A stretch of 64,000 nt of DNA, taken from IMG/VR virus record IMGVR_UViG_3300011934_000017, positions 62,001-126,000 of that record; one strand, given 5' to 3'. The notes under the pieces are model-generated. The model saw nothing but the letters and a program-made list of their open reading frames with translations. It was not told where the DNA came from and ran no database searches. The translations under genes and the position numbers were made by a program. Shown in pieces: positions 1 through 64,000 of this stretch; positions within the stretch are counted from its first letter, which is position 1, and each line of letters starts with the position of its first letter.

Positions 1-231
1 AACGTTAAAGGTTGTCGAATCTAGCACATAGTTAGGAGCACTAAACAACGAGTCTTCGGGAACAGGAGCGTTGATCACTTCGATGGTTTCAAGAACACCG
101 TCCCATAAACGCCAACCGCGTTGTATTAACTCCTTATACATTTCCAAAAACAAAGCACTGTGAGAGTCTTCCCCAGCTATATACGAAAACTTTAAAGAGT
201 TCTCGCCTTGCGGTTCAATTTCAATGGCCAT
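1..231 (-). CDS. Partial virion/tail-associated protein (runs off window start); probable paralog of 241..1242
   Basis: Not in the ORF track. Read manually from ATG at 231: MAIEIEPQGENSLKFSYIAGED..., open to base 1. N-terminus resembles MKVIPYGPNSYRFEY of the neighbouring gene. Confidence 0.6.
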   Translation of the reverse strand, partial: MAIEIEPQGENSLKFSYIAGEDSHSALFLEMYKELIQRGWRLWDGVLETIEVINAPVPEDSLFSAPNYVLDSTTFNV

Positions 232-240
232 ATTCTATCC

Positions 241-1242
241 TCACACAGGGATTAAAAAGCGGTCAGAAGTGGAGCCGACAAACATGTGATCTTTGTATTC
301 TCCCTTCTTAGAAGGAAAATAATCATCTTTTGTTTTATATGGAATTATAGACGTTACAACACCATATCGAGACTGTACGCTTTTTATTCCATATACATTA
401 CCCACTAAGTCTATACCGTTGTTTATTTCAATCAAAGAAATAGGTGACACCATAGGTGCTCGGGACAATCGATTTCGAGACTCGAAGAAACGAATAGGTC
501 CTCCATACCAGAATGAACGGTATCTTGTAGTATAGCGAGAACTATTCCAGTTACAAGATGTGATTCTTTCTACTTGATACCAGTGAGGTTGTGCCATAGG
601 GTCATTAACACTGACATAATAATATCTATAACTGGAGTTGGTAGACCCTGATAGCGACAGCGGAAAAGAGGCGCTTTGCGTCTTATTTATATCGATATCG
701 TTTCCAGTCATTCTACCTGACAAATGATGACCGTCTGTCCAACAAAACTTGGAAGTGCCTCGCGTCTGAAGCTCGAAGCAACCGCTCCATGTGCTTCTGC
801 GATTACCGTACGTTTGGTAGCCAGAATCATTCGATATGTCGGAGAACATTGCTAGCCAACGAGAATGCACGAAAACAAACATCGCACCACCGTAACCAGA
901 AGTGTCTATAACTTGCTGATGGTAGTTCCAACTGTCTAAAGCACAGACGTTTTGAAGTGACGTGGAACCTTCTGCTGCACCGTCTCCTACTTCCAAGCGT
1001 AACATATTAGCACCGCTATTAACGACGCTTAGCCTTACATATTTATAGGTTTCACCGTCGGCGCAAAGAGCTTTTAGAATTTTGGGATTGTTATTGCCCG
1101 GAGAGCTATCGTGATGCATGACCCAACCGTGTTCACCTTCAATAATAACACGACATATCTCAGGTAAAAGTAAATCATTTCCCTCTTGTGGATCAGCGTA
1201 TTCGAAGCGATACGAATTAGGACCGTAGGGAATTACTTTCAT
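241..1242 (-). CDS. Virion structural/tail-associated protein
   Basis: 333 aa, aromatic-rich and beta-type; 4-nt overlap with the upstream tail-fibre gene. Confidence 0.5.
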   Translation of the reverse strand: MKVIPYGPNSYRFEYADPQEGNDLLLPEICRVIIEGEHGWVMHHDSSPGNNNPKILKALCADGETYKYVRLSVVNSGANMLRLEVGDGAAEGSTSLQNVCALDSWNYHQQVIDTSGYGGAMFVFVHSRWLAMFSDISNDSGYQTYGNRRSTWSGCFELQTRGTSKFCWTDGHHLSGRMTGNDIDINKTQSASFPLSLSGSTNSSYRYYYVSVNDPMAQPHWYQVERITSCNWNSSRYTTRYRSFWYGGPIRFFESRNRLSRAPMVSPISLIEINNGIDLVGNVYGIKSVQSRYGVVTSIIPYKTKDDYFPSKKGEYKDHMFVGSTSDRFLIPV

Positions 1243-2726
1243 GTGCCGTCTCCTAGAATCTGCTCACGGTCTGCGATGTAATCGATACGCACACTAAGAT
1301 CGCTTCCACCGCCTGAAAGAACGCTAAGTGTTATAAAGTCGGACGTATCTAACTTCACACCAATAACATTGTTTCCACTATCGTGTTCTTGAATGGGAAT
1401 GGTAGGCTTTGGGTCTTCTCCAAACAAACTGGTCGTATTGTTCAACAGAACGTCGATGACAATGGGTTGAACGTCAGACGGAGTGTTTACGAAGCAGCGA
1501 ACGTTCGTGAACTCAACAGGGAAAGGAGGATACCAACGAACACCTCCGCTGAACGTGACGATCTGCCCAGGTACACTAGAGAAGATACTGCGAGGCATAG
1601 GTGCTACCATAGACACCTGTTCATCAACATATTTTCTATTTACAATATCAGTAGGTGTAGTAGGTGCATTAGGCTGTTGTACACTACCTGTTAACTCACC
1701 ACCTGATTTGTCTAGTTTCTCATTTAACTGATCTTGAGCGTTAGACGTAAGCCCTGAAATATTACCCAGATCATCAACATTCGCTTCAGATGCTGCCAGC
1801 TTGCCTAAATCTGTTGATACGACTACTTTATTGCCTGTAAGGTTAGCATTAGTTACGGTACTTGCTGCACCTGTAATAGCGTCTTGTTTAGCGGCCAGAG
1901 CCGTGTCGAAGTTACTGATAGCGCTGTTTATTTCATTCAGACGCTCCGTAGTGATATCGCTTTCCCGAATTTTCCCCTGCGTATCGGAAATAACAAGACG
2001 ACCTGGAAGCATGTTTGCGACGGTAAATCCGGACACTGCGCCCGTTACAACGCTTTGACCGTCTGTAATACCATGACCTGCCAAAGTAGAAGGGTTGGTG
2101 CCTCCAATAACGCGCCCAAAGCGATCTACAGTGATACGTCCGTAAGTACCTGACGTAATGCTCTGAACTTCGGCAAGCGCAATAGCATCACCTGTACGTA
2201 CAAGACCAGTACCTACGTTGATCATGCCTTCACCGCTGAAGATAGCAAAATACATGAAGGTTTGACCCAACACCATATTTGAACCGTCTTCAGGGGCACG
2301 TAAAATCCAAGAGCTATTGGAGTTGTGCTCACCATCTTCTACGTAAGTAAACATACCCGGAGTAATATTGCGATCCGAGTTTGCGTCAGAAGGCCGCGTC
2401 CACACTTCTTCTTGTACGACATAGATACCGTTGGTTCTTGGATCGTCCTGATCTTTAAGTAGAACCCTGTCACCAATTTCAACGGTCACTTTATCAATGA
2501 TCTGTTGCCCGTATCGAACATAAGAGGCGCCGTTGGACGCGACTTTAACAGAATCTTTTGCGTCAATGCCGCGCTTGTCTACACCGTCGGACCACTCTTC
2601 ACCTGTCCAATAGTAAAGACCCTTGTTGTAGTTTCCGTACGGCTTTTTCAGATACACGACTTGACCGACTTCCGGCTCTAAAGGAAATGTTTCACGTCCA
2701 ATAAAGACTAGACTATCATAAAGCAT
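1239..2726 (-). CDS. Tail fibre protein
   Basis: DAKDSVKVAS...GDRVLLKDQDDPRTNGIYVV module, YGRITVDRFGRV...TLAGHGITD motif and KLDKSGG..TG fibre motif; all typical of phage fibres. Confidence 0.75.
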   Translation of the reverse strand: MLYDSLVFIGRETFPLEPEVGQVVYLKKPYGNYNKGLYYWTGEEWSDGVDKRGIDAKDSVKVASNGASYVRYGQQIIDKVTVEIGDRVLLKDQDDPRTNGIYVVQEEVWTRPSDANSDRNITPGMFTYVEDGEHNSNSSWILRAPEDGSNMVLGQTFMYFAIFSGEGMINVGTGLVRTGDAIALAEVQSITSGTYGRITVDRFGRVIGGTNPSTLAGHGITDGQSVVTGAVSGFTVANMLPGRLVISDTQGKIRESDITTERLNEINSAISNFDTALAAKQDAITGAASTVTNANLTGNKVVVSTDLGKLAASEANVDDLGNISGLTSNAQDQLNEKLDKSGGELTGSVQQPNAPTTPTDIVNRKYVDEQVSMVAPMPRSIFSSVPGQIVTFSGGVRWYPPFPVEFTNVRCFVNTPSDVQPIVIDVLLNNTTSLFGEDPKPTIPIQEHDSGNNVIGVKLDTSDFITLSVLSGGGSDLSVRIDYIADREQILGDGT

Positions 2727-2738
2727 AGGGTTCTCCCG

Positions 2739-3713
2739 TTAACTGTTGTAATGCACGTAATATGTTTTGCCTGTTTCAGGATTCAAAATGATTCGAGGCG
2801 GTTCGATAATGTCTGTTAAAGAAATTCCCGTACCTACTTGAACCCATTCACCATTTTCACTTTTCCAGACAGTATTTGACGAAACATCAACGATTCTAGC
2901 GCCAGCAAAAGGTTGATTTATATTCAGGTAGGTAGACCCGGATTGACTGTACGTATAAAAACCGTAGCGTGTAGGTCCTTTAAAGACGCTAAGCTCCGGA
3001 TAATCATTCAGGTCGAGAACTATCTCTTCAAAGGATCCTGGCGCAAACTTCGTTGTGTTTACTCTGAAAATATCTTGATCTCGGTTGATCTTAACGTGAG
3101 TCTCTACGCCTGACCAGCGGCGAGTAACAGATTCTCCAGGAACATCGATTATAATGGAATGACTGTTGGTTTCTCCGTTGTAATACGCGATAGCGTAAGA
3201 GTCTATACCAAATACACCGCCTCTTGTCCGAACTGCGGTCAGTAAGTGAGGTCTATCGTTCACAAAAGAAGCCGACATTACTAGGCCGATGGCATCATCA
3301 TCGCTGTGATGTGAAGTTAAAGTAGCCTCAAATTCAAAAGAGGAATACACGTTAGGGCTTACAATAGTGTTATGCCTGCTAGTGTTATCCGGCATAACAA
3401 AAGAATCACTTGTAGAGTTGAAGTACCAAGAACGGGCATGTCCTGATGCGTTCTCCGCACTATAGATGTTTTGTCCATCTGTTCTCGGCCAGGTATTGAA
3501 AATATCTTTGTTGGACAATGCTGGTGCCGTGTTTACGTGATTCAGCGCCTCTTCCGGAGTATCGAAAAACAACTCTTCGATTACAGGGGTTGTATCTACT
3601 CCGTATCTAGGCAATCCATTGATAAAAGCCATTCTTTCACTCAGAACAGACGTGTCTGAGGTCACAGGTGGCTTAGTTGATGCAGAAGAAGTAGTTACAC
3701 CTTCGATTATCAT
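2739..3713 (-). CDS. Lectin-like (TSP_C/L-lectin-like) fibre-tip protein; paralog of the C-terminus of 11726..15148
   Basis: DIFNTWPRTDG...FEATLTSHHSDDDAIGLV...YGFYTYSQ aligns by eye with DVFNTWPRVDG...LEAVLTSSNNDDDSIGLV...FGFYTRSQ. Confidence 0.55.
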   Translation of the reverse strand: MIIEGVTTSSASTKPPVTSDTSVLSERMAFINGLPRYGVDTTPVIEELFFDTPEEALNHVNTAPALSNKDIFNTWPRTDGQNIYSAENASGHARSWYFNSTSDSFVMPDNTSRHNTIVSPNVYSSFEFEATLTSHHSDDDAIGLVMSASFVNDRPHLLTAVRTRGGVFGIDSYAIAYYNGETNSHSIIIDVPGESVTRRWSGVETHVKINRDQDIFRVNTTKFAPGSFEEIVLDLNDYPELSVFKGPTRYGFYTYSQSGSTYLNINQPFAGARIVDVSSNTVWKSENGEWVQVGTGISLTDIIEPPRIILNPETGKTYYVHYNS

Positions 3714-3726
3714 ATTCTTCTCCTGA

Positions 3727-3936
3727 TTAAACCTGATTGTTAGATTGAGTGTTGTTTAGAGGAGCCTCGTACATGATAGACCTCCAACCTTCTTGAAATA
3801 CATAAAGTCCGGGTGCGTACTCTCCATACGTGGTTAGAAGATAGACAATGCGGTTCTCGTAAGGATTGTCCAGTGCGTGGACGTTTTCAGCTATTAGGGT
3901 GGTATTGCCTTTTAAAGAAGGATCATCGACTAACAT
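3727..3936 (-). CDS. Small fibre-associated protein
   Basis: IVYLLTTYGEYAPGLYVFQEGW matches VVYLKKPYGNYNKGLYYWTGEEW at the N-terminus of 1239..2726. Confidence 0.55.
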   Translation of the reverse strand: MLVDDPSLKGNTTLIAENVHALDNPYENRIVYLLTTYGEYAPGLYVFQEGWRSIMYEAPLNNTQSNNQV

Positions 3937-3945
3937 GTTCTTACC

Positions 3946-4185
3946 TCATGTGATAAAGACTTTCCGCCAATTACCGTCATGACAAAACACACACAGGCCA
4001 TGATAGTCATGATAAAAGAAGGCGCCTATACTAATATTTTTATCAGGAAAAGTATCTCCGCTTTTAGGTACTATATCAAATATTTCTTTTCCACCAACTT
4101 CTCGCATCTGATCGAAAAACATAGTTACGTTCCAAAAAAAAAATGGGGAGTGAGAATTAACCCACACCCCATCGTTATACATCAT
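3946..4185 (-). CDS. Small fibre-associated protein
   Basis: 79 aa; TFP...G..FY....GL....G.W motif like its neighbours; 4-nt overlap coupling. Confidence 0.5.
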   Translation of the reverse strand: MMYNDGVWVNSHSPFFFWNVTMFFDQMREVGGKEIFDIVPKSGDTFPDKNISIGAFFYHDYHGLCVFCHDGNWRKVFIT

Positions 4186-4403
4186 CGAACAGCGGCAACA
4201 CCAGCGCGAGGAACGGTGAAGGTAACTTTGAGAGAAAGGTTATCGATAAGCTCTACACCTAGCGGAATAATCTTTTGTCTCTTTCCTTCGTGATCGACGT
4301 ACACATCAACAACTGGCGCCATAGTTCCAAGATTGTGATATACAATCCATTCTGCCGCAGGCTCGGACTGGGTATGTGTGTGACTATAGAAACCTATAGG
4401 CAT
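4182..4403 (-). CDS. Small virion protein, single EWxxxHNL domain (start adjusted to MPIGFY at 4403)
   Basis: AEWIVYHNLG...IIP...LKVTF motif; start at 4403 avoids overlap with the upstream gene. Confidence 0.65.
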   Translation of the reverse strand: MPIGFYSHTHTQSEPAAEWIVYHNLGTMAPVVDVYVDHEGKRQKIIPLGVELIDNLSLKVTFTVPRAGVAAVR

Positions 4404-4410
4404 AGTATTC

Positions 4411-5010
4411 TCACAAGCAACGTACAAAACCAGTGCGCGGCGAACTGAATGTCACAATAGCCGTGTTTAGGTCTTGGTGGTGAATGGAAAGCGGTTGCAC
4501 TTCTTGGTTGCCAACAAACACTCGAACTAACGGCTCTTGACCCAGAAGATGATTCACTTCCCAAATAGCAGAAGCCGTGTCGAAATTCTGTTCGTAAGTG
4601 TAGTTAGCACGAGGAACACCGTCTGTATTACCAATCATAAGAACGGCACGACCTGCCTGCTCTTTCGAAAAGTGAATGGTGGTATTATTGAAATCACATT
4701 GAACTTCGTCAGGAATAATGTGCTTGCCTTCTGTACTAATAACCTGAGCAAGAAGGTGAGAAGTGTTTAGATTGTGATCAATTACCCACTCCGTAGAGGC
4801 CGCAGCTTGATCATGAATGAACGTGTTCATTGGAGGCGTCAAAGGTATCCAAATGGGAAGACCTTCATCAACTTCGATACAGATCATTACACGTTGACCT
4901 TTGAAGATAAACTGACCTACTTTAGGGCTTTCAGGAAAGTTTTCTTGCTGATCAAGCACGGGATTCAAGAGCAGGTTATTTAGCAAGTTTAGATTGCCGT
5001 GTACCTTCAT
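4411..5010 (-). CDS. Virion protein with two W-x-x-x-H-[NL]-L domains
   Basis: TEWVIDHNLN and IWEVNHLLG repeats; AGGAG RBS upstream. Confidence 0.7.
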   Translation of the reverse strand: MKVHGNLNLLNNLLLNPVLDQQENFPESPKVGQFIFKGQRVMICIEVDEGLPIWIPLTPPMNTFIHDQAAASTEWVIDHNLNTSHLLAQVISTEGKHIIPDEVQCDFNNTTIHFSKEQAGRAVLMIGNTDGVPRANYTYEQNFDTASAIWEVNHLLGQEPLVRVFVGNQEVQPLSIHHQDLNTAIVTFSSPRTGFVRCL

Positions 5011-5034
5011 TGTTTAACTCCTATGTTGAGAGAA

Positions 5035-5052
5035 TTGGGGCCGAAGCCCCAA
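5035..5052 (-). terminator. GC stem with cUUCGg tetraloop (terminator or mRNA-stabilising hairpin)
   Basis: Minus strand TTGGGGC-TTCG-GCCCCAA just after the stop of 5057..6763; U-tract is weak. Confidence 0.6.
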
Positions 5053-5056
5053 CTAT

Positions 5057-6763
5057 TTATTCCGGAGCCACGGCTTTGAGACCTGTTACAATAACGCGAC
5101 AAGTTGCAGCTTGGGTGAACGTAACGCTCAAGCTATTATCGTCGGTGTATGTAATGCTTTCAGGAATGATAACTTCATCCGAAGAATCTACTACGGTTAC
5201 TTGGACGTACTTATTGCCCAAGTTGTGAGTAACAACGTGAGATACAGCAGCGGTTACTTGCTCCGAATAAACAAAGTAGCCATTTTCCATGCGAGTTGTC
5301 AGCGCTGTGATAGTATCATTTACGCCTGTAATCTGTGTGCCTAAATAACCTTTAGATACAGCAGCAACACCAGTGGAAGCGGACTGATCTTCACTATGAA
5401 GCAGAAGCTCACCCGTCATCGCTTCTGCGCCGTCACGTCCTAAGAATGTATTGCGAAGCTCTGCGCGGTCAACCAACACACCAGTTTCATCTACTGTGAT
5501 ACCGGATTGTGCAGGAGTCTGTACGCTCAGCTTGATACCATCACCGCCTTGCAAGCCGTTAGCAAGGGTTGTGGCATTCAGGTGCGTTTCGTTCAGACCA
5601 GAAGCTTTGGCACGCAAACCTGATTCAGAGTTTTCAAGTGTAGCATTGTCAGCTTTTACAGCAACTTTGGCATCAATGGAGGTGCTGGCGTTAACGCCAT
5701 CTTCAGTCAGGAAAATACCGCCGTTGAGGAGCGCATCAACACCTAACGCATCGTCGTTAGTAGAAGCAACACCAGGACCCATATCAATCTGAATGTTGTT
5801 GCCGTCTTTTTCAAGACCCGTTCCAGCAGTTACACCCGATAGACCACCAAAGTCAGCCCACATAGCGCCATTGTAGAACTGGAAAGATGAACGATTACGA
5901 TTCCAAACCAGAGCACCTACACCGACTTCACTTACATCATATGCAATAACGAACTGAGTACCGTCGTACTGTACAATATCTCCAGCACCAAGTTCTGCAA
6001 TGGTACCGAAGTTAGTGTGAAGAGCTACAGGCGTACCGATAATGTAACGGTCGCCCTCTGCAGGTGTTTCACCAGGGTCGAGAGTATCATCGGTCTGACG
6101 ATCAAGAACGTCAGCTTGGAAATCAAGACCCAGAACAGCAGTCTCAAGGTCTACTTGACGAACGGCATCTGTAGGACCTTCAGGAGAACCTAAACCTTGA
6201 ACGCGAAAACCACTCAAGTTTAGATTGCCGGTCATAGAATCGCCAGCTTTATCTACAGGCACATAACCCAGAGTAGCTTCTTTTCCATCAAGCTGAGTTT
6301 GTACGTTAGCTGTCACACCTGCCAGATGCTCTACTTCGGTAGACTTAGCAGAGGTAGTTGCTGCAATTTTACCAGTTCCGTCTGTAATAGCAATCATGTT
6401 GAATGCTAGATCGTCTACTAGAATAGATGTTGCCGCACCGGTAACGTTGTCTTGCTTTGTGTCGGCTACTGTACTCAGATAGCCTTTAGATACCGCAGTA
6501 GTTGGATCAGAAGACGATTGGTCAGAGCTATTAAGGGTAAGCTCCCCGACCATCGCGTTAGTACCATCCAGGGCCAAATAGTCACCGAGATTACCACCTT
6601 TCGCAATGTTCTGTACTTCGGAACCATCGAAGTATTTCAAAGAGCCGTCTGTAGTGTTAAACCACACACGACTTACAACAGGATCAAGAGGATCTGTAGC
6701 AAGTTGTTCTACTTTAAGGTCTTTGATAAGACCAGCTACACTTAGATTACCATTAACATGCAT
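5057..6763 (-). CDS. Tail fibre/virion appendage protein
   Basis: Fibre motifs (YLALDG..AMVG.L, VDKAGDSMTGNL, TAGTGLEKDGN), an internal duplication (DQS.S..AVSKGYL twice) and a C-terminal HNLG domain. Confidence 0.7.
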   Translation of the reverse strand: MHVNGNLSVAGLIKDLKVEQLATDPLDPVVSRVWFNTTDGSLKYFDGSEVQNIAKGGNLGDYLALDGTNAMVGELTLNSSDQSSSDPTTAVSKGYLSTVADTKQDNVTGAATSILVDDLAFNMIAITDGTGKIAATTSAKSTEVEHLAGVTANVQTQLDGKEATLGYVPVDKAGDSMTGNLNLSGFRVQGLGSPEGPTDAVRQVDLETAVLGLDFQADVLDRQTDDTLDPGETPAEGDRYIIGTPVALHTNFGTIAELGAGDIVQYDGTQFVIAYDVSEVGVGALVWNRNRSSFQFYNGAMWADFGGLSGVTAGTGLEKDGNNIQIDMGPGVASTNDDALGVDALLNGGIFLTEDGVNASTSIDAKVAVKADNATLENSESGLRAKASGLNETHLNATTLANGLQGGDGIKLSVQTPAQSGITVDETGVLVDRAELRNTFLGRDGAEAMTGELLLHSEDQSASTGVAAVSKGYLGTQITGVNDTITALTTRMENGYFVYSEQVTAAVSHVVTHNLGNKYVQVTVVDSSDEVIIPESITYTDDNSLSVTFTQAATCRVIVTGLKAVAPE

Positions 6764-6805
6764 GTTAATTCTCCGAAATTGAGGAAGCGTTATGCTCGTT
6801 TAAAA

Positions 6806-7612
6806 TTAGCTTGTTTGTTCACAGTTAGGATTAACAATCTCCAAATCTTCCAACCAAGTACGGGATTCGATGAAAGTTTGAAGTTCTTCGATGATCTGGG
6901 ATCTTGGTTTAATTCCATCTGATCGTACAACATAATCACGTACTTTAACGTGAATCTTGGAGCGTCTGTCCAGCAGTTTAGACTCATAATACTGGATACG
7001 TTCCACTTCTGCGGACACCTCTCTGTTAGATGAATATTGAAGAGAGATATCGTCCAGATGTAACATCAAAGTCTGCGGATGTTTATTGTTGGTCGAGAGT
7101 TTCTTACGGACAACATCGGAACCTAACAGGCTGTCCAATTCATAAAGCTCAAACAGCGTAGAGTTTAGATATTCTACCAAACATTCTGTAATGTAGGGAA
7201 AGGCAATAATCTGCGTCATACCTTCGACGTCCAAGATCATTCCGCTCAACACTTCCAGCTTTTGTTGATGTATGAACGTCCAATGTTCTACAAATTCTTC
7301 GGTGAACACATCGGCATTGTTAGATAGAATTGTTTCAATCTCTTCCGACATTTCTACCAGGTTAAGTCTTATCTCATTCGCATCTTCAGTTGATATCTCC
7401 TTTTTATCTAGTAGAAAGGTTTCCGTATAGAAAAGCCAATCGGCATAGCGATTGAACATTAGAAGAAGAATTTCCTTTGCTTCTTCACCAAACCCATTAT
7501 CGGACGTGACAAGCTGATTTAAGATGAAAGCTTTGGAATTATAGTAACCCTCCAATGCTTTCGATGCTGCTGACCGGTAACGAATGTTGTTACGTACAAA
7601 GGCCATTATCAT
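6806..7612 (-). CDS. Hypothetical all-helical protein
   Basis: 268 aa, L/E-rich, coupled to the upstream gene by a 4-nt overlap. Confidence 0.55.
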   Translation of the reverse strand: MIMAFVRNNIRYRSAASKALEGYYNSKAFILNQLVTSDNGFGEEAKEILLLMFNRYADWLFYTETFLLDKKEISTEDANEIRLNLVEMSEEIETILSNNADVFTEEFVEHWTFIHQQKLEVLSGMILDVEGMTQIIAFPYITECLVEYLNSTLFELYELDSLLGSDVVRKKLSTNNKHPQTLMLHLDDISLQYSSNREVSAEVERIQYYESKLLDRRSKIHVKVRDYVVRSDGIKPRSQIIEELQTFIESRTWLEDLEIVNPNCEQTS

Positions 7613-8169
7613 ATTCCTCTATTTCGATCCTGAAGCCTTCCCATACCCAACAAAGCACCCAGGATCTGGTTTTGCTTCTCGTTTAAGTTAGTCATGCTGC
7701 GAGTCAATTCAACAATCTGTCTTTCCAAAGAATCCTCTCGCGCATTTGTATCTGCATTATGAGAAGTTAAGTTGTCGGTTAATTTTGAGACCGCGAAACT
7801 CAAAGCTTCAATCTTAGGCATAAGTTCAGCGGTATCTTTATTCGATGCAGAGGCCTTGATTGTGTCTGAAATTACTTTCTCTACCTGTTGGAGCTTTTCC
7901 CCGCTTTCTGTTGAACCGATTTCCAAAGCTTGTCGCAGTTTGTGAAGCGCAGTTTCCATTTCTTCAAGTTGTTTCGCCAACAGAGAAAAAGAACTTTCGC
8001 CTGCAGCATTTACTCTATCTTGGAGCTCTTCATGCTTTTCCTTTAGGTCCTTGTGAGACTCAATGAGAGGAATTACAAAGAAATAATAGCCCAAAATAGC
8101 GCTGATGCTTAACAACACTGCAATGGATGTCGGAAGGGGATTGCCCGCTAAAGCTGATATGATATCCAT
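7609..8169 (-). CDS. N-terminal transmembrane + coiled-coil protein (holin-like topology)
   Basis: Hydrophobic SIAVLLSISAILGYYFFVIPLI followed by ~140 aa of heptad-like sequence. Confidence 0.5.
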   Translation of the reverse strand: MDIISALAGNPLPTSIAVLLSISAILGYYFFVIPLIESHKDLKEKHEELQDRVNAAGESSFSLLAKQLEEMETALHKLRQALEIGSTESGEKLQQVEKVISDTIKASASNKDTAELMPKIEALSFAVSKLTDNLTSHNADTNAREDSLERQIVELTRSMTNLNEKQNQILGALLGMGRLQDRNRGI

Positions 8170-8180
8170 TTTGATTCCTA

Positions 8181-8459
8181 TTAACAGTCAGCGTTAGTTG
8201 GTTCGACCAAAATCGTTCTATGGTCCGAGTTATCTTGATCAACCGTGATAAAAATTTTCGATACTCCAGGATTAACAAAGTAGCATTCCTTTCCCGTACT
8301 CTTATCTTCAACGCATACTTTAGAGATGCATTGGAGACTTTCTAGGACAACAGATTCTTTTTCACGGTAGTTGTTGGCTTTGAATATAGGAAAGAGTACG
8401 AGGAACACCATTAAAGCTAAAAGACATAGAAGTAGAAACCGTGCTACCTTTCCATTCAT
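8181..8459 (-). CDS. Small single-pass membrane/exported protein
   Basis: RFLLLCLLALMVFLVLFPIF hydrophobic segment; four Cys in the short soluble part. Confidence 0.55.
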   Translation of the reverse strand: MNGKVARFLLLCLLALMVFLVLFPIFKANNYREKESVVLESLQCISKVCVEDKSTGKECYFVNPGVSKIFITVDQDNSDHRTILVEPTNADC

Positions 8460-9355
8460 CTGCTGGTCTCCACATAAGAGATTTTATTTCCCTCGAAAAG
8501 GACGAACTGAGTTAGATTAAGTTGAGATACTCGACTGAGATTGATTCCTATTTCAGCAGGCAAAGCACTTGTAGGATTACCATCTATTGCTTCTAAAATA
8601 ACAGAAGCAATAGATTCTGTTCCAATGCCTACACCTACCGCTAAAGTTTGATTCGACCTTAATGTTCCTATCTCCACGTGTTTACTGTTGATTCTTGTTA
8701 TTATTGAATCTATTTGTTCGGAATATATAACAGAAAAAGAGTCACCATCTACTATACGAAAAGCATTGTTGATGATAACACCTGAATATTTTTCGCTGTT
8801 TATTTCCAACAAAGCTGCTCGAAGTTCCGTTGCTCTGCTAACGTCGTAAGTTTTAAAATCTACGCCTTTTTCTTTGGAAATTCGCGCAAACTCACGAAGT
8901 CTTCTCTGGCTAAAGTCCGACGTATCGCTTATTAGATAGTATTGAGGACGTATTCTCGATACATGTTCCCGAACAAGACTGCTGACTTCCATTATCGCAG
9001 AAGGAGTAGCAGCCCCTTTATTTCGTATACCTATTACATAAGGAATGTGAGTATAGTTATGATTATTTTGAAAACCAAGATCGGATAAATCTCTTCCTAG
9101 TACAACTAAATTAGAGAAGGAATTCACTCTATCTTTCAAACCTTCGGCTACCAAAACATCTGACTGCGAATAGTTGTCCAGAGAAAAATCACGCAAACTC
9201 AAAGAACTTACTGTCCATTCAGGTCGTTCCCTCTTTATGGCATTTCCTATCGACGTTCCATAAAGATCAGACACGTTTTTAGACTGGATAATATACAAAT
9301 CTGAATAGACAGGGTAAGACAACAACAATAGAACGGTAAAAATAAACTTTAACAC
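8456..9355 (-). CDS. Secreted protein resembling an ABC-type periplasmic substrate-binding protein (GTG start at 9355)
   Basis: AAGGAGG RBS 5 nt before GTG; signal peptide VLKFIFTVLLLLSYPVYS; YYLISD..., IGINLSRVSQLNL tail like the INLxxAxxLGL end of ABC_sub_bind proteins. Confidence 0.45.
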   Translation of the reverse strand: MLKFIFTVLLLLSYPVYSDLYIIQSKNVSDLYGTSIGNAIKRERPEWTVSSLSLRDFSLDNYSQSDVLVAEGLKDRVNSFSNLVVLGRDLSDLGFQNNHNYTHIPYVIGIRNKGAATPSAIMEVSSLVREHVSRIRPQYYLISDTSDFSQRRLREFARISKEKGVDFKTYDVSRATELRAALLEINSEKYSGVIINNAFRIVDGDSFSVIYSEQIDSIITRINSKHVEIGTLRSNQTLAVGVGIGTESIASVILEAIDGNPTSALPAEIGINLSRVSQLNLTQFVLFEGNKISYVETSR

Positions 9356-9365
9356 TGAAACCTCC

Positions 9366-10238
9366 TTATGATATAGGTAGCACTTTTGCACCTCCTGCAA
9401 CATCGATAGCAAATGTGACCTTAACGTTGTTTTCATCTTGAACGATAATGTCGGCAGGCCATACAATAGTGTTGCCTTCAAATACTTGCACAATAATATT
9501 GTAAGTATTCAAATTATGAGCAATGTTCCATTCAGAAGTCGGAGTCTCCTGAACGTATGCAAATCCCTTTGCAGCAGAATTGAGCAACGTTTCTTCCAAT
9601 GTTGTCATACCCGTCTGCACTGTATCTAGTCGTCCTTCAACAACCGTCGTTCTGTTTCGAACGCTCCGAATCTGGTTGTTTAGATTGCCAAAGAACATCT
9701 GAAGGGAGCTGGTAAGATAACGTAGAGGTCCGAGACTAAATTCGAGAAAAGAGCGAGGAAACGCCTCATCATCTGCATACTCTTCACCTGCTTCCAATGT
9801 GCGTGTCTTCAATGCCCCTGTTAGCTGACCGCCCGATAGAGGTAGGACTTCCATGTCTTCCGCTGTAGTAGAGTGTGGATTACCTATCAACGCGATATGA
9901 TCGTATAGTTCTTGATGTTCTGGCTCGGGCAAGTCCCAAACCTGATTAACATAGAAGTTGCTTTCCTCTAACACTTCTGACCAAGCGTGAAGATACGTAC
10001 CGGAATTGCTGCGGGAAGACCGACGAAGCACCTTTCCAAAATCCGCGCTATTAGGATCAGTCACTATCCACATAACGTTTAGCGGTGAGGTAACATCATG
10101 TGGTTCATTTTGTGATACAACGAAACGAACATTATTATAATTGGTATTCTGATTACTTAAAGCCACAATAACAGGTAACGAGGCAGAATGCCCGCGCGCT
10201 TCTGCCGCTGACAGAACACGTTCTTTGACATTAATCAT
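9366..10238 (-). CDS. Fibre-associated protein with coiled coil and C-terminal EWNIAHNL domain
   Basis: GNPHSTTA..LPLSGGQLTG fibre motif; SEWNIAHNLN domain. Confidence 0.65.
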   Translation of the reverse strand: MINVKERVLSAAEARGHSASLPVIVALSNQNTNYNNVRFVVSQNEPHDVTSPLNVMWIVTDPNSADFGKVLRRSSRSNSGTYLHAWSEVLEESNFYVNQVWDLPEPEHQELYDHIALIGNPHSTTAEDMEVLPLSGGQLTGALKTRTLEAGEEYADDEAFPRSFLEFSLGPLRYLTSSLQMFFGNLNNQIRSVRNRTTVVEGRLDTVQTGMTTLEETLLNSAAKGFAYVQETPTSEWNIAHNLNTYNIIVQVFEGNTIVWPADIIVQDENNVKVTFAIDVAGGAKVLPIS

Positions 10239-10719
10239 TTTTCTCTCCTGTTACTTTGAATTGGCTAGCTTTGTTGTCTATAATCTTTTTCATTACAGTG
10301 AGAAGATCGTCTTTTTTAACATCAACAGACAAAGGTTTGCCGTCTTTATAGGCAAGCGCTTTAAAAACTGTCTTAGGTTCAAAAGAAGCTACAGACAAGC
10401 ACTCCATTAGATAGAGTTGAGCCTCTTTGTCTGCAACAAAGTACACATCATTATGAAAAACACCAGCATCCAGTGGATTGACTGGAGTAGGACGTTCTTC
10501 ACTTACCTCTACAGGAACGCGAGTAAGTTGCTTATGTTCGAGGTCTACCTGAAAAGCAAAAGGTGTTCGAACAACAGCATTTCTCAAATCTTCAGTAATC
10601 TCAATGACAGGTTCGGGAATTTCAGAATGTCGCAAGCTGTTATAAAGTCCTTCTACTTTTCCTGTTGAAGGTTCGTAATGCGCATAGTGAACTGGTTTGT
10701 CTGTGCGTCTACGCTTCAT
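10231..10719 (-). CDS. Probable tail-fibre assembly chaperone
   Basis: YAHYEPSTGKVEGLY..H.EIP...IEIT pattern as in Tfa-like chaperones; lies downstream of a fibre gene. Confidence 0.45.
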   Translation of the reverse strand: MKRRRTDKPVHYAHYEPSTGKVEGLYNSLRHSEIPEPVIEITEDLRNAVVRTPFAFQVDLEHKQLTRVPVEVSEERPTPVNPLDAGVFHNDVYFVADKEAQLYLMECLSVASFEPKTVFKALAYKDGKPLSVDVKKDDLLTVMKKIIDNKASQFKVTGEKND

Positions 10720-10720
10720 A

Positions 10721-11527
10721 TTAATCTCCCAAAAGAATCCAATAAAAGTCCCAGCCCGAAGCCGTTACGTTTTGAGTACCGCCAGAACCGTCCGGCTCAA
10801 CATCAAGAAGATTGGTAACGACAGAAAGATTGGCTTTGCCTGTCTCTATAGACGTAACGCGCACTTTGTTCGCTACGTTGGAAGCAGGATTCACCCAAAA
10901 CAGAACTATAGAATGAGGATTAGACACGTCATTCAGCGCTTCAGGAAAAATAATCTCTTTAGTAAGTCCCGGAGTAGGATCAGTAAAACGTCCCCACTGT
11001 AATGAACGTCCAGAAGACACACTTTCCGAAGAAGCTGCATCAGTAGACACAAGAACAGGTGACTCACCATCATAACCTGAGGCACCTTCACCCCCAGCAG
11101 GCCCTTGCGGACCTGTTGCGCCTCTTTCACCTCTTTGCCCAGCGGGACCACGCGGGCCTGCGGGTCCCTGAGGACCCACATCACCTTTCGGACCAGCACA
11201 CCCTGGTACACCAGAACGACCATCGCGACCATTACGCCCACTGTTACCTGGAGCACCTCTAGGTCCTGTAGCGCCACGAGGACCCACACCAATATTGTGT
11301 ACTGTCATGAAGCCTGGGACTTGAACAATCGTTGAGTCGGCGCGATACAGATTTAGAACACCGATTTCCGGATCAAAATCGCCGCGCGTAACATAATTGT
11401 CCTCATCGCTACTATCTCCAGGTGTCTGTACTTCAATTTCACTTCCGTTGTAAACAACATCATCGTTTGGAGACGCATTGTTTCCAGGATCCAGCATGCC
11501 TAGCGGCACTCGTGTTAACTTACCCAT
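10721..11527 (-). CDS. Collagen-like fibre protein (paralog 6) with C-terminal QWG domain
   Basis: 25 contiguous Gly-X-Y triplets; shared N-domain GDFDPEIGVLNL...GF. Confidence 0.8.
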   Translation of the reverse strand: MGKLTRVPLGMLDPGNNASPNDDVVYNGSEIEVQTPGDSSDEDNYVTRGDFDPEIGVLNLYRADSTIVQVPGFMTVHNIGVGPRGATGPRGAPGNSGRNGRDGRSGVPGCAGPKGDVGPQGPAGPRGPAGQRGERGATGPQGPAGGEGASGYDGESPVLVSTDAASSESVSSGRSLQWGRFTDPTPGLTKEIIFPEALNDVSNPHSIVLFWVNPASNVANKVRVTSIETGKANLSVVTNLLDVEPDGSGGTQNVTASGWDFYWILLGD

Positions 11528-11537
11528 AATCTATCCT

Positions 11538-11714
11538 CTAGCGTACTGGAAGCCAAGATGTATTATCAGCGCTTCGTACTTTTGTATTTTCTGGAAACAT
11601 TTGAACCCACGAGCTATTGCCGTTTGTTCTTACTTTCCATCCCCAGTTAGAGAAATTTTGTACCCAGTTCGCGTCAGGATTTTCTCTAACACGTAATGTA
11701 ACAACAGTAGCCAT
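11538..11714 (-). CDS. 58-aa Trp-repeat protein missed by the ORF track
   Basis: Manual translation MATVVTLRVRENPDANWVQNFSNWGWKVRTNGNSSWVQMFPENTKVRSADNTSWLPVR*; AAGGAG RBS; fills the gap; resembles the N-terminus of 11726..15148. Confidence 0.75.
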   Translation of the reverse strand: MATVVTLRVRENPDANWVQNFSNWGWKVRTNGNSSWVQMFPENTKVRSADNTSWLPVR

Positions 11715-11725
11715 CTGTATACTCC

Positions 11726-14700
11726 TTAAGCAGGTCGAGTGACTTTTCTGTAGACGTAGAATCTATCATTTGTATTCGGATTTACGGCAACTCTCGGCCA
11801 GTTAAGCCAGTCGCTGAATGGACGTGTTGTTCCTTGATTTACCCAGCTTCCACTTTCTGCTATCCATGCTCTACCGCTGGATGCACTAAACACCCGCCCT
11901 GCTGTAAACGGCCAAACGACATTTTCGTAGGTAGATTCAGATTGACTGCGAGTGTAGAAACCAAAACGTTGGTCGCCTGAGAATCGAGTCGTTTCTGAAT
12001 AGTCATTTATATTGAAATTACGTGCAGTGAACGAACCTCCGTTAAACTTCTCAGTATCAACTGTAAACGCATCACCGTTTTTACGTACTCTTACTTTGGT
12101 TCTAGCGCCAGACCAACCGCCGGATACATCATCGCCTTCGCCACCCCAGCTCTCTAGCACAGTCACAGAGCTTCCTTCGAGATACAGAAGACCATAACCA
12201 GAAGAAGGTGCATTTCCTCCTTTGTTTCGTACAACAACAAGCTGATAAGGAACACCTCCTTGTACTTGAGCAGCTACCACCAAACCTATACTATCGTCAT
12301 CATTATTGCTAGAGGTTAAAACGGCCTCTAACTCATAATCAGCTACAGCATCAGGACTGATAATGCTGTTGGAGCTACCTGTATTTGTAGGCATTACAAA
12401 GCGATTGTTCGAAGTGTCGTAATACCAATCAGCAGCTTCACCTCCAGCAGAACTTGCCGAAGCATAGTAGTTATCACCATCTACACGCGGCCAAGTGTTA
12501 AACACGTCTTGTAGTGTAGGTGCAGGATTCGCAGCAATAAAGCTTTGGGCTTCTGTATCGGAGTTGAACATGTAAGCTTCAACTTCGGGCATAAAGACAG
12601 AATTTCCAGAACCCAGTGAAACAGTAGGTTCGAAATAAGCACCGCGCCAATCAGATGATGTGATACTGATAACTTCACCTGTATCAATATCGGTGATTTT
12701 CATAATCAGCCAGCTTGGAGTGTTGTGAGGAATGTTCTCACAAAGAACGTATAAGAAATGAACTCCTGGACTGATTGTTACATCTGTCGGCGTAAAATCA
12801 AGCATATCAAGGTCAGCGACGTGCAACCAAGGGCCACCATCTGGCATTACCATAACAGAAGCAAAATCGTCACACTCACCTTGTATACGAATATTACCGG
12901 ATTCTGTGTTGAACATACTTACAGCCATAAATGCTCTGTTACCTTGTACAATCGTATCGCTGGTCAAAGCTATTTGGTAACCATTAAAGCCGTTTGCGTC
13001 GGGTCCTGAAGTCTCTACCATTTTAGGCAGACCTTTAGAGAAGTTGGTAAAGCGTGTTCCTGAATTAGGATGTACAGTAGGACAGTGCGTTCTAAACTGC
13101 CACCAGCTTGCAGAATCATTTATGACTCTTACGTTTTGCAGCCCTGTAGTGGGAGTTATTAAAGCACCAGCACCAACAGCAGGCCAGCGATATACTTCAG
13201 CAACGGTGTCTTCTAAAACAGTACCATCACTTTCAATGCTGATTCTATTAGGTGCACCAGCCGGATACGCAACACTTGGAGCTATTGTGTAGTATTCTGT
13301 TAGAGAGAAGCTATCGTCAGGAGCTATTCCGTCAAATTCAATACGTGTAGCTGCCGCCGAAGTACCTTGATGCTCTTCACTGCAATCCCTTACGCCTTCT
13401 ACACAGTCCATTATATACGACCAATCTGAAACTTCACCTTCTGCTCCATCTACGCGCACTTCGATAAGATCACCAGAAGAAGGATCGTATTCGAACGTGA
13501 GAGAGCCGTTGCCTGACACAGAACCCGATGCTTGAAGTAAATCACCACCTTGAAATACTTGAACATTATCAGGAGAACTGAATGTGTTGAAGCGTATTTT
13601 ACCTTCACCTCCATCAGAACCAAGATCGTGATACATGATAGTAGAAGGTGCACCAACAGAATCTACGCGGCCAGCTTCATCCCCGCAAGTTTTAGGATCG
13701 CTTTCGCTACCACTGCCTATATACGGATCAGAACCACTACCGGATCCACCTCCGCTACTTCCGCCACTTCCACTTCCTCCATGCGGACACCACAAATGAT
13801 ATGTCCATGACTGCATGACTTCTGTAGAGGTGATACGTACAACGACGATAGTATCACCGTCAGCATTCGCAGGATCGTATGGAATTTCTAATAGCCCGTG
13901 ATGATAGCCGGATGCTGCGGTACCTGTTTCAGTAAATCCAGGAGAGGATGCAATTAAGCTGCCTCCATGAAACACTTCACACTTAGCAGCGACCCAAGGA
14001 AACAAATACAGAAGCTCAATCGTTCCAGGTGTAGGTCCCATATCGTGGAACATATCTTGAACCATCGTAGAGGTCGTAGTGACATACGGACCACCACTAT
14101 AAACGCCGCCACATGGATGTATTCTATCCCAAAAGTAGTCACCAGGACAGTAAAGCTTGTAGAGCCAAATAGAGTTCATTGAACCTTCTACTTCTACTCG
14201 AACTTTGCCGTCGCCTCCGTTTCTTCCAGGCCAGAAAAAGTATTCAACTTCACGAGGTGCGATTTCACCCGAGTCTCGTGCAGGAAGCTGAGTCGTAGTG
14301 TGTAACAGTTCGTCACCGTAATAGATTCTATAGCGTTGTGTACCTTCGGTAGACACCCAACGAATATGAACGTTACCTTCAACATCAGGCAAAGTATGAT
14401 AATAACTGCGTCTTTCGGTGTAAGTAGGGTCTTCCTCTAAATGCAAATGTTGATCTACTACAAGCTCGCTACAACCATAAGAATCAGAGTAGTTACCGGA
14501 GCCTGTGGGACTTGTAGAGCTTCCCCCGCCTGTAGTGCCCGGTGGATTTCCGGGACCACCCGATCCTACACTTCCTCCTGTACCGCCACTTCCCGATCCT
14601 CCTGTACCGCCACTTCCCGATCCTCCTGTACCGCCAGAACCTGATCCACCGCTGCCGCCTGTACCTGCACTGCCTCCGCTACCACTTCCACCACTTCCGC

Positions 14701-15148
14701 TTCCTGTGCCTCCATTGTAGTAGCCGTCGTTGTATCCAGAATTTCCAGGACCCCAAGGATATCCTCCAGATGCTCCGTTTCCTGGCCAAGGTGAGCCACC
14801 TCCAGCAGGGCCACCTGTTCCCCAATAACCAGAGTCCCCATCTTCTTCTGCCCAACCCGGCCACGGATCAGTCTCTCCTGGAATTGAGTCAGGTCCACCA
14901 AGATCAGGACCTGAGCCGTTTTCGCCTGTGCCGTCAGGTGTACCACCCATAGCGTCAGACCCACAAAGATCATCAGTAAGACAGTCAATGTTAATCCAAT
15001 AATTATTCGTACCGTGACGCGCTTTCATTCCATTGGAAGGTAACATGCGTCGCCATCCAGAATTTGCTGCATTCCTTACGTACCATTCTGACTGACAGAT
15101 ATCTAGCCAAAGTGAGTTTTCAGGATTTCTTATACGTAAACGACCCAT
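11726..15148 (-). CDS. Large adhesin-like fibre protein: Trp-repeat N-terminus, Gly/Ser linker, ~4 Cys-bounded beta repeats, lectin-like C-terminus
   Basis: 1140 aa; repeats of [YF]H.[LM]...G...VR[VI]...W.Y.[LM].C; C-terminal DDDSIG domain paralogous to 2739..3713. Confidence 0.7.
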   Translation of the reverse strand: MGRLRIRNPENSLWLDICQSEWYVRNAANSGWRRMLPSNGMKARHGTNNYWINIDCLTDDLCGSDAMGGTPDGTGENGSGPDLGGPDSIPGETDPWPGWAEEDGDSGYWGTGGPAGGGSPWPGNGASGGYPWGPGNSGYNDGYYNGGTGSGSGGSGSGGSAGTGGSGGSGSGGTGGSGSGGTGGSGSGGTGGSVGSGGPGNPPGTTGGGSSTSPTGSGNYSDSYGCSELVVDQHLHLEEDPTYTERRSYYHTLPDVEGNVHIRWVSTEGTQRYRIYYGDELLHTTTQLPARDSGEIAPREVEYFFWPGRNGGDGKVRVEVEGSMNSIWLYKLYCPGDYFWDRIHPCGGVYSGGPYVTTTSTMVQDMFHDMGPTPGTIELLYLFPWVAAKCEVFHGGSLIASSPGFTETGTAASGYHHGLLEIPYDPANADGDTIVVVRITSTEVMQSWTYHLWCPHGGSGSGGSSGGGSGSGSDPYIGSGSESDPKTCGDEAGRVDSVGAPSTIMYHDLGSDGGEGKIRFNTFSSPDNVQVFQGGDLLQASGSVSGNGSLTFEYDPSSGDLIEVRVDGAEGEVSDWSYIMDCVEGVRDCSEEHQGTSAAATRIEFDGIAPDDSFSLTEYYTIAPSVAYPAGAPNRISIESDGTVLEDTVAEVYRWPAVGAGALITPTTGLQNVRVINDSASWWQFRTHCPTVHPNSGTRFTNFSKGLPKMVETSGPDANGFNGYQIALTSDTIVQGNRAFMAVSMFNTESGNIRIQGECDDFASVMVMPDGGPWLHVADLDMLDFTPTDVTISPGVHFLYVLCENIPHNTPSWLIMKITDIDTGEVISITSSDWRGAYFEPTVSLGSGNSVFMPEVEAYMFNSDTEAQSFIAANPAPTLQDVFNTWPRVDGDNYYASASSAGGEAADWYYDTSNNRFVMPTNTGSSNSIISPDAVADYELEAVLTSSNNDDDSIGLVVAAQVQGGVPYQLVVVRNKGGNAPSSGYGLLYLEGSSVTVLESWGGEGDDVSGGWSGARTKVRVRKNGDAFTVDTEKFNGGSFTARNFNINDYSETTRFSGDQRFGFYTRSQSESTYENVVWPFTAGRVFSASSGRAWIAESGSWVNQGTTRPFSDWLNWPRVAVNPNTNDRFYVYRKVTRPA
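14573..14636. repeat. 24-bp tandem repeat (~2.7 copies) encoding a GSGSGGTG linker
   Basis: Unit TCCTCCTGTACCGCCACTTCCCGA read directly from the sequence. Confidence 0.85.
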
Positions 15149-15174
15149 GACACCTCCTAATAGGCATTAATAAA

Positions 15175-15678
15175 TCAAGGACGAATCCAAAGAGCGCCCG
15201 CACCTACAGCACCGGGATCAGCAGACTGAATGTAGATATCTACTTTACCGTCTTCACCTTTAGGGCCTGTAGCACCGGTCGCACCCATAGGCCCCATCTC
15301 GCCTTGAGCACCCATCTCACCTTGCGGACCAGTAGCACCCGGAGTTCCAGGAGGTCCTTCACAGCCCGGAGGCCCTTGTAAGCCGTCTTCACCTAGCAGT
15401 CCGTCAGTCCCGTCAACGCCACCTATACCTTGAGCGCCTGCAGGGCCGACACCTATATCACCCTGAGTCATGAAGCCGCGAATCTCTATACTCTGACCAT
15501 TCACTAACGTCAGCTTTAGAGTGCCTGTAACGTCGTTAAAGCTGCCACCAATAACGCCTGTGTTATTGATATCTTCATCTTCTTGGGTGCCGACTTCTTT
15601 ACCGTCGTATCGAACGTCAGAATTAGGACGACCACGAGCTTCAAGCATCGAAAGCGGTGTTCTAGTTAAGCCTCCCAT
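15175..15678 (-). CDS. Short collagen-like fibre protein (paralog 5)
   Basis: 23 Gly-X-Y triplets; ends QSADPGAVGAGALWIRP. Confidence 0.8.
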   Translation of the reverse strand: MGGLTRTPLSMLEARGRPNSDVRYDGKEVGTQEDEDINNTGVIGGSFNDVTGTLKLTLVNGQSIEIRGFMTQGDIGVGPAGAQGIGGVDGTDGLLGEDGLQGPPGCEGPPGTPGATGPQGEMGAQGEMGPMGATGATGPKGEDGKVDIYIQSADPGAVGAGALWIRP

Positions 15679-15851
15679 TACACATCCTCCAGTTTTCTTC
15701 GCATACGCTGTTGCTGTTCTTTTAAAACCTTTTCAATATCGGAAGAGGTCAACTTTGATTTTTTACACGACAAACAAGCACCAAACAATTCAACGCTTAT
15801 TGCTTGAGAAGAGTCGTAAGGCCATATTGCTTTGCATTTTGGACATTTCAT
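15678..15851 (-). CDS. 57-aa CxxC...CxxC zinc-finger protein missed by the ORF track
   Basis: Manual translation MKCPKCKAIWPYDSSQAISVELFGACLSCKKSKLTSSDIEKVLKEQQQRMRRKLEDV*; TAATG stop/start overlap with the next gene. Confidence 0.7.
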   Translation of the reverse strand: MKCPKCKAIWPYDSSQAISVELFGACLSCKKSKLTSSDIEKVLKEQQQRMRRKLEDV

Positions 15852-15863
15852 GTTTTGTTCTCT

Positions 15864-16526
15864 CTAAGGCCAAGGTGTTCCACCGCTTGAGCTGGAAGAA
15901 TACATAGAAGGAGGATTAGCATTGGGATTTATCCATAAGCCACCTCCGCCGATAGAGCCGGGGTCTGAAGTAGATACGACAATGTTTATTGTACCGTCTT
16001 CACCTGGCGGTCCTGGTGGCCCCATATTTCCAGGTTCACCTTGAGGACCAGTAGGGCCAATAGGTCCAATCTCACCAGTAGGACCCATTCTTCCTACAGG
16101 GCCTTTAGCGCCTTTTGTGCCTCGAACTCCGGGAGGGCCTTGCATACCTCTACGTCCTGATCTTCCCTTAGGTCCTTGAGGTCCACGCTCACCTTGAGGT
16201 CCTGCACATCCTTGTTCTCCGGGCAGACCATTTTTTCCGGGTTTACCCGGCTTACCATCTTTTCCTCGCGGTCCTTCGGGGCCAGTAGGTCCTTTTGGGA
16301 TAGTGTCTGCTCTGTGAAAGCCAGAAATGCGAATCCTTTCGCCGTTCTTCATGTGTAAAATTAGACTACCTGTAACAGCATCTAGGTGCCCGTAATCAAT
16401 CTCTGAAATAAGCGCTTCTTTAGGTTGATCAAAATTCAATCTTTCTTGCTGCGCCACTATATCTGTATCAGGTTCTTGTTTTCGAGCACTGATCTGATTT
16501 AATATTGGCTTTGTTAGTCCTGCCAT
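15864..16526 (-). CDS. Collagen-like fibre protein (paralog 4), strongly basic helix
   Basis: ~34 Gly-X-Y triplets; STSDPGSIGGGGLWI motif. Confidence 0.8.
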   Translation of the reverse strand: MAGLTKPILNQISARKQEPDTDIVAQQERLNFDQPKEALISEIDYGHLDAVTGSLILHMKNGERIRISGFHRADTIPKGPTGPEGPRGKDGKPGKPGKNGLPGEQGCAGPQGERGPQGPKGRSGRRGMQGPPGVRGTKGAKGPVGRMGPTGEIGPIGPTGPQGEPGNMGPPGPPGEDGTINIVVSTSDPGSIGGGGLWINPNANPPSMYSSSSSGGTPWP

Positions 16527-16555
16527 ATCAAGTCTCCTTGTTTAAACATACGTAT

Positions 16556-19300
16556 CTATTTTACCAACGTTAGTGTTGCAGGAGTAGTTGATGAACCACC
16601 GTCTATAAATAAAGTATTATTCCATTTCCAGCGAGGATCGCTCATATCAAGTAGCATCTCCGCATATCCTGAAGAGTCAGCGGTAACGCTTTGATAGAGT
16701 GCACCTGCCGGAACATCGAAGTGCAGTTTCATGGTCAAAGTGGCACCTGAACTCCAAATTCTTATTTTTGTGAGGGGGTCAGTACAGCATCCTATCGGTA
16801 TTGTGTAAATCATTCCGTTCGTGCTAGAATCGTATTGCGCAGTTGACCACATACTATGCATCATATCCGAACCTGCAATGATGAATCCATTACAGTTGAA
16901 TGCAATGCCAGATGCTGGACTACCGCTACTTGGATCCGCACAGTGCTCCGGCGGTGGTTCTGGAGGAGGTGGCGGCGGTGGTTCTGGAGGAGGTGGCGGC
17001 GGTGGTTCTGGAGGAGGTGGCGGACTCAATGAGGTATCTTCAATGGAAATATCCGAACTCGTAGCCAACGCGCTAGTACCAGAACACTCATGTAACTTGA
17101 CCTTAAATTTCTCCGTACCTTCGGTTAAGGCATCGTTACGAATACCTATGATAAAACTGCCACTATCTCCAGAAACACTAACACTTCCATTCATGCTATT
17201 TGTAAAGTCATTAGAGTTTATGCTGCCTGATACTGACATTATTGTCCAACAAAGCGTGCCAGAACCGTAATTAGTTGTAGTCACGGACATAATAACTGAC
17301 CCACCTTCACTAACGCTTGTAATGTGCGGCACAATACTGAAGGTAGGCGGAGGCGGAGGTGGAGGTGGAGGTGCCGGGGTTAAAGATGTATCGTTAATAG
17401 AAATAGCCGAGGTTGTGGCGAGAGCACTGGTATTAGAGCACTCGTGCAACTTAACCTTAAACTTTTCTGTACCTTCTGTTAGACTGTCACTTTTAATACC
17501 GATGCCGAATGAAGCGCTGTCGTTAGAAACGTAAATGCTTCCACTCATGGAACTTGTAAAATCGTCAGAGTTTAAGCTACCGCTTACAGGAAGAATCGTC
17601 CAACATAATGTTCCTGATCCAAAGTCAGTAGTATCGACGGACATAATAACTGACCCACCTTCATTCACACTGGTGATGTTAGGTGTTATGGAGTACGTAG
17701 CAGGAGTAGTCGAGGTATCTACAATGGAAATGTCTGAACTCATTGCCAAAGTAGCTGTGCTTCCAGAGCATTCGTGTAGCTTGACTTTGAACTTCTCTAA
17801 CCCTTCTGTTAGGCTGTCCTCTCTTATTCCTATGTTAAAACTTCCACTGTCGTTAGATACGCTGACACTTCCACTCATAGAACCGGTGAAATCATTAGAG
17901 TCTACACTGCCACTAACTGGCATTAGCGTCCAGCATAAAGTGCCCGATCCATAATGCGCGGTAGTCACTGTCATTGTGACTGTGCCGCCTTCATTTATGC
18001 TGGTAGTATTCGGCGCTATAGCATACGTAGGAGGTGTTAACGAGGTGTCGCCAATAGTTACTTCGGAACTCATAGCTAAAGAGGCTGTGCTTCCTGAGCA
18101 CTGGTGAAGTTTCACTTTAAACTTCTCGGTACCTTCAGTGGAATTGTCTTCTCTTATTCCTATGTCAAAAGAGCCGCTGTCATTAGAAATGAACACGCTG
18201 CCACTTATAGGTCCTGTAAAGTCGTCGGAGTTTATGTCACCGTCGGCCGGAAGTATTGTCCAGCACAAAGTACCTGTACCGTAATCAGTGGTATCAACGG
18301 TCATTGTGACAGACTGACCTTCATTCACGTTGTTAACGTTTGGTGTTATTGAGTATGTAGGAGGACTGCGAGAGGTGTCATTTATAGTGATCGCAGCACT
18401 GGTGTCCAAAACAGACCCACTATTCGAACAAGGGTGCAATCGAACTTTAAATTTTTCCGTTCCTTCCGTAAACGTATCCTCACGCACAGCTATATCGAAG
18501 CTACCACTGTTGTCTATAATAGACACGCTGCCTGTCATAGCTGAGTTGAAGTCGTCTTCATCTATATCACCCGAATCTGGCACAATAGTCCAACACAATG
18601 TACCTGAGCCAAACATTGTAGTGGTAACTGTCATAGTCACTATATTGCCTTCATCTACGTTCGTAGAATCGGGTTCAATGCTGTAACTAGGTGGAGTAGG
18701 GTCAACCCACAACACTCCGGGACCTACTGCTCCAGGGTCTGTAGCAGAGACTACAATACTAGGCAGCACTTCTTCGCCTTGTTCTCCGGGAACTCCTACG
18801 CCGCCATCTACACCTCGCGGACCTGTAGGGCCGATTGGCCCTATGTCACCTTCAGATCCCGCAGCTCCTCTTGGTCCTTGAGGTCCTGTAGCACCTCTAA
18901 TTCCGGCAGGACCTCGCATACCTTTTCTTCCATCAAGTCCTGTCTTTCCTCTTGCACCTGTGTCGCCTCGTGTTCCTTCACATCCAGGTTCTCCTACAAG
19001 ACCATCTCTTCCCGGAACGCCTTGCTTACCTGGTGCACCATCATCTCCTTTAGGGCCTGTAAGTCCCATAGGAATTTCATCTTCTACGGGAAAGCCTTCA
19101 ACTTCAATGCGCTCTCCGTTATACAGTTGGAGAACGAGCGACCCTTTCAGTTCATCATAAAAGCCGTACTCAACTTCAGAAACAGTGGATTCTCTAGGAA
19201 TATCTAAAGAGAGTTTTTCATCGCTAACAATGATTTCTGTTTCTTTTTCTGAACCCTTTGCTTTTACTTGTTCTATAACAGGTCTGGTTAATCCTGTCAT
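16556..19300 (-). CDS. Collagen-like fibre (paralog 3) with 5 Calx-beta/Ig-like repeats, poly-Pro and a Cys-rich tip (start adjusted to MTGLTRP at 19300)
   Basis: 33 Gly-X-Y triplets; five ~110-aa repeats [YF]xIxP..T.V.EG...LCWT...D..TEG.EKFKV.LH.CS; AGGAGA RBS before 19300. Confidence 0.8.
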   Translation of the reverse strand: MTGLTRPVIEQVKAKGSEKETEIIVSDEKLSLDIPRESTVSEVEYGFYDELKGSLVLQLYNGERIEVEGFPVEDEIPMGLTGPKGDDGAPGKQGVPGRDGLVGEPGCEGTRGDTGARGKTGLDGRKGMRGPAGIRGATGPQGPRGAAGSEGDIGPIGPTGPRGVDGGVGVPGEQGEEVLPSIVVSATDPGAVGPGVLWVDPTPPSYSIEPDSTNVDEGNIVTMTVTTTMFGSGTLCWTIVPDSGDIDEDDFNSAMTGSVSIIDNSGSFDIAVREDTFTEGTEKFKVRLHPCSNSGSVLDTSAAITINDTSRSPPTYSITPNVNNVNEGQSVTMTVDTTDYGTGTLCWTILPADGDINSDDFTGPISGSVFISNDSGSFDIGIREDNSTEGTEKFKVKLHQCSGSTASLAMSSEVTIGDTSLTPPTYAIAPNTTSINEGGTVTMTVTTAHYGSGTLCWTLMPVSGSVDSNDFTGSMSGSVSVSNDSGSFNIGIREDSLTEGLEKFKVKLHECSGSTATLAMSSDISIVDTSTTPATYSITPNITSVNEGGSVIMSVDTTDFGSGTLCWTILPVSGSLNSDDFTSSMSGSIYVSNDSASFGIGIKSDSLTEGTEKFKVKLHECSNTSALATTSAISINDTSLTPAPPPPPPPPPTFSIVPHITSVSEGGSVIMSVTTTNYGSGTLCWTIMSVSGSINSNDFTNSMNGSVSVSGDSGSFIIGIRNDALTEGTEKFKVKLHECSGTSALATSSDISIEDTSLSPPPPPEPPPPPPPEPPPPPPPEPPPEHCADPSSGSPASGIAFNCNGFIIAGSDMMHSMWSTAQYDSSTNGMIYTIPIGCCTDPLTKIRIWSSGATLTMKLHFDVPAGALYQSVTADSSGYAEMLLDMSDPRWKWNNTLFIDGGSSTTPATLTLVK
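16950..17021. repeat. 24-bp tandem repeat x3 encoding PPPPPEPP
   Basis: Unit GGCGGTGGTTCTGGAGGAGGTGGC. Confidence 0.85.
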
Positions 19301-19330
19301 ATCGTATCTCCTTAACAAGCATAGAAGCGC

Positions 19331-21127
19331 CTATTTCACTAGCGTCAATGTAGCAGGTGTAGTTGATGAACCTCCATCAATAAACAAAGTATTATTCCAT
19401 TTCCACCCTGGGTTACTCATATCTATAGGCATTTCTAAAAAGCCAGTAGAAGGATCCGCAGTCATACTCATATAAAGAGAACCCGGAGGAACATCAAAGT
19501 ATATTTTCAACGTTAATGTCGCACCTGAACTCCAAAGACGGATAGCCGTAAGAGGATCGTCGCAACACCCGATAGGTATTGTGTAGATCATTCCGTTCGT
19601 GCTAGAGTCGTACTGTGCTGTTGACCACATAGAGTGTTGCATATCCGAACCTGCAATGATGAATCCATTACAGTTGAATGCTATACCTGAGGCTGGACTA
19701 CCACTACTCGGATCCAAACAATGCGCCGGAGGAGGCGGTGGAGGTGGTGGACTCGGAGGTGGTGGTTCTGGTGCCGGAGGAGGTGGTGGTTCTGGTGCCG
19801 GAGGAGGTGGTGGAGGTGGTGGTGGAGGTGGTGGAGGTGGAGGTGGTGGTGGTGGCGCGGGACTCAAAGACGTGTCGCCAATCGTTATAACAGAACTCAT
19901 AGCGAGCGTCGCACTGCTTCCTGTACACCTGTGAAGCTTAACTTTAAATTTCTCCGTTCCTTCTGTACTACTGTCGTTACGAATACCTATGTTAAAACTG
20001 CCGCTATCGTTAGATATATCCACACTTCCACTCATAGACCCTGTGAAGTCGTTAGAGCTTATTGAGCCTGCTACGGAAAGAATCGTCCAACAAAGGGTAC
20101 CCGATCCATAATCTGTCGTGTTTACAGTCATGGTAACGGAAGAACCTTCATTCACACTTGTACTACTTGGAGAAATCGAATAAGTAGCAGGACTTCGGGA
20201 GGTATCATTGATCGTTATTGCTGAGCTTGTAGCTAAAACAGAACCACTATCAGAACAAGGATGCAGTCGCACTTTAAATCTTTCAGTGCCTTCTGTTAAG
20301 CTATCATCCCGAATAGGTATATTAAAAGAACCGCTATTATCTGTTATCGATACACTACCTGTCATAGATGAATTAAAATCGTCTTCGTTTATAGTGCCAG
20401 AGTCTTGCACAATAGTCCAACACAACGATCCTGATCCGAACATCGTTGTAGTGACCGTCATCGCGACAGACGATCCTTCATCCACGTTAGTAGAGTCTGG
20501 TTCAATATCATAGCTAGGAGGTGTAGGATCGACCCACAGAACTCCAGGACCAACAGCACCAGGATCGGTAGCAGAGACTACAATACTGGGAGACGCTTCT
20601 TCACCGGTCTCACCCGCAGGGCCCATTTCACCATCTTCGCCTCTAGGTCCTGTTGGCCCAATCGGTCCTATATCACCCTTCGGGCCTGTAATGCCTCGGG
20701 GCCCTTGAATGCCTGTTCTGCCTCGGATTCCAGGTTCTCCTTCTACACCTTCTCTTCCGTCAGGTCCAATTTCTCCTTGCGAGCCTGTATCACCTCGCAT
20801 TCCTTCACAGCCCGGCTCACCTGTTAAACCGTCTCTACCTAGTAGACCGGGTTGTCCGTCTTTTCCATCACCTCCTTTAGGGCCTGTGACACCTGCAGGT
20901 ACTTTAGAAGCCGTAGGAAAACCCTTTACCTCAATACGCTCTCCATTATATAGCTGTAGAACAAGTGCGCCTTTTAACGGGTCAAAGAATCCGTACTCAA
21001 CTTCAGAAACAGTAGACTCTCTAGGAATATCTAAAGATAGCTTGTCTTCTTGTACGACAATCTCCGTCTCTTTTTCCGACCCTTTCGCATGTACTTGTTC
21101 TATAACAGGTCTGGTTAATCCTGCCAT
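19331..21127 (-). CDS. Collagen-like fibre (paralog 2) with 2 Calx-beta/Ig-like repeats, long poly-Pro and a Cys-rich tip; near duplicate of 16556..19300
   Basis: 33 Gly-X-Y triplets; same N- and C-terminal domains as paralog 3; start set to MAGLTRP by homology. Confidence 0.8.
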   Translation of the reverse strand: MAGLTRPVIEQVHAKGSEKETEIVVQEDKLSLDIPRESTVSEVEYGFFDPLKGALVLQLYNGERIEVKGFPTASKVPAGVTGPKGGDGKDGQPGLLGRDGLTGEPGCEGMRGDTGSQGEIGPDGREGVEGEPGIRGRTGIQGPRGITGPKGDIGPIGPTGPRGEDGEMGPAGETGEEASPSIVVSATDPGAVGPGVLWVDPTPPSYDIEPDSTNVDEGSSVAMTVTTTMFGSGSLCWTIVQDSGTINEDDFNSSMTGSVSITDNSGSFNIPIRDDSLTEGTERFKVRLHPCSDSGSVLATSSAITINDTSRSPATYSISPSSTSVNEGSSVTMTVNTTDYGSGTLCWTILSVAGSISSNDFTGSMSGSVDISNDSGSFNIGIRNDSSTEGTEKFKVKLHRCTGSSATLAMSSVITIGDTSLSPAPPPPPPPPPPPPPPPPPPPAPEPPPPPAPEPPPPSPPPPPPPPAHCLDPSSGSPASGIAFNCNGFIIAGSDMQHSMWSTAQYDSSTNGMIYTIPIGCCDDPLTAIRLWSSGATLTLKIYFDVPPGSLYMSMTADPSTGFLEMPIDMSNPGWKWNNTLFIDGGSSTTPATLTLVK

Positions 21128-21148
21128 ATTAAACTCCACAAAGTCTGT

Positions 21149-21907
21149 TCAAACTTGTTCTGGCTTACCCCAGATTACTGCATTTCCTCCGGGATTAGAT
21201 TCAGATATGATTACGGTAGATTCTATTGTTGCGCCAGCAGGACCGGCAGGACCGTCTTCGCCTCCAATACACTCAGGTCCAGGCTGACCTCGAGCACCTT
21301 CATGCCCGTATCTTCCTTTTTCACCTACAGGGCCTTGAATACCCACATCACCTTCTGGTCCCATAGGTCCTTTACGTCCTTGTATACCGTCTTCGCCAGG
21401 ATCACCCTGCTCGCCAGGAAGTCCAAGCGGACCAGGAGGTCCTTCACAACCTACTGCACCGTCTGGACCATCGTCGCCGGTGTCACCATCGTCGCCGTCG
21501 TTACCTCTTTCACCTCTAGGTCCTGTAGGGCCTCTGCCGAAGTCACTCTGTATCAGAAAGTCTTTTATTTGAACTACTTCGCCATTTCTTCGGACAAGAT
21601 TAAGCGTACCATCTTTAGACTCGAATGCGGCTTCTACAAGCAATCCGTCGTTTTTTACTTCCCGTGTATTAAAATCAACGGTATCGGTATTGACGTTACG
21701 CTTTGCGGCTTTTGATTCTCTATCGTCCCCAAAAACATCAAACTGTTCCATGTGCAACGATGTTAAAGGGGAACCAGAAGAGTGAGGAAGCAGCTTTTTA
21801 TCTACCTGAGAAGCCGTATTAGTCAGAATGTTCTTTCCTACTGGAACACTATGATCATTCCCTTCATATAGGTTAGATAGCAGCTTACTTTCTTTAATGC
21901 CTTTCAT
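21149..21907 (-). CDS. Collagen-like fibre protein (paralog 1), acidic helix
   Basis: 29 triplets, a CIG interruption, then 4 more; ends SESNPGGNAVIWGKP. Confidence 0.8.
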   Translation of the reverse strand: MKGIKESKLLSNLYEGNDHSVPVGKNILTNTASQVDKKLLPHSSGSPLTSLHMEQFDVFGDDRESKAAKRNVNTDTVDFNTREVKNDGLLVEAAFESKDGTLNLVRRNGEVVQIKDFLIQSDFGRGPTGPRGERGNDGDDGDTGDDGPDGAVGCEGPPGPLGLPGEQGDPGEDGIQGRKGPMGPEGDVGIQGPVGEKGRYGHEGARGQPGPECIGGEDGPAGPAGATIESTVIISESNPGGNAVIWGKPEQV

Positions 21908-22476
21908 GATACCCTCCGTATCCTTTGTACGGCCTTTTGAGCAATATCTGAAATTTCGTTTGAAGTCTTAGCGGAGCCTAATAGATCAAAAGTACGCTTC
22001 ATATCAAGGCTTAGCGTGTTGTGTTTTTCCACCAACAGAGCGAGAACCTTCTTAACATCGGACGGAATGAGAAGAATAGGACCTTCTGAACTCTTAACAA
22101 AGAAGTCTTTATCTAGCGCAACTGCGGCTACCATGAGAGTAATGTCTTTATCTTCTACAAATACAGTTAGGTTTTTACGGTTATCCAGTAAAACTTCTTT
22201 TTTAGACTCGTCGCAAAGCTTTTGGAGCTTCTCTTTTGTCTCACGTAAGAATCTATTAGGATTCGGACCTTCGCACACCAAATCGCCGTGAACATATCGA
22301 TACAAAAGTCCATCTTCTAGTCCACTAATGATCTGCACGTAAATAAATTCTGAAACAACTACTTCAAAATCACTTAGAGGCACAGATGAAGTTGCGGTGT
22401 GTTCATTGGCTCCTGAAACAATACCGTTCGAGTCGATCTGTAGTGTATAAACAATGCTCTTATCGGAAGTATCCAA
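21904..22476 (-). CDS. Hypothetical, possibly tail-fibre assembly protein
   Basis: 190 aa, directly after a tail-fibre gene; helical C-terminus. Confidence 0.4.
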   Translation of the reverse strand: MDTSDKSIVYTLQIDSNGIVSGANEHTATSSVPLSDFEVVVSEFIYVQIISGLEDGLLYRYVHGDLVCEGPNPNRFLRETKEKLQKLCDESKKEVLLDNRKNLTVFVEDKDITLMVAAVALDKDFFVKSSEGPILLIPSDVKKVLALLVEKHNTLSLDMKRTFDLLGSAKTSNEISDIAQKAVQRIRRVS

Positions 22477-22488
22477 TTTAACACCTCG

Positions 22489-24807
22489 CTATCGAATCAA
22501 AGGAGTACCAATGATATTGAAATTCATACCAAGCTTCGAGCCGTACTTGGAAATACTGGCATGACGAACTCGCATACGTGCAACAACATCAATATAACCT
22601 GCTGGAATGTTGTCTTTGAGTACATCAAACACCTGAGTCAAGGAAGCATTGCTAAAAGCACGTTCATTGTTGCTGCCGCTCAGACTGCTAAAGCCTGCTT
22701 CGCCTGTGCCTTTGATATCACGTCCGTATTCAGGTTCTTTGCTTGACGTAGTTCGGAAGCCGATTACGTATTGCATTACTTCAATACCTTCAGGACTGAT
22801 AAAGCCGGGACCCAACATCGAAGAAAAGTCTACGGATACCTGAAGCATAACATCGCTTGTTAGGTTCACGCGGTACGTATAGATAATCTCTTCGGAATCA
22901 TCTTGGCGACGCAATGTGCTAAACTTAAAGCTGGTGTTTTCGTTAAACCGTTGAGCGAACGTACTTTCTACTTTGTATGAAGGATGCTGGCCTGTGATTC
23001 GTATTCCATTGCCTGCTGTTAGATCAATACCTGGAATGGGAAGAACAACAGGATGATCGTCATGACGCAAAAGCTTCAGCGACCGTGATGTGAGAACAGC
23101 ATCGGTCACAACACCTCGCAGATTAGTTTGCGGTGTACCCTCACTTTTAACATTGTGAAAAACAACAGCTTCAATCTCAAGACCACCGGATGCGGGAGCA
23201 CTTAAAATTATTTTGTTGTCCACCACAGAGTACAGATTGCGGTGAATATGGGTACCACTAACAGAAACAAACGTCTGATCTTTAGTCTGTGGTTCTACAG
23301 GAAGCTCAATGAAAAGCGTATCGCCTACTGTAATGTTAGTCGTGCTCAGAACAGTTGTACTATAGCCTTCTTCTCTTCGACCTGCAATAGAGGATATCTC
23401 AATGTCAAGACCTTCATTAGGCGGACTTACAAAGACAATCTCCTGAGTAGCAGAATCGTATGTGTAAGCGGTCGTTGACTGAAGAAGTCCTCGAACGTAG
23501 ACAAAGGCATACTCGGAGCTTTCTACAGGCTGAGAAAGACCAAAGCGCCGTTGCATTCCATCGCCTGTATAAGCGTCTGTCATTATCTCAGTGAACGAAC
23601 CACTTCCTGGCTCTTTTGTGATAAGACGAAAATCAATCGAAGCATGAGGAGGAATGCTGTCTGCAAACTCTAGTTCTGAACCTGCGATATCATACGCTGA
23701 TTTATGCTGTGTAACACCCCCAACTGCCGTTATACAATGGTTAACGTCTTTAAGCACAACAGAACCAAGAGGATAGCGGCGCGTTTGGCCGGTACCGGCA
23801 TCATTCATAGCAGATATGCGAAGCTTGCCCGGAGACGTGAACAACGTGTTAGTAGCGCCTCCACCTTTTGCTGGCGGCGCCCAAACAGGCATGCTGCCAA
23901 CCCCGCGTGTCAATACCCAATCACGAGGAACGTTAGCCATAGAAGGTGGATATTCTGAACTACAGTTACCACCTCCTTCAAGTCTGCGCCAGACTGAAAC
24001 AGTATCACCAGGAGCAAGCCCTGTTACAGGCTTACCGTCTTTTTCGTGAAAGCATTCGGTGCCATTATCATAGTAAAACTTTCGAACAGCGCCGCGAGCA
24101 GCGCCTGTCATAACGAAGATAATTACCACTTCGCCATTACGAAAGCGAACAGCATCGGTCAAAGCTTTAACACAAACTTTGGTAGACGATACGCTTCCTG
24201 GTTCTCCTGAATAAACACGATCAAAGCCGGGAAACGCCCATTGTAAACCACCAGCACCAAAACGAACAGCAAAGCCGGGAGACTGTGTGCCGTCTGAATT
24301 GTCGAATAAGTTGTTAACGACAATCACATTGAAGTCGCCTTCTTCGGGTAGAGGAAGACGATCAACAGAAGGCGTAGCAGGCATACTACAGGAATCACCG
24401 ATGCTTACATTGATAACGCTCGGATCAATTCTTGACGTAACGAGGATCGCATGAATACGAGAACCTCTACCTTCGTGCAGATAGTAGGGGTCTGCAAACA
24501 CACAACGACCAAACATCACGCCGTTGTCCATAAACAAGCCCACTTCTTTCATGTACAGACCAGCATCAGGAACTACATGGTCAGGTACTTCGAACGTGAA
24601 CTTAACGGCATGCGTGTCGAGCACTTCAACCAGATGAATATTTCCTTGGTACAATGTACTTCCAATTATATCATCATCTGTGTCTTTTGTTGCAATGTTA
24701 GAATCACCGATCTTGAAAGAAACAATATTTACCAAAAAGCCGCCAGCTTCAGCATTATTAGCAGCTTGAAGGCCAAGATCGGTGATATGAATTACATTAT
24801 CAGCCAT
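22489..24807 (-). CDS. Baseplate-attached tail fibre (tail-collar/DUF3751-like N-terminus)
   Basis: ITDLGLQAA...FKIGD...MKEVGLF..G.MF N-terminal baseplate-anchor motif; repeated G.G..RR[YF].L modules. Confidence 0.7.
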   Translation of the reverse strand: MADNVIHITDLGLQAANNAEAGGFLVNIVSFKIGDSNIATKDTDDDIIGSTLYQGNIHLVEVLDTHAVKFTFEVPDHVVPDAGLYMKEVGLFMDNGVMFGRCVFADPYYLHEGRGSRIHAILVTSRIDPSVINVSIGDSCSMPATPSVDRLPLPEEGDFNVIVVNNLFDNSDGTQSPGFAVRFGAGGLQWAFPGFDRVYSGEPGSVSSTKVCVKALTDAVRFRNGEVVIIFVMTGAARGAVRKFYYDNGTECFHEKDGKPVTGLAPGDTVSVWRRLEGGGNCSSEYPPSMANVPRDWVLTRGVGSMPVWAPPAKGGGATNTLFTSPGKLRISAMNDAGTGQTRRYPLGSVVLKDVNHCITAVGGVTQHKSAYDIAGSELEFADSIPPHASIDFRLITKEPGSGSFTEIMTDAYTGDGMQRRFGLSQPVESSEYAFVYVRGLLQSTTAYTYDSATQEIVFVSPPNEGLDIEISSIAGRREEGYSTTVLSTTNITVGDTLFIELPVEPQTKDQTFVSVSGTHIHRNLYSVVDNKIILSAPASGGLEIEAVVFHNVKSEGTPQTNLRGVVTDAVLTSRSLKLLRHDDHPVVLPIPGIDLTAGNGIRITGQHPSYKVESTFAQRFNENTSFKFSTLRRQDDSEEIIYTYRVNLTSDVMLQVSVDFSSMLGPGFISPEGIEVMQYVIGFRTTSSKEPEYGRDIKGTGEAGFSSLSGSNNERAFSNASLTQVFDVLKDNIPAGYIDVVARMRVRHASISKYGSKLGMNFNIIGTPLIR

Positions 24808-24818
24808 GCCGAACTCCC

Positions 24819-25043
24819 TTACTCGCCAGTTGAAAGAGGAAGGGATACACGGCAGTTATCGCAGTAGTATACTTCTTCCGAGCCTGCGATAGCTGTTCCC
24901 ATCTGCTGTTGACATTTAGGGCACTGACCTTCAATCTCTAAAGACATAGCACCAGCAGTTGCTTCCATAGAAGCAGACTTACTAACGGATGTGTTGTCCA
25001 ACTTCCAAAGATTTACAGGTGTTTCTCTGTTTGAGTTTTTCAT
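24819..25043 (-). CDS. Small zinc-ribbon protein
   Basis: CPKC...YCDNCRV; AAGGAG RBS. Confidence 0.65.
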   Translation of the reverse strand: MKNSNRETPVNLWKLDNTSVSKSASMEATAGAMSLEIEGQCPKCQQQMGTAIAGSEEVYYCDNCRVSLPLSTGE

Positions 25044-25082
25044 TTTAATCTCCTTTAATACTCTAAATTAGATGATAGACCG

Positions 25083-28000
25083 TTAGCTATAATCAACGCG
25101 GAAGGTAATCTCGCCAATACCGGGAAAGTCTGAACGATACAGGTACCAATCTTCATCGACACCGCCTATAGTGCGTGTCACTGTAAGAGGTCCGTAAGTT
25201 GAACCTATACCACCTGCTGGCCATGTTGCTCCATCCATACCGCCTGATAGACCCAGCGAAGGTTCTGTGAACGTAGCAGTTCCTAACGCCGCAGGATGCG
25301 CATAATAAATGTAATTGCTTCCTGTCGTTTCTGTAGTGAAAGAATTACCGGACGATGATGTAGACATAGTATCATTCAGATACGTGCCAAGTGAAGCAAA
25401 GTCACTTAATCCTTCTGGTCCAACACCATACATAGGAGCATACGAAGGTGCAGAGGGCGGAGGCGGTGGAGTAGGAGCGGCACTACCTGCTGTGATATTG
25501 ATAAGCTTAGTTGCTTCTACCGAATGCAAGCCGTCTTCATATCGCGCTTTAATCGTTATACTGGTACCGGTCGGTACGTTACCTATATAAAGCACACCAT
25601 CATCTTCGATACTCACATTAGGAATTATAGTTTGAACAGACCACTCGATAGATTCGTTCGGAAGCACAGTGCCTGTTCCAGGAGAAACAATGTCACCTAC
25701 ATAGAAAAGCTCCGTGTTGTATGACTCGAACGAATTAGCAGGCACAGAACTTTCACCTAGAATGATCAACGTTTGTAACGGTGAAGCTTCTGCGAGCAAT
25801 GTTACCTGCATTGTGTCTGTAGCGGTATGTCCGTCACACGCCCAGTCTGCCGTAATGTTAACAACCGTTGTCTGGTTGTTCATGGAACGCAAGAAACCAT
25901 TGCGATCTATAATAGCAACATCGGGCGATACATCGATACTCCAGTCATTCGAAACTGCCAGCTCTTGATTGCATCCGTTGTCAAACTCAATCATAAACAC
26001 GTATGAACCCATACGACTCACAGGAATCACGGACGGTCCTGAAATACGCGAACTAATAGGAACAGAAGGTCCCGGTCGATCATGCCTTTTTACTACAACA
26101 GGAAACTCTGCTACTTCGCGGAAATAACGCGCAACGACAATTACCAGTGTGTCCTCTTCAACAGAACGACCTTGCATTATGCCCGGACTAACGATATCAG
26201 CTTCAGCTTCTGGGTTATTCAGAGGATCGGGACTACGCACTGTCCAAACAGGTTCTACAAGCTCGTCGCTTCCATCTTCATACCAAGCCCGTGCCTCAAA
26301 AGTCACTCTTCGATTTTCAAGAACTTCTGAATCACCTAGAATGCGTAGACCTGTAATCAAGTTAACATCAGGTATGAGAACAATAGGTTTAGTCTGGACG
26401 TGTCTTTTAGCTCCGCTATCGAAGACAGCACGTATTTCAACAATGCCTGCATTCCCAGAAGTAAACGTTAGCTCACCTGCAGGTGTCATGGTAACACCGG
26501 GATACGAACCATTGAGTGACCACACAGGACTAACTTCTATCTCACGACCGTCAGAATAGCGAGCAAATGCACGATAGTTAGCGGCTATTCCTTGTCTTAC
26601 GTTCTCTTGCCCTACAATGTTTATGCTTTCGATGTTTATAGGCGTCGTGTATACCGAAACCACTTTCGACACAGTAATATCTAGCGCTCTAGCTGTTAGC
26701 TCTACGGAAATAGATGTGCTTACAGAACCTGTCGTGAAAACACCTGATTCTGATATGGAGAAACGATCTGACATCCACACAGGATCAACTTGAGTGGTAA
26801 CGCCGTTTGACCATTCGATAATAGCGACAAAACGATGATTGGAAAGCTCTACTACACTGCTTGGTCCTTGAATCGTTAACGTCTTAGGTGTTATATAGTC
26901 TCTCTTTATCTCTACGACTTTTACCGCAATATGTTTTTGTCCTTGGTGTTGATACGTAGCTTTCAGCTCAGCTAAATAATCGGCATCAGGAATACCAGCA
27001 GATGCTCTGCCGCCTTGATCTACATAAAGTCCAGGAGAAGAGGACTCCCATAGCGCAAGCACGTCTTCTTGCGAACCGTCTGAATAAAATACGTGAGCGC
27101 GATAGGTATGCGAAGTATTTTCAGAAAGTTCTGGAGGTCCGATTATATGAATGGAATCGACTTTGATGTTTGTACTGACGGCTTTTATAATAACAGGTCG
27201 AACCGACTTTAGATGATAGCTATCAGCAGTGACGTAGCTGGCTTCAACATACACCACTTTATCTTCTTCCGGATTCCCTGTAAAAACTTCGTAGCCTTTG
27301 ATTCCGGTCACGTAAGGCGAAAGCACTTTTATCGTTACGTCGTTGAGCGCTTTGGTAGTTCTGTCATCGAAGTAACCTTCTACAGTCACCTTGAAAGAAT
27401 TTCCACCTGACACAGAAGTCGGAGCGTTCAACAGTATGCTTTCAAGTACAGCGCCAGCACCTTTGACTATTACGGTTTTAGTGTTACTCATTCCACCGAA
27501 CGTCGATGTGATATTTACTGTGGTATCACGGTAAACAGGAGCGAATACTGCAACACCGCTCGCCGTGAACGACACAATATCAGGACGGTCTGTAGTCATC
27601 ACAGGAGAAGGAACGCGAACAAGTCTACGGCCTGCTGTACTTGGAGGAGCGGAGTCAAATTTCACGGAGAATGTATGAGAACCTACGCCCGGAAGTTGAG
27701 TACGATATATGTACCAAGTCTGAAGCTTTCCATCTACGCGGCGATACAAATACATGGGAAGAGGGCTGCTATCGCCTTCCCACTTCACTGTGTTGCTTGG
27801 GTTTTGAATAGTAGCGTAACCAAGATACGCAGGATAAGCGAAGTAGCCGTAATGCCCGGCCGGTACGTTAAGTGAAAAAGACGGTGAAGCGAGGCTAGAT
27901 ACACTGCTTGTTAAAAACGTGTTCACATCAGCATTGTTTTCAACAGGAGTATCGGCAGAGCCATATACAGGCATCGTGCTTGTCGTAGTGTATCCCGACC

Positions 28001-30989
28001 AAGCAGCTAAAGGTGCGGGAACACCTTTGACAGTACAAGGTACCGAGTCTCCAATAGACAGTCCAGGAGCATCAAAGAATATCTGAAAAGTGCTGTTTCC
28101 TATAGACGGCAGATCAGTACGATACAGATACCAAGGCGAAGGTACACCACCTACGTTCACGTTAACAAGCACAGGACCTGTAGAGAACTCAATAGAACCT
28201 TCAGGCCATGTAGCGCCATCCCAACCGCCTTCGATGCCTGTAGCTTTAGATACAAATCGAGCGAAGCCCATTGCAGCAGGATACGCAAACCAACCATATT
28301 TGTCAGTATCAACGTCGATTGTCAGGTCTTGATGACTTGTGGATGCTACAGGAGATAGATCGAGGATGTCAGACGCTTTCCACAAATTGTTCCCAGTACC
28401 GAATCTGGGATATCCATTCACAGTACATGATACAGAAGCAACGTAAGGTACTGACTTTGTACTCATTCTAGTTGGTGCAGACATAGAACCATGATCAAAT
28501 TCAGGTGCTGAACCCGTATCGCAAGAGTCCATTGTATACCCGACGGTTAGTCCTGCGTTCTCGAACGAAACACGAAACTCTTGATTACCTAGCGAAGGCC
28601 AATCAGTACGATACACATACCACTTAGATGTTAATGATCCTACAGTGTGCTCAATCAAAGCTGGACCGAAGCTAGTTCCAATGCTTCCATCTTCTTCCCA
28701 AGTAGCACCACCCCATCCTCCTACAAGATTGCTATTCACTTCAATGAATGTAGCTTGGCCCAAAGAGGCAGGATAAGAGAAGTATCCGTACTTTCCGTTT
28801 TCTACGTTGATTGAAAAAGTCTGATTGTCCGTAGAAGGCAGTTCGTTAGGTAAGACAGCAGGTGTACTTCCTTTCATTGAAGTCAAAGAACCAAAGCGCG
28901 GAAGGGCGTTCAAGTGACAAGGAAGAGAGGCGACAGAATCATCGACAGGTGCAGTAGGATCACCTTCAGTTGGAGGAAATGCAATTAGCGTGTCTACGCA
29001 TCTTCCAGCTTCGGGAAACTCTACTGAGAAACCTGTCTCAGGCATCGTATGTGTGTTAGTACGATGCAAGTACCAGTCATACAGTCTACCTGATATCTGT
29101 CGTTGAATAATTATCGGGCCGGTATTCGTACCTACAGAACCATCTACAGGCCAACTCGCACCGTTCCAAAGCTCTGTGTCACCGGTTGAAAGCTCAGTGA
29201 TTGTAGCAACACCTAACTCTACAGGGTATGCGAAGTATCCGTATTCATATTCGTCTAACTCACCCACTAACGAGGTGTTTTCAGTAGAACCCAGCACGAA
29301 ACCGTAGTCTTCCAAAGCTGTGTCTATGTCAACGTCGATAGGACCTAAAGTAAAAGTAGGATAGCCGCTTACGCAAGTCTCTTCCTCTTCGTCTTCATCA
29401 CCTTCTACAGGAAGCACCAGTCCTGGGTGTCCGAATGAAACATCGAACGTTTGCGATCCAATACCTGAAAAATCAGTACGATAGATAAACCATTCAACAG
29501 CAGTACCGCAGATATTACGAACGACTTTTATAGGTTCTTTACTGTCACCTACTTCACCGTCTGCCCAAGTAGCTCCTTCCCAGCCGCCTTCAAGACCTGA
29601 AGATGCTTCTACAAATCGTGCATACCCAAGGTCAACAGGATAAGCAAAGTAGCCATATTTACCTGAAGGCACGTCTACTGTGAAGCGACGATCATTATTG
29701 TCGGGAAACGAGTTGGGTAGAAATTCAATCTCTGCGTCTGTGTTTAATCCGTAGTTGAACGAACCATACTGTGGTGTCATGTTAGGCACGCAAGGCACAG
29801 TCACATCGTTATCATCATCAGGCTCTTCCGGTGCAGGTTCAGCAGACGGAGAAGAATGTTCGAATTTAACATCACAGGAGTTCTGAATGCCTGGGTTATC
29901 AAACTGAATTTCAAAAGTCGTTTCGTCTACTAGCTTGGCATCAGTACGATAGACGTACCAATCTTGGTCTTTGCCTGCTATGTTGATTACAGTCAGCTTA
30001 GGGCCGTTGTCTTCTAAGCCTTCCCAACCACCTTCAAGCTTTGAATCTTTTTCTATAAACAAGGCTTTTCCAAGAGCAGCAGGGAACGCGAAGAAAACAT
30101 ACTTTCCTCTACTAAAGGCTACAGTGGCATTGTTTGTTGTGTCCAGTTCCTCTGTGAGCACAGAAAAAGCGGATGCCGCTGTCATAGAAGGTGAGTTCGA
30201 ATACCCGTATCGCGGTGTGAGTAGGTCGTAACAATCACCAGAGTAAAGAAGTGCATCTGTATGAACAGGAAACGATGAACCCGAAACCACGCTGTCTGGT
30301 AGCTTGACTTGAACGTTGCGTAAAACTTCACCGCCTAAACCTATAGTAATGAAATCTATAGGGTAGAAGATGACTTTACCTGCAACTCCCAAAGATATCT
30401 GGGACTTCACCATGAAGTAAAATTCACGCACAACATGGTTAATAGGAGCAAACTCGAAATAAGCATCCATAAGACGATCAGACAGATTCTTTCCGACAGG
30501 TAAGATCATGTTAACGTCAGACGGGATCAGCTCCATACCAAGATCAACATGTGTAGTCTTGTACCAGTCGCCGCCCTCTTTAATCATGGGACCAGCAGGC
30601 TTTCGATAGAAATTTTCGTAGTCTTGAGTATATGTGTGGCTTACTTCTATGTCACGACCCAAAACGAACCTAACGCCTTTCACAAAGTCTTCCGTTCCAC
30701 TTTTTTCATGGATCAAAGACAGCATGTAGACAGACTTGGCTAGACGTTGAGCGTTGTGTCTAATCAAATCAGCAGGAATATCAAAGCCAAGTTGCTTGAT
30801 TGTACGCGCTATGATTTCAGGGTCTGTAGTTTCGACTATGTGGCGAATGTCTTCTATTTCACCGATAGGTTCACGAATCTGCTCCTGAATAACATCAGCC
30901 AGACCTTCCATGAACTCAGACCATGTAGGTTCGTTCGCAAAGAACTCTGGCTGAAGACTCGTTAAGTCGATTTTAGCTTTATCCGACAT
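25083..30989 (-). CDS. Giant baseplate wedge protein (P2 gpI/T4 gp7-like N-terminus) with 7 YGYFAYP repeats and Ig-like repeats
   Basis: Follows baseplate J; N-terminal QLGF...SGT..F..F.LG...F.EFAPIN motif; repeats counted by eye. Confidence 0.7.
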   Translation of the reverse strand: MSDKAKIDLTSLQPEFFANEPTWSEFMEGLADVIQEQIREPIGEIEDIRHIVETTDPEIIARTIKQLGFDIPADLIRHNAQRLAKSVYMLSLIHEKSGTEDFVKGVRFVLGRDIEVSHTYTQDYENFYRKPAGPMIKEGGDWYKTTHVDLGMELIPSDVNMILPVGKNLSDRLMDAYFEFAPINHVVREFYFMVKSQISLGVAGKVIFYPIDFITIGLGGEVLRNVQVKLPDSVVSGSSFPVHTDALLYSGDCYDLLTPRYGYSNSPSMTAASAFSVLTEELDTTNNATVAFSRGKYVFFAFPAALGKALFIEKDSKLEGGWEGLEDNGPKLTVINIAGKDQDWYVYRTDAKLVDETTFEIQFDNPGIQNSCDVKFEHSSPSAEPAPEEPDDDNDVTVPCVPNMTPQYGSFNYGLNTDAEIEFLPNSFPDNNDRRFTVDVPSGKYGYFAYPVDLGYARFVEASSGLEGGWEGATWADGEVGDSKEPIKVVRNICGTAVEWFIYRTDFSGIGSQTFDVSFGHPGLVLPVEGDEDEEEETCVSGYPTFTLGPIDVDIDTALEDYGFVLGSTENTSLVGELDEYEYGYFAYPVELGVATITELSTGDTELWNGASWPVDGSVGTNTGPIIIQRQISGRLYDWYLHRTNTHTMPETGFSVEFPEAGRCVDTLIAFPPTEGDPTAPVDDSVASLPCHLNALPRFGSLTSMKGSTPAVLPNELPSTDNQTFSINVENGKYGYFSYPASLGQATFIEVNSNLVGGWGGATWEEDGSIGTSFGPALIEHTVGSLTSKWYVYRTDWPSLGNQEFRVSFENAGLTVGYTMDSCDTGSAPEFDHGSMSAPTRMSTKSVPYVASVSCTVNGYPRFGTGNNLWKASDILDLSPVASTSHQDLTIDVDTDKYGWFAYPAAMGFARFVSKATGIEGGWDGATWPEGSIEFSTGPVLVNVNVGGVPSPWYLYRTDLPSIGNSTFQIFFDAPGLSIGDSVPCTVKGVPAPLAAWSGYTTTSTMPVYGSADTPVENNADVNTFLTSSVSSLASPSFSLNVPAGHYGYFAYPAYLGYATIQNPSNTVKWEGDSSPLPMYLYRRVDGKLQTWYIYRTQLPGVGSHTFSVKFDSAPPSTAGRRLVRVPSPVMTTDRPDIVSFTASGVAVFAPVYRDTTVNITSTFGGMSNTKTVIVKGAGAVLESILLNAPTSVSGGNSFKVTVEGYFDDRTTKALNDVTIKVLSPYVTGIKGYEVFTGNPEEDKVVYVEASYVTADSYHLKSVRPVIIKAVSTNIKVDSIHIIGPPELSENTSHTYRAHVFYSDGSQEDVLALWESSSPGLYVDQGGRASAGIPDADYLAELKATYQHQGQKHIAVKVVEIKRDYITPKTLTIQGPSSVVELSNHRFVAIIEWSNGVTTQVDPVWMSDRFSISESGVFTTGSVSTSISVELTARALDITVSKVVSVYTTPINIESINIVGQENVRQGIAANYRAFARYSDGREIEVSPVWSLNGSYPGVTMTPAGELTFTSGNAGIVEIRAVFDSGAKRHVQTKPIVLIPDVNLITGLRILGDSEVLENRRVTFEARAWYEDGSDELVEPVWTVRSPDPLNNPEAEADIVSPGIMQGRSVEEDTLVIVVARYFREVAEFPVVVKRHDRPGPSVPISSRISGPSVIPVSRMGSYVFMIEFDNGCNQELAVSNDWSIDVSPDVAIIDRNGFLRSMNNQTTVVNITADWACDGHTATDTMQVTLLAEASPLQTLIILGESSVPANSFESYNTELFYVGDIVSPGTGTVLPNESIEWSVQTIIPNVSIEDDGVLYIGNVPTGTSITIKARYEDGLHSVEATKLINITAGSAAPTPPPPPSAPSYAPMYGVGPEGLSDFASLGTYLNDTMSTSSSGNSFTTETTGSNYIYYAHPAALGTATFTEPSLGLSGGMDGATWPAGGIGSTYGPLTVTRTIGGVDEDWYLYRSDFPGIGEITFRVDYS

Positions 30990-32458
30990 TAGTAACTGCT
31001 CCTTACACCGAGAGAGCGCTCAGAATAAACAACATCAATAATAGGTTGCCCATCTAAAACAGCGTAATGTGTGCGATCTGGCATTAGAATGTCTTCTTCT
31101 GGGCTAGCCAGTACCACATAATCCACACCTTCGATCTTGCGAATAGCGTCCGTAATGTCAGACTGTGAAAGGCGACGTCCAAGTATTCCGGGCTTCTTTT
31201 GAAACAGCTTCAGAATATTCTCCATCGCCACAATTCGAATCTCACCGTCTTTCGCGCTTGGGACGATAGCAATCTTAATACGAACCTTGACGAAGACTTT
31301 AACAGGATTCCAAGTCTGCACGTCATACGCATCGTGCAAGTGTGGAATGAGCCATCGTGAAAACTGATTCCACGAGCTAGACTGCGGATTAGGATTAGCG
31401 CCACCAAACGTGTCCGACTCTTCTGGCAAAACACACATACGCATCATGTTCATCCAGCGAAGATCGTTTGGTGCAATATCTCTCTGACCTAAAGGCGAAC
31501 AGTCAGCAACACCTGGATAACGCATCACAGTAGCACGAATGTCGGCACCGCTAATCGCCCGACGCTTCGTTCGGAACATGTTAGGTGCAAACATTTTGTA
31601 GTACAGGGCACTCTTTTGATCCGAACCTCCAGCGATTGTAGTGATTGTTTCACCCTTTAGCTCGCTATCACTGCGAACACGTAAGGCAATACCAGGAAGA
31701 CCGCTATTGTCTGCGCTACCGTCTGTTGTGACATACCGAATGATCAACGTAGAATCTCGGTCAAGTATCTTACCGTTCTCTCCGTCTCCAAAGAAGAAAG
31801 ACGTATCCCCGTCCCGTGCGGTGCTTTCGAAGTAAATTGCCTCTTCACCGTGATGTTCAAATACAGCCTTATCAGTCGGTTCCCAAATCTGCGTGGTGCC
31901 CGTGTCGTTATTTTGCGTATACACAAGCACATCTTCAGACGAAACGATAAATCTAGGTTCATCCAAGTAAAACTCTCGCAACGCTACATCAGGATACGCT
32001 TTTAGATCAAAGCGCTTCTCTGCAACGTTGCCAGAGTAGAGGGATACGTTTGAAATAGTGGAACCCGGAGGAATAACGTACTGCTGGCGATTGAAAAACG
32101 TGCGACCAGATAGATCGAACATAGAGTACGGAGGAATGTACTTTGTGCGTGTCGAGTAGTTAGACACTTCGGCGACACAGGACGCACATGTTTTCCTAGA
32201 TATCTGGACACCCAACATGCGAGTGCCTGCAAAGATCGAGCTGTCACGCACAGCAGTCGGAAGAAAAGCTTCACGAAAAGCCATATCCAGATAAAACTGA
32301 TTTGATACATGCGAGCCTGCAAACGTGTCAAGAATGGTAGTACCTACAGAAGTAGGCATCATATCTACCCACGTGCGCTTCTGTTCAAGCTTACGCTGTA
32401 GCTCATTAAACAGAAGTTGGAAATCAGGTGTTACTTTGCTAATAGGTACGGAAGCCAT
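30989..32458 (-). CDS. Baseplate wedge protein (baseplate J / T4 gp6-like)
   Basis: EAFLPTA.RDSS, FFGDGENG, GGSD...RAIS..D motifs. Confidence 0.85.
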   Translation of the reverse strand: MASVPISKVTPDFQLLFNELQRKLEQKRTWVDMMPTSVGTTILDTFAGSHVSNQFYLDMAFREAFLPTAVRDSSIFAGTRMLGVQISRKTCASCVAEVSNYSTRTKYIPPYSMFDLSGRTFFNRQQYVIPPGSTISNVSLYSGNVAEKRFDLKAYPDVALREFYLDEPRFIVSSEDVLVYTQNNDTGTTQIWEPTDKAVFEHHGEEAIYFESTARDGDTSFFFGDGENGKILDRDSTLIIRYVTTDGSADNSGLPGIALRVRSDSELKGETITTIAGGSDQKSALYYKMFAPNMFRTKRRAISGADIRATVMRYPGVADCSPLGQRDIAPNDLRWMNMMRMCVLPEESDTFGGANPNPQSSSWNQFSRWLIPHLHDAYDVQTWNPVKVFVKVRIKIAIVPSAKDGEIRIVAMENILKLFQKKPGILGRRLSQSDITDAIRKIEGVDYVVLASPEEDILMPDRTHYAVLDGQPIIDVVYSERSLGVRSSY

Positions 32459-32847
32459 TAACTAAATCCTCGCGCTAGGTTAAATTGAAAAGTGAATTGG
32501 CGAGCTTCAAGCTCTGGCGCCCTGTATCGAATGTTCACAAAATACTGACTGTTTTGCGGATCAGGAATAACGATGATTTGATCAAAGACAATTCGAAACT
32601 CACCATTGTCTTCTAAGGCACGTTCCATATCGTATTGAATGCGACTCGCTGTAACGTCGTCAATAGGTTCAAAAAGGTGCTTGCCTACATCGCTTCCTAA
32701 ACGCGGTCGAAACCACTTTGATCGCTTCGGTGTCTCGAAGATACAGGCAATATTTTGGTTAAGGCTGTGCTCATTCTTAACCAGTTCGTTCTGCGTTACA
32801 CCTGCATACAGGTTAACGTCTGAATATAAAACATCAATGATAGCCAT
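32458..32847 (-). CDS. Baseplate wedge gp25/GpW-like (start adjusted to MAIIDV at 32847)
   Basis: T.K.S.WFRP.LGS....LFEPID motif; the longer ORF extension overlaps the PAAR-like gene. Confidence 0.85.
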   Translation of the reverse strand: MAIIDVLYSDVNLYAGVTQNELVKNEHSLNQNIACIFETPKRSKWFRPRLGSDVGKHLFEPIDDVTASRIQYDMERALEDNGEFRIVFDQIIVIPDPQNSQYFVNIRYRAPELEARQFTFQFNLARGFS

Positions 32848-32849
32848 AA

Positions 32850-33140
32850 TTAACCTGCAAAAACGTCTGGAGAACCGGTAGCCGCACTGTCGCCACAGCC
32901 CATCATATCGCCGATTCTTTGTTTGTTGAGTTGATCCGCGTAGACAGAAGAGCTTCCTTGAACAGTGACAGGAACGTGACACGAAAAGCAGCAATGCACA
33001 ACCCACTTGTCAGTAAGCCGAACCTGCGCCATTTGATCTGTAAACACGGTAGTCGATGCGGTAGCAGGTCGTGTAGGTGGAAAGCACCCGTGTCCTGTAG
33101 ACATATCGATAGGAAGTCGCACACAAGGTATACCAGCCAT
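32850..33140 (-). CDS. PAAR-like spike tip protein (T4 gp5.4-like)
   Basis: D.STGHGCFPP...H...GSSSV....RIGD...CG...TGSPDVFAG. Confidence 0.85.
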   Translation of the reverse strand: MAGIPCVRLPIDMSTGHGCFPPTRPATASTTVFTDQMAQVRLTDKWVVHCCFSCHVPVTVQGSSSVYADQLNKQRIGDMMGCGDSAATGSPDVFAG

Positions 33141-33181
33141 AATTTATCTCCTTTGATCTGTTGAAATTATTACGACTAAAC

Positions 33182-33215
33182 TGTAAATAAGTGTCGTTAT
33201 TATCGGTTATTTACA
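33182..33215. promoter_or_regulatory. Inverted pair of TGTAAATA boxes in the divergent intergenic region
   Basis: TGTAAATAA at 33182-33190 and TTATTTACA at 33207-33215; the same octamer lies upstream of genes at 51667-51674 and 61682-61689. Confidence 0.55.
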
Positions 33216-33229
33216 CAAAAAGGTAACGT

Positions 33230-34369
33230 ATGAAAGCTTATTTGAAGACCGCAAAAGAACTGTTGTCTGTGTCGGCGAAGCGGAAAATGGATCGCACAGG
33301 TGTCGGCACTTCGTTCAAAGTGTTCAACGAAGAAGAGTTTAATCTAAAGTTTGGTGGGCAGTTTCCTATTGTCACCACAAAGCAAGTAGCAATCCGAGCT
33401 GTAATAGGTGAACTACTTGGCTTCATTCGTGCTGCCGACAGTGCTGCTACATTCCGAGAACTTGATTGTAACGTATGGAACGCAAACGCGAATCAAGAAA
33501 ACGAAACAGGTTCGAAAAATGCGTGGTTGCGCAGCCCGTGGCGTAAAGGTGAAGACGATCTCGGTAGAATCTATGGCGTACAGTGGCGTGAATGGGACGA
33601 CACGCGGATAAGCAATGCTGAAGATCATCAGCGCTTTTTGCGTGATGGGTACAAAGCTGTTGCTCAGTTCGATCAAGACGGTCAGCGAAAAGTGGTTTGG
33701 AACAGAAAGGTAGATCAGCTACAACAAGCTGTCAATCTAATCCAGAAAAACCCAGAAAGCCGGCGCATAATCATCAGTGGTTGGAATCCTTCTGATCTGG
33801 ACAAGGGCGCTCTACCTCCATGTCATATTCTACAGCACTTTATCTGCGAACCCTTAGGCGAACAGGAAAGAATCGAAGCACACATAAAGAATATGGAAAA
33901 CGAGGCAATCTGGAACGGAGCAGAAAGAGAAATAATTGCGACCAATGTTAGAAATCATATTCTACACCTGTTTAATACGGATAGTCCTTCGCACGAACAG
34001 CTAGACGAGTACAATCTTCCACGGTACAAGCTAAATCTGGTGGTCTATCAACGTAGTGCTGACTGGTTGCTTGGCGTTCCATTCAATATCTCCAGCTATG
34101 CGACGATGATAAACATAATGAGTAGAATCACAGGCACAGCGCCCGGTACTCTGCACTATTGCACAGGCGACACGCACCTGTATAACAATCATCGGAATGC
34201 GATGAAAGAACAGACTACAAGAACACCTTCGTCTGAAATAACAAGGCTATTAATTAATCCACAGTTGAAGACGTTGGAAGACTTTGAACAAGCAAGCCCT
34301 TCTGACTTTCGATTGTTTAACTACCAACATCAAGGCAAGCTGAAGAACCCAGCACCTATGGCAATTTAA
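33230..34369 (+). CDS. thyA: Thymidylate synthase
   Basis: DRTGVGT, LGRIYGVQWR, SRRIIISGWNP, ALPPCH (catalytic Cys), YQRSAD.LGVPFN, GDTHLY.NH. Confidence 0.97.
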   Translation: MKAYLKTAKELLSVSAKRKMDRTGVGTSFKVFNEEEFNLKFGGQFPIVTTKQVAIRAVIGELLGFIRAADSAATFRELDCNVWNANANQENETGSKNAWLRSPWRKGEDDLGRIYGVQWREWDDTRISNAEDHQRFLRDGYKAVAQFDQDGQRKVVWNRKVDQLQQAVNLIQKNPESRRIIISGWNPSDLDKGALPPCHILQHFICEPLGEQERIEAHIKNMENEAIWNGAEREIIATNVRNHILHLFNTDSPSHEQLDEYNLPRYKLNLVVYQRSADWLLGVPFNISSYATMINIMSRITGTAPGTLHYCTGDTHLYNNHRNAMKEQTTRTPSSEITRLLINPQLKTLEDFEQASPSDFRLFNYQHQGKLKNPAPMAI

Positions 34370-34379
34370 AGGCAGCACT

Positions 34380-34766
34380 ATGGACATGAAAAGAAAGAGG
34401 GTGTATGTAGAAGAAATAGACACAACGCTTCAAGGCTATATGATAGACAAGCCTTACGTATCAGCAGCGATGTTCATCAAAAGCCTGAGTGACCTACCTA
34501 TTGTTGTTTGCAGGCAGATAACGAATACTTATTCTATAAGGAACGTATTCAAGCGAATCGAAATTGGAAGCGAGGAGATTCCTTTATTTCCTTTAGACTC
34601 CTTCGAACCTCTGTCCGATGTACTATCAGAAATAGAAAACAGAAAATTCAGGGAACTCCGTAAACATAAAAAGCGTTGTGAACCAAGCGATTATCAGATC
34701 GACGAAAATCTGGCCGAATTGGTAATGATGAAACTTGCACAGTCAATAGGAAAAGAAAATGATTGA
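34380..34766 (+). CDS. Hypothetical protein
   Basis: 128 aa, tightly packed behind thyA. Confidence 0.55.
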   Translation: MDMKRKRVYVEEIDTTLQGYMIDKPYVSAAMFIKSLSDLPIVVCRQITNTYSIRNVFKRIEIGSEEIPLFPLDSFEPLSDVLSEIENRKFRELRKHKKRCEPSDYQIDENLAELVMMKLAQSIGKEND

Positions 34767-35247
34767 TATTGAAAAAAGTAAATGGTGTTTGGAGCCGGAC
34801 ACTCTGTACAAGCTTGCCTTAGACATGGAGAAAAACAGGAAGCTTTCTTTCACTGAAACAGAAACGGGCATAAAGGAATGTACTGTACCTCTTCGAAGCG
34901 CTGCTGTAAAGGACGTATTTTATTCAATAGAAATTCGTAGAGGTCCGAGTGGTGGTGAAATAACAATAAATATGACAGATGGAGATTCAGGAGAAAAGGT
35001 AAAAGTATACGAGAACGGAAGGATATTACGATGGGGAGCTTGGGCATTAGAGCTTATGCAAGCGTTACCTCCTCTCATTGCAAGGGAAAGTAACGCTGCT
35101 GCCCATATCAAGGAAGGAAACGCTCGAATTGAAAGCGTTTTGTTTGACACATTGGACGGAAGAATTGGAGTATTCTTCGGTAAGGAAGAGCATCAACGCA
35201 TTTTGGAAGAAGACAAAAGCGGTATGCTAGTTCGTTCTCTATACTAG
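34759..35247 (+). CDS. Hypothetical protein
   Basis: 162 aa; 8-nt overlap with the preceding gene. Confidence 0.55.
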   Translation: MIDIEKSKWCLEPDTLYKLALDMEKNRKLSFTETETGIKECTVPLRSAAVKDVFYSIEIRRGPSGGEITINMTDGDSGEKVKVYENGRILRWGAWALELMQALPPLIARESNAAAHIKEGNARIESVLFDTLDGRIGVFFGKEEHQRILEEDKSGMLVRSLY

Positions 35248-35588
35248 AGTTTACCTTTAGGACCTCCAACAATCGTGCGTCCTTTGGGAGGAGCAGAATC
35301 GCGTTCGTGTCTGCCCTCCCATATTTCACGTTTAACATGGACGTCACGCGCAGAACCTGGATCCTGTGCATCTGTTCCCGATCGAGGAAGCGCAAGATCA
35401 CGCTTAGGTTTCTTGCCTTTCTTTTTGTGGCGATGTTTAAACTCTTCGACAGTTTCATCCCAAAGATCGCCATTATCTTCCTGCCTCGGCAATCTTTGCC
35501 CTTCCCCTCTGCTACCCGAATTATCTGGTGTAGTAGCAGCCTCTTCTTCTGAATCAGTGTAAGACCTTTCAACGAAAATCTTAGCCAT
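35244..35588 (-). CDS. Low-complexity charged protein (likely start MAKIFVERS at 35588)
   Basis: Begins 1 nt after the topoisomerase stop; acidic then Lys/Arg-rich. Confidence 0.5.
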   Translation of the reverse strand: MAKIFVERSYTDSEEEAATTPDNSGSRGEGQRLPRQEDNGDLWDETVEEFKHRHKKKGKKPKRDLALPRSGTDAQDPGSARDVHVKREIWEGRHERDSAPPKGRTIVGGPKGKL

Positions 35589-35589
35589 A

Positions 35590-37308
35590 TTATGCACCTT
35601 TTACAGAATCGATAGCTTTCTGAATCTTAGCGGGAGGACGAATACCTAGGTTCGTATAGAACTCTGCTAAGATTTCAGGACTAATATAGTTTCCGATCGC
35701 CGTGCTTGTTGTGACTTTTTCTCCGCTGGTATGACCAAGCTCATTACCTACATCCATAATCTGTTCTTCTACCCACTGGTTTACCTCTCGCTCAGTCCAA
35801 TCTCCGCCTTTCTTGAACGGACTCTTCTTCAGAATGTCTGCGACCATCTTAGTAGCTTTAGATGTTCTGAATTTATGAACAGTGAAGTCGGGATGACCAC
35901 CAAGCGTTCTAAGATACTTAGTGACTAGCGTACTCGTAGGTGTCTTTTGGACACCGCCTTGACCTTTCACCAAAAATATACTATCAGTAGCTTTTTTACC
36001 TTTCATGTACCGCTTAAGGTTCTTAACCAGCAGCTTTAATGCAGGGGAGCTATTATAATGAATAACGTGGTGTTGTTGGGCACCTGTATTACTGGACTGA
36101 GACTTACCTTTGTATTTAACGATGACCTTGGTTTCGTCTATCTTGACGTGACGAACTTGAAGCTGGGTAGTGGCGTAGGTGGTTTCACCTTTTGACGCGG
36201 TACCTGGGTTACCTGGACGTGCAGAAGTAGTGTATATAAACTCCAGGATAGTAGCAAGCTTTCCATTCAATGTGTCCGGCTGCTTCATATCCAAGCGCCA
36301 TTTACGCGCCATTGCAGGTAGCTTGGGCATAGTTGCAGTAACGGCGGCAAACTTTTTATTTTTGGAAGCTGCACGATAATCTTCGGTATAAGCTTTAGAA
36401 GAATCTGTTGCACCGAAAGGAGTGAATCGGCAGACATACGTGTTATCTAGTTTCGGGTCGTACTCTGGGTTCATACGAACTTCACCGGAAGGTGCCGTTA
36501 GAAGTTTCTTGCCTTTGGTTGTATAGAACTTGCCCGCGTCATCTATCATACCGATAAAATCTTTAGGCAAAGTGTTAGGGATGCCTTCATCTTTTAAAGC
36601 TTGAACAACTTCTCCAACAGGTAAGTACGGCTTACCGCTGCTGCGGACCAAAGATTTCAAACGAGTCTTCATTGTGTTTCGAAGCGTTGTTTGCAGCTTC
36701 AAGTATCGAACATGGTCGTCCAGTTTCTTACCTTTAACCTTAGCTATTTTTTGCCACTGTTGAAGAGTGTCTAGCGGAAGTGTTAGACCCGGAGTACCTG
36801 CATACTTCTCTACTAGAGTTTCTAACTCAGAAGTCTCGCCCGAAATGTCATCATGCTCTTCGATAAACATTTCATTAACATCTGGATCTTGAAAGCGTGT
36901 CACAACCTTAGAAAGCCTAGACGACGCAGCACCACTTCCCTTCGTTTGTATGAGGCGCAAATCATTAAGAAGAGCAAGGTCTTCTTTAGTTAGATCCAGC
37001 TCTTCCTTTAGATCAGGTGTCTTACTTTTTAAATCCATAACAACGTCGGTTATAGATTGCTCAAAGTCTTCATCTTCGTTAGGATCCGCACCAGCGACTA
37101 ACTGCTTATGCGCTTTTGTAAGCAGGGTTTTCTTGAGCTTAAAGCGCTTTACGAACGGTTCCATTCGAGCCATCCAGAGATTTACCTTGCGCATATAAGA
37201 AGGTTTATACTCAAACTCCTTAGACATTACAAGAGACATTATAACTTTCATATAAGCCTCAGCACTGTCCTTTTCTACTGCACTAAGTGAAACGAAACCT
37301 CGAAGCAT
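35590..37308 (-). CDS. Type IB DNA topoisomerase with N-terminal extension
   Basis: Catalytic pentad in order: SARPGN (R), YKGK (K), HKFRT (R), LGHT (H), AIGNYI (Y). Confidence 0.85.
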   Translation of the reverse strand: MLRGFVSLSAVEKDSAEAYMKVIMSLVMSKEFEYKPSYMRKVNLWMARMEPFVKRFKLKKTLLTKAHKQLVAGADPNEDEDFEQSITDVVMDLKSKTPDLKEELDLTKEDLALLNDLRLIQTKGSGAASSRLSKVVTRFQDPDVNEMFIEEHDDISGETSELETLVEKYAGTPGLTLPLDTLQQWQKIAKVKGKKLDDHVRYLKLQTTLRNTMKTRLKSLVRSSGKPYLPVGEVVQALKDEGIPNTLPKDFIGMIDDAGKFYTTKGKKLLTAPSGEVRMNPEYDPKLDNTYVCRFTPFGATDSSKAYTEDYRAASKNKKFAAVTATMPKLPAMARKWRLDMKQPDTLNGKLATILEFIYTTSARPGNPGTASKGETTYATTQLQVRHVKIDETKVIVKYKGKSQSSNTGAQQHHVIHYNSSPALKLLVKNLKRYMKGKKATDSIFLVKGQGGVQKTPTSTLVTKYLRTLGGHPDFTVHKFRTSKATKMVADILKKSPFKKGGDWTEREVNQWVEEQIMDVGNELGHTSGEKVTTSTAIGNYISPEILAEFYTNLGIRPPAKIQKAIDSVKGA

Positions 37309-37318
37309 TTTAATTCTC

Positions 37319-37747
37319 CTACAAGAACAATCGGTTGAATTTATTTAGGTATAAAAAGTTTTTGTGCTCAGAACGAGGCACTGGATATCCAATGTAGCGC
37401 ACAGTAGGCGTCCATTGTATTCCAGCAGTAGGCTCTACAACTTGATCGTTCTGCACACAAAAAGAATGAGTGATAATGCGAGGATCGGGATCCCACTCGT
37501 CAGGTACAATAAGATACCCAACGTACACAGGAAGATCGTTCTCTTCAGCAAAAGCTACAGCATTATCATGAGGTGTGGTTCTTGAAAGCGCCCCTATGTT
37601 CTTTCCTTTAGGAATTGATTGTAATGTCCGAAGACGCATCAGTATATCTGGCATATACATGTACTTTCGAGACAGCTTTTGAATAATCAATTCGGGCAAA
37701 GGATTAACATTGGTTTTAGGCGACATTCTGGATATTGATATAAACAT
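37319..37747 (-). CDS. Papain/transglutaminase-like fold protein, catalytic Cys apparently replaced
   Basis: PHDNA...VYVGY...ITHSFC....VVEPT resembles the C-x-x-NA...GY...HxW...DxT pattern. Confidence 0.4.
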   Translation of the reverse strand: MFISISRMSPKTNVNPLPELIIQKLSRKYMYMPDILMRLRTLQSIPKGKNIGALSRTTPHDNAVAFAEENDLPVYVGYLIVPDEWDPDPRIITHSFCVQNDQVVEPTAGIQWTPTVRYIGYPVPRSEHKNFLYLNKFNRLFL

Positions 37748-37755
37748 TACGAATC

Positions 37756-38325
37756 CTATATGTCTTGAAGCCCTAGAAGTCTCGCAGCGTGGAAAGGACG
37801 ATCTTCTAAAGAAATGTTGTAAGGAAGAACAGGAGCACCTAACATAATTCCCATGCTGGACATTGTGTTTTCTAGCAGGCGCATGTGCTGTGCGTCTTTA
37901 CGTCCCTTATAAGGCTCGTCTTTATGTTCCAGATTAGCGTGGGACTGAACAACCAACACCTTATCAAACCTATCTACCAGACTTTTGGCGTTTTGCATAT
38001 ATTCGACAAAAGCCTGATGATCATGGTCACCACGTTCTACAACTGTTGTCATAGTATAACCAATCAGGTCTATTGTGGTTCGATCAAATATCGTGCTCTG
38101 TTGACGGCCTAAACAAAGGTCTAGCGCTTCGTGCATTTTATGAAGTGCTGTATTCTGCACGGCAATACGTTGATTCCAAGGTAGAATCTGATCAGGCAAT
38201 AGACCGTGATGTTCGAAGCTGGCGCGAATAACAGAGGGTTGAAAGTATAGATCGTACTTTTCAGCCAAGGTCATGGCTAAATAGGTTTTACCGCAACGAT
38301 GTACTCCTGAAAGACCGTAAATCAT
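37756..38325 (-). CDS. Nucleotide (dNMP) kinase-like P-loop protein
   Basis: GLSGVHRCGKT Walker A; IFDRTTID motif. Confidence 0.7.
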   Translation of the reverse strand: MIYGLSGVHRCGKTYLAMTLAEKYDLYFQPSVIRASFEHHGLLPDQILPWNQRIAVQNTALHKMHEALDLCLGRQQSTIFDRTTIDLIGYTMTTVVERGDHDHQAFVEYMQNAKSLVDRFDKVLVVQSHANLEHKDEPYKGRKDAQHMRLLENTMSSMGIMLGAPVLPYNISLEDRPFHAARLLGLQDI

Positions 38326-38816
38326 TTTTGTTCCTTATCTATGTATAGACGTTTGCGACGCTTATGTATACGCTTAGACTCTCCTCCACGCCAAGCCATG
38401 CGTAGTATAAGGGCTTGGACAATAGTAGGGTCAACTTCTTTACGCTTTGCGTTCAAAGCTACCTTGATATATCCACTTCTTTCGCAGAGAATCATAACGC
38501 CGACGCCGTGCTCTTTTAACTCGGCACGCACCTTCTTTTGGAACTTGGGTTTGCTCCAAAGCGCTTCAGTGAACACCATATAAAGACGATTGGTGTAAGG
38601 CAAATAGGTCTTCCACTTGTTGTCAGCATTATAGTCTGCAACACAGCTTTTGACTTCGCAGCCTATAAGATCGCCTTTTGTATTCAAGGCAAGTATATCA
38701 AGGCGTTTCTTTCCCCAGCTTTCAACTCCAAGCTCTATATGGCAGGAGTAGCGCTTATGACTCAGGTAGTACACGGCAGCCTTCGTCAGGACGCTGGTTG
38801 TGTGTTTTCTCGACAT
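38322..38816 (-). CDS. mmcB: MmcB-family DNA repair endonuclease (start adjusted to MSRKH at 38816)
   Basis: RLDILAL..KG.LIGCEVKS...DY.AD.KW..YLPY.NRLY. Confidence 0.8.
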   Translation of the reverse strand: MSRKHTTSVLTKAAVYYLSHKRYSCHIELGVESWGKKRLDILALNTKGDLIGCEVKSCVADYNADNKWKTYLPYTNRLYMVFTEALWSKPKFQKKVRAELKEHGVGVMILCERSGYIKVALNAKRKEVDPTIVQALILRMAWRGGESKRIHKRRKRLYIDKEQK

Positions 38817-38874
38817 AACTTTTCCACGCTGAAACAATAACATAAATTATATCGAATTTTGAGGCTGGAGACCG

Positions 38875-38908
38875 AAAAAAGGGCTAGAGTCGAATGACCC
38901 CAGCCCTT
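38875..38908 (-). terminator. Rho-independent terminator
   Basis: Minus strand AAGGGCTGGGGTCA-TTC-GACTCTAGCCC-TTTTTT downstream of 38927..39256. Confidence 0.75.
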
Positions 38909-38926
38909 GAGTATAAAGCTTCTGCG

Positions 38927-39256
38927 TTATTTACCCAATGAGGTTCTACGTGCAACCTTTTCAGCCATACGCTTTTTACGCGGAGCTTCGGAAGCTTCTT
39001 GGCCAATGTCTGCCAGCTTGTCGTTGATATCGTCCACAGCATCACTCAGTTTTCGATATTCAGGAAGCAATTTTCTAATCGCTGCCTTATCTCCTTTATC
39101 TTCGGCTCTATCCATTTTAAGCTTAATGCCGTTCAATTTGGACATCAAAGGCTTTTTCTTTTCTTTCAGCTTGTCAGCTTTTGGGCCTTTAGCTTTGCGC
39201 CTTAGACCAGCATAAGGATCGTCTTGGCTTTTGCTTGTAGAAATAAATACTTGCAT
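38927..39256 (-). CDS. Basic coiled-coil protein (possible DNA-associated internal head protein)
   Basis: 109 aa, very Lys/Arg-rich; begins MQVFISTS. Confidence 0.55.
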   Translation of the reverse strand: MQVFISTSKSQDDPYAGLRRKAKGPKADKLKEKKKPLMSKLNGIKLKMDRAEDKGDKAAIRKLLPEYRKLSDAVDDINDKLADIGQEASEAPRKKRMAEKVARRTSLGK

Positions 39257-39266
39257 TGTGTTTCTC

Positions 39267-39647
39267 CTAGAATTTTTTCAGATATACTGCGGAATTTTCT
39301 TTGCGTATCTGCAAAGCATCGTTAATAGTGCCACCTTGAACTAAACGAAAGCCGTTTTTCCAAAACAAGCGAACGCTAGTATCACTACTACATTGCGCTC
39401 CAATATCACGAGGATAAACGGAGAGCACTTCTTTCAGAAGCTTATCTGCTACACCCTTGTTACGCATTTCAGGGCTTACGAAAGTCTCAACCACAGAATA
39501 CTTAGCAGGAGCATACGGCGGCTTTATGGCTACCACAATTCTGCTTTTAGGGTCTTCATCGTGCTCGAATACATGACCCTTTACATTATCGAACAGGTGT
39601 ATCATTTTTGCAGGTTTGTCGGAAGCACTGGATATGAAAATTTTCAT
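39267..39647 (-). CDS. GNAT-family acetyltransferase
   Basis: FVSPEMRNKGVADKLL acetyl-CoA motif A; S..LFWKNGF motif B. Confidence 0.8.
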   Translation of the reverse strand: MKIFISSASDKPAKMIHLFDNVKGHVFEHDEDPKSRIVVAIKPPYAPAKYSVVETFVSPEMRNKGVADKLLKEVLSVYPRDIGAQCSSDTSVRLFWKNGFRLVQGGTINDALQIRKENSAVYLKKF

Positions 39648-39656
39648 ATGATTCTC

Positions 39657-40166
39657 TTATGTTTCAAACAGACCCACGCGCTCTTCTACAGGGTTCAGTT
39701 CAGGCATTATAGAAAGCAACTCTTCTTTCTTCATGTAAGGCCAATTTTTAGGCATGCGCAGTCTATTACCTTTCTTGTCCATTAAAAGCAGCATGAACCT
39801 GAAACCCTTTTTATGGCAAGCAATAGCCTTAGCGCAAGTCATACTCCAACCACGCTGCTTATTTCCATGGAGTCCTAACGTGTGTGTAGACTTTACTTCT
39901 ACCACGAGACGTTTTGAAATTACAAATAGGTCTGGATAGTAAGTACGCATTTTCTTCCGGTACTTATAACGAATGTTCAATGCGTTTCCAAACTCTTCTT
40001 CACATCGAATATCAGAAGCTTCAAGTCCCAGTTCGTCCGTTAAGTAGCGTATGGCTTGCGGCTCATAGCCTTGAACCTTTACGTGTCTGTCACCTATTGT
40101 GGTTTCATACTGTCTAAACTTTTTTGTCTTTCTTCGCCGTCGCTTATGTTTGTGTGCGGAAAGCAT
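39657..40166 (-). CDS. PD-(D/E)XK endonuclease-like protein
   Basis: VQGYEP...RTYYPDLF.....VVEVKS. Confidence 0.7.
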   Translation of the reverse strand: MLSAHKHKRRRRKTKKFRQYETTIGDRHVKVQGYEPQAIRYLTDELGLEASDIRCEEEFGNALNIRYKYRKKMRTYYPDLFVISKRLVVEVKSTHTLGLHGNKQRGWSMTCAKAIACHKKGFRFMLLLMDKKGNRLRMPKNWPYMKKEELLSIMPELNPVEERVGLFET

Positions 40167-40173
40167 GGTACAC

Positions 40174-40419
40174 CTATAGATCGAGAGAAATCTGGACCAT
40201 GTGAGAAGATGATTCGGAAGCAGTTTCGTATCCTGACATTCGCTTCCAAATTCCCATCACATAGGCATAAAACTCGTTAGAGTCTAGCTCAAGTCCTTTT
40301 TTCTCCGCTATAGTCTTAGCGCGTTCCCAAAGAGCTTCTAGCTCTTCAAAAGCCTCTTCCTCTTCGATATCGTGGCGTTCAGCGTAGGTTTTGGCAAAAG
40401 AACGAATAACGGCAGGCAT
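40174..40419 (-). CDS. Small conserved-type phage protein (ChaB-like helical pattern)
   Basis: MP..I.SFA...E.LWERAK......FYAYVMGIWKRM. Confidence 0.5.
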   Translation of the reverse strand: MPAVIRSFAKTYAERHDIEEEEAFEELEALWERAKTIAEKKGLELDSNEFYAYVMGIWKRMSGYETASESSSHMVQISLDL

Positions 40420-40472
40420 AAGTAAACTCCTAAAGTGCTCTTAGGGTAAATTATATGCCTACCGTCGAATAT

Positions 40473-40949
40473 TCAAACAGTTTCTTCTAGCTTATCTAGC
40501 ATAGGAGATAGCGCAGAAGGCAGTTTCTTTCGTGCTTTTTCAATAGTGAACCACTTTCGTTGGCGTCGTTCGGCTTCTGGCCATTCTGTCAGTCGTTCTT
40601 TTACTTCCATTGCATACACATCAACTTTCTGCGGACGACCTGTAGCACCCTTGATATAAGCATACTTTCCAAGCTTCTTTTTAGCTTTGCCTAGAAGACC
40701 TGCCTCTTCGTATGCTTCTGTCTCAGCAGACTTGCGCTTGGTCATATCGGGCTCTACGCCGCCTTTGGGAAGTCCCCACTTTTCAGAGTGGGAGCTGGAG
40801 ACCAGTAGAACTTGAAGCTCTCCATGTTTGTTGAAACGATAGGGAATAACGCCCGATTGCTTGCGAGGCTTTCGAGACGCATTCTTTCTTCGAATCTTTT
40901 TAGGCAGTTTTTGAGTAGGCCCTGATGCTAATGAAACAGTGATTTCCAT
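40473..40949 (-). CDS. Nudix hydrolase
   Basis: WGLPKGGVEPDMTKRKSAETEAYEEAGL Nudix box; W.E...RQRKWF as in diadenosine/diphosphoinositol polyphosphate hydrolases. Confidence 0.9.
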   Translation of the reverse strand: MEITVSLASGPTQKLPKKIRRKNASRKPRKQSGVIPYRFNKHGELQVLLVSSSHSEKWGLPKGGVEPDMTKRKSAETEAYEEAGLLGKAKKKLGKYAYIKGATGRPQKVDVYAMEVKERLTEWPEAERRQRKWFTIEKARKKLPSALSPMLDKLEETV

Positions 40950-40959
40950 CGTATTATCC

Positions 40960-41457
40960 TCACCAGTTTTGAACTACACTTGCTACAGCGTAGCGTGGTT
41001 TACCGGGTCGTTTGAAAAATTCGTGATTACCGATCTTGCCTAAAAATTCGTATTCAAAATACCAATCTGGCAGCAAATGATCTGGAATGACGCTTGGGTT
41101 TAAGTAATGAGTAGCGCCTTTGACAGGCGAGTCTGGTAGACCGTCGTAAAGGAAGCTATAGACTATTCGCGCTACTGCAAGCTCCTCTTCCTCTGAAGGG
41201 TCCCCAATAGGATGACCTTCAATAGTCCAAGAAAACTGATAGGGCTGGTATATCACTTTAGACACACCTTCAGGAAAGTCTGTTCTTAGCGATCTTTCGT
41301 GAACAACTTCAAGAACAGCCAGTTGGCCCAAAAGAGGTTCACCACGCGCCTCATGTAATACGTTTTCGATCAGGTTAGCGTGTGAAGGATATTGCATATC
41401 GGAATTATGAAGATCAACAACAACCGCCATAGGAAGTAGCAAGGATTCGAGTAACAT
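40960..41457 (-). CDS. Cell-wall hydrolase (SleB/Hydrolase_2 family)
   Basis: HEARGEP..GQLAV..V...R...FP..V..VIYQPYQFSW; GATHY.NP; IGNH.F. Confidence 0.9.
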   Translation of the reverse strand: MLLESLLLPMAVVVDLHNSDMQYPSHANLIENVLHEARGEPLLGQLAVLEVVHERSLRTDFPEGVSKVIYQPYQFSWTIEGHPIGDPSEEEELAVARIVYSFLYDGLPDSPVKGATHYLNPSVIPDHLLPDWYFEYEFLGKIGNHEFFKRPGKPRYAVASVVQNW

Positions 41458-41542
41458 AAAAGCTCCTAGATAAAATGTGCAAACTTTTCAAGTTTAACAA
41501 AGTGCGTAACCACTTTTCTGAATACATCAGGGTTACTCTTTC

Positions 41543-41551
41543 ATTATATCA
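41543..41551 (-). promoter_or_regulatory. Possible host sigma70 extended -10 promoter
   Basis: Minus strand TGATATAAT in the intergenic gap upstream of the cell-wall hydrolase. Confidence 0.35.
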
Positions 41552-41568
41552 TAGGTAGCTTTTAAAAT

Positions 41569-43086
41569 CTAGTCCCAGCGCTTGTGTAGCGCTTCTATCA
41601 GTCCCTTCTCTATTGCCTTGTCCGTCATAACAATAATATCGCCGAACGCTTCCAAGCATAGGTCCACATATCTTTGGTACTCGATACGGCCTTCGTAGGC
41701 GTTCTTATCATAACCTTTCGATAACCACTGGATAGCCTCTTCGCCGTCCAATTTGCGTAAAAGCATTTCCTTACGCAACATCTTAAAGTGGTCGCTTTTG
41801 AGTAAGTGACGATCTTCAATAGAGGCCCACTTTTTCTCAGCAGCCTGATACTCTGCCTGTGAAAGCTTATCCCGCGCTATGTCCAAAGCGCGAAGCATGG
41901 CATTACCATCAGCGTGTCCAGAAATGCGGGCAAAAGACAAAATACCGTGCATAAACCGGTTCAGATTCTGATCTATGATGACTGTGGCTGCATCTATAGC
42001 TCCTTTAATTTCAGGGCGAATATCCCCACGCACTGGAGTCAAGTCGCCTTCGTCCTTAATCGTCATGTTTTTAACAAGGGATTCTACATGCCTTTTAGGG
42101 AACAGTAAAAGACGCCGATTTTTGCTAATAGCGTTTCGGGCAGTCAGTTTAAGTCCTTCGAACGCATAAGAGCTGGTTGTAGTGCCATACTTGTAGCTTA
42201 TGAAAGACATTTTTACGTCTATACGATAGCGAAGTTCTTCCAAAAGATCAGGAATATTTTTCTTGAAATCTTTGGACGAATGGAGAACCAAATACTTATC
42301 ACCTTCAAGTTCCAATAACATTGTAGGTTCGGGACTAGCTAAGGTCGCTTCTGTTAGATCGTACTCCTTAGTGTCAATCTTATACCCGTGCTTATTGAGC
42401 CGGTGCATATCTTCCAAGAACAACGGGCCGTGACCTGCTTGATTGTACAGTGCGTTTCCATCTTCGTAGAAACGCTTATAGTGAAGCAAGTGTATCATTT
42501 CATGCAATACAACTTCGCACACACGCGGAATATCGGTCAAAGCGTGTTTAGCCAGCTTCAATGTGTAGTTAAGCTGACCGCCTTTCATCTTTAACATGGC
42601 TTGTCCGGAAAACTTGGACGCTTCTGAAAGCAGAAAGCGCACTTGGGTCGGACACTCATTCTTGAAATGTAGCTTATTGAAATAGTTATAGAGCCTAGCT
42701 ATGTCCTGCTTCTTAGGCGGCATAGGAATACTGGGAAAGAATTTCTCAGGTAAACCAGCGTCAGGATTGTGAACACGTTCACCTGTCTTAACGTCTTTGC
42801 CTCCAATGCCTGCTTTCAGACTTACACCCTTAACACGTCCCGAATATCCTGTAGAAAGACGAATAATCTTTTTGACTTCTGCTTCGGTCATAGTGAAGAC
42901 AATGCTTGGATCCGCAAGAACCGCGAGCTTCAGCTTGCCTGCATAAGTACGAATGCCATACTTCATCTTAGGTGCTAAGTCTAAATCATATTTCGGATTG
43001 TGATTTTCAAACGAAAGAGTTTTCTTACCTTGATATTGGTACCACTGGTATTTATCAATGGATACAGCAGCTAATGAAGTAAACAT
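41569..43086 (-). CDS. SprT-like zinc metalloprotease with an extra N-terminal domain
   Basis: LYNYFNKLHF...VVLHEMIH...GHGPLF...M..LN SprT signature. Confidence 0.8.
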   Translation of the reverse strand: MFTSLAAVSIDKYQWYQYQGKKTLSFENHNPKYDLDLAPKMKYGIRTYAGKLKLAVLADPSIVFTMTEAEVKKIIRLSTGYSGRVKGVSLKAGIGGKDVKTGERVHNPDAGLPEKFFPSIPMPPKKQDIARLYNYFNKLHFKNECPTQVRFLLSEASKFSGQAMLKMKGGQLNYTLKLAKHALTDIPRVCEVVLHEMIHLLHYKRFYEDGNALYNQAGHGPLFLEDMHRLNKHGYKIDTKEYDLTEATLASPEPTMLLELEGDKYLVLHSSKDFKKNIPDLLEELRYRIDVKMSFISYKYGTTTSSYAFEGLKLTARNAISKNRRLLLFPKRHVESLVKNMTIKDEGDLTPVRGDIRPEIKGAIDAATVIIDQNLNRFMHGILSFARISGHADGNAMLRALDIARDKLSQAEYQAAEKKWASIEDRHLLKSDHFKMLRKEMLLRKLDGEEAIQWLSKGYDKNAYEGRIEYQRYVDLCLEAFGDIIVMTDKAIEKGLIEALHKRWD

Positions 43087-43096
43087 GGCGTACTCC

Positions 43097-43525
43097 TTAA
43101 ACGAAAATCACGTTTGCGACTCCCGCCTGAGGAGTATGAAAACTAATAGTAACAGCATTAAAATCTACGGAAAGAGTGTCGTACAAAACACCTTCAAAAT
43201 TTTCATCTAGGATTGTAACAACGACATTCCTACTGTTCTTGTCATGCTCTATTACCCATTCAGAAGCAGGTTCGCCCATTACAAAAGAGACACCTTCCGC
43301 AGTACCTGTAGCACCTCCTCCAAGCTCAACAAAGTCAGCGAGACTGATTGAGGACAGTGCGCCGTCTACCATAGCGAGCATCTGTCCGTCTTCCAGTACA
43401 AGACCTGATAACTGTCTAGGTCCCGCACCGCGTCTCACTATGACAGATTCTTTTGGAGCATCCTCTTCTAAATAAGGACGTTTGGGAAGCTCTAGTTGTA
43501 TAAACGACTCAAATTGGTTTGCCAT
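43097..43525 (-). CDS. Virion protein with C-terminal EWVIEH domain
   Basis: SEWVIEHDKN...VTI.F..PQAG.A paralogous to the 4-10 kb domains. Confidence 0.65.
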   Translation of the reverse strand: MANQFESFIQLELPKRPYLEEDAPKESVIVRRGAGPRQLSGLVLEDGQMLAMVDGALSSISLADFVELGGGATGTAEGVSFVMGEPASEWVIEHDKNSRNVVVTILDENFEGVLYDTLSVDFNAVTISFHTPQAGVANVIFV

Positions 43526-45579
43526 TATGATAGCTCCTCTATATCTAGTTCAAGTGTTCCCGAAGTGTTAGCGCTGGCAAAATCAACGTCGCTCAACCAA
43601 ATATGAGTACCCATGGAAGCCTTGTAATTACCTTCGCTGTCTACCACAGAATAAGAAGCGCGAGCATCCCGAGTGTCGGTTCTTAACGTTAAAAGAGAAT
43701 CGGAGCCAGCATAGTTTACACGAGTATTTGTGACGTTGTAAACGGGAACGCCGATAGGAGCAATGCGAGAAAGTGCGGGCATGGTTATCGTTGTCTTCGT
43801 AAAACCAGCAACAGCATAACTTAGATCAGGTTTTTCAGTTACAGGCATACCAGAAAGACCTTGTGCTGCTAGGTCCGAAAATACTGTAACACCACGAACA
43901 TCAGAGTTCGTGATTTTCAAGTTTCGAGACCAAACTGTATCGCTTTCTTTAGTCCAAACTCCTGTCCAAGAACCTACAGGAGGCGTTAAGAATGGAGAAG
44001 CATGTAATTCTTGATCAAACTCAAGTCTTACCTTATAATCAATCCCATCGGGCGAAGAGCGTAGGTGTGGAATTGGCGTAGCTTCACCTACTTCAAGTCC
44101 TGGATTTTGGAAAGACACTAAAAAGGGCGAAATAATTCCTTGAAAGTCTGTGCGATACACATACCAATTTTCACCGTTCTTAGATAGAGGAGCGGGACCA
44201 GTCGTTGAGCCTACAGAACCATCAGAAGGCCATGTTGCCCCATCCCAACCACCAACACTTCCCGTAGATAGATCAATAAACGTCGCTCGGCCTAACGCAG
44301 CAGGATAAGCAAAATATCCGTAACCCGCCGGAGCTTCTAAGAAGAAGTCCTGATCGTTTGTAGAGGAAAGTGTCTGTGCTAAAGAATCGATACCGGAGAC
44401 AGAAAGATTAGGAGACGTAGATGCTCCATAAACAGGAAGACTGGATATCTTCTGAGAACTGCCTCGAAGCACAGAATTTTCTATAACGAGAGACAGCATT
44501 GAAGGTGCGATACTGGAGATAGGAATATCAAAGACCCCTTCAAAGTAGGTATCGTTAGAGTCTTTCCAAGCACGAATTGTTATGCCTCCGGAAAGACTAT
44601 AAGTTGCCACATCCACAGTCAACGTGCGCGAAGAAAGAATAGCAGAAGGAGAACCGTCAAAAGTACCATGATCGAAAGAAAACTCGCTACGCTCTGCGTT
44701 CAGGTACGAAATAGTAGCCAAACACGTATCGTTAAGACCCAGAGCATCCTTGTTGTTACTGAAAGCTGAAAGTGTCACGGTCACTTGCGGAACTGTTTGA
44801 TCAAGGCGTATTGGATCCGACTCGAAGCTAGTTCCTTTTGTTCCTAATTGATTTTCAGCATACAGTGAGATCCTATTTAAACCAGAAGCATTGGATGCCT
44901 CAACAACACCGCTAAAGACTCTGTATCCATCAGAAGAACTATTAGCGGCACCTAAAGTTAAAGTATAGTTGCGAGAAGTGGCAGCACCTAAGTTTAAAGC
45001 TTTTATTTCGACAGCAGAGTTCTCAACAGAACCCTCGACAGAAATAAGGTCGCCAGCCTTAACTGCGGTCTGTACTCCGGGAAAAGCTGTCACGCTCAAG
45101 CTTGTAATAACAGGTCCGCTACCTTCGACGCTAATACTAATAGAAGCTTCAGTCCCTTGAGAGGACTTTAACGTTAAAGTACCACTTTCAGACATTTCAA
45201 TAGGTACGCTACCTGTAAACGAGTTCGGACTTCCTTCTACCCCTTCTACATTTGCGTAGCTTAATAAAACATCATTCATCCATACCGACACTTCAGGTGC
45301 ATCAAACGCGATTTTACTATCGCAGATAAAACCTACAGTAATAAAAGCAGTGTCCGAAACACAACTGTTGATTATTTTGTTAGGCGGTGTGGTGTCTTTA
45401 TACTGTTTGTTACCTACATTGCCTTCAGAAGTGGGCATAACGCTAGTGATGAATATTGGACGCTGTGAGGTATCGTTAAATACTTTATCCAAGTCCTCTT
45501 TTCGAATAGCATGATCGGGTTCCGTAGGAGCATAATGCAGACGTAAGAAGCCTAATGCTTCCAAATTGTGTGCTTTCAC
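43525..45579 (-). CDS. Virion structural protein, Ig-like, with one YGYFAYP domain (GTG start at 45579)
   Basis: GGAGAG RBS before GTG; AGYGYFAYPAALGRATF...GGWDGATWP...WYVYRTDF shared with 25083..30989. Confidence 0.65.
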   Translation of the reverse strand: MKAHNLEALGFLRLHYAPTEPDHAIRKEDLDKVFNDTSQRPIFITSVMPTSEGNVGNKQYKDTTPPNKIINSCVSDTAFITVGFICDSKIAFDAPEVSVWMNDVLLSYANVEGVEGSPNSFTGSVPIEMSESGTLTLKSSQGTEASISISVEGSGPVITSLSVTAFPGVQTAVKAGDLISVEGSVENSAVEIKALNLGAATSRNYTLTLGAANSSSDGYRVFSGVVEASNASGLNRISLYAENQLGTKGTSFESDPIRLDQTVPQVTVTLSAFSNNKDALGLNDTCLATISYLNAERSEFSFDHGTFDGSPSAILSSRTLTVDVATYSLSGGITIRAWKDSNDTYFEGVFDIPISSIAPSMLSLVIENSVLRGSSQKISSLPVYGASTSPNLSVSGIDSLAQTLSSTNDQDFFLEAPAGYGYFAYPAALGRATFIDLSTGSVGGWDGATWPSDGSVGSTTGPAPLSKNGENWYVYRTDFQGIISPFLVSFQNPGLEVGEATPIPHLRSSPDGIDYKVRLEFDQELHASPFLTPPVGSWTGVWTKESDTVWSRNLKITNSDVRGVTVFSDLAAQGLSGMPVTEKPDLSYAVAGFTKTTITMPALSRIAPIGVPVYNVTNTRVNYAGSDSLLTLRTDTRDARASYSVVDSEGNYKASMGTHIWLSDVDFASANTSGTLELDIEELS

Positions 45580-45595
45580 TTTTGACTCTCCAAAT

Positions 45596-45621
45596 AAAAA
45601 AGGGGCCAAAAGAGGCCCCTT
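45596..45621 (-). terminator. Rho-independent terminator
   Basis: Minus strand AAGGGGCC-TCTTTT-GGCCCCTT-TTTT. Confidence 0.8.
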
Positions 45622-45629
45622 ACGATAAA

Positions 45630-45896
45630 TTACGGTGCATAGTGTCGAAACATTTCTTCCGTGTCGTCGCAAGTGATGACTTGCTCACCGTTCAACACAG
45701 CAGCTTTTACAGATGCTCCAGCATTTTTGCATTTGTACCTGTAATCCGCATCATGTTGTAAGGGGATGAACATTGCGGTATTTTTAGGTCCAGAAGCGAG
45801 CACGTACACATGCTTTTCGCCAAGAAAAGAAACCACACGTTGTGAAATCTTAACTTCATTCAAATTTTCTTTTGTTAAATTAGTTACCATATCCAC
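45630..45896 (-). CDS. Hypothetical protein
   Basis: 88 aa; AAGGA RBS; operon spacing. Confidence 0.55.
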   Translation of the reverse strand: MDMVTNLTKENLNEVKISQRVVSFLGEKHVYVLASGPKNTAMFIPLQHDADYRYKCKNAGASVKAAVLNGEQVITCDDTEEMFRHYAP

Positions 45897-45906
45897 TGAT
45901 TCCTTG

Positions 45907-46269
45907 TTATTGCATAGTCACTTTAAAAGAGATATTACCTTCTCGGATCACCTTGGGGAGTTGATTCAAGGCTTGCTGCTCTGCTTGCTCTAACGTGTCC
46001 ATCTTATCGAAAAACGGCTGCTTCTCACGATCCGACAATGTGTTTCCATTTACCATGGGACGTACTTTACGCATCTGATCGCGGATGTGCGCAAGACGTT
46101 TTTCCCGCTCATTTACAAATCTAGGAAATACGTCAGAAGCATCGGGATGTTGAAGGCAAGCCTTTAACTCGTTTGAAGTTAACGCTATATAACTAACCGA
46201 AGAAGATTGCTCTGCCTTCGAAATTAAACTTTTTAATTCTAGTAACGGGTCGTCATAAACGATACGCAT
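45907..46269 (-). CDS. Hypothetical protein
   Basis: 120 aa; operon spacing. Confidence 0.55.
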   Translation of the reverse strand: MRIVYDDPLLELKSLISKAEQSSSVSYIALTSNELKACLQHPDASDVFPRFVNEREKRLAHIRDQMRKVRPMVNGNTLSDREKQPFFDKMDTLEQAEQQALNQLPKVIREGNISFKVTMQ

Positions 46270-46278
46270 AGGTTCCCC

Positions 46279-46476
46279 TCAGTGTAGGTAGGTGGAAGCG
46301 TTCTCTGAAAGAAAACGCGAGTTAGGAGGCTTAGGAAATATTCTAAAGCCTCGATACAGATGGCGATCAAACAAAGGATCGACAGACTTTATATTCTCAG
46401 TCATGGCAGGATCGTTTTGTTTGGCTCCCCAAATAGATAACGTATTCAAATAACGTCTTTCTTCGAAAAGCTTCAT
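46279..46476 (-). CDS. Hypothetical protein
   Basis: 65 aa; TAATG coupling to the gp5-like gene. Confidence 0.5.
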   Translation of the reverse strand: MKLFEERRYLNTLSIWGAKQNDPAMTENIKSVDPLFDRHLYRGFRIFPKPPNSRFLSENASTYLH

Positions 46477-47288
46477 TAACCGTTAGTCTCCGAGCGCGTA
46501 CATTGGATGCGATGCAACAGGTCTATCGTTTCCCAACGATTCTTTTTAACGCGAACCCAGTCGTTTCCATCAATAACAGTCTTTCGATTGCCTTTGATAT
46601 GAGTAGTCTGGTCGCCTGTTATATAGGTGTGCTGATTACCTGAATATCCTTTAGCTAATAGACCTTTAAAAGGCACACGCTTTGCTGGCTTGGCACTCAA
46701 ACCACTTAGAACGGTCTCTGGAGCATTTAGCAGATAGCCCGGAATGTCGCCTTTCGAACCTGACACAGTTAGCTGTTGGTTACCGATGATGTACTGATTC
46801 ACATCACCAAGAAAGGTCATGTTCAGATCGCCAGGATTATTGAAAAACACCTCATTGGTGCGAGTATCAATAATCATGTAGCAGCCGTTAGAGAACTTGA
46901 ATACGGCACGATCTGGATAGTTCACGTCTTGGTGTTCAGGAAGTGCAGTCTGATCATCGACAGTGTAAGTAGTCCACACAGGTCGATGTGGATCACCAGT
47001 AGGAAACTTCAGTCCCACTTTATGATCTTTCTTAGGAACCCACGCCATGCCGGAACGTTCGGTAGAGTTGCCTCCAGGATTATATGCGCCATCGGGATGA
47101 TTAAACTCCGGTATCGCCCACGGTAAATCACCGTCTGGAATACCATCGAACACGCCCTCAATGCGAGCTTGAATACGACAGATTTTTCTCTGGTCAAAAT
47201 TGTTTACGACTTTTGCTTCGTAAACCATGCGAGGATCAAGCCCTTGTTTTGACAGGTACTTCGTCGCATTTATTGTTCCTCCTGCCAT
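46476..47288 (-). CDS. Baseplate central spike, T4 gp5/VgrG-like (OB fold + beta-helix, no lysozyme domain)
   Basis: KVVNN.D....RIQARI.G......LPWA...VP....V...F..GDP.RP; C-terminal I.G[ND] repeats. Confidence 0.8.
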   Translation of the reverse strand: MAGGTINATKYLSKQGLDPRMVYEAKVVNNFDQRKICRIQARIEGVFDGIPDGDLPWAIPEFNHPDGAYNPGGNSTERSGMAWVPKKDHKVGLKFPTGDPHRPVWTTYTVDDQTALPEHQDVNYPDRAVFKFSNGCYMIIDTRTNEVFFNNPGDLNMTFLGDVNQYIIGNQQLTVSGSKGDIPGYLLNAPETVLSGLSAKPAKRVPFKGLLAKGYSGNQHTYITGDQTTHIKGNRKTVIDGNDWVRVKKNRWETIDLLHRIQCTRSETNG

Positions 47289-47291
47289 GAT

Positions 47292-47501
47292 TCACTCCAG
47301 AATTATTTGAACGAGTTCTTTTAGCTCTGAAATGGAGCTAGCCGAAGAATAATGGAAAAGACTTTCCATAACGCTATCCACATCAACTTGGTCTTGCTGT
47401 TTTAGCAGTAAAGAGGCTGCGGCGCTGATAGAGCCTGAGTTTAACAGATTAGCGGTTGAACGCACTACTTCCAATTCTAAGTGAGCATTTTTAGGTGTCA
47501 C
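47292..47501 (-). CDS. Hypothetical protein
   Basis: 69 aa; 4-nt overlap coupling. Confidence 0.45.
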   Translation of the reverse strand: MTPKNAHLELEVVRSTANLLNSGSISAAASLLLKQQDQVDVDSVMESLFHYSSASSISELKELVQIILE

Positions 47502-47863
47502 ACTTTTTCGCCTTTCGCTGTCCAGTACAAGGCTAAAGCTCGATTTTCAATAGGTAACATCAACAGGTTTTTGTAATACTTAGAAGCGGCTTCACCTGTC
47601 TGTCTTAGAGACCTGCTCATGCCTACGTAAGTTAGCGCTCCTGTTTCTGACATAGCGTTGGTAACATAAAGCTTGAGAGAATCTTCAGGCAAAGAAGTTT
47701 CGCAAGCGGCAATTAAGTTACTGTCTAAAACAGCAGGTTGCCCTTCTACGTGAATAATAGAGCCTTGTTGTTCCAATTCTTTATTCAGAATAAACTTGGA
47801 TAACCAGGCAGCTTTTTCATTATCGCTCATTACTCCCCAGCCCATTATTTCAAAATCTTCCAC
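47498..47863 (-). CDS. Hypothetical protein
   Basis: 121 aa; AGGAG RBS. Confidence 0.55.
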   Translation of the reverse strand: MEDFEIMGWGVMSDNEKAAWLSKFILNKELEQQGSIIHVEGQPAVLDSNLIAACETSLPEDSLKLYVTNAMSETGALTYVGMSRSLRQTGEAASKYYKNLLMLPIENRALALYWTAKGEKV

Positions 47864-47874
47864 AATGCTCTCCT

Positions 47875-48270
47875 CTAACTGAAAGAAAAACGTTCACCAC
47901 CTCTGCGAGTCAACGTCTCTTCGATATCTAGGTCATGCTTTTCCATTTCGCGTATATCAAACTTAACAGCATCGCAGCTATTTTTCTCTAGCTCTGTAAA
48001 ATTGTTTATGTCAATCGCTAAGAAGCCGCCGTCTTGGCCTCGATGTAACACAGATACCGTCCAAAGAACGTTCAGTTTGTTTTCATCTACGAAAGTCACA
48101 GGTTTAACACCTATGAAGAAATCGCATACCTCCGTAATATAGACACAGGAGTTTAAAAGATCATTGCGATGTTTTTTCAGATCGATTTTAGCAGCAGGAT
48201 CGTCTGTGGCTACACCTTGTCTAATCATAACGCCAAGATTTAGATGGCGTAGAAATTCAGAATGAAGCAT
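47875..48270 (-). CDS. Hypothetical protein
   Basis: 131 aa; AGGA RBS. Confidence 0.55.
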   Translation of the reverse strand: MLHSEFLRHLNLGVMIRQGVATDDPAAKIDLKKHRNDLLNSCVYITEVCDFFIGVKPVTFVDENKLNVLWTVSVLHRGQDGGFLAIDINNFTELEKNSCDAVKFDIREMEKHDLDIEETLTRRGGERFSFS

Positions 48271-48280
48271 GACTATTTCC

Positions 48281-51200
48281 TTAGAAAGATCGCGTATTTT
48301 TCTTTGACTGTTTTGGAGTCACAGAGCCGTGAGTAAGAGGAGTTTTCTTATTCGCTGTGATATCACCAAGTGCTCGGGCTATTTCACGATTCGACCGCTC
48401 ATTAGCTTTCTTCTGATCTGGCACAAACTTCTTTTTACCTGTTTTGGTGCGACCTACAATCTCTTCGTCTTCACCAAAGTCACGATTCAACATTGAAGGT
48501 CTACGGCCCATCTTTTGAGCAAGCACAGAGGAGCGCGTTCCTTCAGAGTAGTTCATAAGCTCGCGTAGGTCTTCATTGCCGCCAGAAGCGAAAGCACTTC
48601 CGTCATCACCACCTTCTTTGGGTCCGTACTTCGATTTAATCTCACCTACTTTCTTACTGTACTCTGACACCTTCTGCAAAAGCTCTAGGTCATCATCAGC
48701 ATCGGAAAGCAACGTGTCCAAGTTAAAGCCACCTGCCGCTGCAATAGCGCGAAGAGGAACGGGTACACCTTTTTCGGATAACGTAGTAAGCATTTCCATG
48801 TACTGCGTATCACCTTCAGGCTTTAGCTGCTTAGACCAGTGAACGTTAGGTATCAACAATCGAGTACCATCAGCCATCTTATCCAGATTAGCTTGCATGT
48901 TATCTGTATCAAGCAAGCCGTCTTTTCGAATCAGTTTACCACGTTCGTTGATTGTGTAGCCATTAACAAGGCTAACAAGCGGGAAAATCTTGTTGTAGAA
49001 AAGCTTGCGTGTCAGCATATCGCGGAATGCACGGATACTTTCAATGAATACCGTCAAGCTTGAGTCAGCAGTGTTGTGAACCACGAGACCATTCGCTACA
49101 AATGCAGGCTCTACTCCCGGCTGCATGGATATGTCGTAAACGTGTTGTTTACCGTTATCGTTGATAGATTTGATAGGAACAACCATATAACGAAGAGCAA
49201 CTAAGTCCATTACTCTACGATACATGGAAGGCGAAATTTGCTCCAATCTCTCAAGCAGACCGTTGTAATCGCCATTGTCGTATTTATCGTACATGAAGTT
49301 TTTACCGCACATGGAGTACATGTTTTCTCGGCAATTACGAAGTACGATAACTTGACCAGAATCATTCAAATAAGCTACACCTCCTCCGGCTGGACCGACT
49401 TTTCGTGCTTCCAAGAAGTCTTTAAGGAAGCGGTTAGGAAAACCATAGTCTTGTCTTGGTTTAACTCCGCGGTATTTACTCATATCCAGCTTTTTGGAAC
49501 ACAGATAAGTCTCAATCTTATTCCAGAATAGACGACTATCCGTGAAACTAAGCTCTACAAAAGATTTCCTACGGTGAGACAGAACACCGTGCGCAAGCAA
49601 CATGACCTGCACTTGTTCCATAAGTGTCGGGCTAGCAGAAGAAAAGGCAATTCTATCGCTGACATGTGCATCACCTTCCATGTACGCAGCCAAGAAAGCT
49701 AGTTGACTTTTCTCGTCGGCCTGCAAAACCGTCCAAGGTATTTCCTGATTATAGCTAGGCAGTTCACTTCCTTTTCGAGTATAAATAAAACCAAGTTCTT
49801 TGATCCAATGAACGATAGTTTTACTTCCTACTTCAAGAACATAGCAGTCTGCGTTTGCAACACCTGTCTTACCTTGAATATCGTAGTCGTCTGCTTTGGA
49901 AATACGTTTACGTACAGTAGCTTTGACTCCGAACAAATCTTTGAAGAATTTGGCTGTACGCTTGAGGAGCTTTTTGTCTGAGTTGGTGATAGCAAGCTTT
50001 TTGTCGCCTATTAGGTTACCTTCACTCACTAGCAAACCTAATAAGTACGCAAGCTTTGGTGTCATTTCAACAGGTTGCTTTAGATGTTTGCGCTTTCCAC
50101 GACGTCCTACTAAAGAGGTCTGATCTGTTAACTCGACAAGCAAACGATCGGAACGAACAAGTCCTTTTGTAGGAATACAAAGCGGATCTCCTAAGTTTAA
50201 GCTACCTGCTTGGATCCATTCTGTAGTTCCAGTGTCGTTAAAAACTAGGAATGGATGATTAGCAGTAGAAGCAAGTTCGTTTCCTTTTGAAGTAACGACC
50301 TTCAAAGTGTCGGCATAACCACTATACTTCCAAGAAGAGGTCTTCTCGTTTGCGTAGCGAGACTGCACAGTAGCGTCTAAGGGTACTTCAATGTCTTTTA
50401 AGGACTCGGAAGTATCTTTAGGTAGATGTTTTTCACCTACCATTTGATCAATACGAAGTAACCCCTTATTAGTAGGGATCAAAGAGTCGCCTGTTAAGCA
50501 AGCGTAGTTAGCCTCACCTGAGAGGAATGACTCACTGATACCGAGGGCGCGTAGCTTAAATGTAGCGGTGCTGTCCCATGTGTCTGTTACTTTCCAGAAG
50601 TCACCGCCTTGGCGAATTTCATCGGTTGTTACACCGAGGCGTGTTGCGATGATTGCGCCAAGCGGATCACTGTCAGCATTCATGAACAGGTCAGTCATGA
50701 ACTCCATGTCCGCTACAGTAGGTTCCCACTGGTCTCCATCACCCAAAGAAATATGAAGTATACCGCGCTGCCTACGACTAGATTCAACAAGCGTACCGCG
50801 AAACAGATTCTTTTCAATCAGGTAAAGAGGCAGTACGCGACGATAGAACGATACGCCTTCACCACTCGTGAAAGTCTTACGTGGAATATACACTGTAGTC
50901 AGCGGATCCAACTCAAGTGCATCTTGTTGGAGAAGCTGAACAACGTCTTCACCTAAACGGCTCTTCAAGTTTTGCATTCGAGGTCCGTCAGAACTCAACG
51001 ACGCTTGAACGCTCTCTGGAATTGATACTGTGATGATAGGGTCTTGACCGTAGAACGGCAGACTATCTATCTTGGCGTTATCATTACGATGCGGCATCAT
51101 ATCGAAGAAACGCTTGGAGCTTTTGTTGTATAACAGACTTCCGATGAATGCACCGTCTACCAAGTGGTCAGTAGATAGGTGAGGAAGAATAGTACGAATG

Positions 51201-51613
51201 TTAAGGCGTTCTACGGTTTCCCGAAAAGAACGCATGGCGCGTTTGTCTGTAACACCGCCGATTGTGAAGTCGGAGAACGGAAGCGTAGACAGCATATCGA
51301 CCGCACTTCCGCATACCGCATCGTTGTAATAAATATCTCGGTAAAGACGGTTAACTAGCTTCTTTTGTTCGAGGTCTTCCGAGAACACAATGTCTTTCAG
51401 AAGAGGATCAACGTCTACCTCAATAGGCATTTGGCTGACACTGGTGTTTTGCATACTTGTACCGGCGGCAGTTGCAGACCAATCTTTAGCCTCTGCGGGA
51501 ACACGGCTCTTACCTGAGCTATTTGTTCCTAGACTAGCTTTTTTGCCTGGAGGTGCCACCTCTTGCTGATCCGAAGAAGTTGCATACGTGGGTTTTCGCT
51601 TAAAGCGCATCAT
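48281..51613 (-). CDS. Probable portal protein containing an intein (~634 aa after splicing)
   Basis: Two genes downstream of the large terminase; YRDIY..D..CGSAVD, GVSFYRRVL and LRALGISESFLSG patterns are portal-like. Confidence 0.6.
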   Translation of the reverse strand: MMRFKRKPTYATSSDQQEVAPPGKKASLGTNSSGKSRVPAEAKDWSATAAGTSMQNTSVSQMPIEVDVDPLLKDIVFSEDLEQKKLVNRLYRDIYYNDAVCGSAVDMLSTLPFSDFTIGGVTDKRAMRSFRETVERLNIRTILPHLSTDHLVDGAFIGSLLYNKSSKRFFDMMPHRNDNAKIDSLPFYGQDPIITVSIPESVQASLSSDGPRMQNLKSRLGEDVVQLLQQDALELDPLTTVYIPRKTFTSGEGVSFYRRVLPLYLIEKNLFRGTLVESSRRQRGILHISLGDGDQWEPTVADMEFMTDLFMNADSDPLGAIIATRLGVTTDEIRQGGDFWKVTDTWDSTATFKLRALGISESFLSGEANYACLTGDSLIPTNKGLLRIDQMVGEKHLPKDTSESLKDIEVPLDATVQSRYANEKTSSWKYSGYADTLKVVTSKGNELASTANHPFLVFNDTGTTEWIQAGSLNLGDPLCIPTKGLVRSDRLLVELTDQTSLVGRRGKRKHLKQPVEMTPKLAYLLGLLVSEGNLIGDKKLAITNSDKKLLKRTAKFFKDLFGVKATVRKRISKADDYDIQGKTGVANADCYVLEVGSKTIVHWIKELGFIYTRKGSELPSYNQEIPWTVLQADEKSQLAFLAAYMEGDAHVSDRIAFSSASPTLMEQVQVMLLAHGVLSHRRKSFVELSFTDSRLFWNKIETYLCSKKLDMSKYRGVKPRQDYGFPNRFLKDFLEARKVGPAGGGVAYLNDSGQVIVLRNCRENMYSMCGKNFMYDKYDNGDYNGLLERLEQISPSMYRRVMDLVALRYMVVPIKSINDNGKQHVYDISMQPGVEPAFVANGLVVHNTADSSLTVFIESIRAFRDMLTRKLFYNKIFPLVSLVNGYTINERGKLIRKDGLLDTDNMQANLDKMADGTRLLIPNVHWSKQLKPEGDTQYMEMLTTLSEKGVPVPLRAIAAAGGFNLDTLLSDADDDLELLQKVSEYSKKVGEIKSKYGPKEGGDDGSAFASGGNEDLRELMNYSEGTRSSVLAQKMGRRPSMLNRDFGEDEEIVGRTKTGKKKFVPDQKKANERSNREIARALGDITANKKTPLTHGSVTPKQSKKNTRSF
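49073..50500 (-). mobile_element. Intein with LAGLIDADG homing endonuclease (476 aa)
   Basis: YA|CLTGDSLI block A; T.NHPF block B; LAYLLGLLVSEG and FLAAYMEGD motifs; VYDISM block F; FVANGLVVHN|T C-terminal junction. Confidence 0.93.
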
Positions 51614-51666
51614 TTAAATAAACCTCCAAGGCTTTCCTGTACTTTTTGAATGAACGTGATACTCAT

Positions 51667-51674
51667 TATTTACA
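51667..51674 (-). promoter_or_regulatory. TGTAAATA box upstream of the portal gene
   Basis: Intergenic; one mismatch from the T4 late promoter TATAAATA. Confidence 0.45.
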
Positions 51675-51676
51675 CC

Positions 51677-52564
51677 TTATACCCAGTCAGCGCTTAGCTC
51701 CCACGCTTTGCAACTCCAATAACCCGGTGTTGTTTTGTCTTTCTTGGTGCTACATTGATGGCGTGCCATGAAAGACTTTCGACGCGCAGGATCGTCACGT
51801 TTAATCGACATATTAGGATCGCCGAACTTGACTTGAATGATGTTTCCCTTATCGTTTTTCACGTACACGCCAAACTTCTTTTTGCTTCCCTTAGGCAGAC
51901 GAAACGGCTTTTCTAGCGTTACTTGCTTTCCCTTGTATTCACCAGAACTTGCTTCAACTGAACTTGCGGTCGATTCGTCTATACGCATTGCAGGCTTTAG
52001 AGGTTTGATCTTACGTGCAAAATAACTGCCTTGAGAAGCGGCTCTTTCGAGCGACGTAGCCTCTTTCTTCGACACTAGCTGATATTCCCAATGCGCTCCA
52101 TTGTGGAACGTTACATACAATATCTCTTTCTTCGGGTCGTGCACCAGTCGAGAGAATACGGAGCTATCCGCAGTAAGGACTGTGTGGCCTTCAGTTGTTT
52201 TCCTAGACTTGCGCTTTTCCTTAGGGTCTTTGCCTCCTATAAAAGGAAGTACCTTGTACCGGCTAATCTTTCCTTCGTACCCCTTAGAGTTCGCAATGAT
52301 ACGTCTAGCATCCGTGATATCGAGCCGAAATTGAACAGACAGATTAGACTCGTCCAGAATATAAGTAAAGCCACGGAAGTTTTTAACACCAAACTTCTCG
52401 CCTTTTGTTATCTCTAGCTCATACTCTTTTCTGTCAGAACCTACAACGTCAAGAACAAACTTTCGGCCTACGTATTCCAACCAACGGTACTTTCTTGGGT
52501 CCCTCTTTTCAGAAGCTAGTGCTTCAAATTCAGGTAATTGTGAAAAGGATCGCATATTAAGCAT
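51677..52564 (-). CDS. Three-domain protein: unnamed N-domain + KTSC + DUF6321-like basic C-domain
   Basis: KTSC: SSVF..L.HDP....LYVTFHNG..WEY..V......S.GSYF; C-domain YKGKQVTL.KP...KKF.VYVKN.KG....V.FGDPNM...RRKSF.ARH.C....GYWSC.AW. Confidence 0.7.
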   Translation of the reverse strand: MLNMRSFSQLPEFEALASEKRDPRKYRWLEYVGRKFVLDVVGSDRKEYELEITKGEKFGVKNFRGFTYILDESNLSVQFRLDITDARRIIANSKGYEGKISRYKVLPFIGGKDPKEKRKSRKTTEGHTVLTADSSVFSRLVHDPKKEILYVTFHNGAHWEYQLVSKKEATSLERAASQGSYFARKIKPLKPAMRIDESTASSVEASSGEYKGKQVTLEKPFRLPKGSKKKFGVYVKNDKGNIIQVKFGDPNMSIKRDDPARRKSFMARHQCSTKKDKTTPGYWSCKAWELSADWV

Positions 52565-52597
52565 AGTGAATTCCTGTTGAGAATATAATGGTTAAAA

Positions 52598-54787
52598 TTA
52601 GCGACCCCTCTTCCACGTGCCTAGTTGTCCATCAAATGACGTTCCGGTACCGCTACCTACCGACTTTCCTCCTCCAGAACCTAGCTTAGACACGGCGAAT
52701 GCTTGAGGACGAAAGCGTTCATCTTCTTCATCGGCTTCTGGAACTGACATATACTCATAATAGCGTTCATTGGTGAGTCCCCATACAAGAAGACAAGTAG
52801 CGCGCCACAGATCGTCTGTTAGACCATCACCTTTGTTTACTTGGGTCCCTGTATCTTGTACCGTCAAAGTCTGTAGGATAAAATGCTCGACAGGCTTTCC
52901 CTTGTAGCAAAGCGGGTAATTGTCTGTGTCAATGATAGCCATAGCATCATCAACAGAAGAACCTTTAACAGAAGGGCGAGGCAACTTAATTGCGCCCGAC
53001 TCTAAAAAAGAACGAGTTAATCCTATGTCTTTGTACTTTAATGAATACTGTTCCGCAAGTATGTCAAGACCTTGTTCAATATCTTGTAGGATTTTGATGC
53101 TATTCCAACGATCAGCAAGAACGACCTGAGTGTTCTGGGCTAGGCACACTTCTTCCAAAATCTCTTCATTGATCATGGTATAGTTAAGAGGAATACCTGG
53201 CTCCGGCATAATCTCAAATAACAGGTTGATAACAATAGTGCCTTCATCATCCAGGCGCCCTACAGCACAGGCAAAGCTGTTATTGGTATAACCAGCATCA
53301 ATCGCAAGCATAGTAGGTTTACGACATTTACCTACACGATCCGCTTCAGCCCACTTAGTAGCACTGCCTTGCCTCTTTCTGTTCTTCACTATGTCCCGAA
53401 GAATGATCTTGTTCGGCTTATCTGTCAATGCGTTTTTCAACCACACCTTATTTGTGATGTAAGGATTAGCTGAAAGTGGAGGATTAGCACCGTAATCTCG
53501 CTCCGCGTCAAGAGGGTTCTTTTGATACTCTGACACGATGACTTTACTGTTACGAGGCAGTGTCGGATTCACTTCCCATGTAGGACGCAAAATGCCGTAC
53601 ATAGACTCGGAATCCATAGACTGTCGAACCAGCTCACATATCTTGTCTCGCTGACTGGACGGAGACGATACGTTCATGGAATAACCAGTCAGTATGTTAT
53701 CAAAGCCTGCTGCGATAAGCCTATCTGCGGCACCTCTCACAGTCAACAAAGAGCGATCCAATGCCGTGTAGACCTCCCGCGCACTGGTCTTTACTTTCTT
53801 ACTGTCTGCTGCGTTGTCGAACCAGCCTATTTCATCAATGCCTGCAAAGATACGTGTACGACCACGAAGAACTCGTTTGTCAGGACCTGCAGGGTAAAAC
53901 ATCAGACTACGTGGGCGATAAACAACGAAGGTATCATTGAATTTTAGAAGTTGTTGTCCATAACGTTCTTCGTAGTATTTTAAAAGGCCGTGGTACTGCT
54001 GGAACCATTTTGATTCTACCAGAGTACCGTAGTAGAACTCCCACAGTGTTTCTTTTGCTTGCGCGTATGTCAGAGCTACGAACGTACCGTGAAGCATGGT
54101 AGACCCAGCAATGCCGTATACGTCGTTAGGCTTCTGCATTTTCAGTACGCGATGGGTCAAATACGGAGTCAGCAGGCCGCCAGTAGCAGCGGACTTACCA
54201 GAACGCTGACCTGCACACACCGCAAGCTCTTGGTAGAAAGGCATCAGACCACTACGTACAAAGTCAGACTTTCGACCCTTGCACGATGGACATATACCGT
54301 GTTCTAGCAGGCATACTTTCTTTTCAAAGTGGACAAACGTATCATCCGGCTTGTGAGTCTCAAGCAAGTATGAATTATCCGAACATACAGGACACCACTC
54401 ACCAAAGACCACTATACCCCAGACAAGCTGCTCCAGAAAAGGTGTCATAACCGTTCCTGCAAACTCGTCTTTCATTACCCATTCATAAAAGTTTTTAGCT
54501 AACGGCATATCCCCGTCATCAATTTTGATATCTTTAGGTACGAGGTTGTTTTCATCTAGCACACCTCGCACCATGGAAGCGATATCAACTTCCTTCATCA
54601 TCATATCTTCACTGAAGTTCGCTATGCCGCGTCTTGCTTTACCGCTTCCCAGGGATTCTGGATCAAACTCTTCCATATTTCCGCTTTTTGCTTCTTTTAG
54701 CTGACGCAGAAAATCAAACGGATCTTCACCAGGATCGGGAAGTCTTTCGTAGTTCAGCGTTTTTGGTTCTCGATTTTTTATCTTCAT
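52598..54787 (-). CDS. Terminase large subunit (start adjusted to MKIKNRE at 54787)
   Basis: GQRSGKS Walker A, FAGIDEIG Walker B, LAIDAG nuclease motif, C-terminal DDL; CxxC...CxxC insert. Confidence 0.85.
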   Translation of the reverse strand: MKIKNREPKTLNYERLPDPGEDPFDFLRQLKEAKSGNMEEFDPESLGSGKARRGIANFSEDMMMKEVDIASMVRGVLDENNLVPKDIKIDDGDMPLAKNFYEWVMKDEFAGTVMTPFLEQLVWGIVVFGEWCPVCSDNSYLLETHKPDDTFVHFEKKVCLLEHGICPSCKGRKSDFVRSGLMPFYQELAVCAGQRSGKSAATGGLLTPYLTHRVLKMQKPNDVYGIAGSTMLHGTFVALTYAQAKETLWEFYYGTLVESKWFQQYHGLLKYYEERYGQQLLKFNDTFVVYRPRSLMFYPAGPDKRVLRGRTRIFAGIDEIGWFDNAADSKKVKTSAREVYTALDRSLLTVRGAADRLIAAGFDNILTGYSMNVSSPSSQRDKICELVRQSMDSESMYGILRPTWEVNPTLPRNSKVIVSEYQKNPLDAERDYGANPPLSANPYITNKVWLKNALTDKPNKIILRDIVKNRKRQGSATKWAEADRVGKCRKPTMLAIDAGYTNNSFACAVGRLDDEGTIVINLLFEIMPEPGIPLNYTMINEEILEEVCLAQNTQVVLADRWNSIKILQDIEQGLDILAEQYSLKYKDIGLTRSFLESGAIKLPRPSVKGSSVDDAMAIIDTDNYPLCYKGKPVEHFILQTLTVQDTGTQVNKGDGLTDDLWRATCLLVWGLTNERYYEYMSVPEADEEDERFRPQAFAVSKLGSGGGKSVGSGTGTSFDGQLGTWKRGR

Positions 54788-54802
54788 TTTTGCCACCAAA
54801 CG

Positions 54803-54825
54803 AAAAACCCGACACAAGGCCGGGT
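54803..54825 (-). terminator. Probable terminator hairpin immediately before the terminase gene
   Basis: Minus strand ACCCGGC-CTTGT-GTCGGGT-TTTT. Confidence 0.6.
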
Positions 54826-54833
54826 AAGAATTT

Positions 54834-55766
54834 CTATTCAAAACGAACGCCAGCATTCTGAGCTTCATTAAATGCGTGTTGGTCGTTCACGGCGCTGCCT
54901 TTAGGTGAGTTACCGTCGGATCGGTGCTTAACGACACCGAGTTGTGAAGCAATTTCTCCGGCAGCACTGTCGGGAGAGTTCTTCATGCGAGCCTGAAGAT
55001 TTTTTAGAACGGCATTGTATTTTTCGGATGTTATGGTCTTCTGAATTGAGGTATGTGTATCTTCTGCAATCTTCTCAGTCAACACCCGAAGGTACCGATC
55101 TTTAATCTTCTGGGGCAGTGACATTTGATCCATGTATGCGGATATCATGTTGAGCCGCATCATGTGGCTTATTGCTTCTGAAACCGAACTATCTATCTCA
55201 ACTGATATTCCAAGACCGTCTTTAAGGACAGCTTCGGCAAAAGAGGAAGCATCATCGTAGGATATCAAAAGAGCGGCGCCTTCTTCCAGCAATCTCTTCT
55301 GTATCTCTTTTGTGGCTGCTTCTGCTTTTGCTTCCACCTTGTCTATATCTTCTTTCTCATACGTGACTAGATTATCTATAGGAATTCGGGATTCTGCGTC
55401 ACGCTCTGGCGAATAATCTTCATCATCAACAATGTCAGGATTGATACCAAATACAGGATGACGCTTGGGTACTTCTCGATCAGGAATCTCAGTGTACGTA
55501 TGATAGTCCCACTCTTTCTTCGAAGGAACAGCAAAAGGAAGCGGATTCTTATTTGATTTTCCTGTAAGCTCGTTTATTTTCTGAGAAAACTTTCGCAACT
55601 CTTTTTTGCTTTTAGCTCGCTTGAACGGTCTGTGGCGAACAGGACGACTAGCAGTAGGCAGAAAGTCTTCAGAAGAGGAAGTAGTGTTACCGAAGATATA
55701 GTCGGGACCTATTGGTTCGCCATCTTCAATATCTTCAAGAGAGTGCATAATCGTCGTCCTCTTCAT
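54834..55766 (-). CDS. Hypothetical protein upstream of terminase
   Basis: 310 aa; position fits a packaging accessory role but no motif recognised. Confidence 0.5.
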   Translation of the reverse strand: MKRTTIMHSLEDIEDGEPIGPDYIFGNTTSSSEDFLPTASRPVRHRPFKRAKSKKELRKFSQKINELTGKSNKNPLPFAVPSKKEWDYHTYTEIPDREVPKRHPVFGINPDIVDDEDYSPERDAESRIPIDNLVTYEKEDIDKVEAKAEAATKEIQKRLLEEGAALLISYDDASSFAEAVLKDGLGISVEIDSSVSEAISHMMRLNMISAYMDQMSLPQKIKDRYLRVLTEKIAEDTHTSIQKTITSEKYNAVLKNLQARMKNSPDSAAGEIASQLGVVKHRSDGNSPKGSAVNDQHAFNEAQNAGVRFE

Positions 55767-57105
55767 CGCCAGACTGTTCAGAATTTTCGCTCAGGTCAAT
55801 TTCTTCTTCATCAGTGTCGTCGTTGCCGTAGCCTGAGTCACCTTCAATATTCTCAGCAGTCATAATATCGAAGCGCTCTCCCAGCTCAAAGGTAAACAAT
55901 TCACCATCACGCGCTTTATCAACACCTACAGGAATAATACGAAGTTCGCGCTGTTCTTTCTTGGTGTAGTTCCATGCCCACATAACGTCGGCGTGTTCTT
56001 TCATGCCGCGAGAGTAACGAATGCGATCAGTATCGGCATCAAGCTGCGCAAGTACAATGACCAAACATTTATTCTCACGACTGAATACCTTACAGTCACG
56101 CACGATGGAACTCAACACACGCCATTGGTTTTCATCATCAACACCTTCAAGCAGGGATACATAGTCAATACCTACAACGTCAAAACCGAATGGCTTGACC
56201 ATACGTAAAGCATCATCTATACGAACACCGCGAGTAGGACTGATAGAGGTGAATACACAATCGTTGTCTTCGCCGAACTGCTTAAATTTGTTGTAAGCTT
56301 GGTTGATTCTCTGCTTTTCTTTTGGACTCAGCTTGTTTTGCTTGATCTTCCAGAAAGGTACAGAAGAAAGACGCGATAACAAACGTTGCATTTCCTGTCT
56401 GTCGCCCATCTCCAAAGAAATACGACACACACGCTTCTTGGACAACATGTACAGGTTAACAAGCAGGTTCATCAGTATGGCAGACTTACCACCAGAAGTG
56501 GTAGCTGCCATTATCATGACACCTTCTTCAGGCAGACCGCCATTCTTTTCATCGTACTTGGTGAAGCCTGTCTTCATCATCTGCTCAACAACGGAGTTAA
56601 GCACATCGTTTACTATATCATCGGCGTTGTTGTTTTTACCGATAACAACAAACTGATCTTCTTCGTTTATGTTACGTCTGGCACGTGTAAGCTTTTCGCC
56701 TATGGTGTCCAAAAGATTATCAACGTCTAAAGCATCACCTTCGATGTTCTCTAGCGCTGTATTCGCCACATCGTAAACAATCCGAATCTTTCTATACGAA
56801 TCCAGACTGTCTAACATTCGCTCTATGGCTTTCTTATTCTTGCACGACTTTACATCGGTATCGCGCAATATGTCACGGAAGTCTTCTTCTAGTGCAGGGT
56901 CTTCCAGTAAGTCTGAAAAATCCATAAGCTCGAATCTTTTTCGAGCAAGTACGTCGATACGGTTAAAAGCGGCTGCGCATGGAGGATAATGAAAAAATTC
57001 TTTACTCAACTTGCCTAGTAACGTACTTCGAATATTTTCGGGTACCTTCGAGTTAGTCAACGTCACTATGCAGCGCACCTCCATATCTTGGGAATAAAGC
57101 TGCAT
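55735..57105 (-). CDS. dnaB: DnaB-like replicative helicase
   Basis: AATTSGGKS Walker A, ISLEM, GIDY, LAQL, KAR.GE motifs. Confidence 0.88.
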   Translation of the reverse strand: MQLYSQDMEVRCIVTLTNSKVPENIRSTLLGKLSKEFFHYPPCAAAFNRIDVLARKRFELMDFSDLLEDPALEEDFRDILRDTDVKSCKNKKAIERMLDSLDSYRKIRIVYDVANTALENIEGDALDVDNLLDTIGEKLTRARRNINEEDQFVVIGKNNNADDIVNDVLNSVVEQMMKTGFTKYDEKNGGLPEEGVMIMAATTSGGKSAILMNLLVNLYMLSKKRVCRISLEMGDRQEMQRLLSRLSSVPFWKIKQNKLSPKEKQRINQAYNKFKQFGEDNDCVFTSISPTRGVRIDDALRMVKPFGFDVVGIDYVSLLEGVDDENQWRVLSSIVRDCKVFSRENKCLVIVLAQLDADTDRIRYSRGMKEHADVMWAWNYTKKEQRELRIIPVGVDKARDGELFTFELGERFDIMTAENIEGDSGYGNDDTDEEEIDLSENSEQSGDEEDDDYALS

Positions 57106-57120
57106 TACAATTCTCCAAAA

Positions 57121-57522
57121 TCAGGCGCTGGAAATATTCTTATACTCTGGAAATGTCTCTAGTAACTGATCAATCCAGTGCGATATAACGTGTTGATTAT
57201 CCTTTCGAAGGCGTAAATGGATAATCTTCTTTCGCTTGTTCTCACCTTTCTTGACTGCCATATTGAACTTAGAAACGGCATAGAAAAGTCTAGGATTACA
57301 TAGGGCCTGAAGAGCAATATCAATATCTTCGCTACTCATAGCTAATTCAGTCTTCAGGATCCATTTAAGTTTATTTACAGTAATACCTTCAGAAGCCTTG
57401 ATCTTGGAGTAAACAGTAAGCAGCAAGAGACGCTTAAACTCGGTAGGTCTTTCCATAGGAAACAAACTGAAGTAAAGGGTCTCCGCGATCTGTGCTTGGC
57501 GCTCGGTATCTTCGGTGTACAT
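57121..57522 (-). CDS. Hypothetical, possible winged-helix protein
   Basis: 133 aa; IKASEGITVNKL..IL...DI..AL..L helix pattern. Confidence 0.45.
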   Translation of the reverse strand: MYTEDTERQAQIAETLYFSLFPMERPTEFKRLLLLTVYSKIKASEGITVNKLKWILKTELAMSSEDIDIALQALCNPRLFYAVSKFNMAVKKGENKRKKIIHLRLRKDNQHVISHWIDQLLETFPEYKNISSA

Positions 57523-57523
57523 A

Positions 57524-58666
57524 TTAACTCTCCGCTGAAAAGTCAGGATACGCCTTGTTAGCTAAATGCTGCAAAAAGCGTTTCGCTTTCCAACTACGAA
57601 TATTCAGGTGACGACATACAGCCTCAAGATACGTTTCCGAATCAACCTCGTCGCTGTAGTCTACGTTGTCTTGGTCATGGTTTATTCTTTTAGTGTCAGC
57701 CAAATACTTAGAAAAACATTTACTTTCTTGTCCTGCCATAAGACGAATAAAGGCTCTACGTTTTCGAGTAATTCCAAACTTCTTTATGACAGACTGTAGG
57801 TTCAAGCTATCTTCAGCACTTTTGGTGCTGTCTTGAATTTGATTGGCGCCTAACATAGAGTCGTAAGTAGGGTGCTCAATGCCGAAGGTCTTGAATAACT
57901 GATTCTCCGACATAACAGGTATTTCATACTTGTAACCACCGAAGCCGTCTGCTGCGCCTTGAACCATGCGCTTTCTTTTCTGAGACGTATACGACTTGAT
58001 CATATTGGTCGTGTGGTTACTTACGGAAGTCCGTATGTAGTTCGTTATGTAAAGCTCCGACTTATCTGTGGGAATCATCTTCACATAGGTCTGCAAGGCT
58101 TTACACATGAGTTCCATCTGAAGATCATAGAACTCCATATTGGAACTCACGGATATGAAACGTAGTTTGGTGTATACCCTGCGCTTGATGTGTTGCATGA
58201 TAGCGGGGTATATTTTGTTGAATAAATTGAACACTTCTTGAAAGGCTTTTATGGAAACTTGGTTTCTCTCTATAGAACGGAGCCTTTCTGATTTTTGCAT
58301 TTCCGCACGGAAGCCTCTCTGCTTCAGTACCTTATTGATCAGCACAACATCATTGCGCCTCAGATTGAAATCTTCAACACCTTTCTTCAGCCGAGTTTCG
58401 TTTATACCATGCTTCAATAGGTGTAAGCAAAAGAATTTTAAGTTCAGTTGAAGGTATGACATATCAGAAATATAAAGTCGAAATTTCTGAGGGCTGAAAG
58501 GACTTTTGGTGAAGTCAAAAGCCTCTTTCAAGCTTTTCTGACAGTCGTAGGCACCGTCAACACCTACGAGGTGTCGAATAATGGAAGTAGCAGTACATAA
58601 GAACTCCGGAGAGTCCTTATCTACGCCAAGATCAATCAGTATTTCAAATAAGGAAGGTGATTGCAT
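57524..58666 (-). CDS. Possible phage sigma-factor-like protein
   Basis: YDLQMELMCKALQTY.K........ITNYIRTSVSNH..NMIK resembles sigma70 region 2 (DL.QE....L......F.TY....IRN). Confidence 0.4.
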   Translation of the reverse strand: MQSPSLFEILIDLGVDKDSPEFLCTATSIIRHLVGVDGAYDCQKSLKEAFDFTKSPFSPQKFRLYISDMSYLQLNLKFFCLHLLKHGINETRLKKGVEDFNLRRNDVVLINKVLKQRGFRAEMQKSERLRSIERNQVSIKAFQEVFNLFNKIYPAIMQHIKRRVYTKLRFISVSSNMEFYDLQMELMCKALQTYVKMIPTDKSELYITNYIRTSVSNHTTNMIKSYTSQKRKRMVQGAADGFGGYKYEIPVMSENQLFKTFGIEHPTYDSMLGANQIQDSTKSAEDSLNLQSVIKKFGITRKRRAFIRLMAGQESKCFSKYLADTKRINHDQDNVDYSDEVDSETYLEAVCRHLNIRSWKAKRFLQHLANKAYPDFSAES

Positions 58667-58701
58667 TACGACCTCGCAAGTAAAGAATTGAAGTGTAGCG
58701 T

Positions 58702-59526
58702 TTAGGAAACATCGAAGTGCTTAATGCCTCCTTTCTTCTCACCTTTAACTTGCTTTTTGGTCGTGCTCTTTCCTTTCTTAGGTCTTTCGGGCTTGACGGA
58801 ATAACCGCTTTCGATAGCGTTAACAATACTGACAAGATCATTTGACTTGGACTTCTTGACGCCATTTGTCTTGAATACCTTGTCAATCGTAGGTATCTCA
58901 CCGATATCAATCTTTTCAGATAGACCCAGTTCGTATTCTTCCAAAGTACGTAAATGCTTTGCTACATGTTTCTGGACATTAGGATCGGCGTAACGCTTTT
59001 TCTTCAGCATCTTCAGACGAATAGGCTCAAAGGCTTCATCATCATAGATAGCTTCTTGCGCACGACCTGAGAAGGTCATTGTGAGTTTACCATCACGACT
59101 ACAAATACGGATAACATCTTTGTCGGCATACATTATGTATGCCGTCATGAAATTGGATAAATAATCTGCGCGAGCCTGCCCCCTGTAACGTACATAAACT
59201 TTTTGCCCCATGTTAAAGCCTTCGGCACGGGTTTGCTTTTCGCGCATAAGCAAAGCACCAAGCTTCCGGAGTTGCGCATCGTCTACAGCATTCACAATGC
59301 GAGACAAGGCGATAAAGGTCTCTTCGTCTTCCACTAGCGAAGAGAGGGAATTTGTGTCTGGAACAAACTGACGGCATGGCTTTTGTGTTTCCATGATACC
59401 GCGCTCACAGCACAACTTTTTATCGCGTACAATTTCACATTCGAAGCCAACACAATCACCACAAGTCAGGCGTTGTTCTTTTAATGACTCGATGACCTTC
59501 GCTTCGATGTTTTTCTGCATTCCCAT
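58702..59526 (-). CDS. Hypothetical protein with N-terminal Cys cluster
   Basis: CGDC..F...LCC......PC..F; basic tail. Confidence 0.55.
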   Translation of the reverse strand: MGMQKNIEAKVIESLKEQRLTCGDCVGFECEIVRDKKLCCERGIMETQKPCRQFVPDTNSLSSLVEDEETFIALSRIVNAVDDAQLRKLGALLMREKQTRAEGFNMGQKVYVRYRGQARADYLSNFMTAYIMYADKDVIRICSRDGKLTMTFSGRAQEAIYDDEAFEPIRLKMLKKKRYADPNVQKHVAKHLRTLEEYELGLSEKIDIGEIPTIDKVFKTNGVKKSKSNDLVSIVNAIESGYSVKPERPKKGKSTTKKQVKGEKKGGIKHFDVS

Positions 59527-59965
59527 TTGTAAAACCCTTATGTTTGAGCGTTTCCGCTATACAATACAATACGGCGCCTTGCAGTGTAGTTACTCCATCC
59601 AAATCTTGCTTGAGCAAGTGAAGAGAGCTATGTACAGATGCAGGAACCTCCAACTGTAGTTTGTACCCTTTATCCTGTGGAAGAACGGGAGGATCAAGGA
59701 TAGCATCGACTAGAATGCCTAAATACTTTTGAGCATTTTCAGCCATTCTAGTGGTACGCCAATAGTGGCGCGTTATGGGTTTACCGCTACGAATCTTTGC
59801 TACAATGGCTTCTCCGTGAGCGTGGAGAACATTGTGACAGTCAGAGCATAAAGGAATTTGCAGACTGTCTTTTCCACCAAGCGCTTGTGGAACTGTATGA
59901 TGCCAGTGTAACAGAGAAAACATATTTTCGCAAATAGAGCATTTACCACTCTTGTATTTATCCAT
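59456..59965 (-). CDS. HNH endonuclease
   Basis: CSIC...HHTVPQALGG......LCSDCHNVLH. Confidence 0.8.
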   Translation of the reverse strand: MDKYKSGKCSICENMFSLLHWHHTVPQALGGKDSLQIPLCSDCHNVLHAHGEAIVAKIRSGKPITRHYWRTTRMAENAQKYLGILVDAILDPPVLPQDKGYKLQLEVPASVHSSLHLLKQDLDGVTTLQGAVLYCIAETLKHKGFTNGNAEKHRSEGHRVIKRTTPDLW

Positions 59966-59973
59966 GCGAACCT

Positions 59974-61050
59974 CTACAAGGTAGCGTTAGCTTCACGCGA
60001 CCAAGGCAAGCCCCAGGATAAATTCGCCATGTTAGCATTGCGTTCAAACATCGAATAGATACGACGAGGCATAATCCAAGCTAATGCGATATTGCCGTTA
60101 GAAGGGTTGCCTTGGAACTTAGAAGATACCAAAACATAATCTTCGTCCGATACCTCGTTGATCTGTTCAATCACGTCCAACACAAACTCTTCTTGCATAG
60201 TCTTATGTTTGGTGGAACGTTGACGTGCTTTCAGACCTTTGACATTGAGAGCCGCTTTACCTGACTTGCGACCCTTGTACTCTGTCGCTTTTATAGCGTC
60301 GAAAGCCAACAGGTATTGATCTTTTAGTACGACGAATGAAGACTCATCCACAATTTCGTACTTCAGACCGGTACGTCTTAAAAACTTAGGAGTTAATACA
60401 TGGAAATTGGATGTTACGAAAGGAACTACGGGCATTTGAATCATCTTGAACATCTTGCCGCGTAGAGAGGAAGGTAACTTGGATTTATGCTTCATGAGGC
60501 TGTTAACTTTCATCTTAGCCTCTTTGCTGACACCTTCAACGTTTCTGTTTGGTGTAGCTTCTTTTTCAGACTCTTTGCCAGCATTCTTTAAAATGCGTAA
60601 TGCATCTTTGTGACCTTGAGTCTGTGAAACATGCTTGATCTGCTCTTTAAGTTCTTCCGTTGAAACACCAGAAGGAAAATATTCTTGAGCAATCTTTACC
60701 AAGTTATTCTTAACAGGAAGGAGGTATGTTTTAACAGCGTCTCTGAATTTGGTTAAATTCATTTCACCGTTCTGAACTCCGGTACTAATAGAGTCCAATA
60801 CCTTTTGTGCTTCTTGCATAGGCTTTTTAACCGGGGATAGGGCGCCTACTGAGCCTGCTGAAGCGGGGGATGAAGAACGTCTCTTCAATTCGGATAGGAA
60901 TGTCTTTAAGGATGCTTCTAAGCCATCCACTTCTTCAAGTATAACAGAACGTTTTCGGAGTTCGTTCTTTGCAACTGCCGAAACAAAGCCTGAAACGGCG
61001 TTAACTTGTTCGACCAGCTTGTCGAATAGGTACTTCTCAACTTCTTTCAT
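59974..61050 (-). CDS. Hypothetical protein (start adjusted to MKEVEK at 61050)
   Basis: AGGTG RBS before 61050; helical N-half, basic C-half. Confidence 0.55.
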   Translation of the reverse strand: MKEVEKYLFDKLVEQVNAVSGFVSAVAKNELRKRSVILEEVDGLEASLKTFLSELKRRSSSPASAGSVGALSPVKKPMQEAQKVLDSISTGVQNGEMNLTKFRDAVKTYLLPVKNNLVKIAQEYFPSGVSTEELKEQIKHVSQTQGHKDALRILKNAGKESEKEATPNRNVEGVSKEAKMKVNSLMKHKSKLPSSLRGKMFKMIQMPVVPFVTSNFHVLTPKFLRRTGLKYEIVDESSFVVLKDQYLLAFDAIKATEYKGRKSGKAALNVKGLKARQRSTKHKTMQEEFVLDVIEQINEVSDEDYVLVSSKFQGNPSNGNIALAWIMPRRIYSMFERNANMANLSWGLPWSREANATL

Positions 61051-61179
61051 TGTCGCACCTGTTGATTGATACGTCCGAACATGGACGTATGATAGACACT
61101 TAATCAAATTAGTAAAGCGAAAATCGATTAAGAAGTGTCGAGCGCATTATACGCTAGGATGAAAAATTCACCACTTAGA

Positions 61180-61656
61180 CTACCAGTTATTTTCGCAGTA
61201 TCGAATAAACATTCTCTCCAACATACGTAAGGCGAGGTCATCAATCTTTTCTGACGACTCTATGATTCTGAATACAGGTTCACCTACTTCAGTTATAGCA
61301 TCAGGATCCAAAGAAGGTGGAATATAAAGAACAACAACACGACCTACAAAGCTGCCTTTGTGGCGTACATCAAAAAGGCATGTATTCTCTTCTAGCAACA
61401 CAATACCATGCTCGTGCGAGGTCCTGTGAACAAAGTTAGTGAAGCCTGTTACAAACTCTTTGATCACGGTGTGGTCGCAAGGCACGTCTTCAATGTCCAA
61501 CACAAACATTTCAGGAACATGAAGCGTGTTCTCAGGATCGGAAGAGCCTAAGCGTAACACTTCACCAGAAAGGACAGCCGTGTAGGGACTGGTGTAGAAC
61601 TTGCTGTAATAGGTGCCGTACTTTTGATCTTTGAGTAGATAGATGCGATCAGACAT
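61180..61656 (-). CDS. Hypothetical protein
   Basis: 158 aa; AGGAG RBS and TGTAAATA box upstream. Confidence 0.55.
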   Translation of the reverse strand: MSDRIYLLKDQKYGTYYSKFYTSPYTAVLSGEVLRLGSSDPENTLHVPEMFVLDIEDVPCDHTVIKEFVTGFTNFVHRTSHEHGIVLLEENTCLFDVRHKGSFVGRVVVLYIPPSLDPDAITEVGEPVFRIIESSEKIDDLALRMLERMFIRYCENNW

Positions 61657-61681
61657 AAAAATCTCCTATTTATCCCAATAG

Positions 61682-61689
61682 TATTTACA
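61682..61689 (-). promoter_or_regulatory. TGTAAATA box
   Basis: Intergenic, 25 nt upstream of the 61656 start. Confidence 0.45.
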
Positions 61690-62487
61690 CTATTTAAGTT
61701 TTCGATATTCTTTGATGGAGCGAATATTTTCTGTGAACCAGACACCTTTCGAATCGGCTTTGGTGAACAGAACAAAGTCTTCCAAAGTCACGTCATCGTA
61801 CACGTACTGGCTGTCATTGTGGAACGTTACAAGCAACTTTTCTTTTTCGATATTGTAAGCCACTCGCTTTATCGTAGAAGAGTGTACTTCCATTTTCCAT
61901 ACAGGCTTGTGCTTTCTTTTCTCTTTCATGGGCAACCTCTTTAAAGGTAGATGAATGGTACGGGACTTCTCTGCGTTGATGCGTCGCTGTCGTAACGTAT
62001 CGGGCAATACTGTATTATCAGGCCACCAATCAGGAGGTGGTCGCCTCGTCCACTTGGCAAACGTCTTATCACACAGGTAAAACACATGATATGCTTGAAC
62101 GGCATCATCGCATTTATAGGCTTCAGGCATTGCTTGTGCGAAGTCAGTAAGGCCAATATCAGAAAGATTCTTTGGAGGATTCTCTAAGGCTTCTCTACGT
62201 TCAAGGTACGTGTTGTGAACTTTGCCGTATCGATACTCGTACTCTGCACAAAGCTCCTCAAACAACTCAAACAACCAAATATAGTTAGACCGTGAAGCAT
62301 ACGACCAGAGAGAACAAGGATGCTTTGGATTAAACGACTTGCAAAGGCCATCATGCGTAGCGTTATCTAACAGCAGATGACCTTCGCTCAACATCTGTGC
62401 CGTCTCAATAGGCATCTTGATGATATGTTGGTCGCATTGCATTCGTGCGGCTACTTTAGGATTTCGATCCAGCACGAAGATGTTCAC
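61690..62487 (-). CDS. Pyrimidine-dimer DNA glycosylase-family protein fused to a C-terminal KTSC domain (GTG start at 62487)
   Basis: NIFVLD.NP..AA...CDQH..KM..E.AQMLS...HPC..W...S..NY.WL...EY..RYGK.H...AQAMP; then SSTIKRVAYN....L.VTF.N...Y.Y..V...S.G..F. Confidence 0.8.
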   Translation of the reverse strand: MNIFVLDRNPKVAARMQCDQHIIKMPIETAQMLSEGHLLLDNATHDGLCKSFNPKHPCSLWSYASRSNYIWLFELFEELCAEYEYRYGKVHNTYLERREALENPPKNLSDIGLTDFAQAMPEAYKCDDAVQAYHVFYLCDKTFAKWTRRPPPDWWPDNTVLPDTLRQRRINAEKSRTIHLPLKRLPMKEKRKHKPVWKMEVHSSTIKRVAYNIEKEKLLVTFHNDSQYVYDDVTLEDFVLFTKADSKGVWFTENIRSIKEYRKLK

Positions 62488-62644
62488 GATGCGTTCCTCT
62501 AAAGAATCTTGAGTCAGGCTTCTTAGGTGTTTCAACTAAAGCGTTAAGCTGTGCACCTAAGTCTTTGGACTGTTTCTGACCTGCCAGAAGTTCTTTGAGA
62601 AAATCGTCGTCGCTCATTGTCATAATGCGCTTGTTATTCGTCAT
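62456..62644 (-). CDS. Small hypothetical protein
   Basis: 62 aa; fills the gap between mgtC and the glycosylase. Confidence 0.4.
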   Translation of the reverse strand: MTNNKRIMTMSDDDFLKELLAGQKQSKDLGAQLNALVETPKKPDSRFFRGTHREHLRAGSKS

Positions 62645-63305
62645 ACTTTTCTTCCTTTCGTTCGCGTAAAAGAGTACGGCGTTTTTTAGCCATGCGGATC
62701 AAATCACCATCATACCGAGACTTATGGTAGAAAATAAGTTTGGTCGCATCGGCTAGAACATCGTCAAATGAATCTACAACAATCAAGATAATCGCACCGA
62801 GAGTTGAAACTTTTATAGCCGTAGCGATAGCACCTACACCAATACATACACCGATCGAGGCTAACAGCCAAACTGTCGCTGCGCTAGTCACACCGTTAAC
62901 GCTGCCTTTCTTCGTGAACATCACACCAGCACCAAGAAAGCCAATACCTGAAACGATCTGTCCAATTATGCGGCTTGGATCAGTAACGATAGTAGCATCG
63001 GACATAGGCATATTGTTAGCCATGTGAATTGATACAGCCACAAAGATGTACGAACCTAAAGAAATGAGCATTGACGTTCTCATGCCTATAGGCTTCTTGC
63101 GTAGCTGTCTTTCCCAACCTAAAATGCCGCCACAGAAGAGGGCAGCGAATACGCTTTTCCAGCTTAAAAGACCAAGCTCGGTTATTTGACTCCACACCTC
63201 TTCAATAGATTGACCTGATAAAAGAACCAGAGCAATCGAACCTAGAGCTAGAGGAATGACAGACAAAAAGATTGACGGCATTTTACGCCGTTTGAATATA
63301 ATCAT
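62634..63305 (-). CDS. mgtC: MgtC/SapB-family membrane protein
   Basis: GGILGWERQ...KPIGMRT..L..LG; DPSRI..QIVSGIGFLGAG; G.TSAATVW..A.IG..IG.G. Confidence 0.92.
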   Translation of the reverse strand: MIIFKRRKMPSIFLSVIPLALGSIALVLLSGQSIEEVWSQITELGLLSWKSVFAALFCGGILGWERQLRKKPIGMRTSMLISLGSYIFVAVSIHMANNMPMSDATIVTDPSRIIGQIVSGIGFLGAGVMFTKKGSVNGVTSAATVWLLASIGVCIGVGAIATAIKVSTLGAIILIVVDSFDDVLADATKLIFYHKSRYDGDLIRMAKKRRTLLRERKEEKYDE

Positions 63306-63317
63306 ACAAGATTGCCT

Positions 63318-63818
63318 TTAAGGAGTAGGAAAATCAATATCAAGAAGTTCAGCCGCCTCGATCAAGGTTGCTTCAACTCCTACTATAGTAAAGCGTTTAG
63401 CGCCTTTACCGTATAGAGGTGAGAGTAGAACATTGCTTTTCTCTTCTAAGGCGTTTTCAGTTATCACGCTTTTCTGTTTGCCGTCTAACCAATCAGTTAT
63501 CTGTCGGAATACAGGATAAGATATGCGGCATATTGTCGTTTCTTCCTCCTCTACAAAGTAGTCAACGGTCAACAAAACTCTGCTAATCTTTTCAGACTGA
63601 ACTATCCACGAGTACGTCTTAGGTTCACCTGTTTGTTTGTCAAACGTTTTAGGTGTTCTACGTGTAACGGCAGGGCAACCAAACAATTTAGGAACTTCGT
63701 CGAGTATGCCTATCACCGTGTCTTTCTTGGCTATCTGCTCTTTGATGTTTCGTGTGACGGACGGTGTTTTAACTTCATGACCGTTACGAAATCGAGGACC
63801 ATCTATAAGTCTAAGCAT
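63318..63818 (-). CDS. Hypothetical protein
   Basis: 166 aa; GGAG RBS. Confidence 0.55.
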   Translation of the reverse strand: MLRLIDGPRFRNGHEVKTPSVTRNIKEQIAKKDTVIGILDEVPKLFGCPAVTRRTPKTFDKQTGEPKTYSWIVQSEKISRVLLTVDYFVEEEETTICRISYPVFRQITDWLDGKQKSVITENALEEKSNVLLSPLYGKGAKRFTIVGVEATLIEAAELLDIDFPTP

Positions 63819-63831
63819 TACAAGGACTCCG

Positions 63832-63999
63832 TTATAAAATAACTTGGGGAAACTGTTGCAATCTTTTCAGATTAACGGCTTTTTGTTGGGGTGTATATTT
63901 CTTAGTGGAATTCCAAGCCCACTGAAGTAAGGCTTGTCGCTGTCTCATTCTTTTGCTTTCATCTTTTAAATTTCCGGACTTGGTAATCTGGCCTTGGTG
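63832..63999 (-). CDS. Partial CDS (3' end only)
   Basis: Manual translation ...HQGQITKSGNLKDESKRMRQRQALLQWAWNSTKKYTPQQKAVNLKRLQQFPQVIL*; open to the window end. Confidence 0.55.
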   Translation of the reverse strand, partial: HQGQITKSGNLKDESKRMRQRQALLQWAWNSTKKYTPQQKAVNLKRLQQFPQVIL

Positions 64000-64000
64000 A

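Follow-up and report, generated by a model that had tools for sequence, protein, structure and literature searches.

A short N-terminal leader peptide on unrelated enzymes of an uncultured jumbo phage and its relatives: a putative address tag inferred from sequence

Six unrelated proteins of an uncultured jumbo phage begin with the same 7-10-residue peptide, and dozens more proteins in related phages carry a leader of the same kind. Most likely this leader is an address tag for a shared phage partner, plausibly the inside of the capsid, although the destination is inferred from sequence and gene context alone. The sequence analysed, here called the window, is a stretch of 64,000 nucleotides (positions 62,001 to 126,000 of IMG/VR record IMGVR_UViG_3300011934_000017). 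It belongs to a 220-kb stromatolite jumbo phage related to the Pseudomonas phages PaBG and Lu11. We found no published description of the leader.

An earlier note, made from the sequence alone, had pointed out that a topoisomerase IB, a GNAT protein, a Nudix hydrolase, a SprT protein and two further proteins start with M-x(0-3)-[FT][IVT]-S-x-[SA]. This observation is confirmed, and the phenomenon is larger than the note reported. The genes of the array and its surroundings, all on the minus strand, are the following.

35244..35588 (-): 114-aa acidic/basic ORF with a degenerate leader-like start, MAKIFVERS; a weak member.
35590..37308 (-): topoisomerase IB, 572 aa; leader MLRGFVSLSAV, residues 1-11 (37276-37308).
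37319..37747 (-): 142-aa protein of unknown function; leader MFISISR, residues 1-7 (37727-37747).
37756..38843 (-): kinase-like (37756-38325) and MmcB-like (38322-38843) genes inside the array, without the leader; N-termini MIYGLSG and MLLFQRG.
38879..38908 (-): terminator-like hairpin (13-bp stem, T-run), which splits the array into a SprT...orf109 unit and an MmcB...topoisomerase IB unit.
38927..39256 (-): 109-aa lysine-rich protein (orf109), pI 10.0; leader MQVFISTSK, residues 1-9 (39230-39256).
39267..39647 (-): GNAT-like acetyltransferase, 126 aa; leader MKIFISSAS, residues 1-9 (39621-39647).
39657..40419 (-): PD-(D/E)XK/DUF7487 nuclease (39657-40166) and an 81-aa ORF (40174-40419), without the leader.
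40473..40949 (-): Nudix hydrolase, 158 aa; leader MEITVSLAS, residues 1-9 (40923-40949), followed by a basic linker, residues 10-32.
40960..41457 (-): cell-wall hydrolase/endolysin-like gene, without the leader; N-terminus MLLESLL.
41569..43086 (-): SprT-like metalloprotease, 505 aa; leader MFTSLAAV, residues 1-8 (43063-43086), directly before a KTSC-like module.

Each of the six tagged genes starts with ATG. Five are preceded by a ribosome-binding site of the AGGAG/GAGGA type, whereas the GNAT-like gene has a weaker AAGAGA, and most follow the upstream gene within about 10 nt. The interspersed kinase-like, MmcB-like, nuclease, 81-aa and cell-wall hydrolase genes lack the motif, as the note had stated for four of them, and so do all tail, baseplate, portal and terminase genes. 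With the note's own pattern, 6 of 65 window ORFs match at the N-terminus, whereas 0.11 are expected from the rate of the core at internal positions. Of 5000 residue shuffles, 4742 gave 0 hits, 250 gave 1 and 8 gave 2. Over 161 kb (181 genes) of the same phage genome there are 7 hits against 0.17 expected (Poisson 7e-10). As the pattern was derived after the data had been seen, these numbers are optimistic. The note had also named two weaker matches. The one at 35588 is plausibly a degenerate copy, since the gene at the same position in the closest relative (locus L013) starts MLEISLSVS. The one at 52564 is rejected, because it is not at the N-terminus and the orthologues in PaBG, Lu11 and HRDY3 have no leader.

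The tagged proteins are unrelated to each other beyond the leader. Topoisomerase IB matches Pfam Topoisom_I on residues 311-536 and phrog_23460 over its full length; its orthologues in PaBG, NCTB, Lu11 and HRDY3 each carry their own phage's spelling of the leader. The 142-aa protein is conserved just upstream of topoisomerase IB in 25 loci (family 7), and the BLAST alignments begin after the leader, which differs by phage (MKIQIAIAS, MKMMLALAA, MRIAVAKAA). The 109-aa protein is an ORFan in the fetched loci, with no family match above threshold. The GNAT-like protein itself is below Pfam thresholds, and its assignment rests on relatives that carry recorded PF13508/PF13673 domains. Its leader is kept in 59-85% identical relatives, with a Pro insertion in some. 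The Nudix hydrolase matches Pfam NUDIX on residues 33-152, and in its AlphaFold model residues 1-10 have a mean pLDDT of 59, against 90.9 for the whole protein, with a short strand at residues 2-5. The SprT-like protein matches phrog_37767 and phrog_3292 and, weakly, the human Spartan SprT domain (6mdw, E 0.0075). Among the genes without the leader, the kinase-like and MmcB-like genes match Pfam AAA_28 and MmcB-like, respectively, and the same pair lacks the leader in PaBG, Lu11 and HRDY3 as well; the endolysin-like gene matches phrog_938.

Relatives carry the same kind of leader in phage-specific spellings: MKIQLAVA in Lu11, MEMQLALA in HRDY3 and MKIISISA in NCTB. With an independent, looser pattern, 191 of 1356 proteins in 51 related loci match against 18 expected, and the leader sits on about 40 unrelated protein families. 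The spelling is shared by all tagged proteins of a genome, which fits co-evolution with one phage-encoded receptor. In general form the leader reads M-x(1-3)-hydrophobic-hydrophobic-[S/A]-hydrophobic-[S/A]-small, always within 1-5 residues of Met1, and it is often followed by a flexible, basic or Pro/Lys-rich linker. The Lu11 leaders are written with freely varying synonymous codons and have unrelated upstream DNA; thus selection acts on the peptide and not on the DNA. Whether cellular homologues lack the leader had been proposed as a check. Cyanobacterial Nudix homologues (about 50% identical) start at the Nudix domain and have neither leader nor linker, whereas the phage relatives keep both, so the leader is an add-on. 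It is also gained and lost within families: the SprT family has it in the window/PaBG branch, while the orthologues of the Lu11 branch start MANYRY without a leader.

The note had interpreted the peptide as a capsid-targeting tag, analogous to but different from that of T4, which might end in an S-x-[SA] cleavage site and would load enzymes and basic proteins into the head for co-ejection with the DNA. This interpretation is partly supported. That the peptide is a genuine, modular tag on non-homologous proteins holds, and the capsid is the best, though unproven, reading of its destination, for which the support is circumstantial. Cleavage after S-x-[SA] is not supported, judging from sequence: no conserved residue or Glu follows the leader, the leader tolerates insertions, and the conserved motifs of the capsid-protein propeptide are Glu-type (TGE-F/I-NA, RRE-V/L-L) and not leader-like. 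Nor is the tag confined to this cluster, since six more leader genes lie elsewhere in the genome.

One of these, a LigT-like gene, lies between the gene for a protein with a prohead-protease-like fold and the scaffold-like, gp81-like and major capsid genes. Of the five further ones, three lie among topoisomerase II, primase and nuclease genes rather than structural genes, which speaks against capsid targeting. The window array, in contrast, continues a tail/portal/terminase array and runs into baseplate genes, and in Lu11 and HRDY3 12-16 tagged genes fill the same slot. All six window proteins are basic, with pI 9.1-10.1 against a genome median of 5.9, like the basic internal proteins of T4 (PMC9026906). 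The tagged block is a variable region, as GNAT, Nudix and orf109 are absent from the closest relative; T4 internal-protein genes vary in the same way. The virion bands of PaBG include gp83 (starts MLIKINLLEAVAAK) and a 221-kDa SNF2 helicase (starts MGSLFTLNSLSAA) (PMC7412058, Table 1). However, these starts are only loosely leader-like and fail our pattern, and that study, which identified only 14 Coomassie-visible bands, did not list the topoisomerase, SprT or the family-7 protein. The major capsid protein, the gp81-like protein, the portal and the scaffold-like protein lack the tag.

A possible interpretation, which we hold tentatively, is that the tag docks as a short extended strand onto one phage-encoded receptor during head assembly, either the scaffold-like protein or the inner face of the HK97-fold capsid protein. 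Tagged proteins would then be enclosed in the prohead and leave with the DNA at infection. In this phage the cargo would be a set of basic, DNA-directed or small-molecule-directed enzymes (topoisomerase IB, SprT-like protease, Nudix, GNAT-like, LigT-like) plus small basic proteins, acting in genome protection or host take-over. The existence of the tag, the selection on the peptide, its add-on nature, its occurrence across the clade and its phage-specific spelling are results of our analysis. The receptor and any binding to it, the presence of the carriers in heads, packaging by the leader and ejection are inferences. Removal of the tag by the prohead protease is possible, but nothing here supports it.

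Alternatively, the leader could be a short linear motif for a shared phage partner other than the capsid, such as the sliding clamp or replisome, the phage DNA or nucleoid, or an AAA+ chaperone or unfoldase, and thereby gather DNA-processing and accessory enzymes at the replicating genome. We consider this possible but less likely. Many tagged proteins act on DNA or lie next to DNA enzymes: topoisomerase IB, the SprT-like protease (eukaryotic Spartan is recruited to PCNA), a 122-aa protein beside gyrB/parC-like genes and two proteins beside a PD-(D/E)XK nuclease. These phages encode clamp-loader and clamp-like genes, and the basic linkers and high pI would equally suit DNA association inside the cell. 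The A-type leader (E/K-M/I-Q-L-A-L/V-A-A) loosely recalls the bacterial clamp-binding motif (QL[SD]LF / QLxLxL), which has a Gln-Leu core with hydrophobic residues at positions 4 and 5/6, is present on polymerases and repair enzymes and occurs at the N-terminus of Hda, but the S-type leaders (FISIS, VSLSA) have no Gln-Leu core. Clamp-binding motifs do not need the extreme N-terminus, to which the leader is always bound. Moreover, Lu11-type phages tag 12-16 consecutive ORFans, including 630- and 900-aa as well as 80-90-aa proteins, in a late structural slot, which is far more clients than clamps usually have. In the parts of the genome read, in which the DNA polymerase was not identified, the recognisable replication proteins (primase, replicative helicase, topoisomerase II subunits, clamp loader, UvsX-like recombinase) are untagged.

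It seems unlikely that the leader controls protein amount, as an N-terminal degron or stabiliser read by a host or phage protease or as a codon context that tunes translation initiation. Its position fits N-terminal recognition signals, and position 2 is usually K, E, R or Q with AAA/GAA as common second codons, which would be compatible with an initiation-context effect. Yet synonymous sites vary freely while the residues stay fixed, and Ser and Ala interchange through unrelated codons (TCN, AGY, GCN), which argues against an RNA-level element. A phage-specific spelling is not expected for a host protease signal, and the tag is limited to particular gene blocks rather than to genes of one expression level. 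That the similarity has no function, being due to chance, mis-called starts or a leftover of duplication or recombination at gene 5' ends, is very unlikely. The motif does consist of common residues and the first pattern was drawn post hoc, but this explanation is contradicted by the enrichment (more than 40-fold in this phage, about 10-fold across the 51 loci), by starts that agree with database gene calls, by the lack of DNA conservation and by the retention of the leader in orthologues that are only 30-60% identical. A Sec, Tat or lipoprotein signal peptide, with its basic n-region, hydrophobic core of 10 or more residues and cleavage site, does not fit either, as the leader has 3-4 hydrophobic residues alternating with Ser/Ala, followed by polar or basic sequence.

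Among known systems, the capsid targeting sequence (CTS) of the T4 internal proteins IPI-III and Alt consists of about 10 N-terminal residues on otherwise unrelated, mostly basic proteins, is sufficient in T4 to load foreign proteins into the head, and has cargo genes that are poorly conserved between relatives (PMC9026906). The leader shares its length, position, diversity of carriers, variability of the gene block and basic pI. There is, however, no sequence similarity, the T4 CTS ends in a Glu site cut by gp21, for which no counterpart follows the leader, and the putative protease here gives HK97/COG3740-type fold matches and not a T4 gp21 sequence match. Some tagged genes also lie outside structural modules.

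Encapsulin targeting peptides (LTVGSLR) are similarly short, alternate hydrophobic and small residues, sit on a disordered linker and bind a hydrophobic pocket of an HK97-fold shell protein, thereby loading diverse enzymes (PMC11126975). The window leaders, for example ITVSLAS, have the same style and also sit on a linker. The resemblance is in form only; encapsulin peptides are usually C-terminal and their shells carry no DNA. A more far-reaching reading, which we consider possible rather than probable, is that the PaBG/Lu11 group, and in altered form the RSL1 group, use one evolvable 7-10-residue N-terminal strand as a general cargo-loading tag, read directly by the HK97-fold capsid or its scaffold much as encapsulins read their targeting peptides. 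Any enzyme that acquires the tag (topoisomerase, DNA-protein-crosslink protease, Nudix, acetyltransferase, 2H phosphoesterase) would become part of an injected payload. This would be a natural, portable packaging tag with spellings matched to each phage, and a mechanistic bridge between phage capsids and encapsulins.

The heads of the jumbo phages phiKZ and SPN3US pack many different proteins, including enzymes, whose N-terminal regions are thought to guide incorporation (PMC5694885, PMC7411985, PMC10052503). Those propeptides are long, are not a shared short motif and are removed at conserved prohead-protease sites of the type (S/A/G)-x-E. The phages studied here are a different lineage, with no virion RNA polymerase genes seen. 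In P1, an N-terminal signal of 10-30 residues directs the large enzyme DarB, or a reporter, into the capsid for delivery with the DNA (PMC9024508). The leader resembles this signal in form and in its position at the extreme N-terminus. This signal is described for one protein and depends on helper Dar proteins, whereas here one short motif is spread over about 40 families. The PaBG virion likewise contains a large enzyme, the 221-kDa SNF2 helicase; the 2004-aa homologue encoded by the phage of the window starts MTLSFEDG, at best a weak match to the leader.

Within the window, the region from 35.2 to 43.5 kb is a tight gene array on the minus strand, in which most gaps are about 10 nt, the exceptions being 111, 83 and 53 nt. 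In order of transcription it contains the following features:
SprT-like metalloprotease, 505 aa (41569-43086)
cell-wall hydrolase
Nudix hydrolase (40473-40949)
81-aa ORF
PD-(D/E)XK/DUF7487 nuclease
GNAT-like protein
109-aa lysine-rich protein
strong terminator-like hairpin with a 13-bp stem and a T-run, between the 109-aa gene and the MmcB-like gene (38879-38908, minus strand)
MmcB-like protein
kinase-like P-loop protein
142-aa protein
topoisomerase IB
114-aa ORF

The hairpin splits the array into two likely transcription units. Upstream of the array lie terminase, portal and tail genes. Downstream, a thymidylate-synthase island on the opposite strand (33230-35247, plus strand) interrupts the minus-strand array, and baseplate-wedge, tail and tail-fibre genes follow. 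Six of the array proteins begin with the peptide described in the earlier note. Each of them has an ATG and a ribosome-binding site, which is weaker for the GNAT-like gene. The note's observation was thus confirmed, with the exception of a weaker match at 52564, which was rejected.

With the pattern given in the note, 6 of 65 window ORFs match at the N-terminus, whereas about 0.1 are expected from the frequency of the core inside proteins, and none of 5000 residue shuffles gave more than 2. In about 161 kb of the same phage genome there were 7 matches in 181 genes against 0.17 expected. This census left out about 59 kb of the 220-kb contig, namely roughly 1-5.4 kb, 26.5-33.5 kb and 192-220 kb as well as an 18-kb stretch at about 126-144 kb. 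As the pattern was drawn after seeing the data, a looser, independent pattern was also applied to relatives (see below). The serine and alanine positions are written with unrelated codons (TCN, AGY, GCN) and the DNA upstream differs between genes; therefore the similarity lies in the peptide and not in the nucleic acid.

The window corresponds to positions 62001-126000 of a 220,237-bp contig from a stromatolite metagenome (IMG/VR UViG_3300011934_000017). Its large terminase is 40-53% identical to those of the jumbo phages PaBG, Lu11, HRDY3, NCTB, Dickeya JA13 and Erwinia Y3, whereas a search for near-identical DNA in cultured phages returned no match. Gene order matches PaBG and, more closely, Lu11. 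The shared order is terminase, portal, tail genes, SprT, MmcB, kinase, the 142-aa family and topoisomerase IB, followed in Lu11 by a DHFR/thymidylate-synthase island at the same place and baseplate genes.

The main new result is that the leader runs through the whole clade with a spelling specific to each phage. According to the deposited annotations, Lu11 has at least 14 genes around topoisomerase IB that begin MKIQLAVA-like, and its topoisomerase starts MNVHIAVAA. HRDY3 has at least 12 genes beginning ME(M/L)(M/Q)LALA-like; its topoisomerase starts MMEMSIAAA and its GNAT MELLIALAT. NCTB has MKI(I/V)SISA, MLISISLG and, on its topoisomerase, MLITLSRVA. In PaBG the leader is weaker (MHTSLSAV, MKVSFSLKG, MQLLIAMASA). 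Besides topoisomerase IB, the tagged proteins include Lu11 gp202-gp219 and PaBG gp84-86 and gp89. We fetched 51 topoisomerase IB loci from IMG/VR and predicted their genes with a codon-trained caller that reproduced 24 of 26 Lu11 annotations. In these loci the loose pattern M-x(0-5)-[ILVMFT][SAT][ILVMFTSA][SA][SAGTKR] hit 191 of 1356 proteins, against 18 expected. Two dialects stand out: (E/K)-(M/I)-(Q/E)-(L/I)-A-(L/V)-A-(A/S/G), seen in 129 proteins, and (M/I)-(L/F/I)-(I/T/L/V)-S-(L/I)-(S/A)-(A/S), seen in 60 proteins. RSL1-like phages show a further variant, MISISAALLRL or MKIEA..RL. In phiRSL1 (locus L012, 24600-28200) and in the loci L122 and L129 (7000-7900) runs of small genes start MISISAALLRL, MTYNISAATKRL or MKIEAAARL, which may be a longer, diverged version of the same leader with a conserved Arg-Leu.

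In Lu11, identical leaders are encoded with freely varying synonymous codons, and upstream DNA differs under identical peptides. Thus a DNA or RNA element and recent gene conversion were both rejected as causes of the similarity. Mis-called starts were rejected as well, since ribosome-binding sites are present, the genes are tightly packed and our gene calls agree with those of the databases. A signal peptide was rejected on composition.

About 40 protein families carry the leader, which behaves as a modular add-on. They include topoisomerase IB, SprT-like, GNAT-like and Nudix proteins, the 142-aa family, ORFans of about 300, 630 and 900 aa, and many small proteins. Pfam, PHROG and PDB searches with the large tagged Lu11 ORFans gave nothing informative. 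Within the SprT family, the window/PaBG branch has the leader and the Lu11 branch (MANYRY...) does not. For the Nudix enzyme, a search of 5.8 billion proteins showed that phage relatives keep a leader (MQILVSMAS, MQISISSAP, MEIAVASEP and others) plus a 20-residue basic linker. Its nearest cellular homologues, about 50% identical, are from filamentous cyanobacteria (Microcoleus, Kamptonema, Tychonema) and begin a few residues before the Nudix domain. The sample is a stromatolite metagenome. This may hint at the origin of the gene or at the host. The AlphaFold model of the window Nudix is confident overall (pLDDT 90.9) but not for residues 1-10 (mean 59), where it draws a short strand at residues 2-5. 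For Nudix the possibility that the leader is part of the enzyme fold was therefore rejected: the Pfam domain starts at residue 33, cellular homologues lack residues 1-32, and model confidence is low at residues 1-10. The domain boundaries of topoisomerase IB, GNAT and SprT also lie downstream of the leader. GNAT relatives keep the leader but tolerate a proline insertion in it.

The tagged block is a hot spot of gene turnover. The closest relative, L013 (IMGVR_UViG_3300020473_000013, 5000-10000), whose topoisomerase IB is 58% identical, lacks the GNAT-like and 109-aa genes and carries its Nudix (MEIAVASEP) in a different arrangement.

Walking along the contig located the head module. It runs, in this order, through genes for a glycosyltransferase, a 525-aa protein, a 114-aa protein, a 247-aa protein, a LigT-like 168-aa protein that starts MRHMIALADAK, a 672-aa Cys4-plus-acidic scaffold-like protein, a gp81-like virion protein and the major capsid protein. 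Three of its members have these positions on L076, the sequence holding this module:
L076:5851-6594, putative prohead protease (the 247-aa protein)
L076:7208-9226, scaffold-like protein next to the capsid gene, annotated 'ATPase' (PaBG gp082)
L076:9989-11089, capsid protein

The 247-aa protein is homologous to the annotated head maturation protease of PaBG. Its model matches many BFVD entries annotated as prohead protease (E down to 1e-8), but with TM-scores of only 0.35-0.56, and a fold search of the PDB gave no match; the assignment is therefore probable but not firm. The protein starts MALMQSISFSIG, which itself looks leader-like. This segment is conserved across the family and modelled as a beta strand (residues 4-11), and it might be the protease's own incorporation signal. 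In the 'ATPase' family of PaBG gp82 no ATPase domain was found. The alignment shows conserved Cys pairs, a long Asp/Glu-rich middle and a conserved C-terminal domain, suggesting a scaffolding protein. Pfam, PHROG and PDB searches with PaBG gp81, gp82 and gp83 gave nothing informative.

Six tagged genes lie outside the window:
the LigT-like gene in the head module
a 68-aa gene (MQINISLSAD)
a 122-aa gene beside gyrB/parC-like genes (MKVYISTAAS)
a 164-aa gene (MFISISFDEN) near a PD-(D/E)XK nuclease
a 141-aa gene (MQIELSMAKT) next to it
a 260-aa gene (MMLSISGK) just upstream of a 2004-aa SNF2 helicase

Hence the tag is limited neither to the cluster, where the earlier note had placed it, nor to structural modules.

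The tag is always at the extreme N-terminus, short and strand-like, followed by a flexible linker, attached to unrelated proteins, and spelled in the same way on all tagged proteins of a phage but differently between phages. These are the properties of an address read by one phage-encoded receptor. The existence of the tag, selection at the peptide level, its add-on nature, its spread across the clade and its phage-specific spelling are established by the sequence analysis, whereas the receptor, the capsid as the destination and delivery into the host are inferred. The best-documented precedents are packaging signals. The 10-residue T4 CTS, found on basic and poorly conserved internal proteins, is sufficient to load foreign proteins into heads (PMC9026906), and the N-terminal signal of P1 DarB behaves similarly (PMC9024508). 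In form the leader is also close to encapsulin targeting peptides, which bind an HK97-fold shell (PMC11126975). Support for a capsid destination is circumstantial. The array is embedded in late structural genes, a tagged gene lies inside the head operon, and the tagged block varies between close relatives. The six window proteins have uniformly basic pI values, 9.1-10.1 against a median of 5.9; across all tagged proteins, 8 of 12 have a pI above 9, against 42 of 169 others (Fisher p = 0.004). The PaBG virion bands include gp83 and a 221-kDa helicase, both with only loosely leader-like starts; gp202 of the virion study was matched to RefSeq gp284 by size.

Virion or capsid targeting is the reading we favor, albeit tentatively. 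No tagged protein has been shown in a virion, the PaBG proteome covers only 14 abundant bands, and three tagged genes lie among replication-type genes. The interpretation in the earlier note, a capsid-targeting leader perhaps ending in an S-x-[SA] cleavage site, is only partly supported: no conserved cleavage motif follows the leader, and the conserved motifs of the capsid propeptide are Glu-type and unlike it. Cleavage at S-x-[SA] has no support, and the tag may stay on the mature protein. A serious rival, though in our view a less likely one, is that the leader is a motif for a non-capsid hub such as the phage clamp or replisome, phage DNA, or a chaperone. This would also explain the DNA-related clients and the basic linkers. 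Yet it fits less well with the strict N-terminal position, with the 12-16 tagged ORFans in the late slot of Lu11-type phages, and with the absence of the tag from the replication proteins that could be recognized. A stability or expression signal seems unlikely, and very little weight remains for chance.

If the tag is a packaging signal, the injected protein payload of a whole clade of jumbo phages, including uncultured ones, could be read directly from genome sequence. Topoisomerase IB, SprT-like protease, Nudix, GNAT and LigT-like enzymes would then be flagged as first-minute effectors and candidates for anti-defence or genome protection. The tag would also supply a very short, natural means of loading foreign proteins into large capsids, available in matched tag/receptor dialects. 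If the partner turns out to be something else, the finding still stands, as a phage-encoded short motif placed on about 40 protein families, with the same spelling on all tagged proteins of a genome, is an unusually clean example of a viral hub-and-motif network. Relatives that carry it can be cultivated, Lu11 on Pseudomonas putida and PaBG on PAO1. Capsid-targeting-type leaders as such are known; searches of the accessible literature on PaBG, Lu11, Baikalvirus and Lupandier, on capsid targeting sequences, on jumbo-phage propeptides and on phiRSL1 virion proteins found no description of this one, whose function remains inferred. The large comparative study of jumbo phages notes the phage-specific topoisomerase IB of this group but no leader (PMC7824862).

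A different shared N-terminus, M(A/G/T)GLT(R/K)(P/V/T)... (for example MAGLTRPVIEQV), is found on five tail-fibre-like genes of the window:
10721-11527, minus strand
15175-15678, minus strand
15864-16526, minus strand
16556-19300, minus strand
19331-21127, minus strand

It is probably a common adaptor that attaches alternative fibres to the baseplate. For two of these genes the true start is an internal ATG and not that of the longest ORF. Just outside the window, a 1707-aa protein with RCC1/WD40-like repeats sits among tail-fibre genes (L137:11541-16664, contig about 56.6-61.7 kb).

A KTSC-like/phrog_3292 module recurs in three window proteins: the SprT-like protease (41569-43086, residues 9-100), the 295-aa protein between terminase and portal (51677-52564), and a DNA-binding-protein homologue (61690-62535, C-terminal part). 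The portal protein (48281-51613, minus strand) is 1110 aa long, whereas the PaBG and Lu11 portals have 625-660 aa; its extra C-terminal half of about 450-500 aa gives only weak, unrelated matches.

What the first reader, a model, noticed from the sequence alone, without database searches (positions are those of the whole stretch)
35590..43086. Type IB topoisomerase together with an SprT-like protease
Seen: an intact R-K-R-H-Y type IB topoisomerase with a ~300-aa N-terminal extension, and an HExxH SprT-like protease, both carrying the leader. Established: Topo IB is typical of eukaryotes, poxviruses/giant viruses and some bacteria, and poxviruses package it for early transcription. Eukaryotic SPRTN/Wss1 proteases remove trapped Top1-DNA adducts. 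Inference: a packaged topoisomerase relaxes incoming DNA, and the protease may clear DNA-protein crosslinks or cleave host defence proteins.
Basis: partly seen in the sequence, partly recalled or inferred. Interest (0 to 1): 0.6.

Follow-up and report, generated by a model that had tools for sequence, protein, structure and literature searches.

The report
Phage topoisomerase IB paired with Spartan-like protease
A 220-kb jumbo phage encodes a genuine type IB DNA topoisomerase and a Spartan/SprT-type zinc protease that stay genetically linked across many distant phages and begin with the same short leader peptide, which suggests (unproven) that they work as a pair on phage DNA, as Top1 and SPRTN do in eukaryotes.

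Summary
Both genes are real and intact on the minus strand of a complete 220,237-bp phage genome related to Pseudomonas phages PaBG and Lu11. The 572-aa protein is a type IB topoisomerase: Pfam Topoisom_I 1.9e-16, invariant R364-K402-R481-H526-Y541, fold Z 18-21 to TopIB against 9-13 to tyrosine recombinases and about 7 to protelomerases. A phage-specific helical extension of about 225 aa precedes it. The 505-aa protein has a KMPT-N domain and a SprT domain with HEMIH and GHGPLF; its best structural match is human SPRTN (Z 13.8).

New here: in 47 viral records that carry this topoisomerase, 31 have a SprT-like gene, and 28 of those lie within 10 kb on the same strand, in several different arrangements. 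Two phage SprT lineages hit only topoisomerase-IB phages among 50,697 phage records. The shared leader holds up in cross-validation, and a 142-aa neighbour carries it too.

Virion packaging is unproven: PaBG's 14-band proteome lacks both proteins, although its virion helicase gp202 starts with a similar peptide. Both gene families were already noted in these phages. The linkage and the shared leader were not found in the searched literature.

The parts
35590..37308 (-). Type IB topoisomerase gene (572 aa, P0001)
   Evidence: Pfam Topoisom_I 1.9e-16. phrog_23460 4.7e-154. 43% identical to PaBG gp84 'DNA topoisomerase I'. AF2 model pLDDT 87.6.
35590..36384 (-). Catalytic domain, residues 309-572, with R364, K402, R481, H526, Y541
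   Evidence: Alignment to 2f4q. The five residues are invariant in alignment A1. VIA-align Z 21.5 to 6z01, 21.1 to human Top1, 18.5 to Deinococcus TopIB, 17.6 to variola.
36385..36627 (-). Beta-rich TopIB N-domain equivalent, residues 228-308
   Evidence: Strands in the model. Covered by the alignments to human Top1 (model residues 216..571) and variola (274..557).
36634..37272 (-). Phage-specific all-helical N-terminal extension, residues 13-225
   Evidence: Helices H13-H224 in the model. Only generic helical-bundle matches, Z 6 or less. Atlas feature search gives a weak lead to Topoisom_I_N at 0.80, below the level to trust.
37273..37308 (-). Leader peptide of the topoisomerase (first 12 codons; core F-V-S-L-S-A-V-E)
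   Evidence: pLDDT below 50 for residues 1-9. Conserved in the family. Ranked first by the SprT-derived PSSM.
37319..37747 (-). Conserved 142-aa protein (PaBG gp86 family) that starts with a leader-like M-F-I-S-I-S
   Evidence: 36% identical to PaBG gp86, with the alignment starting after the leader. Third-ranked N-terminus with both PSSMs, 10.3-10.4 bits. A Shine-Dalgarno sequence lies before the first ATG. The Atlas record starts at Met8, so the start codon is not certain.
37756..38325 (-). P-loop kinase, dTMP-kinase-like
   Evidence: AAA_28 1.9e-8. phrog thymidylate kinase. Orthologues in relatives hit Thymidylate_kin.
38322..38843 (-). MmcB-like PD-(D/E)XK nuclease
   Evidence: PF06319 1.5e-13. 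Same position as PaBG gp88.
38879..38908 (-). Terminator-like hairpin (13 pairs plus a T-run) that splits the cassette into two likely transcription units
38927..41457 (-). Variable island of six genes: 109 aa, GNAT-like 126 aa, DUF7487/PD-(D/E)XK 169 aa, 81 aa, NUDIX 158 aa, SleB-like cell-wall hydrolase 165 aa
   Evidence: The island is absent from PaBG and Lu11, where SprT directly abuts MmcB, and its content differs in other relatives.
41569..43086 (-). SprT/Spartan-like metalloprotease gene (505 aa, P0002)
   Evidence: Pfam SprT-like and KMPT-N. AF2 model pLDDT 81.
42367..42714 (-). SprT catalytic domain, residues 125-240, with H195-E196-x-x-H199 and H219
   Evidence: phmmer alignment to human SPRTN 6mdw. 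Foldseek 8.7e-5. VIA-align Z 13.8, next best about 8. Residues invariant in alignment A2.
42847..43050 (-). KMPT-N beta domain, residues 13-80
   Evidence: PF20294 8.5e-9. One of six KMPT-N paralogues in the genome.
43054..43086 (-). Leader peptide of SprT (first 11 codons; core F-T-S-L-A-A-V)
   Evidence: pLDDT below 50 for residues 1-7. Conserved in 10 orthologues. 14.7 bits with the topoisomerase-derived PSSM.
41572..42345 (-). C-terminal alpha/beta domain (residues 248-348) and helical domain (358-505) of the protease, function unknown
   Evidence: Model. No specific fold match beyond SPRTN residues up to 184.

Best explanation
The region is a conserved jumbo-phage cassette bounded by two genes. 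One end encodes a genuine type IB topoisomerase: a canonical core with a phage-specific ~225-aa helical N-terminal extension. The other end encodes a Spartan/SprT-type zinc metalloprotease: a KMPT-N domain, a SprT domain and a C-terminal region of unknown function.

Shown:
- Both folds and both active sites are intact.
- The two genes are co-inherited and kept close together in divergent phages, in several different gene orders.
- Their products, and a 142-aa protein encoded next to the topoisomerase, begin with the same short disordered leader.

Inferred:
- The topoisomerase relaxes phage DNA through a transient Tyr541-3'-phosphate bond.
- The protease digests topoisomerase molecules that become trapped on the DNA, as SPRTN and Wss1 do for eukaryotic Top1. 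A trapped adduct would block replication forks and, plausibly, DNA packaging by the terminase.
- In this clade the adjacent MmcB-like nuclease and a phage NAD-dependent ligase could finish the repair.
- The shared leader sends the proteins to one place. The procapsid is the leading candidate, in which case they would enter the next cell with the DNA.
For: Enzyme identities:
- Topoisomerase.
- Protease.

Linkage:
- PaBG and Lu11 have the gene order SprT, MmcB, kinase, small ORF(s), topoisomerase.
- Of 47 viral records with this topoisomerase, 31 have PF10263 hits, and 28 of those lie within 10 kb on the same strand. In records of 150 kb or more the figure is 12 of 14, against a chance expectation of about 0.10 each.
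- The arrangement differs between clades: 1.4-5.8 kb upstream; directly upstream and overlapping (PhiXhv-12); 0.5-1.4 kb downstream, including a tandem pair in L056; and 4-9 kb downstream.
- All linked copies keep HExxH, and nearly all keep the third histidine.
- tblastn with two phage SprT lineages against 50,697 phage records hits only topoisomerase-IB phages: PaBG, Lu11, HRDY3, BCSR5 and Motura (compared).

Leader:
- Cross-validated PSSMs.
- Disordered in both models.
- Conserved at the peptide level, not the DNA level.
- PaBG gp202, the 221-kDa virion band, starts with a similar S-L-S-A-A-I-D peptide.

Context:
- Relatives carry DarA_C, PcfJ and NAD-ligase genes in the same neighbourhood.
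Against: - 16 of 47 topoisomerase-bearing records, including complete genomes such as phiRSL1, show no SprT-like gene. The protease is therefore not required by the topoisomerase.
- In three or four records the SprT-like gene lies 14-72 kb from the topoisomerase.
- No zinc-ribbon or ZBD-like DNA-binding subdomain was recognised in the protease.
- The KMPT-N module is shared with five non-protease paralogues. That fits an effector family as well as it fits a repair enzyme.
- Much of the linkage within a clade is ordinary inherited synteny. Several unrelated gene families are equally conserved around the topoisomerase in the distant clade.
- The PaBG virion proteome lists neither protein.
- The Lu11-clade SprT proteins have no leader.
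- The complex prediction gave no answer.
Confidence: 0.4

Rival explanations
1. The two proteins are independent injected effectors. The leader (with KMPT-N in the protease) is a capsid-targeting tag. The topoisomerase acts alone on incoming DNA. The protease cleaves host proteins, including defence proteins, or processes co-packaged proteins, as proposed for the metallopeptidase domains of polyvalent proteins. It has nothing to do with topoisomerase adducts.
For: - Shared disordered leader.
- Six KMPT-N paralogues with different C-terminal parts and long charged low-complexity linkers.
- DarA_C and PcfJ genes as neighbours in relatives.
- A virion SNF2 helicase in PaBG with a similar N-terminus.
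- Iyer et al. 2021 favoured host-protein targeting for these SprT-like peptidases (PMC7824862).
Against: - This reading does not explain why this SprT lineage is found only in topoisomerase-IB phages and stays next to that gene through rearrangements.
- The closest structural relative is the DPC protease SPRTN, far above ArdC-type peptidases: Z 13.8 against 4.9.
- No proteomic evidence of packaging.
Confidence: 0.3
2. There is no functional link. The topoisomerase is an ordinary replication- or transcription-phase enzyme of a large genome, the SprT-like gene is an unrelated accessory gene, and the two are neighbours only through shared ancestry of a gene island. The N-terminal similarity has no targeting role.
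For: - Both genes are confined to one broad group of jumbo phages (subgroup 2.2 of PMC7824862).
- The cassette holds plain nucleotide-metabolism genes.
- Other gene families are also syntenic around the topoisomerase in the distant clade.
- A third of the records lack SprT.
Against: - Linkage survives at least four different gene orders, including direct overlap and a tandem duplication next to the topoisomerase.
- MmcB, the kinase and the 142-aa gene do not follow the topoisomerase into distant clades, whereas SprT does.
- The reciprocal PSSM result is very unlikely by chance: 0 of 6843 control blocks.
Confidence: 0.2
3. The 572-aa protein is a tyrosine recombinase or telomere resolvase rather than a topoisomerase.
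For: - Weak Phage_integrase match: E 0.001, 19.3 bits.
- The catalytic fold is shared by the whole superfamily.
Against: - The integrase match is below the Pfam cut-off of 27.1 bits, whereas Topoisom_I is far above its own.
- Foldseek E values are 1e-9 to 1e-6 for TopIB against 6e-3 or worse for recombinases.
- VIA-align Z is 18-21 for TopIB, 9-13 for recombinases and about 7 for protelomerases.
- It has the TopIB lysine K402 and the N-domain.
Confidence: 0.02

Closest known systems
Pseudomonas phage PaBG gp84 (annotated 'DNA topoisomerase I') and gp89 (annotated 'SprT-like domain-containing protein Spartan'); Lu11 gp197 and gp193; the 'phage-specific topoisomerase I' and 'SprT-like metallopeptidase' of subgroup 2.2 jumbo phages (Iyer et al. 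2021, PMC7824862)
   Same: These are orthologues (43% and 25% identity). They sit in the same cassette order: SprT, MmcB-like, kinase, small ORF, topoisomerase.
   Different: The window's phage has six extra genes inserted between SprT and MmcB, and its cassette lies inside the baseplate module rather than beside the head genes. The literature lists the two families separately and does not mention their linkage or the shared leader.
Poxvirus (vaccinia/variola) type IB topoisomerase
   Same: Same fold and the same R-K-R-H-Y pentad (Z 17.6). It is a virus-encoded enzyme. From my own knowledge, the poxvirus enzyme is packaged in the virion core.
   Different: The phage protein is about 260 aa longer at the N-terminus. 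Packaging is not shown. No poxvirus partner protease is known to me.
Eukaryotic SPRTN/Wss1 acting on Top1-DNA cleavage complexes
   Same: The protease domain is closest to human SPRTN, with the same HExxH and GHGxxF zinc site. It is paired with a TopIB.
   Different: In eukaryotes the partnership is functional, not a gene linkage. The phage protein lacks a recognised ZBD, basic region or ubiquitin/SUMO modules. It has KMPT-N and an unknown C-terminal half instead.
Bacterial TopIB (Deinococcus radiodurans, 2f4q/3m4a)
   Same: Sequence-detectable homology (E 2e-5) and structural Z 18.5.
   Different: The bacterial enzyme is 346 aa and has Asn at the position of H526. It has no helical extension and no leader.
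Phage T4 capsid targeting sequence on internal proteins and Alt; phage P1 Dar proteins
   Same: A short N-terminal peptide is shared by otherwise unrelated proteins. Relatives encode DarA_C, and PaBG packages a DarB-like SNF2 protein.
   Different: The sequences are unrelated. Neither cleavage nor targeting has been demonstrated, and the analogy rests on my own knowledge of T4 and P1.

Membership tests
Type IB topoisomerase | Match to the Topoisom_I catalytic-core profile above the curated cut-off | tested here: met
   60.6 bits against a cut-off of 23.7.
Type IB topoisomerase | Catalytic pentad Arg-Lys-Arg-His/Asn-Tyr in register | tested here: met
   R364, K402, R481, H526 and Y541 align to the Deinococcus pentad and are invariant in 25 homologues.
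Type IB topoisomerase | Fold closer to TopIB than to tyrosine recombinases or protelomerases, with an N-terminal clamp domain | tested here: met
   Z 17.6-21.5 against 9-13 and about 7. The alignments to human Top1 and variola extend into residues 216-308.
Type IB topoisomerase | ATP-independent relaxation through a 3'-phosphotyrosyl intermediate | not testable with these tools
   Needs the purified protein.
SprT/Spartan metalloprotease | Match to the SprT-like profile above the cut-off | tested here: met
   37 bits against a cut-off of 25.6.
SprT/Spartan metalloprotease | HExxH plus a third zinc-binding histidine about 20 residues downstream (GHGxxF) | tested here: met
   H195, E196, H199 and H219 are aligned to SPRTN and invariant. 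They are retained in the linked copies of distant clades.
SprT/Spartan metalloprotease | Fold of the SprT protease domain | tested here: met
   6mdx Z 13.8, rmsd 2.9 over 118 residues, with the next family at about 8. Foldseek 8.7e-5.
SprT/Spartan metalloprotease | Attached DNA-binding element (the ZBD of SPRTN, or the zinc ribbon of bacterial SprT) | tested here: inconclusive
   No Pfam domain and no Cys-rich motif. The alignment to SPRTN runs to chain residue 184 but covers only 118 residues.
SprT/Spartan metalloprotease | DNA-stimulated proteolysis of DNA-bound proteins | not testable with these tools
   Needs an assay.
Capsid-targeting leader (T4 CTS type) | A short N-terminal peptide shared by unrelated proteins, lying outside their folded domains | tested here: met
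   Reciprocal PSSMs. pLDDT below 50.
Capsid-targeting leader (T4 CTS type) | The proteins that carry it are found in virions | tested here: inconclusive
   The PaBG 14-band proteome lacks gp84, gp86 and gp89. It does contain gp202, whose N-terminus scores 8.7 bits.
Capsid-targeting leader (T4 CTS type) | Removal by the prohead protease | not testable with these tools
   A prohead-protease homologue exists (52% identical to PaBG gp226), but no cleavage data are available.
Polyvalent proteins (Iyer et al. 2017) | A very large polypeptide combining many effector domains with metallopeptidase domains | tested here: not met
   The protein is 505 aa with two recognised domains. It resembles a stand-alone version at most.
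Tyrosine recombinase / protelomerase | Profile match above the cut-off and the best fold match | tested here: not met
   Phage_integrase 19.3 bits against a cut-off of 27.1. Lower structural scores.

The most novel reading that the evidence does not exclude
These jumbo phages load a type IB topoisomerase, a Spartan-like protease and a small partner protein into the capsid by means of a common N-terminal targeting peptide. The topoisomerase would then travel with the genome, or even covalently on it, into the next host, and the co-delivered protease would free the DNA. This would be the first dedicated topoisomerase-adduct protease outside eukaryotes and the first packaged topoisomerase in a bacterial virus.
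Probability: 0.2. Interest if true: 0.8.

Novelty: new variant of a known kind. Interest (0 to 1): 0.55.

Why it matters
Dedicated proteases for DNA-protein crosslinks are well studied in eukaryotes (SPRTN, Wss1), but their SprT relatives in bacteria and phages have no established substrate. A phage lineage that keeps a SprT-type protease next to its own TopIB offers a simple, genetically tractable pair for asking whether SprT proteases evolved as partners of covalent DNA enzymes. Cultured members exist: PaBG on PAO1 and Lu11 on P. putida.

The shared leader, if it is a capsid-targeting signal, would also give a handle on how jumbo phages choose which enzymes to ship with their DNA.

Tried and rejected
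- **Nucleotide search.** Megablast of the region against 50,697 phage records found no match.
- **Polynucleotide-kinase idea.** I considered that the P-loop kinase might be a 5'-OH polynucleotide kinase completing a Top1cc repair pathway. This is not supported: it matches AAA_28 and phrog thymidylate kinase, the orthologues match Thymidylate_kin, and the PDB search gave nothing.
- **Complex prediction.** Full-length topoisomerase with SprT residues 111-505 scored 0.00, which the tool reports as no answer. It counts neither for nor against binding.
- **Helical extension.** The Atlas feature search gave Topoisom_I_N at 0.78-0.80, which is a lead only. The structure search gave TM below 0.35.
- **142-aa protein.** No Pfam or PHROG family; the Atlas lead to YunG-like at 0.88 is not trusted.
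- **KMPT-N leader profile.** A profile built from the five other KMPT-N paralogues scores the topoisomerase leader only at the 1% level. The statement 'same leader as all KMPT-N proteins' is therefore suggestive, not established.
- **Looser leader-like N-termini.** Matches of the MK-I-F-I-S-S type in small proteins, and the Acb1/2H homologue, are probably ordinary first beta-strands. I do not count them.
- **HeH-like motif.** A guessed HeH-like DNA-binding motif at the N-terminus of distant-clade SprT proteins has no Pfam support.
- **DarA_C.** Not found in this genome.
- **BLAST clustering.** All-against-all clustering of neighbourhood ORFs was too insensitive to unite SprT across clades.
- **Literature.** Searches for virion proteomics that mention a phage TopIB found none.
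- **Not used.** The read-mapping tools and the large representative protein search were not needed.

Full report
**What the window is.** The window is bases 62001-126000 of a 220,237-bp viral record with direct terminal repeats, rated 100% complete. It has no close nucleotide relative among 50,697 phage records. At the protein level its nearest cultured relatives are the jumbo Pseudomonas phages PaBG, Lu11 and HRDY3 and phage NCTB.

**The observation.** Both ORFs are intact on the minus strand: 35590-37308 (572 aa) and 41569-43086 (505 aa).

*The 572-aa protein:*
- It matches Pfam Topoisom_I at 60.6 bits (cut-off 23.7). It matches Phage_integrase only below that family's cut-off.
- phmmer finds the Deinococcus radiodurans TopIB structure. 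The printed alignment puts R364, K402, R481, H526 and Y541 on that enzyme's catalytic positions.
- All five residues are invariant in 25 homologues, which come from contigs of up to 293 kb.
- An AlphaFold model (pLDDT 87.6) matches type IB topoisomerases best. VIA-align gives Z 21.5 to an archaeal TopIB, 21.1 to human Top1, 18.5 to Deinococcus and 17.6 to variola. Tyrosine recombinases score 9-13 and protelomerases about 7. Foldseek gives the same order.
- The 'N-terminal extension' has three parts: a disordered leader (residues 1-9), an all-helical region (13-225) with no convincing fold match, and a beta domain (228-308) that corresponds to the usual TopIB N-domain.

*The 505-aa protein:*
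- It has a KMPT-N domain (residues 13-78) and a SprT-like domain (residues 131-239; 37 bits, cut-off 25.6).
- phmmer aligns its HEMIH and GHGPLF motifs to the zinc site of human SPRTN.
- Its model (pLDDT 81) has SPRTN as by far the best structural match: Z 13.8, against about 8 for minigluzincins, 5.9 for Wss1 and 4.9 for ArdC. Foldseek gives 8.7e-5.
- H195, E196, H199 and H219 are invariant in its orthologues.
- The C-terminal half (residues 248-505) has no recognised fold, and no zinc-ribbon or ZBD-type DNA-binding element was found.

**Surroundings.** Between the two genes lie, in order:
- a SleB-like cell-wall hydrolase;
- a NUDIX hydrolase;
- an 81-aa ORF;
- a DUF7487/PD-(D/E)XK protein;
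- a weakly GNAT-like protein;
- a 109-aa ORF;
- a strong terminator-like hairpin at 38879-38908;
- an MmcB-like nuclease;
- a dTMP-kinase-like P-loop protein;
- a conserved 142-aa protein.

In PaBG and Lu11 the order is simply SprT, MmcB-like, kinase, small ORF(s), topoisomerase. The six genes upstream of the hairpin are therefore an insertion into an older five-gene cassette. Metagenomic relatives fill the same slot with other accessory genes, such as a subtilisin-like S8 peptidase, PhoH, a response-regulator domain and an NAD-ligase.

In this phage the cassette sits inside the baseplate module. A gp5-like spike gene lies at 46476-47288 and a gp25-like gene at 32458-33006, next to a divergently transcribed thymidylate synthase. 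Position alone therefore does not say whether the products are structural.

- Among five cultured topoisomerase-IB phages, four have a SprT-like gene. In Xanthomonas phage PhiXhv-12 it is the ORF immediately upstream of, and overlapping, the topoisomerase gene. In Motura it lies 25 kb away. phiRSL1 has none.
- I then fetched 63 viral loci that encode relatives of the topoisomerase and searched 47 of the underlying records in full for PF10263. Thirty-one have a hit, and in 28 of these the nearest hit lies within 10 kb on the same strand.
- In records of at least 150 kb the figure is 12 of 14, where chance would give about 0.10 each.
- The arrangement changes with the clade: upstream at 1.4-5.8 kb, directly upstream, downstream at 0.5-1.4 kb (once as a tandem pair), or downstream at 4-9 kb.
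- All linked copies keep HExxH, and nearly all keep the third histidine.
- tblastn with two different phage SprT lineages against all 50,697 phage records hits only phages that also carry the topoisomerase (compared).
- The MmcB-like, kinase and 142-aa genes do not accompany the topoisomerase outside the PaBG/Lu11 clade.

Three caveats apply:
- All these phages belong to one broad group, and within a clade much of this is inherited synteny.
- A third of the records have no SprT, including four estimated to be at least 90% complete.
- Other gene families were not searched at Pfam sensitivity.

**The leader.**
- Both proteins begin with a hydrophobic residue, any residue, then S-L-[SA]-A-[AV]. 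This is conserved in their orthologues, and both models predict it to be disordered.
- Codon usage differs between the two copies, so the conservation is at the peptide level and not the DNA level.
- In a cross-validated test, a PSSM made only from SprT orthologues of other phages ranks the window's topoisomerase first among 232 predicted N-termini of the genome. A PSSM made only from topoisomerase orthologues ranks SprT second, after the topoisomerase itself. No internal control block of 6843 reaches either score.
- Third in both rankings is the 142-aa protein encoded directly upstream of the topoisomerase. Its homology to PaBG gp86 starts only after the leader. Its start codon is not certain.
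- The genome has six KMPT-N paralogues with broadly similar N-termini and long charged low-complexity linkers. A profile built from the other five scores the topoisomerase leader only at the 1% level.
- The Lu11-clade SprT proteins have no leader, so the leader is a detachable add-on.
- Looser leader-like starts in small proteins are probably ordinary first beta-strands, and I do not count them.

**Is anything packaged?**
- The only proteome available is PaBG's 14 Coomassie bands (PMC7412058). It lists neither gp84, gp86 nor gp89.
- It does list gp202, a 221-kDa SNF2-type protein whose N-terminus contains S-L-S-A-A-I-D. This phage has a 2004-aa homologue.
- Relatives carry DarA_C and PcfJ genes beside the topoisomerase. 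KMPT-N and zincin peptidases belong to the domain vocabulary of proteins delivered with DNA (PMC5512222).
- Together this makes packaging plausible but not shown.

**Most likely mechanism.** I consider it most likely (about 0.4) that the two enzymes work as a pair on phage DNA:
- The topoisomerase relaxes DNA through Tyr541.
- The Spartan-like protease removes trapped covalent complexes.
- The neighbouring MmcB-like nuclease and the phage NAD-ligase are candidates for finishing the repair.
- The shared leader brings the proteins to one place, possibly the procapsid.

The folds, the active sites, the linkage and the shared leader are shown. The activities, the substrate and the destination are inferred. 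The rivals are independent injected effectors (0.3), no functional link (0.2), and a recombinase or resolvase (0.02). The complex prediction gave no answer.

**Comparison with what is known.**
- GenBank already annotates PaBG gp84 as a topoisomerase and gp89 as SprT-like.
- Iyer et al. 2021 list a phage-specific topoisomerase I and SprT-like peptidases in subgroup 2.2 jumbo phages, and suggest that the peptidases target host proteins.
- I found no paper that links the two and none that describes the leader.
- The genes themselves are therefore known. The conserved pairing and the common leader are a new variant worth testing in PaBG or Lu11.

Noticed in passing
window 51677-52564(-); genome (G000:C1) 4688-6157, 183743-185077, 185093-186721, 198923-200854: There are five further KMPT-N paralogues besides SprT. 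One is fused to a KTSC domain. The others have long Pro/Lys-rich or Asp/Glu-rich low-complexity linkers and unknown C-terminal parts. All start with an x-L-[SA]-A-x-x-K/R-D-P peptide just before the domain.
   Followed up: partly
window 40174-40419(-): An 81-aa ORF has an N-terminal motif (M-P, ..., A-E, ..., W-E-x-A-K) that recurs at the start of proteins of varied length near the topoisomerase gene in distant clades. The family appears in 21 of 41 loci, including a Motura gene annotated as adenine glycosylase.
   Followed up: partly
window 38879-38908(-): A strong terminator-like hairpin (13 pairs, 7 of them G-C, then a T-run) lies between the inserted island and the MmcB-like gene. A TATAAT-like box follows directly before the MmcB ORF.
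   Followed up: no
window 10721-21139(-): Five consecutive ORFs are probably tail-fibre genes (inferred from position and length; not scanned against any family library): 10721-11527, 15175-15678, 15864-16526, 16556-19318 and 19331-21139. They share an N-terminal M-(A/G)-G-L-T-R/K-P motif, which suggests interchangeable fibres on one adaptor.
   Followed up: no
genome (G000:C1) 11994-12500 and 11243-11986 (outside the window): An Acb1 (anti-CBASS phosphodiesterase) homologue (3e-16) lies directly after the homologue of the PaBG prohead protease gp226.
   Followed up: partly
genome (G000:C1) 190367-196381 (outside the window): A 2004-aa SNF2-type helicase is 40% identical to PaBG gp202, the largest protein band of the PaBG virion. 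It looks like a DarB-like packaged protein.
   Followed up: partly
window 43525-45672(-): The mechanically called TTG start of this 715-aa ORF (positional counterpart of the PaBG 'tail assembly protein'; homology not tested) probably lies too far upstream. A terminator-like hairpin at 45600-45621 falls inside the first codons.
   Followed up: no
L056:11407-14057: In one distant relative, two tandem SprT-like paralogues (438 and 445 aa, both with HEMCH and GHGPNW) follow the topoisomerase gene with a gap of only 2 bases.
   Followed up: partly
L011:5208-6683: In an NCTB-like phage, a ~480-aa protein of unknown function inside the same neighbourhood carries a strong copy of the leader (F-V-S-L-S-A-E-E, 16.3 bits), if an upstream start codon is used.
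   Followed up: no

What the first reader, a model, noticed from the sequence alone, without database searches (positions are those of the whole stretch)
42790..52500. Unnamed ~90-aa N-terminal domain shared by the SprT protease and the KTSC multi-domain protein
Seen: SprT residues ~12-99 (about 42790-43055) KYQWYQYQGKK...KYDLDL....KYGIR...IVF.M.....KKIIRLSTGYSGRV......IGGKDVK align with residues ~25-115 of 51677..52564 (about 52220-52500) KYRWLEYVGRK...EYELEI....KFGVK...VQF.L.....RRIIANSKGYEGKI......IGGKDPK. In both proteins the domain directly follows the SLAA/ALAS leader and precedes unrelated C-terminal domains. Inference: a modular head-localisation, DNA-binding or ejection domain onto which effectors are swapped, like the paralogous head-protein families of other jumbo phages.
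Basis: partly seen in the sequence, partly recalled or inferred. Interest (0 to 1): 0.78.

Follow-up and report, generated by a model that had tools for sequence, protein, structure and literature searches.

The report
Named phage domain behind a portable leader
The shared N-terminal region of the SprT protease and the KTSC protein is real but already catalogued (Pfam PF20294, KMPT-N); what matters more is the short leader in front of it, which looks like a shared tag that may send several enzymes into the phage head.

Summary
ORF A (SprT, 41569-43086, minus strand) and ORF B (KTSC, 51677-52564, minus strand) share about 100 N-terminal residues (BLASTP E = 8e-10).

The domain is not unnamed. 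Both proteins pass the curated cut-off of Pfam PF20294, 'KTSC and Metallopeptidase N-terminal fusion domain'. The 220-kb phage genome, a relative of PaBG, Lu11 and RSL1, has six such paralogues. A profile search found 317 cluster representatives, and the best 150 fall into at least 12 architectures (SprT, KTSC, charged tails, and Tad6 anti-Thoeris in relatives).

The domain is a basic (median pI 9.6) small beta-barrel, weakly SH3-like, with no confident structural relative.

In front of it sits a separate, disordered leader ending in S/A-hydrophobic-S/A-A. The same tag heads other proteins of this phage lineage:
- topoisomerase IB,
- a NUDIX hydrolase,
- an SNF2-like giant protein found in PaBG virions by mass spectrometry,
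- the head maturation protease, as S-x-S-F.

It also matches x-x-S-A at the likely capsid-protein maturation site.

Best reading (inferred, about 0.45): the leader is a prohead-targeting and cleavage signal, like the T4 capsid targeting sequence. KMPT-N would then be a basic handle on proteins carried inside the head. No proteomic proof exists.

The parts
43066..43086 (-). ORF A leader, residues 1-7 (MFTSLAA), ending in the S-L-A-A tag
   Evidence: pLDDT is below 50 in the full-length model. The start codon has a good ribosome-binding site. The tag is conserved across the family.
42787..43065 (-). ORF A KMPT-N domain (PF20294), residues about 8-100
   Evidence: Pfam 35.9 bits against a cut-off of 28.9. 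pLDDT is above 90. pI 9.8, net charge +9.
42367..42714 (-). ORF A SprT/Spartan-like metalloprotease domain, residues about 125-240. HEMIH is at residues 195-199 (nt 42490-42504), with a third His at 219.
   Evidence: PF10263 at 37 bits. The class profile hits human Spartan 6mdw at E = 1.5e-14. Foldseek also finds 6mdw, E = 2.4e-4. H195, E196, H199 and H219 are invariant.
41572..42345 (-). ORF A C-terminal region: a beta-rich domain (residues 248-348) and a helical domain (358-504), function unknown
   Evidence: Full-length AlphaFold2 model. No Pfam match and no PDB fold match. The region is conserved within the SprT class.
52511..52564 (-). ORF B leader, residues 1-18, ending in A-L-A-S
   Evidence: Predicted coil with pLDDT about 70. 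It aligns with the leaders of the other paralogues.
52220..52510 (-). ORF B KMPT-N domain (PF20294), residues about 19-115
   Evidence: Pfam 36.8 bits. AlphaFold2 model has pLDDT 89, with nine strands and one helix. pI 9.6.
52001..52165 (-). ORF B KTSC domain (PF13619), residues 134-188
   Evidence: Pfam 48.2 bits against a cut-off of 25.
51701..51943 (-). ORF B C-terminal domain (phrog_7595), residues about 208-288. It occurs as a stand-alone small protein in many marine phages.
   Evidence: PHROGs E = 5e-14. tblastn hits in pelagiphages and roseophages at 45-62% identity.
37279..37308 (-). The same leader tag (MLRGFVSLSA) at the N-terminus of topoisomerase IB (gene 35590-37308)
   Evidence: PF01028. 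18 of 25 homologues begin with ...S-[LI]-S-A-[VT], and four more begin with SLSS, SLSR or TLSR. PaBG gp84 begins MHTSLSA.
40923..40949 (-). The same leader tag (MEITVSLAS) at the N-terminus of a NUDIX hydrolase (gene 40473-40949)
   Evidence: PF00293. The Erwinia phage Y3 NUDIX protein Y3_120 begins MMLNVSLSA.
48281..51613 (-). Context: portal protein gene (with an intein), immediately downstream of ORF B
   Evidence: 59% and 51% identity to the two halves of the PaBG portal. Intein_splicing and LAGLIDADG_3 Pfam matches.
52598..54868 (-). Context: large terminase subunit gene, immediately upstream of ORF B
   Evidence: 47% identity to the PaBG terminase large subunit. The order terminase, KMPT-N/KTSC, portal is kept in PaBG.

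Best explanation
Shown: the shared region is Pfam PF20294 (KMPT-N). It is a basic small beta-barrel of about 85 residues, tied by a flexible linker to varied C-terminal parts. In this phage it heads six paralogous proteins:
- A, the SprT/Spartan-like protease;
- B, KTSC plus a phrog_7595 domain;
- C to F, with strongly acidic or basic low-complexity tails (all four lie outside the window).

In front of the domain is a separate, disordered leader of 7-18 residues ending in S/A-[LIV]-S/A-A.

Inferred: this leader is a portable signal for entry into the prohead, and probably the site where the phage's head maturation protease cuts. It would work like the T4 capsid targeting sequence, which is removed by gp21. 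The tagged proteins would be built into the prohead core, trimmed after the final Ala, kept in the DNA-filled head, and probably released into the host with the DNA.

KMPT-N itself is probably a common basic handle. It may bind the packaged DNA or the very acidic scaffold-like protein encoded next to the capsid gene. The C-terminal part would do the work: proteolysis in A, unknown in B, charge effects in C to F, and inhibition of Thoeris in relatives.
For: Identity of the domain and size of the family:
- Pfam identifies KMPT-N in A and B.
- Six paralogues are found in the genome. 14 of 15 pairwise comparisons are significant.
- A profile search finds 317 representatives. Among the best 150 hits, the domain is at the N-terminus in 131.

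The leader is a linear motif, not part of the fold:
- It is predicted as coil or low confidence in both models.
- Its spacing from the domain varies.
- 25 of 150 members lack it and start exactly where the leader would end.
- 50% of members with an upstream stretch carry S.S[ASG] against 1% expected; 79% carry a relaxed form against 5% expected.
- When the domain is internal, the motif still sits directly before it, and it recurs near the N-terminus of those long proteins. They carry up to 4 copies each (15 of the 17 at least one), against 0.2 expected.

The tag is portable across protein families:
- Topoisomerase IB: 18 of 25 homologues.
- NUDIX hydrolase here and in phage Y3.
- The SNF2-like giant protein: here and in at least four of its 11 homologues, and in PaBG gp202.
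- The head maturation protease family, as S-x-S-F.

Link to the virion:
- PaBG gp202 (MGSLFTLNSLSA) and gp83 (…LLEAVAAK) are virion proteins confirmed by mass spectrometry (PMC7412058 Table 1). Tail proteins gp257, gp261 and gp263 lack the tag.
- In five of seven capsid proteins an x-x-S-A aligns at one column (HRDY3 has ATAS, RSL1 VLKA). In PaBG it is residues 69-72, so a cut there would remove 72 of 368 residues (19.6%), matching the reported loss of about 20% of mass.

Gene position:
- All six genes lie 3-33 nt behind the preceding gene (C counted from its annotated start).
- Family members keep positions inside assembly modules: terminase, X, portal (here and PaBG); next to the portal (RSL1); prohead protease, X, scaffold-like protein, capsid protein (Y3); between the two tail-tube genes; and after the head-tail connector.

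Other support:
- The domain is basic in 91% of members.
- In relatives, a Tad6 anti-Thoeris domain lies between two tag sites, upstream of KMPT-N.
Against: - There is no direct proteomic evidence. PaBG gp89, gp107 and gp217, its three KMPT-N proteins, are not among the 14 virion proteins identified. That study read only Coomassie-visible bands, so this is weak evidence against.
- No cleavage site has been determined experimentally in any phage of this lineage.
- The capsid-protein site is inferred from an alignment of a poorly conserved stretch. RSL1 (VLKA) and HRDY3 (ATAS) fit only loosely.
- Within this one genome the tag is only about 2-fold enriched at N-termini (p about 0.06).
- The protease has no detectable relative in Pfam or the PDB, so its specificity cannot be argued from homology.
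- Stand-alone KMPT-N proteins exist (RSL1 ORF210; P0120 and P0122). The domain must therefore have a role of its own beyond carrying cargo.
- A basic SH3-like barrel would also suit a cytoplasmic protein that binds nucleic acid.
Confidence: 0.45

Rival explanations
1. KMPT-N is a module that binds nucleic acid or recognises a target, on enzymes that work in the infected cell's cytoplasm. SprT would act as a DNA-dependent protease and KTSC as an RNA-binding protein. The domain would have no role in the virion, and the leader would have some other function.
For: - The domain is strongly basic: median pI 9.6, net charge +6.
- It shows weak SH3-like resemblance, and SH3-like barrels often bind nucleic acids.
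- Spartan-type proteases need DNA binding for activity (established knowledge; the Spartan match is).
- Iyer et al. 2021 proposed that phage SprT-like peptidases target host proteins and that KTSC proteins act in translation (PMC7824862).
- No KMPT-N protein was among the 14 PaBG virion proteins.
Against: - It does not explain why a disordered leader with the same sequence sits on unrelated proteins, including the prohead protease and a virion protein confirmed by mass spectrometry.
- It does not explain why the leader flanks domains inside long proteins.
- It does not explain why family members keep positions inside head and tail assembly operons.
- DNA binding is compatible with being packaged, so this rival partly overlaps the main explanation.
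Confidence: 0.3
2. The leader motif is a processing site for the phage's own SprT-like metalloprotease, or an autoprocessing site, and not for the prohead protease. KMPT-N would be the docking domain through which the protease meets its paralogous substrates, with no connection to the capsid.
For: The protease and its putative substrates share the same N-terminal domain. The catalytic residues of ORF A are intact. Long relatives look like polyproteins, with motif sites between their domains.
Against: - In Erwinia phage Y3, none of the four KMPT-N proteins has an SprT-like domain by Pfam; one (Y3_142) has an HELAH string. Three of the four still carry the tag as SESA.
- SprT-type members make up only 20 of the 150 best hits.
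- The tag also occurs on the prohead protease family and at the likely capsid-protein maturation site, which points to the head protease.
Confidence: 0.1
3. The similarity between A and B is due to chance or amino-acid composition.
For: Identity is only 28%.
Against: BLASTP E = 8e-10 with composition adjustment. Both proteins pass the curated Pfam threshold. The profile finds 154 proteins at E <= 1e-10 among 1.84 billion. Foldseek finds the family members in BFVD with TM up to 0.73.
Confidence: 0.01

Closest known systems
Pfam PF20294, KMPT-N ('KTSC and Metallopeptidase N-terminal fusion domain')
   Same: It is the same domain, with the same two fusion partners that gave the family its name. 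A and B are members by the curated score. UniProt already labels the PaBG, Y3 and Yoloswag proteins with this name.
   Different: The Pfam model covers 66 positions. Conservation extends about 20 residues further towards the C-terminus, and a separate leader lies upstream. The library of papers searched holds no description of the domain's function.
Phage T4 capsid targeting sequence on internal proteins (IPI, IPII, IPIII, Alt), removed by the prohead protease gp21 (established knowledge)
   Same: A short N-terminal leader is shared by otherwise unrelated proteins and ends in a short protease-type motif. The cargo includes enzymes and an anti-defence protein (T4 IPI*; here Tad6 in relatives). 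The cargo is basic. The genes sit among head genes.
   Different: There is no sequence similarity. The last residue of the motif is Ala (or Phe) rather than Glu. No Peptidase_S77 is present. Here a folded 85-residue domain follows the leader in one cargo family. Packaging and cleavage are not shown.
phiKZ-type jumbo phages: paralogous inner-body and head proteins with propeptides cut by gp175 at S/A/G-x-E (established knowledge)
   Same: A jumbo phage with paralogous families of non-capsid proteins that share N-terminal regions, and head proteolysis reported in the relative PaBG.
   Different: A different phage lineage (PaBG/Lu11/RSL1-like), a different motif, and no homology to phiKZ proteins detected.
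Herpesvirus assemblin cleavage sites, (V/L/I)-x-A then S (established knowledge)
   Same: The proposed site has the same shape: an aliphatic residue two positions before a terminal Ala.
   Different: This is analogy only. The fold of this phage's head protease was not determined, and a profile of it finds no relative in the PDB.
SprT/Spartan DNA-dependent metalloproteases (PF10263; PDB 6mdw)
   Same: The middle domain of ORF A is a member, with HExxH and the third His intact.
   Different: It carries the leader and KMPT-N at the N-terminus and two unknown C-terminal domains. Dependence on DNA and the substrates are unknown.

Membership tests
Pfam PF20294 KMPT-N | Whole-protein score at or above the curated gathering score (28.9 bits) | tested here: met
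   A 35.9 bits and B 36.8 bits. In six-frame searches, C scores 31.6 and D 30.9; E (27.0) and F (18.1) fall below the cut-off but are clear members by the family profile.
Pfam PF20294 KMPT-N | N-terminal position, fused to KTSC or a metallopeptidase, in phages | tested here: met
   A is KMPT-N plus SprT-like; B is KMPT-N plus KTSC. Of 99 representatives scanned, 20 carry SprT-like and 11 carry KTSC.
SprT-like / Spartan metalloprotease (PF10263) | HExxH zinc site with a third His, and a domain score above the cut-off | tested here: met
   37 bits against a cut-off of 25.6. H195, E196, H199 and H219 are invariant in 20 sequences. The profile hits 6mdw at E = 1.5e-14.
SprT-like / Spartan metalloprotease (PF10263) | DNA-dependent proteolysis | not testable with these tools
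   This needs a biochemical assay.
KTSC domain (PF13619) | Score above the gathering score | tested here: met
   B residues 134-188 score 48.2 bits against a cut-off of 25.
T4-type capsid-targeted internal proteins | A short N-terminal leader shared by unrelated cargo proteins | tested here: met
   The tag occurs on the KMPT-N family, topoisomerase IB, NUDIX, the SNF2-like giant protein and the prohead protease.
T4-type capsid-targeted internal proteins | The leader is removed by the prohead protease at a consensus that is also used in the major capsid protein | tested here: inconclusive
   x-x-S-A aligns in five of seven capsid proteins at the position that fits the roughly 20% mass loss in PaBG. 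No cleavage site has been mapped.
T4-type capsid-targeted internal proteins | The protein is present in mature virions | tested here: inconclusive
   PaBG gp202 and gp83, which carry the tag, are in the virion. The three PaBG KMPT-N proteins are not among the 14 bands identified.
T4-type capsid-targeted internal proteins | Homology to the T4 system (gp21-type protease, capsid targeting sequence) | tested here: not met
   Peptidase_S77 is absent from the genome. The leader has no similarity to the T4 capsid targeting sequence. The resemblance is of mechanism only.
SH3-like small beta-barrel fold | A significant structural match to solved SH3-like domains | tested here: inconclusive
Tad6 (PF25188, type I Thoeris inhibitor) | Presence of the domain in this window or genome | tested here: not met
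   No match in the genome. The domain is present only in relatives, fused upstream of KMPT-N.

The most novel reading that the evidence does not exclude
Jumbo phages related to PaBG, Lu11 and RSL1 may use one short N-terminal tag (hydrophobic-S-hydrophobic-S-A) to load a whole toolkit into the capsid for delivery with the DNA. The tag would be read and cut by their so far unclassified head maturation protease. The toolkit would include a Spartan-like protease, topoisomerase IB, a NUDIX hydrolase, an SNF2-like giant protein, the KMPT-N proteins and, in some relatives, a Tad6 anti-Thoeris domain released from a polyprotein. KMPT-N would be the basic handle that holds part of this cargo on the DNA or the scaffold.
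Probability: 0.4. Interest if true: 0.75.

Novelty: new member of a known kind. Interest (0 to 1): 0.5.

Why it matters
The domain is catalogued, so the finding as written adds only new members to a known family.

The leader is the more useful result. If it is a capsid-targeting and cleavage tag, one could read directly from sequence which proteins these little-studied jumbo phages carry in the head and inject. That list would include a pre-made inhibitor of Thoeris defence and DNA-handling enzymes.

It would also define the specificity of an unclassified family of head proteases. And it would offer a simple tag for packaging foreign proteins into such phages, as the T4 capsid targeting sequence has been used.

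Tried and rejected
- **Literature.** A search for 'KMPT-N' found nothing. The supplement of the jumbo-phage survey is not held. The PaBG paper does not mention a protease or a scaffold. Searches for Y3 and RSL1 proteomics, and the Matilda preprint, gave nothing usable. The original Tad6 paper is not in the library.
- **Fold of KMPT-N.** No significant match in the PDB or in AFDB clusters. BFVD returned only family members. A faint Atlas feature hit to 'IpIV internal head protein' (score 0.61) is too weak to use.
- **Protease.** Peptidase_S77 is absent. The head protease has no Pfam or PDB relative, even when searched with a 47-sequence profile.
- **Tad6.** Absent from this genome.
- **Tag enrichment across this one proteome.** Weak: about 2-fold, p = 0.06. 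The case therefore rests on conservation across families.
- **Apparent tags rejected.** The DNA ligase tag (MLTLNLSLSS) is not conserved in PaBG or Y3, and its start overlaps the preceding gene. The thymidylate synthase match ('SVSA') was not counted as a tag: it has no support from orthologues.
- **SprT as the enzyme that processes the leader.** Unlikely, because the Y3 KMPT-N proteins lack an SprT-like domain yet three of the four carry the tag.
Full report
**1. The observation**

The window is bases 62001-126000 of a 220,237-bp viral record with direct terminal repeats.

BLASTP aligns A 2-100 with B 13-115 at 28% identity, E = 8e-10. With the N-terminal 125 residues alone, E = 1.2e-12. The coordinates given (42790-43055 and 52220-52500) are the right codons. 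The similarity is real.

**2. The domain already has a name**

Both proteins match Pfam PF20294, 'KMPT-N: KTSC and Metallopeptidase N-terminal fusion domain'. A scores 35.9 bits and B 36.8, against a cut-off of 28.9. A also matches SprT-like (PF10263) and B also matches KTSC (PF13619). These are the two fusions the family is named for.

In the viral structure library, UniProt already labels the proteins of PaBG, Erwinia phage Y3 and Yoloswag with this name. No paper in the searchable library uses the name. The jumbo-phage survey by Iyer et al. mentions the SprT-like peptidases and the KTSC protein only briefly and separately (PMC7824862).

**3. The family in this genome**

A search of the whole genome finds six open reading frames with the domain:
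- A and B, inside the window.
- C (genome 4652-6157), D (198923-200854), E (183743-185077) and F (185093-186721), all outside it.

A profile built from the six finds no further copy among 913 ORFs. C has a second, internal copy. 14 of the 15 pairwise comparisons are significant.

Ribosome-binding sites support the start codons. The true start of C is its 13th codon, giving MFFVSIAA.

C to F have no recognisable C-terminal domain. Their tails are extreme in charge: C -49, F -20, D +32 and E +25, with Pro/Lys-rich repeats and runs of Asp/Glu.

**4. The family elsewhere**

A profile of the seven copies, searched against 1.84 billion representative proteins, finds 317 at E <= 0.001 and 154 at E <= 1e-10. 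Among the best 150:
- The domain is at the extreme N-terminus in 131 and internal in 19; 42 have two copies.
- Clustering the parts outside the domain gives at least 12 multi-member classes plus singletons.

Pfam scans of 99 of them find KMPT-N in 95, SprT-like in 20, KTSC in 11 and Tad6 (PF25188) in 10. Tad6 is a type I Thoeris inhibitor that binds ThsB (review PMC13728456). In those roughly 800-residue proteins, Tad6 lies upstream of an internal KMPT-N. This genome has no Tad6.

Cultured phages with the domain are:
- PaBG, with 3 genes;
- Lu11;
- HRDY3, with 3 matches;
- Erwinia phage Y3, with 5 matches in 4 genes;
- Alexandra, with 5 matches;
- NCTB, with 4 matches;
- RSL1, with 1 gene.

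All share this phage's type of major capsid protein.

**5. Structure**

With a 120-sequence alignment, AlphaFold2 models B residues 1-115 at mean pLDDT 89. Residues 1-22 are coil (pLDDT about 70). Residues 27-107 form nine strands and one helix.

Fold searches found no confident relative:
- Foldseek against the PDB: nothing significant, best E 0.44.
- AFDB clusters: best E 0.03, all TM below 0.45.
- BFVD: only family members.
- The ESM Atlas also returns SH3-like models, TM 0.45-0.59.

So the domain is a small beta-barrel that is at most loosely SH3-like and appears to be specific to phages.

It is consistently basic: median pI 9.6, net charge +6, and pI above 8.5 in 91% of members.

The full-length model of A has mean pLDDT 85.9 but pTM 0.46. 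The leader (residues 1-7) and the linker (100-110) fall below pLDDT 50. In order, the protein reads: KMPT-N, linker, SprT domain, a beta-rich domain, a helical domain. The only fold match is human Spartan.

The metalloprotease looks active. HEMIH plus a third His are invariant, and the class profile hits Spartan at E = 1.5e-14.

**6. The leader is a separate, portable tag**

Within the KMPT-N family:
- Nearly all members with an N-terminal domain begin with Met, a few residues, then hydrophobic-S-[LI]-[SA]-A. Examples are MFISLSA, MLISLAAA and MYVSLSA. The conserved DPxxYxW follows 3-12 residues later.
- Of the 125 representatives with at least 9 residues upstream, 62 carry S.S[ASG] in that stretch (1% expected), and 99 carry a relaxed form (5% expected).
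- 25 have no leader and begin exactly where the leader would end.
- When the domain is internal, the motif again lies directly before it (FESISA, VESVSA, QRSLSA).
- It recurs near the N-terminus of those same long proteins (YQSLSS, FQSLSA). They carry up to 4 strict copies each (15 of the 17 at least one), against 0.2 expected.
- Second, tandem copies of the domain lack it.
- Three of the four Y3 KMPT-N proteins use the form SESA.

Outside the KMPT-N family:
- Topoisomerase IB of this window begins MLRGFVSLSA, and PaBG gp84 begins MHTSLSA. 18 of 25 homologues begin this way, down to about 31% identity. One example is MFISLSAV, identical to KMPT-N leaders. Four more begin with SLSS, SLSR or TLSR.
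- A NUDIX hydrolase begins MEITVSLAS here and MMLNVSLSA in Y3.
- The SNF2-like giant protein carries the motif in its first 50 residues in PaBG gp202 (NSLSA), here (FSSLSA), and in at least four of its 11 homologues (FSSLSA, FSSLAA, AALSA, FSSFSA).
- The head maturation protease (genome 11243-11986; phrog_18299, E = 3e-92) carries S-x-S-F at the N-terminus in most of the 120 homologues listed.

**7. Links to the head**

- PaBG gp202 and gp83 (which begins MLIKINLLEAVAAK) are virion proteins identified by mass spectrometry. The same paper reports proteolytic processing and a loss of about 20% of the capsid protein's mass (PMC7412058).
- In an alignment of seven capsid proteins, a poorly conserved stretch holds x-x-S-A in one column in five: TMSA here, APSA in PaBG, VTSA in NCTB, SQSA in Y3 and STSA in Alexandra. 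The fit is looser in HRDY3 (ATAS) and RSL1 (VLKA).
- In PaBG the motif is residues 69-72. A cut there would remove 72 of 368 residues, or 19.6%.
- Tail proteins of the PaBG virion lack the tag.
- All six genes here lie 3-33 nt behind the preceding gene (C counted from its annotated start).
- Lu11's authors annotate the matching region as driven by middle/late promoters.

Each architecture class keeps its genome position across phages:

| Class | Conserved position | Seen in |
|---|---|---|
| KTSC | between terminase and portal | this phage and PaBG |
| KMPT-N alone | next to the portal | RSL1 |
| Two-domain (Y3_142) | between the prohead protease and the scaffold-like, decoration and capsid genes | Y3 |
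| Two-domain (like C) | between a giant tail-fibre-like gene and DNA ligase | C here, PaBG gp217, Y3_149, two metagenomic contigs |
| Short class | between the two tail-tube genes | Y3 and a metagenomic contig |
| Like E | after the head-tail connector | this phage and a metagenomic contig |
| SprT or Tad6 | the same slot beside the thymidylate kinase and MmcB genes | SprT here and in PaBG; Tad6 in NCTB and a metagenomic contig |

**8. Interpretation**

Shown:
- the identity of the domain;
- the six paralogues;
- the diversity of architectures;
- the basic, flexibly tethered barrel;
- the existence and portability of the leader tag;
- its presence on a prohead enzyme and on a verified virion protein.

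Inferred:
- the tag directs proteins into the prohead and is cut after its final Ala by the head protease;
- the KMPT-N proteins are internal head proteins, probably ejected with the DNA;
- KMPT-N binds DNA or the acidic scaffold-like protein.

The closest working analogy is the T4 capsid targeting sequence with its internal proteins. It is an analogy of mechanism only: there is no homology, and no S77 protease is present.

The main rival is a cytoplasmic role in binding nucleic acid. It fits the charge and the Spartan precedent, but it leaves the tag unexplained.

The lack of KMPT-N proteins among the 14 PaBG virion bands counts mildly against packaging.

**9. Verdict**

'Unnamed' is wrong. 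The modular picture is right. Head localisation is plausible, but it probably belongs to the leader rather than the domain, and it remains unproven.

As a finding about the domain, this adds new members to a known family. The leader tag is the part worth following up.

Noticed in passing
window 48281-51613 (minus strand): The portal gene is interrupted by an intein with a LAGLIDADG homing endonuclease. The PaBG portal aligns to residues 2-371 and 833-1097. The inserted block starts at Cys372 (CLTGDSL) and ends ...VVHN followed by Thr.
   Followed up: partly
window 35590-37308 (minus strand) and 40473-40949 (minus strand): Topoisomerase IB and a NUDIX hydrolase carry the same N-terminal tag as the KMPT-N proteins (MLRGFVSLSA; MEITVSLAS), and it is conserved in their homologues. 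They may be packaged in the head, as topoisomerase IB is in poxvirus virions.
   Followed up: yes
window 33230-34369 (plus strand): The thymidylate synthase is 379 aa against a Pfam model of 266 positions, so it carries about 110 extra residues. The nature of the insertion was not examined.
   Followed up: no
window 51701-51943 (minus strand): The C-terminal domain of ORF B (phrog_7595) occurs as a stand-alone small protein in pelagiphages, roseophages, Methylophilales phages and Nitrosopumilaceae viruses (45-62% identity). Some records call it 'HVA1 family'.
   Followed up: partly
genome 11243-11986 (outside the window; locus L048): The head maturation protease belongs to a large family (220 homologues) with no Pfam or PDB relative. 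It has an invariant His, a Ser and a CxxC...CxH zinc-ribbon-like motif, and a conserved S-x-S-F at the N-terminus.
   Followed up: partly
genome 190367-196381 (outside the window; locus L064): This is a 2004-residue SNF2-like helicase protein. Its PaBG orthologue gp202 is the largest virion protein found by mass spectrometry. It carries the tag within its first 50 residues, as do PaBG gp202 and at least four of its 11 homologues.
   Followed up: partly
loci L055 (phage NCTB BN7874_171) and L058 (metagenomic contig); protein P0062: These proteins of about 800 residues join a Tad6 anti-Thoeris domain, a tag site, KMPT-N and a 400-residue tail. They sit in the genome slot that the SprT protein occupies here, and they look like polyproteins.
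   Followed up: partly
genome 12600-14618 (outside the window; locus L017): A 672-residue protein with long Asp/Glu runs and two Cys-rich zinc-ribbon-like repeats lies next to the protease and capsid genes. PHROGs calls it an 'ATPase' (phrog_20988). It is more likely a scaffold or core protein.
   Followed up: no
window 25083-30989 (minus strand): An ORF of 1968 residues was not examined.
   Followed up: no
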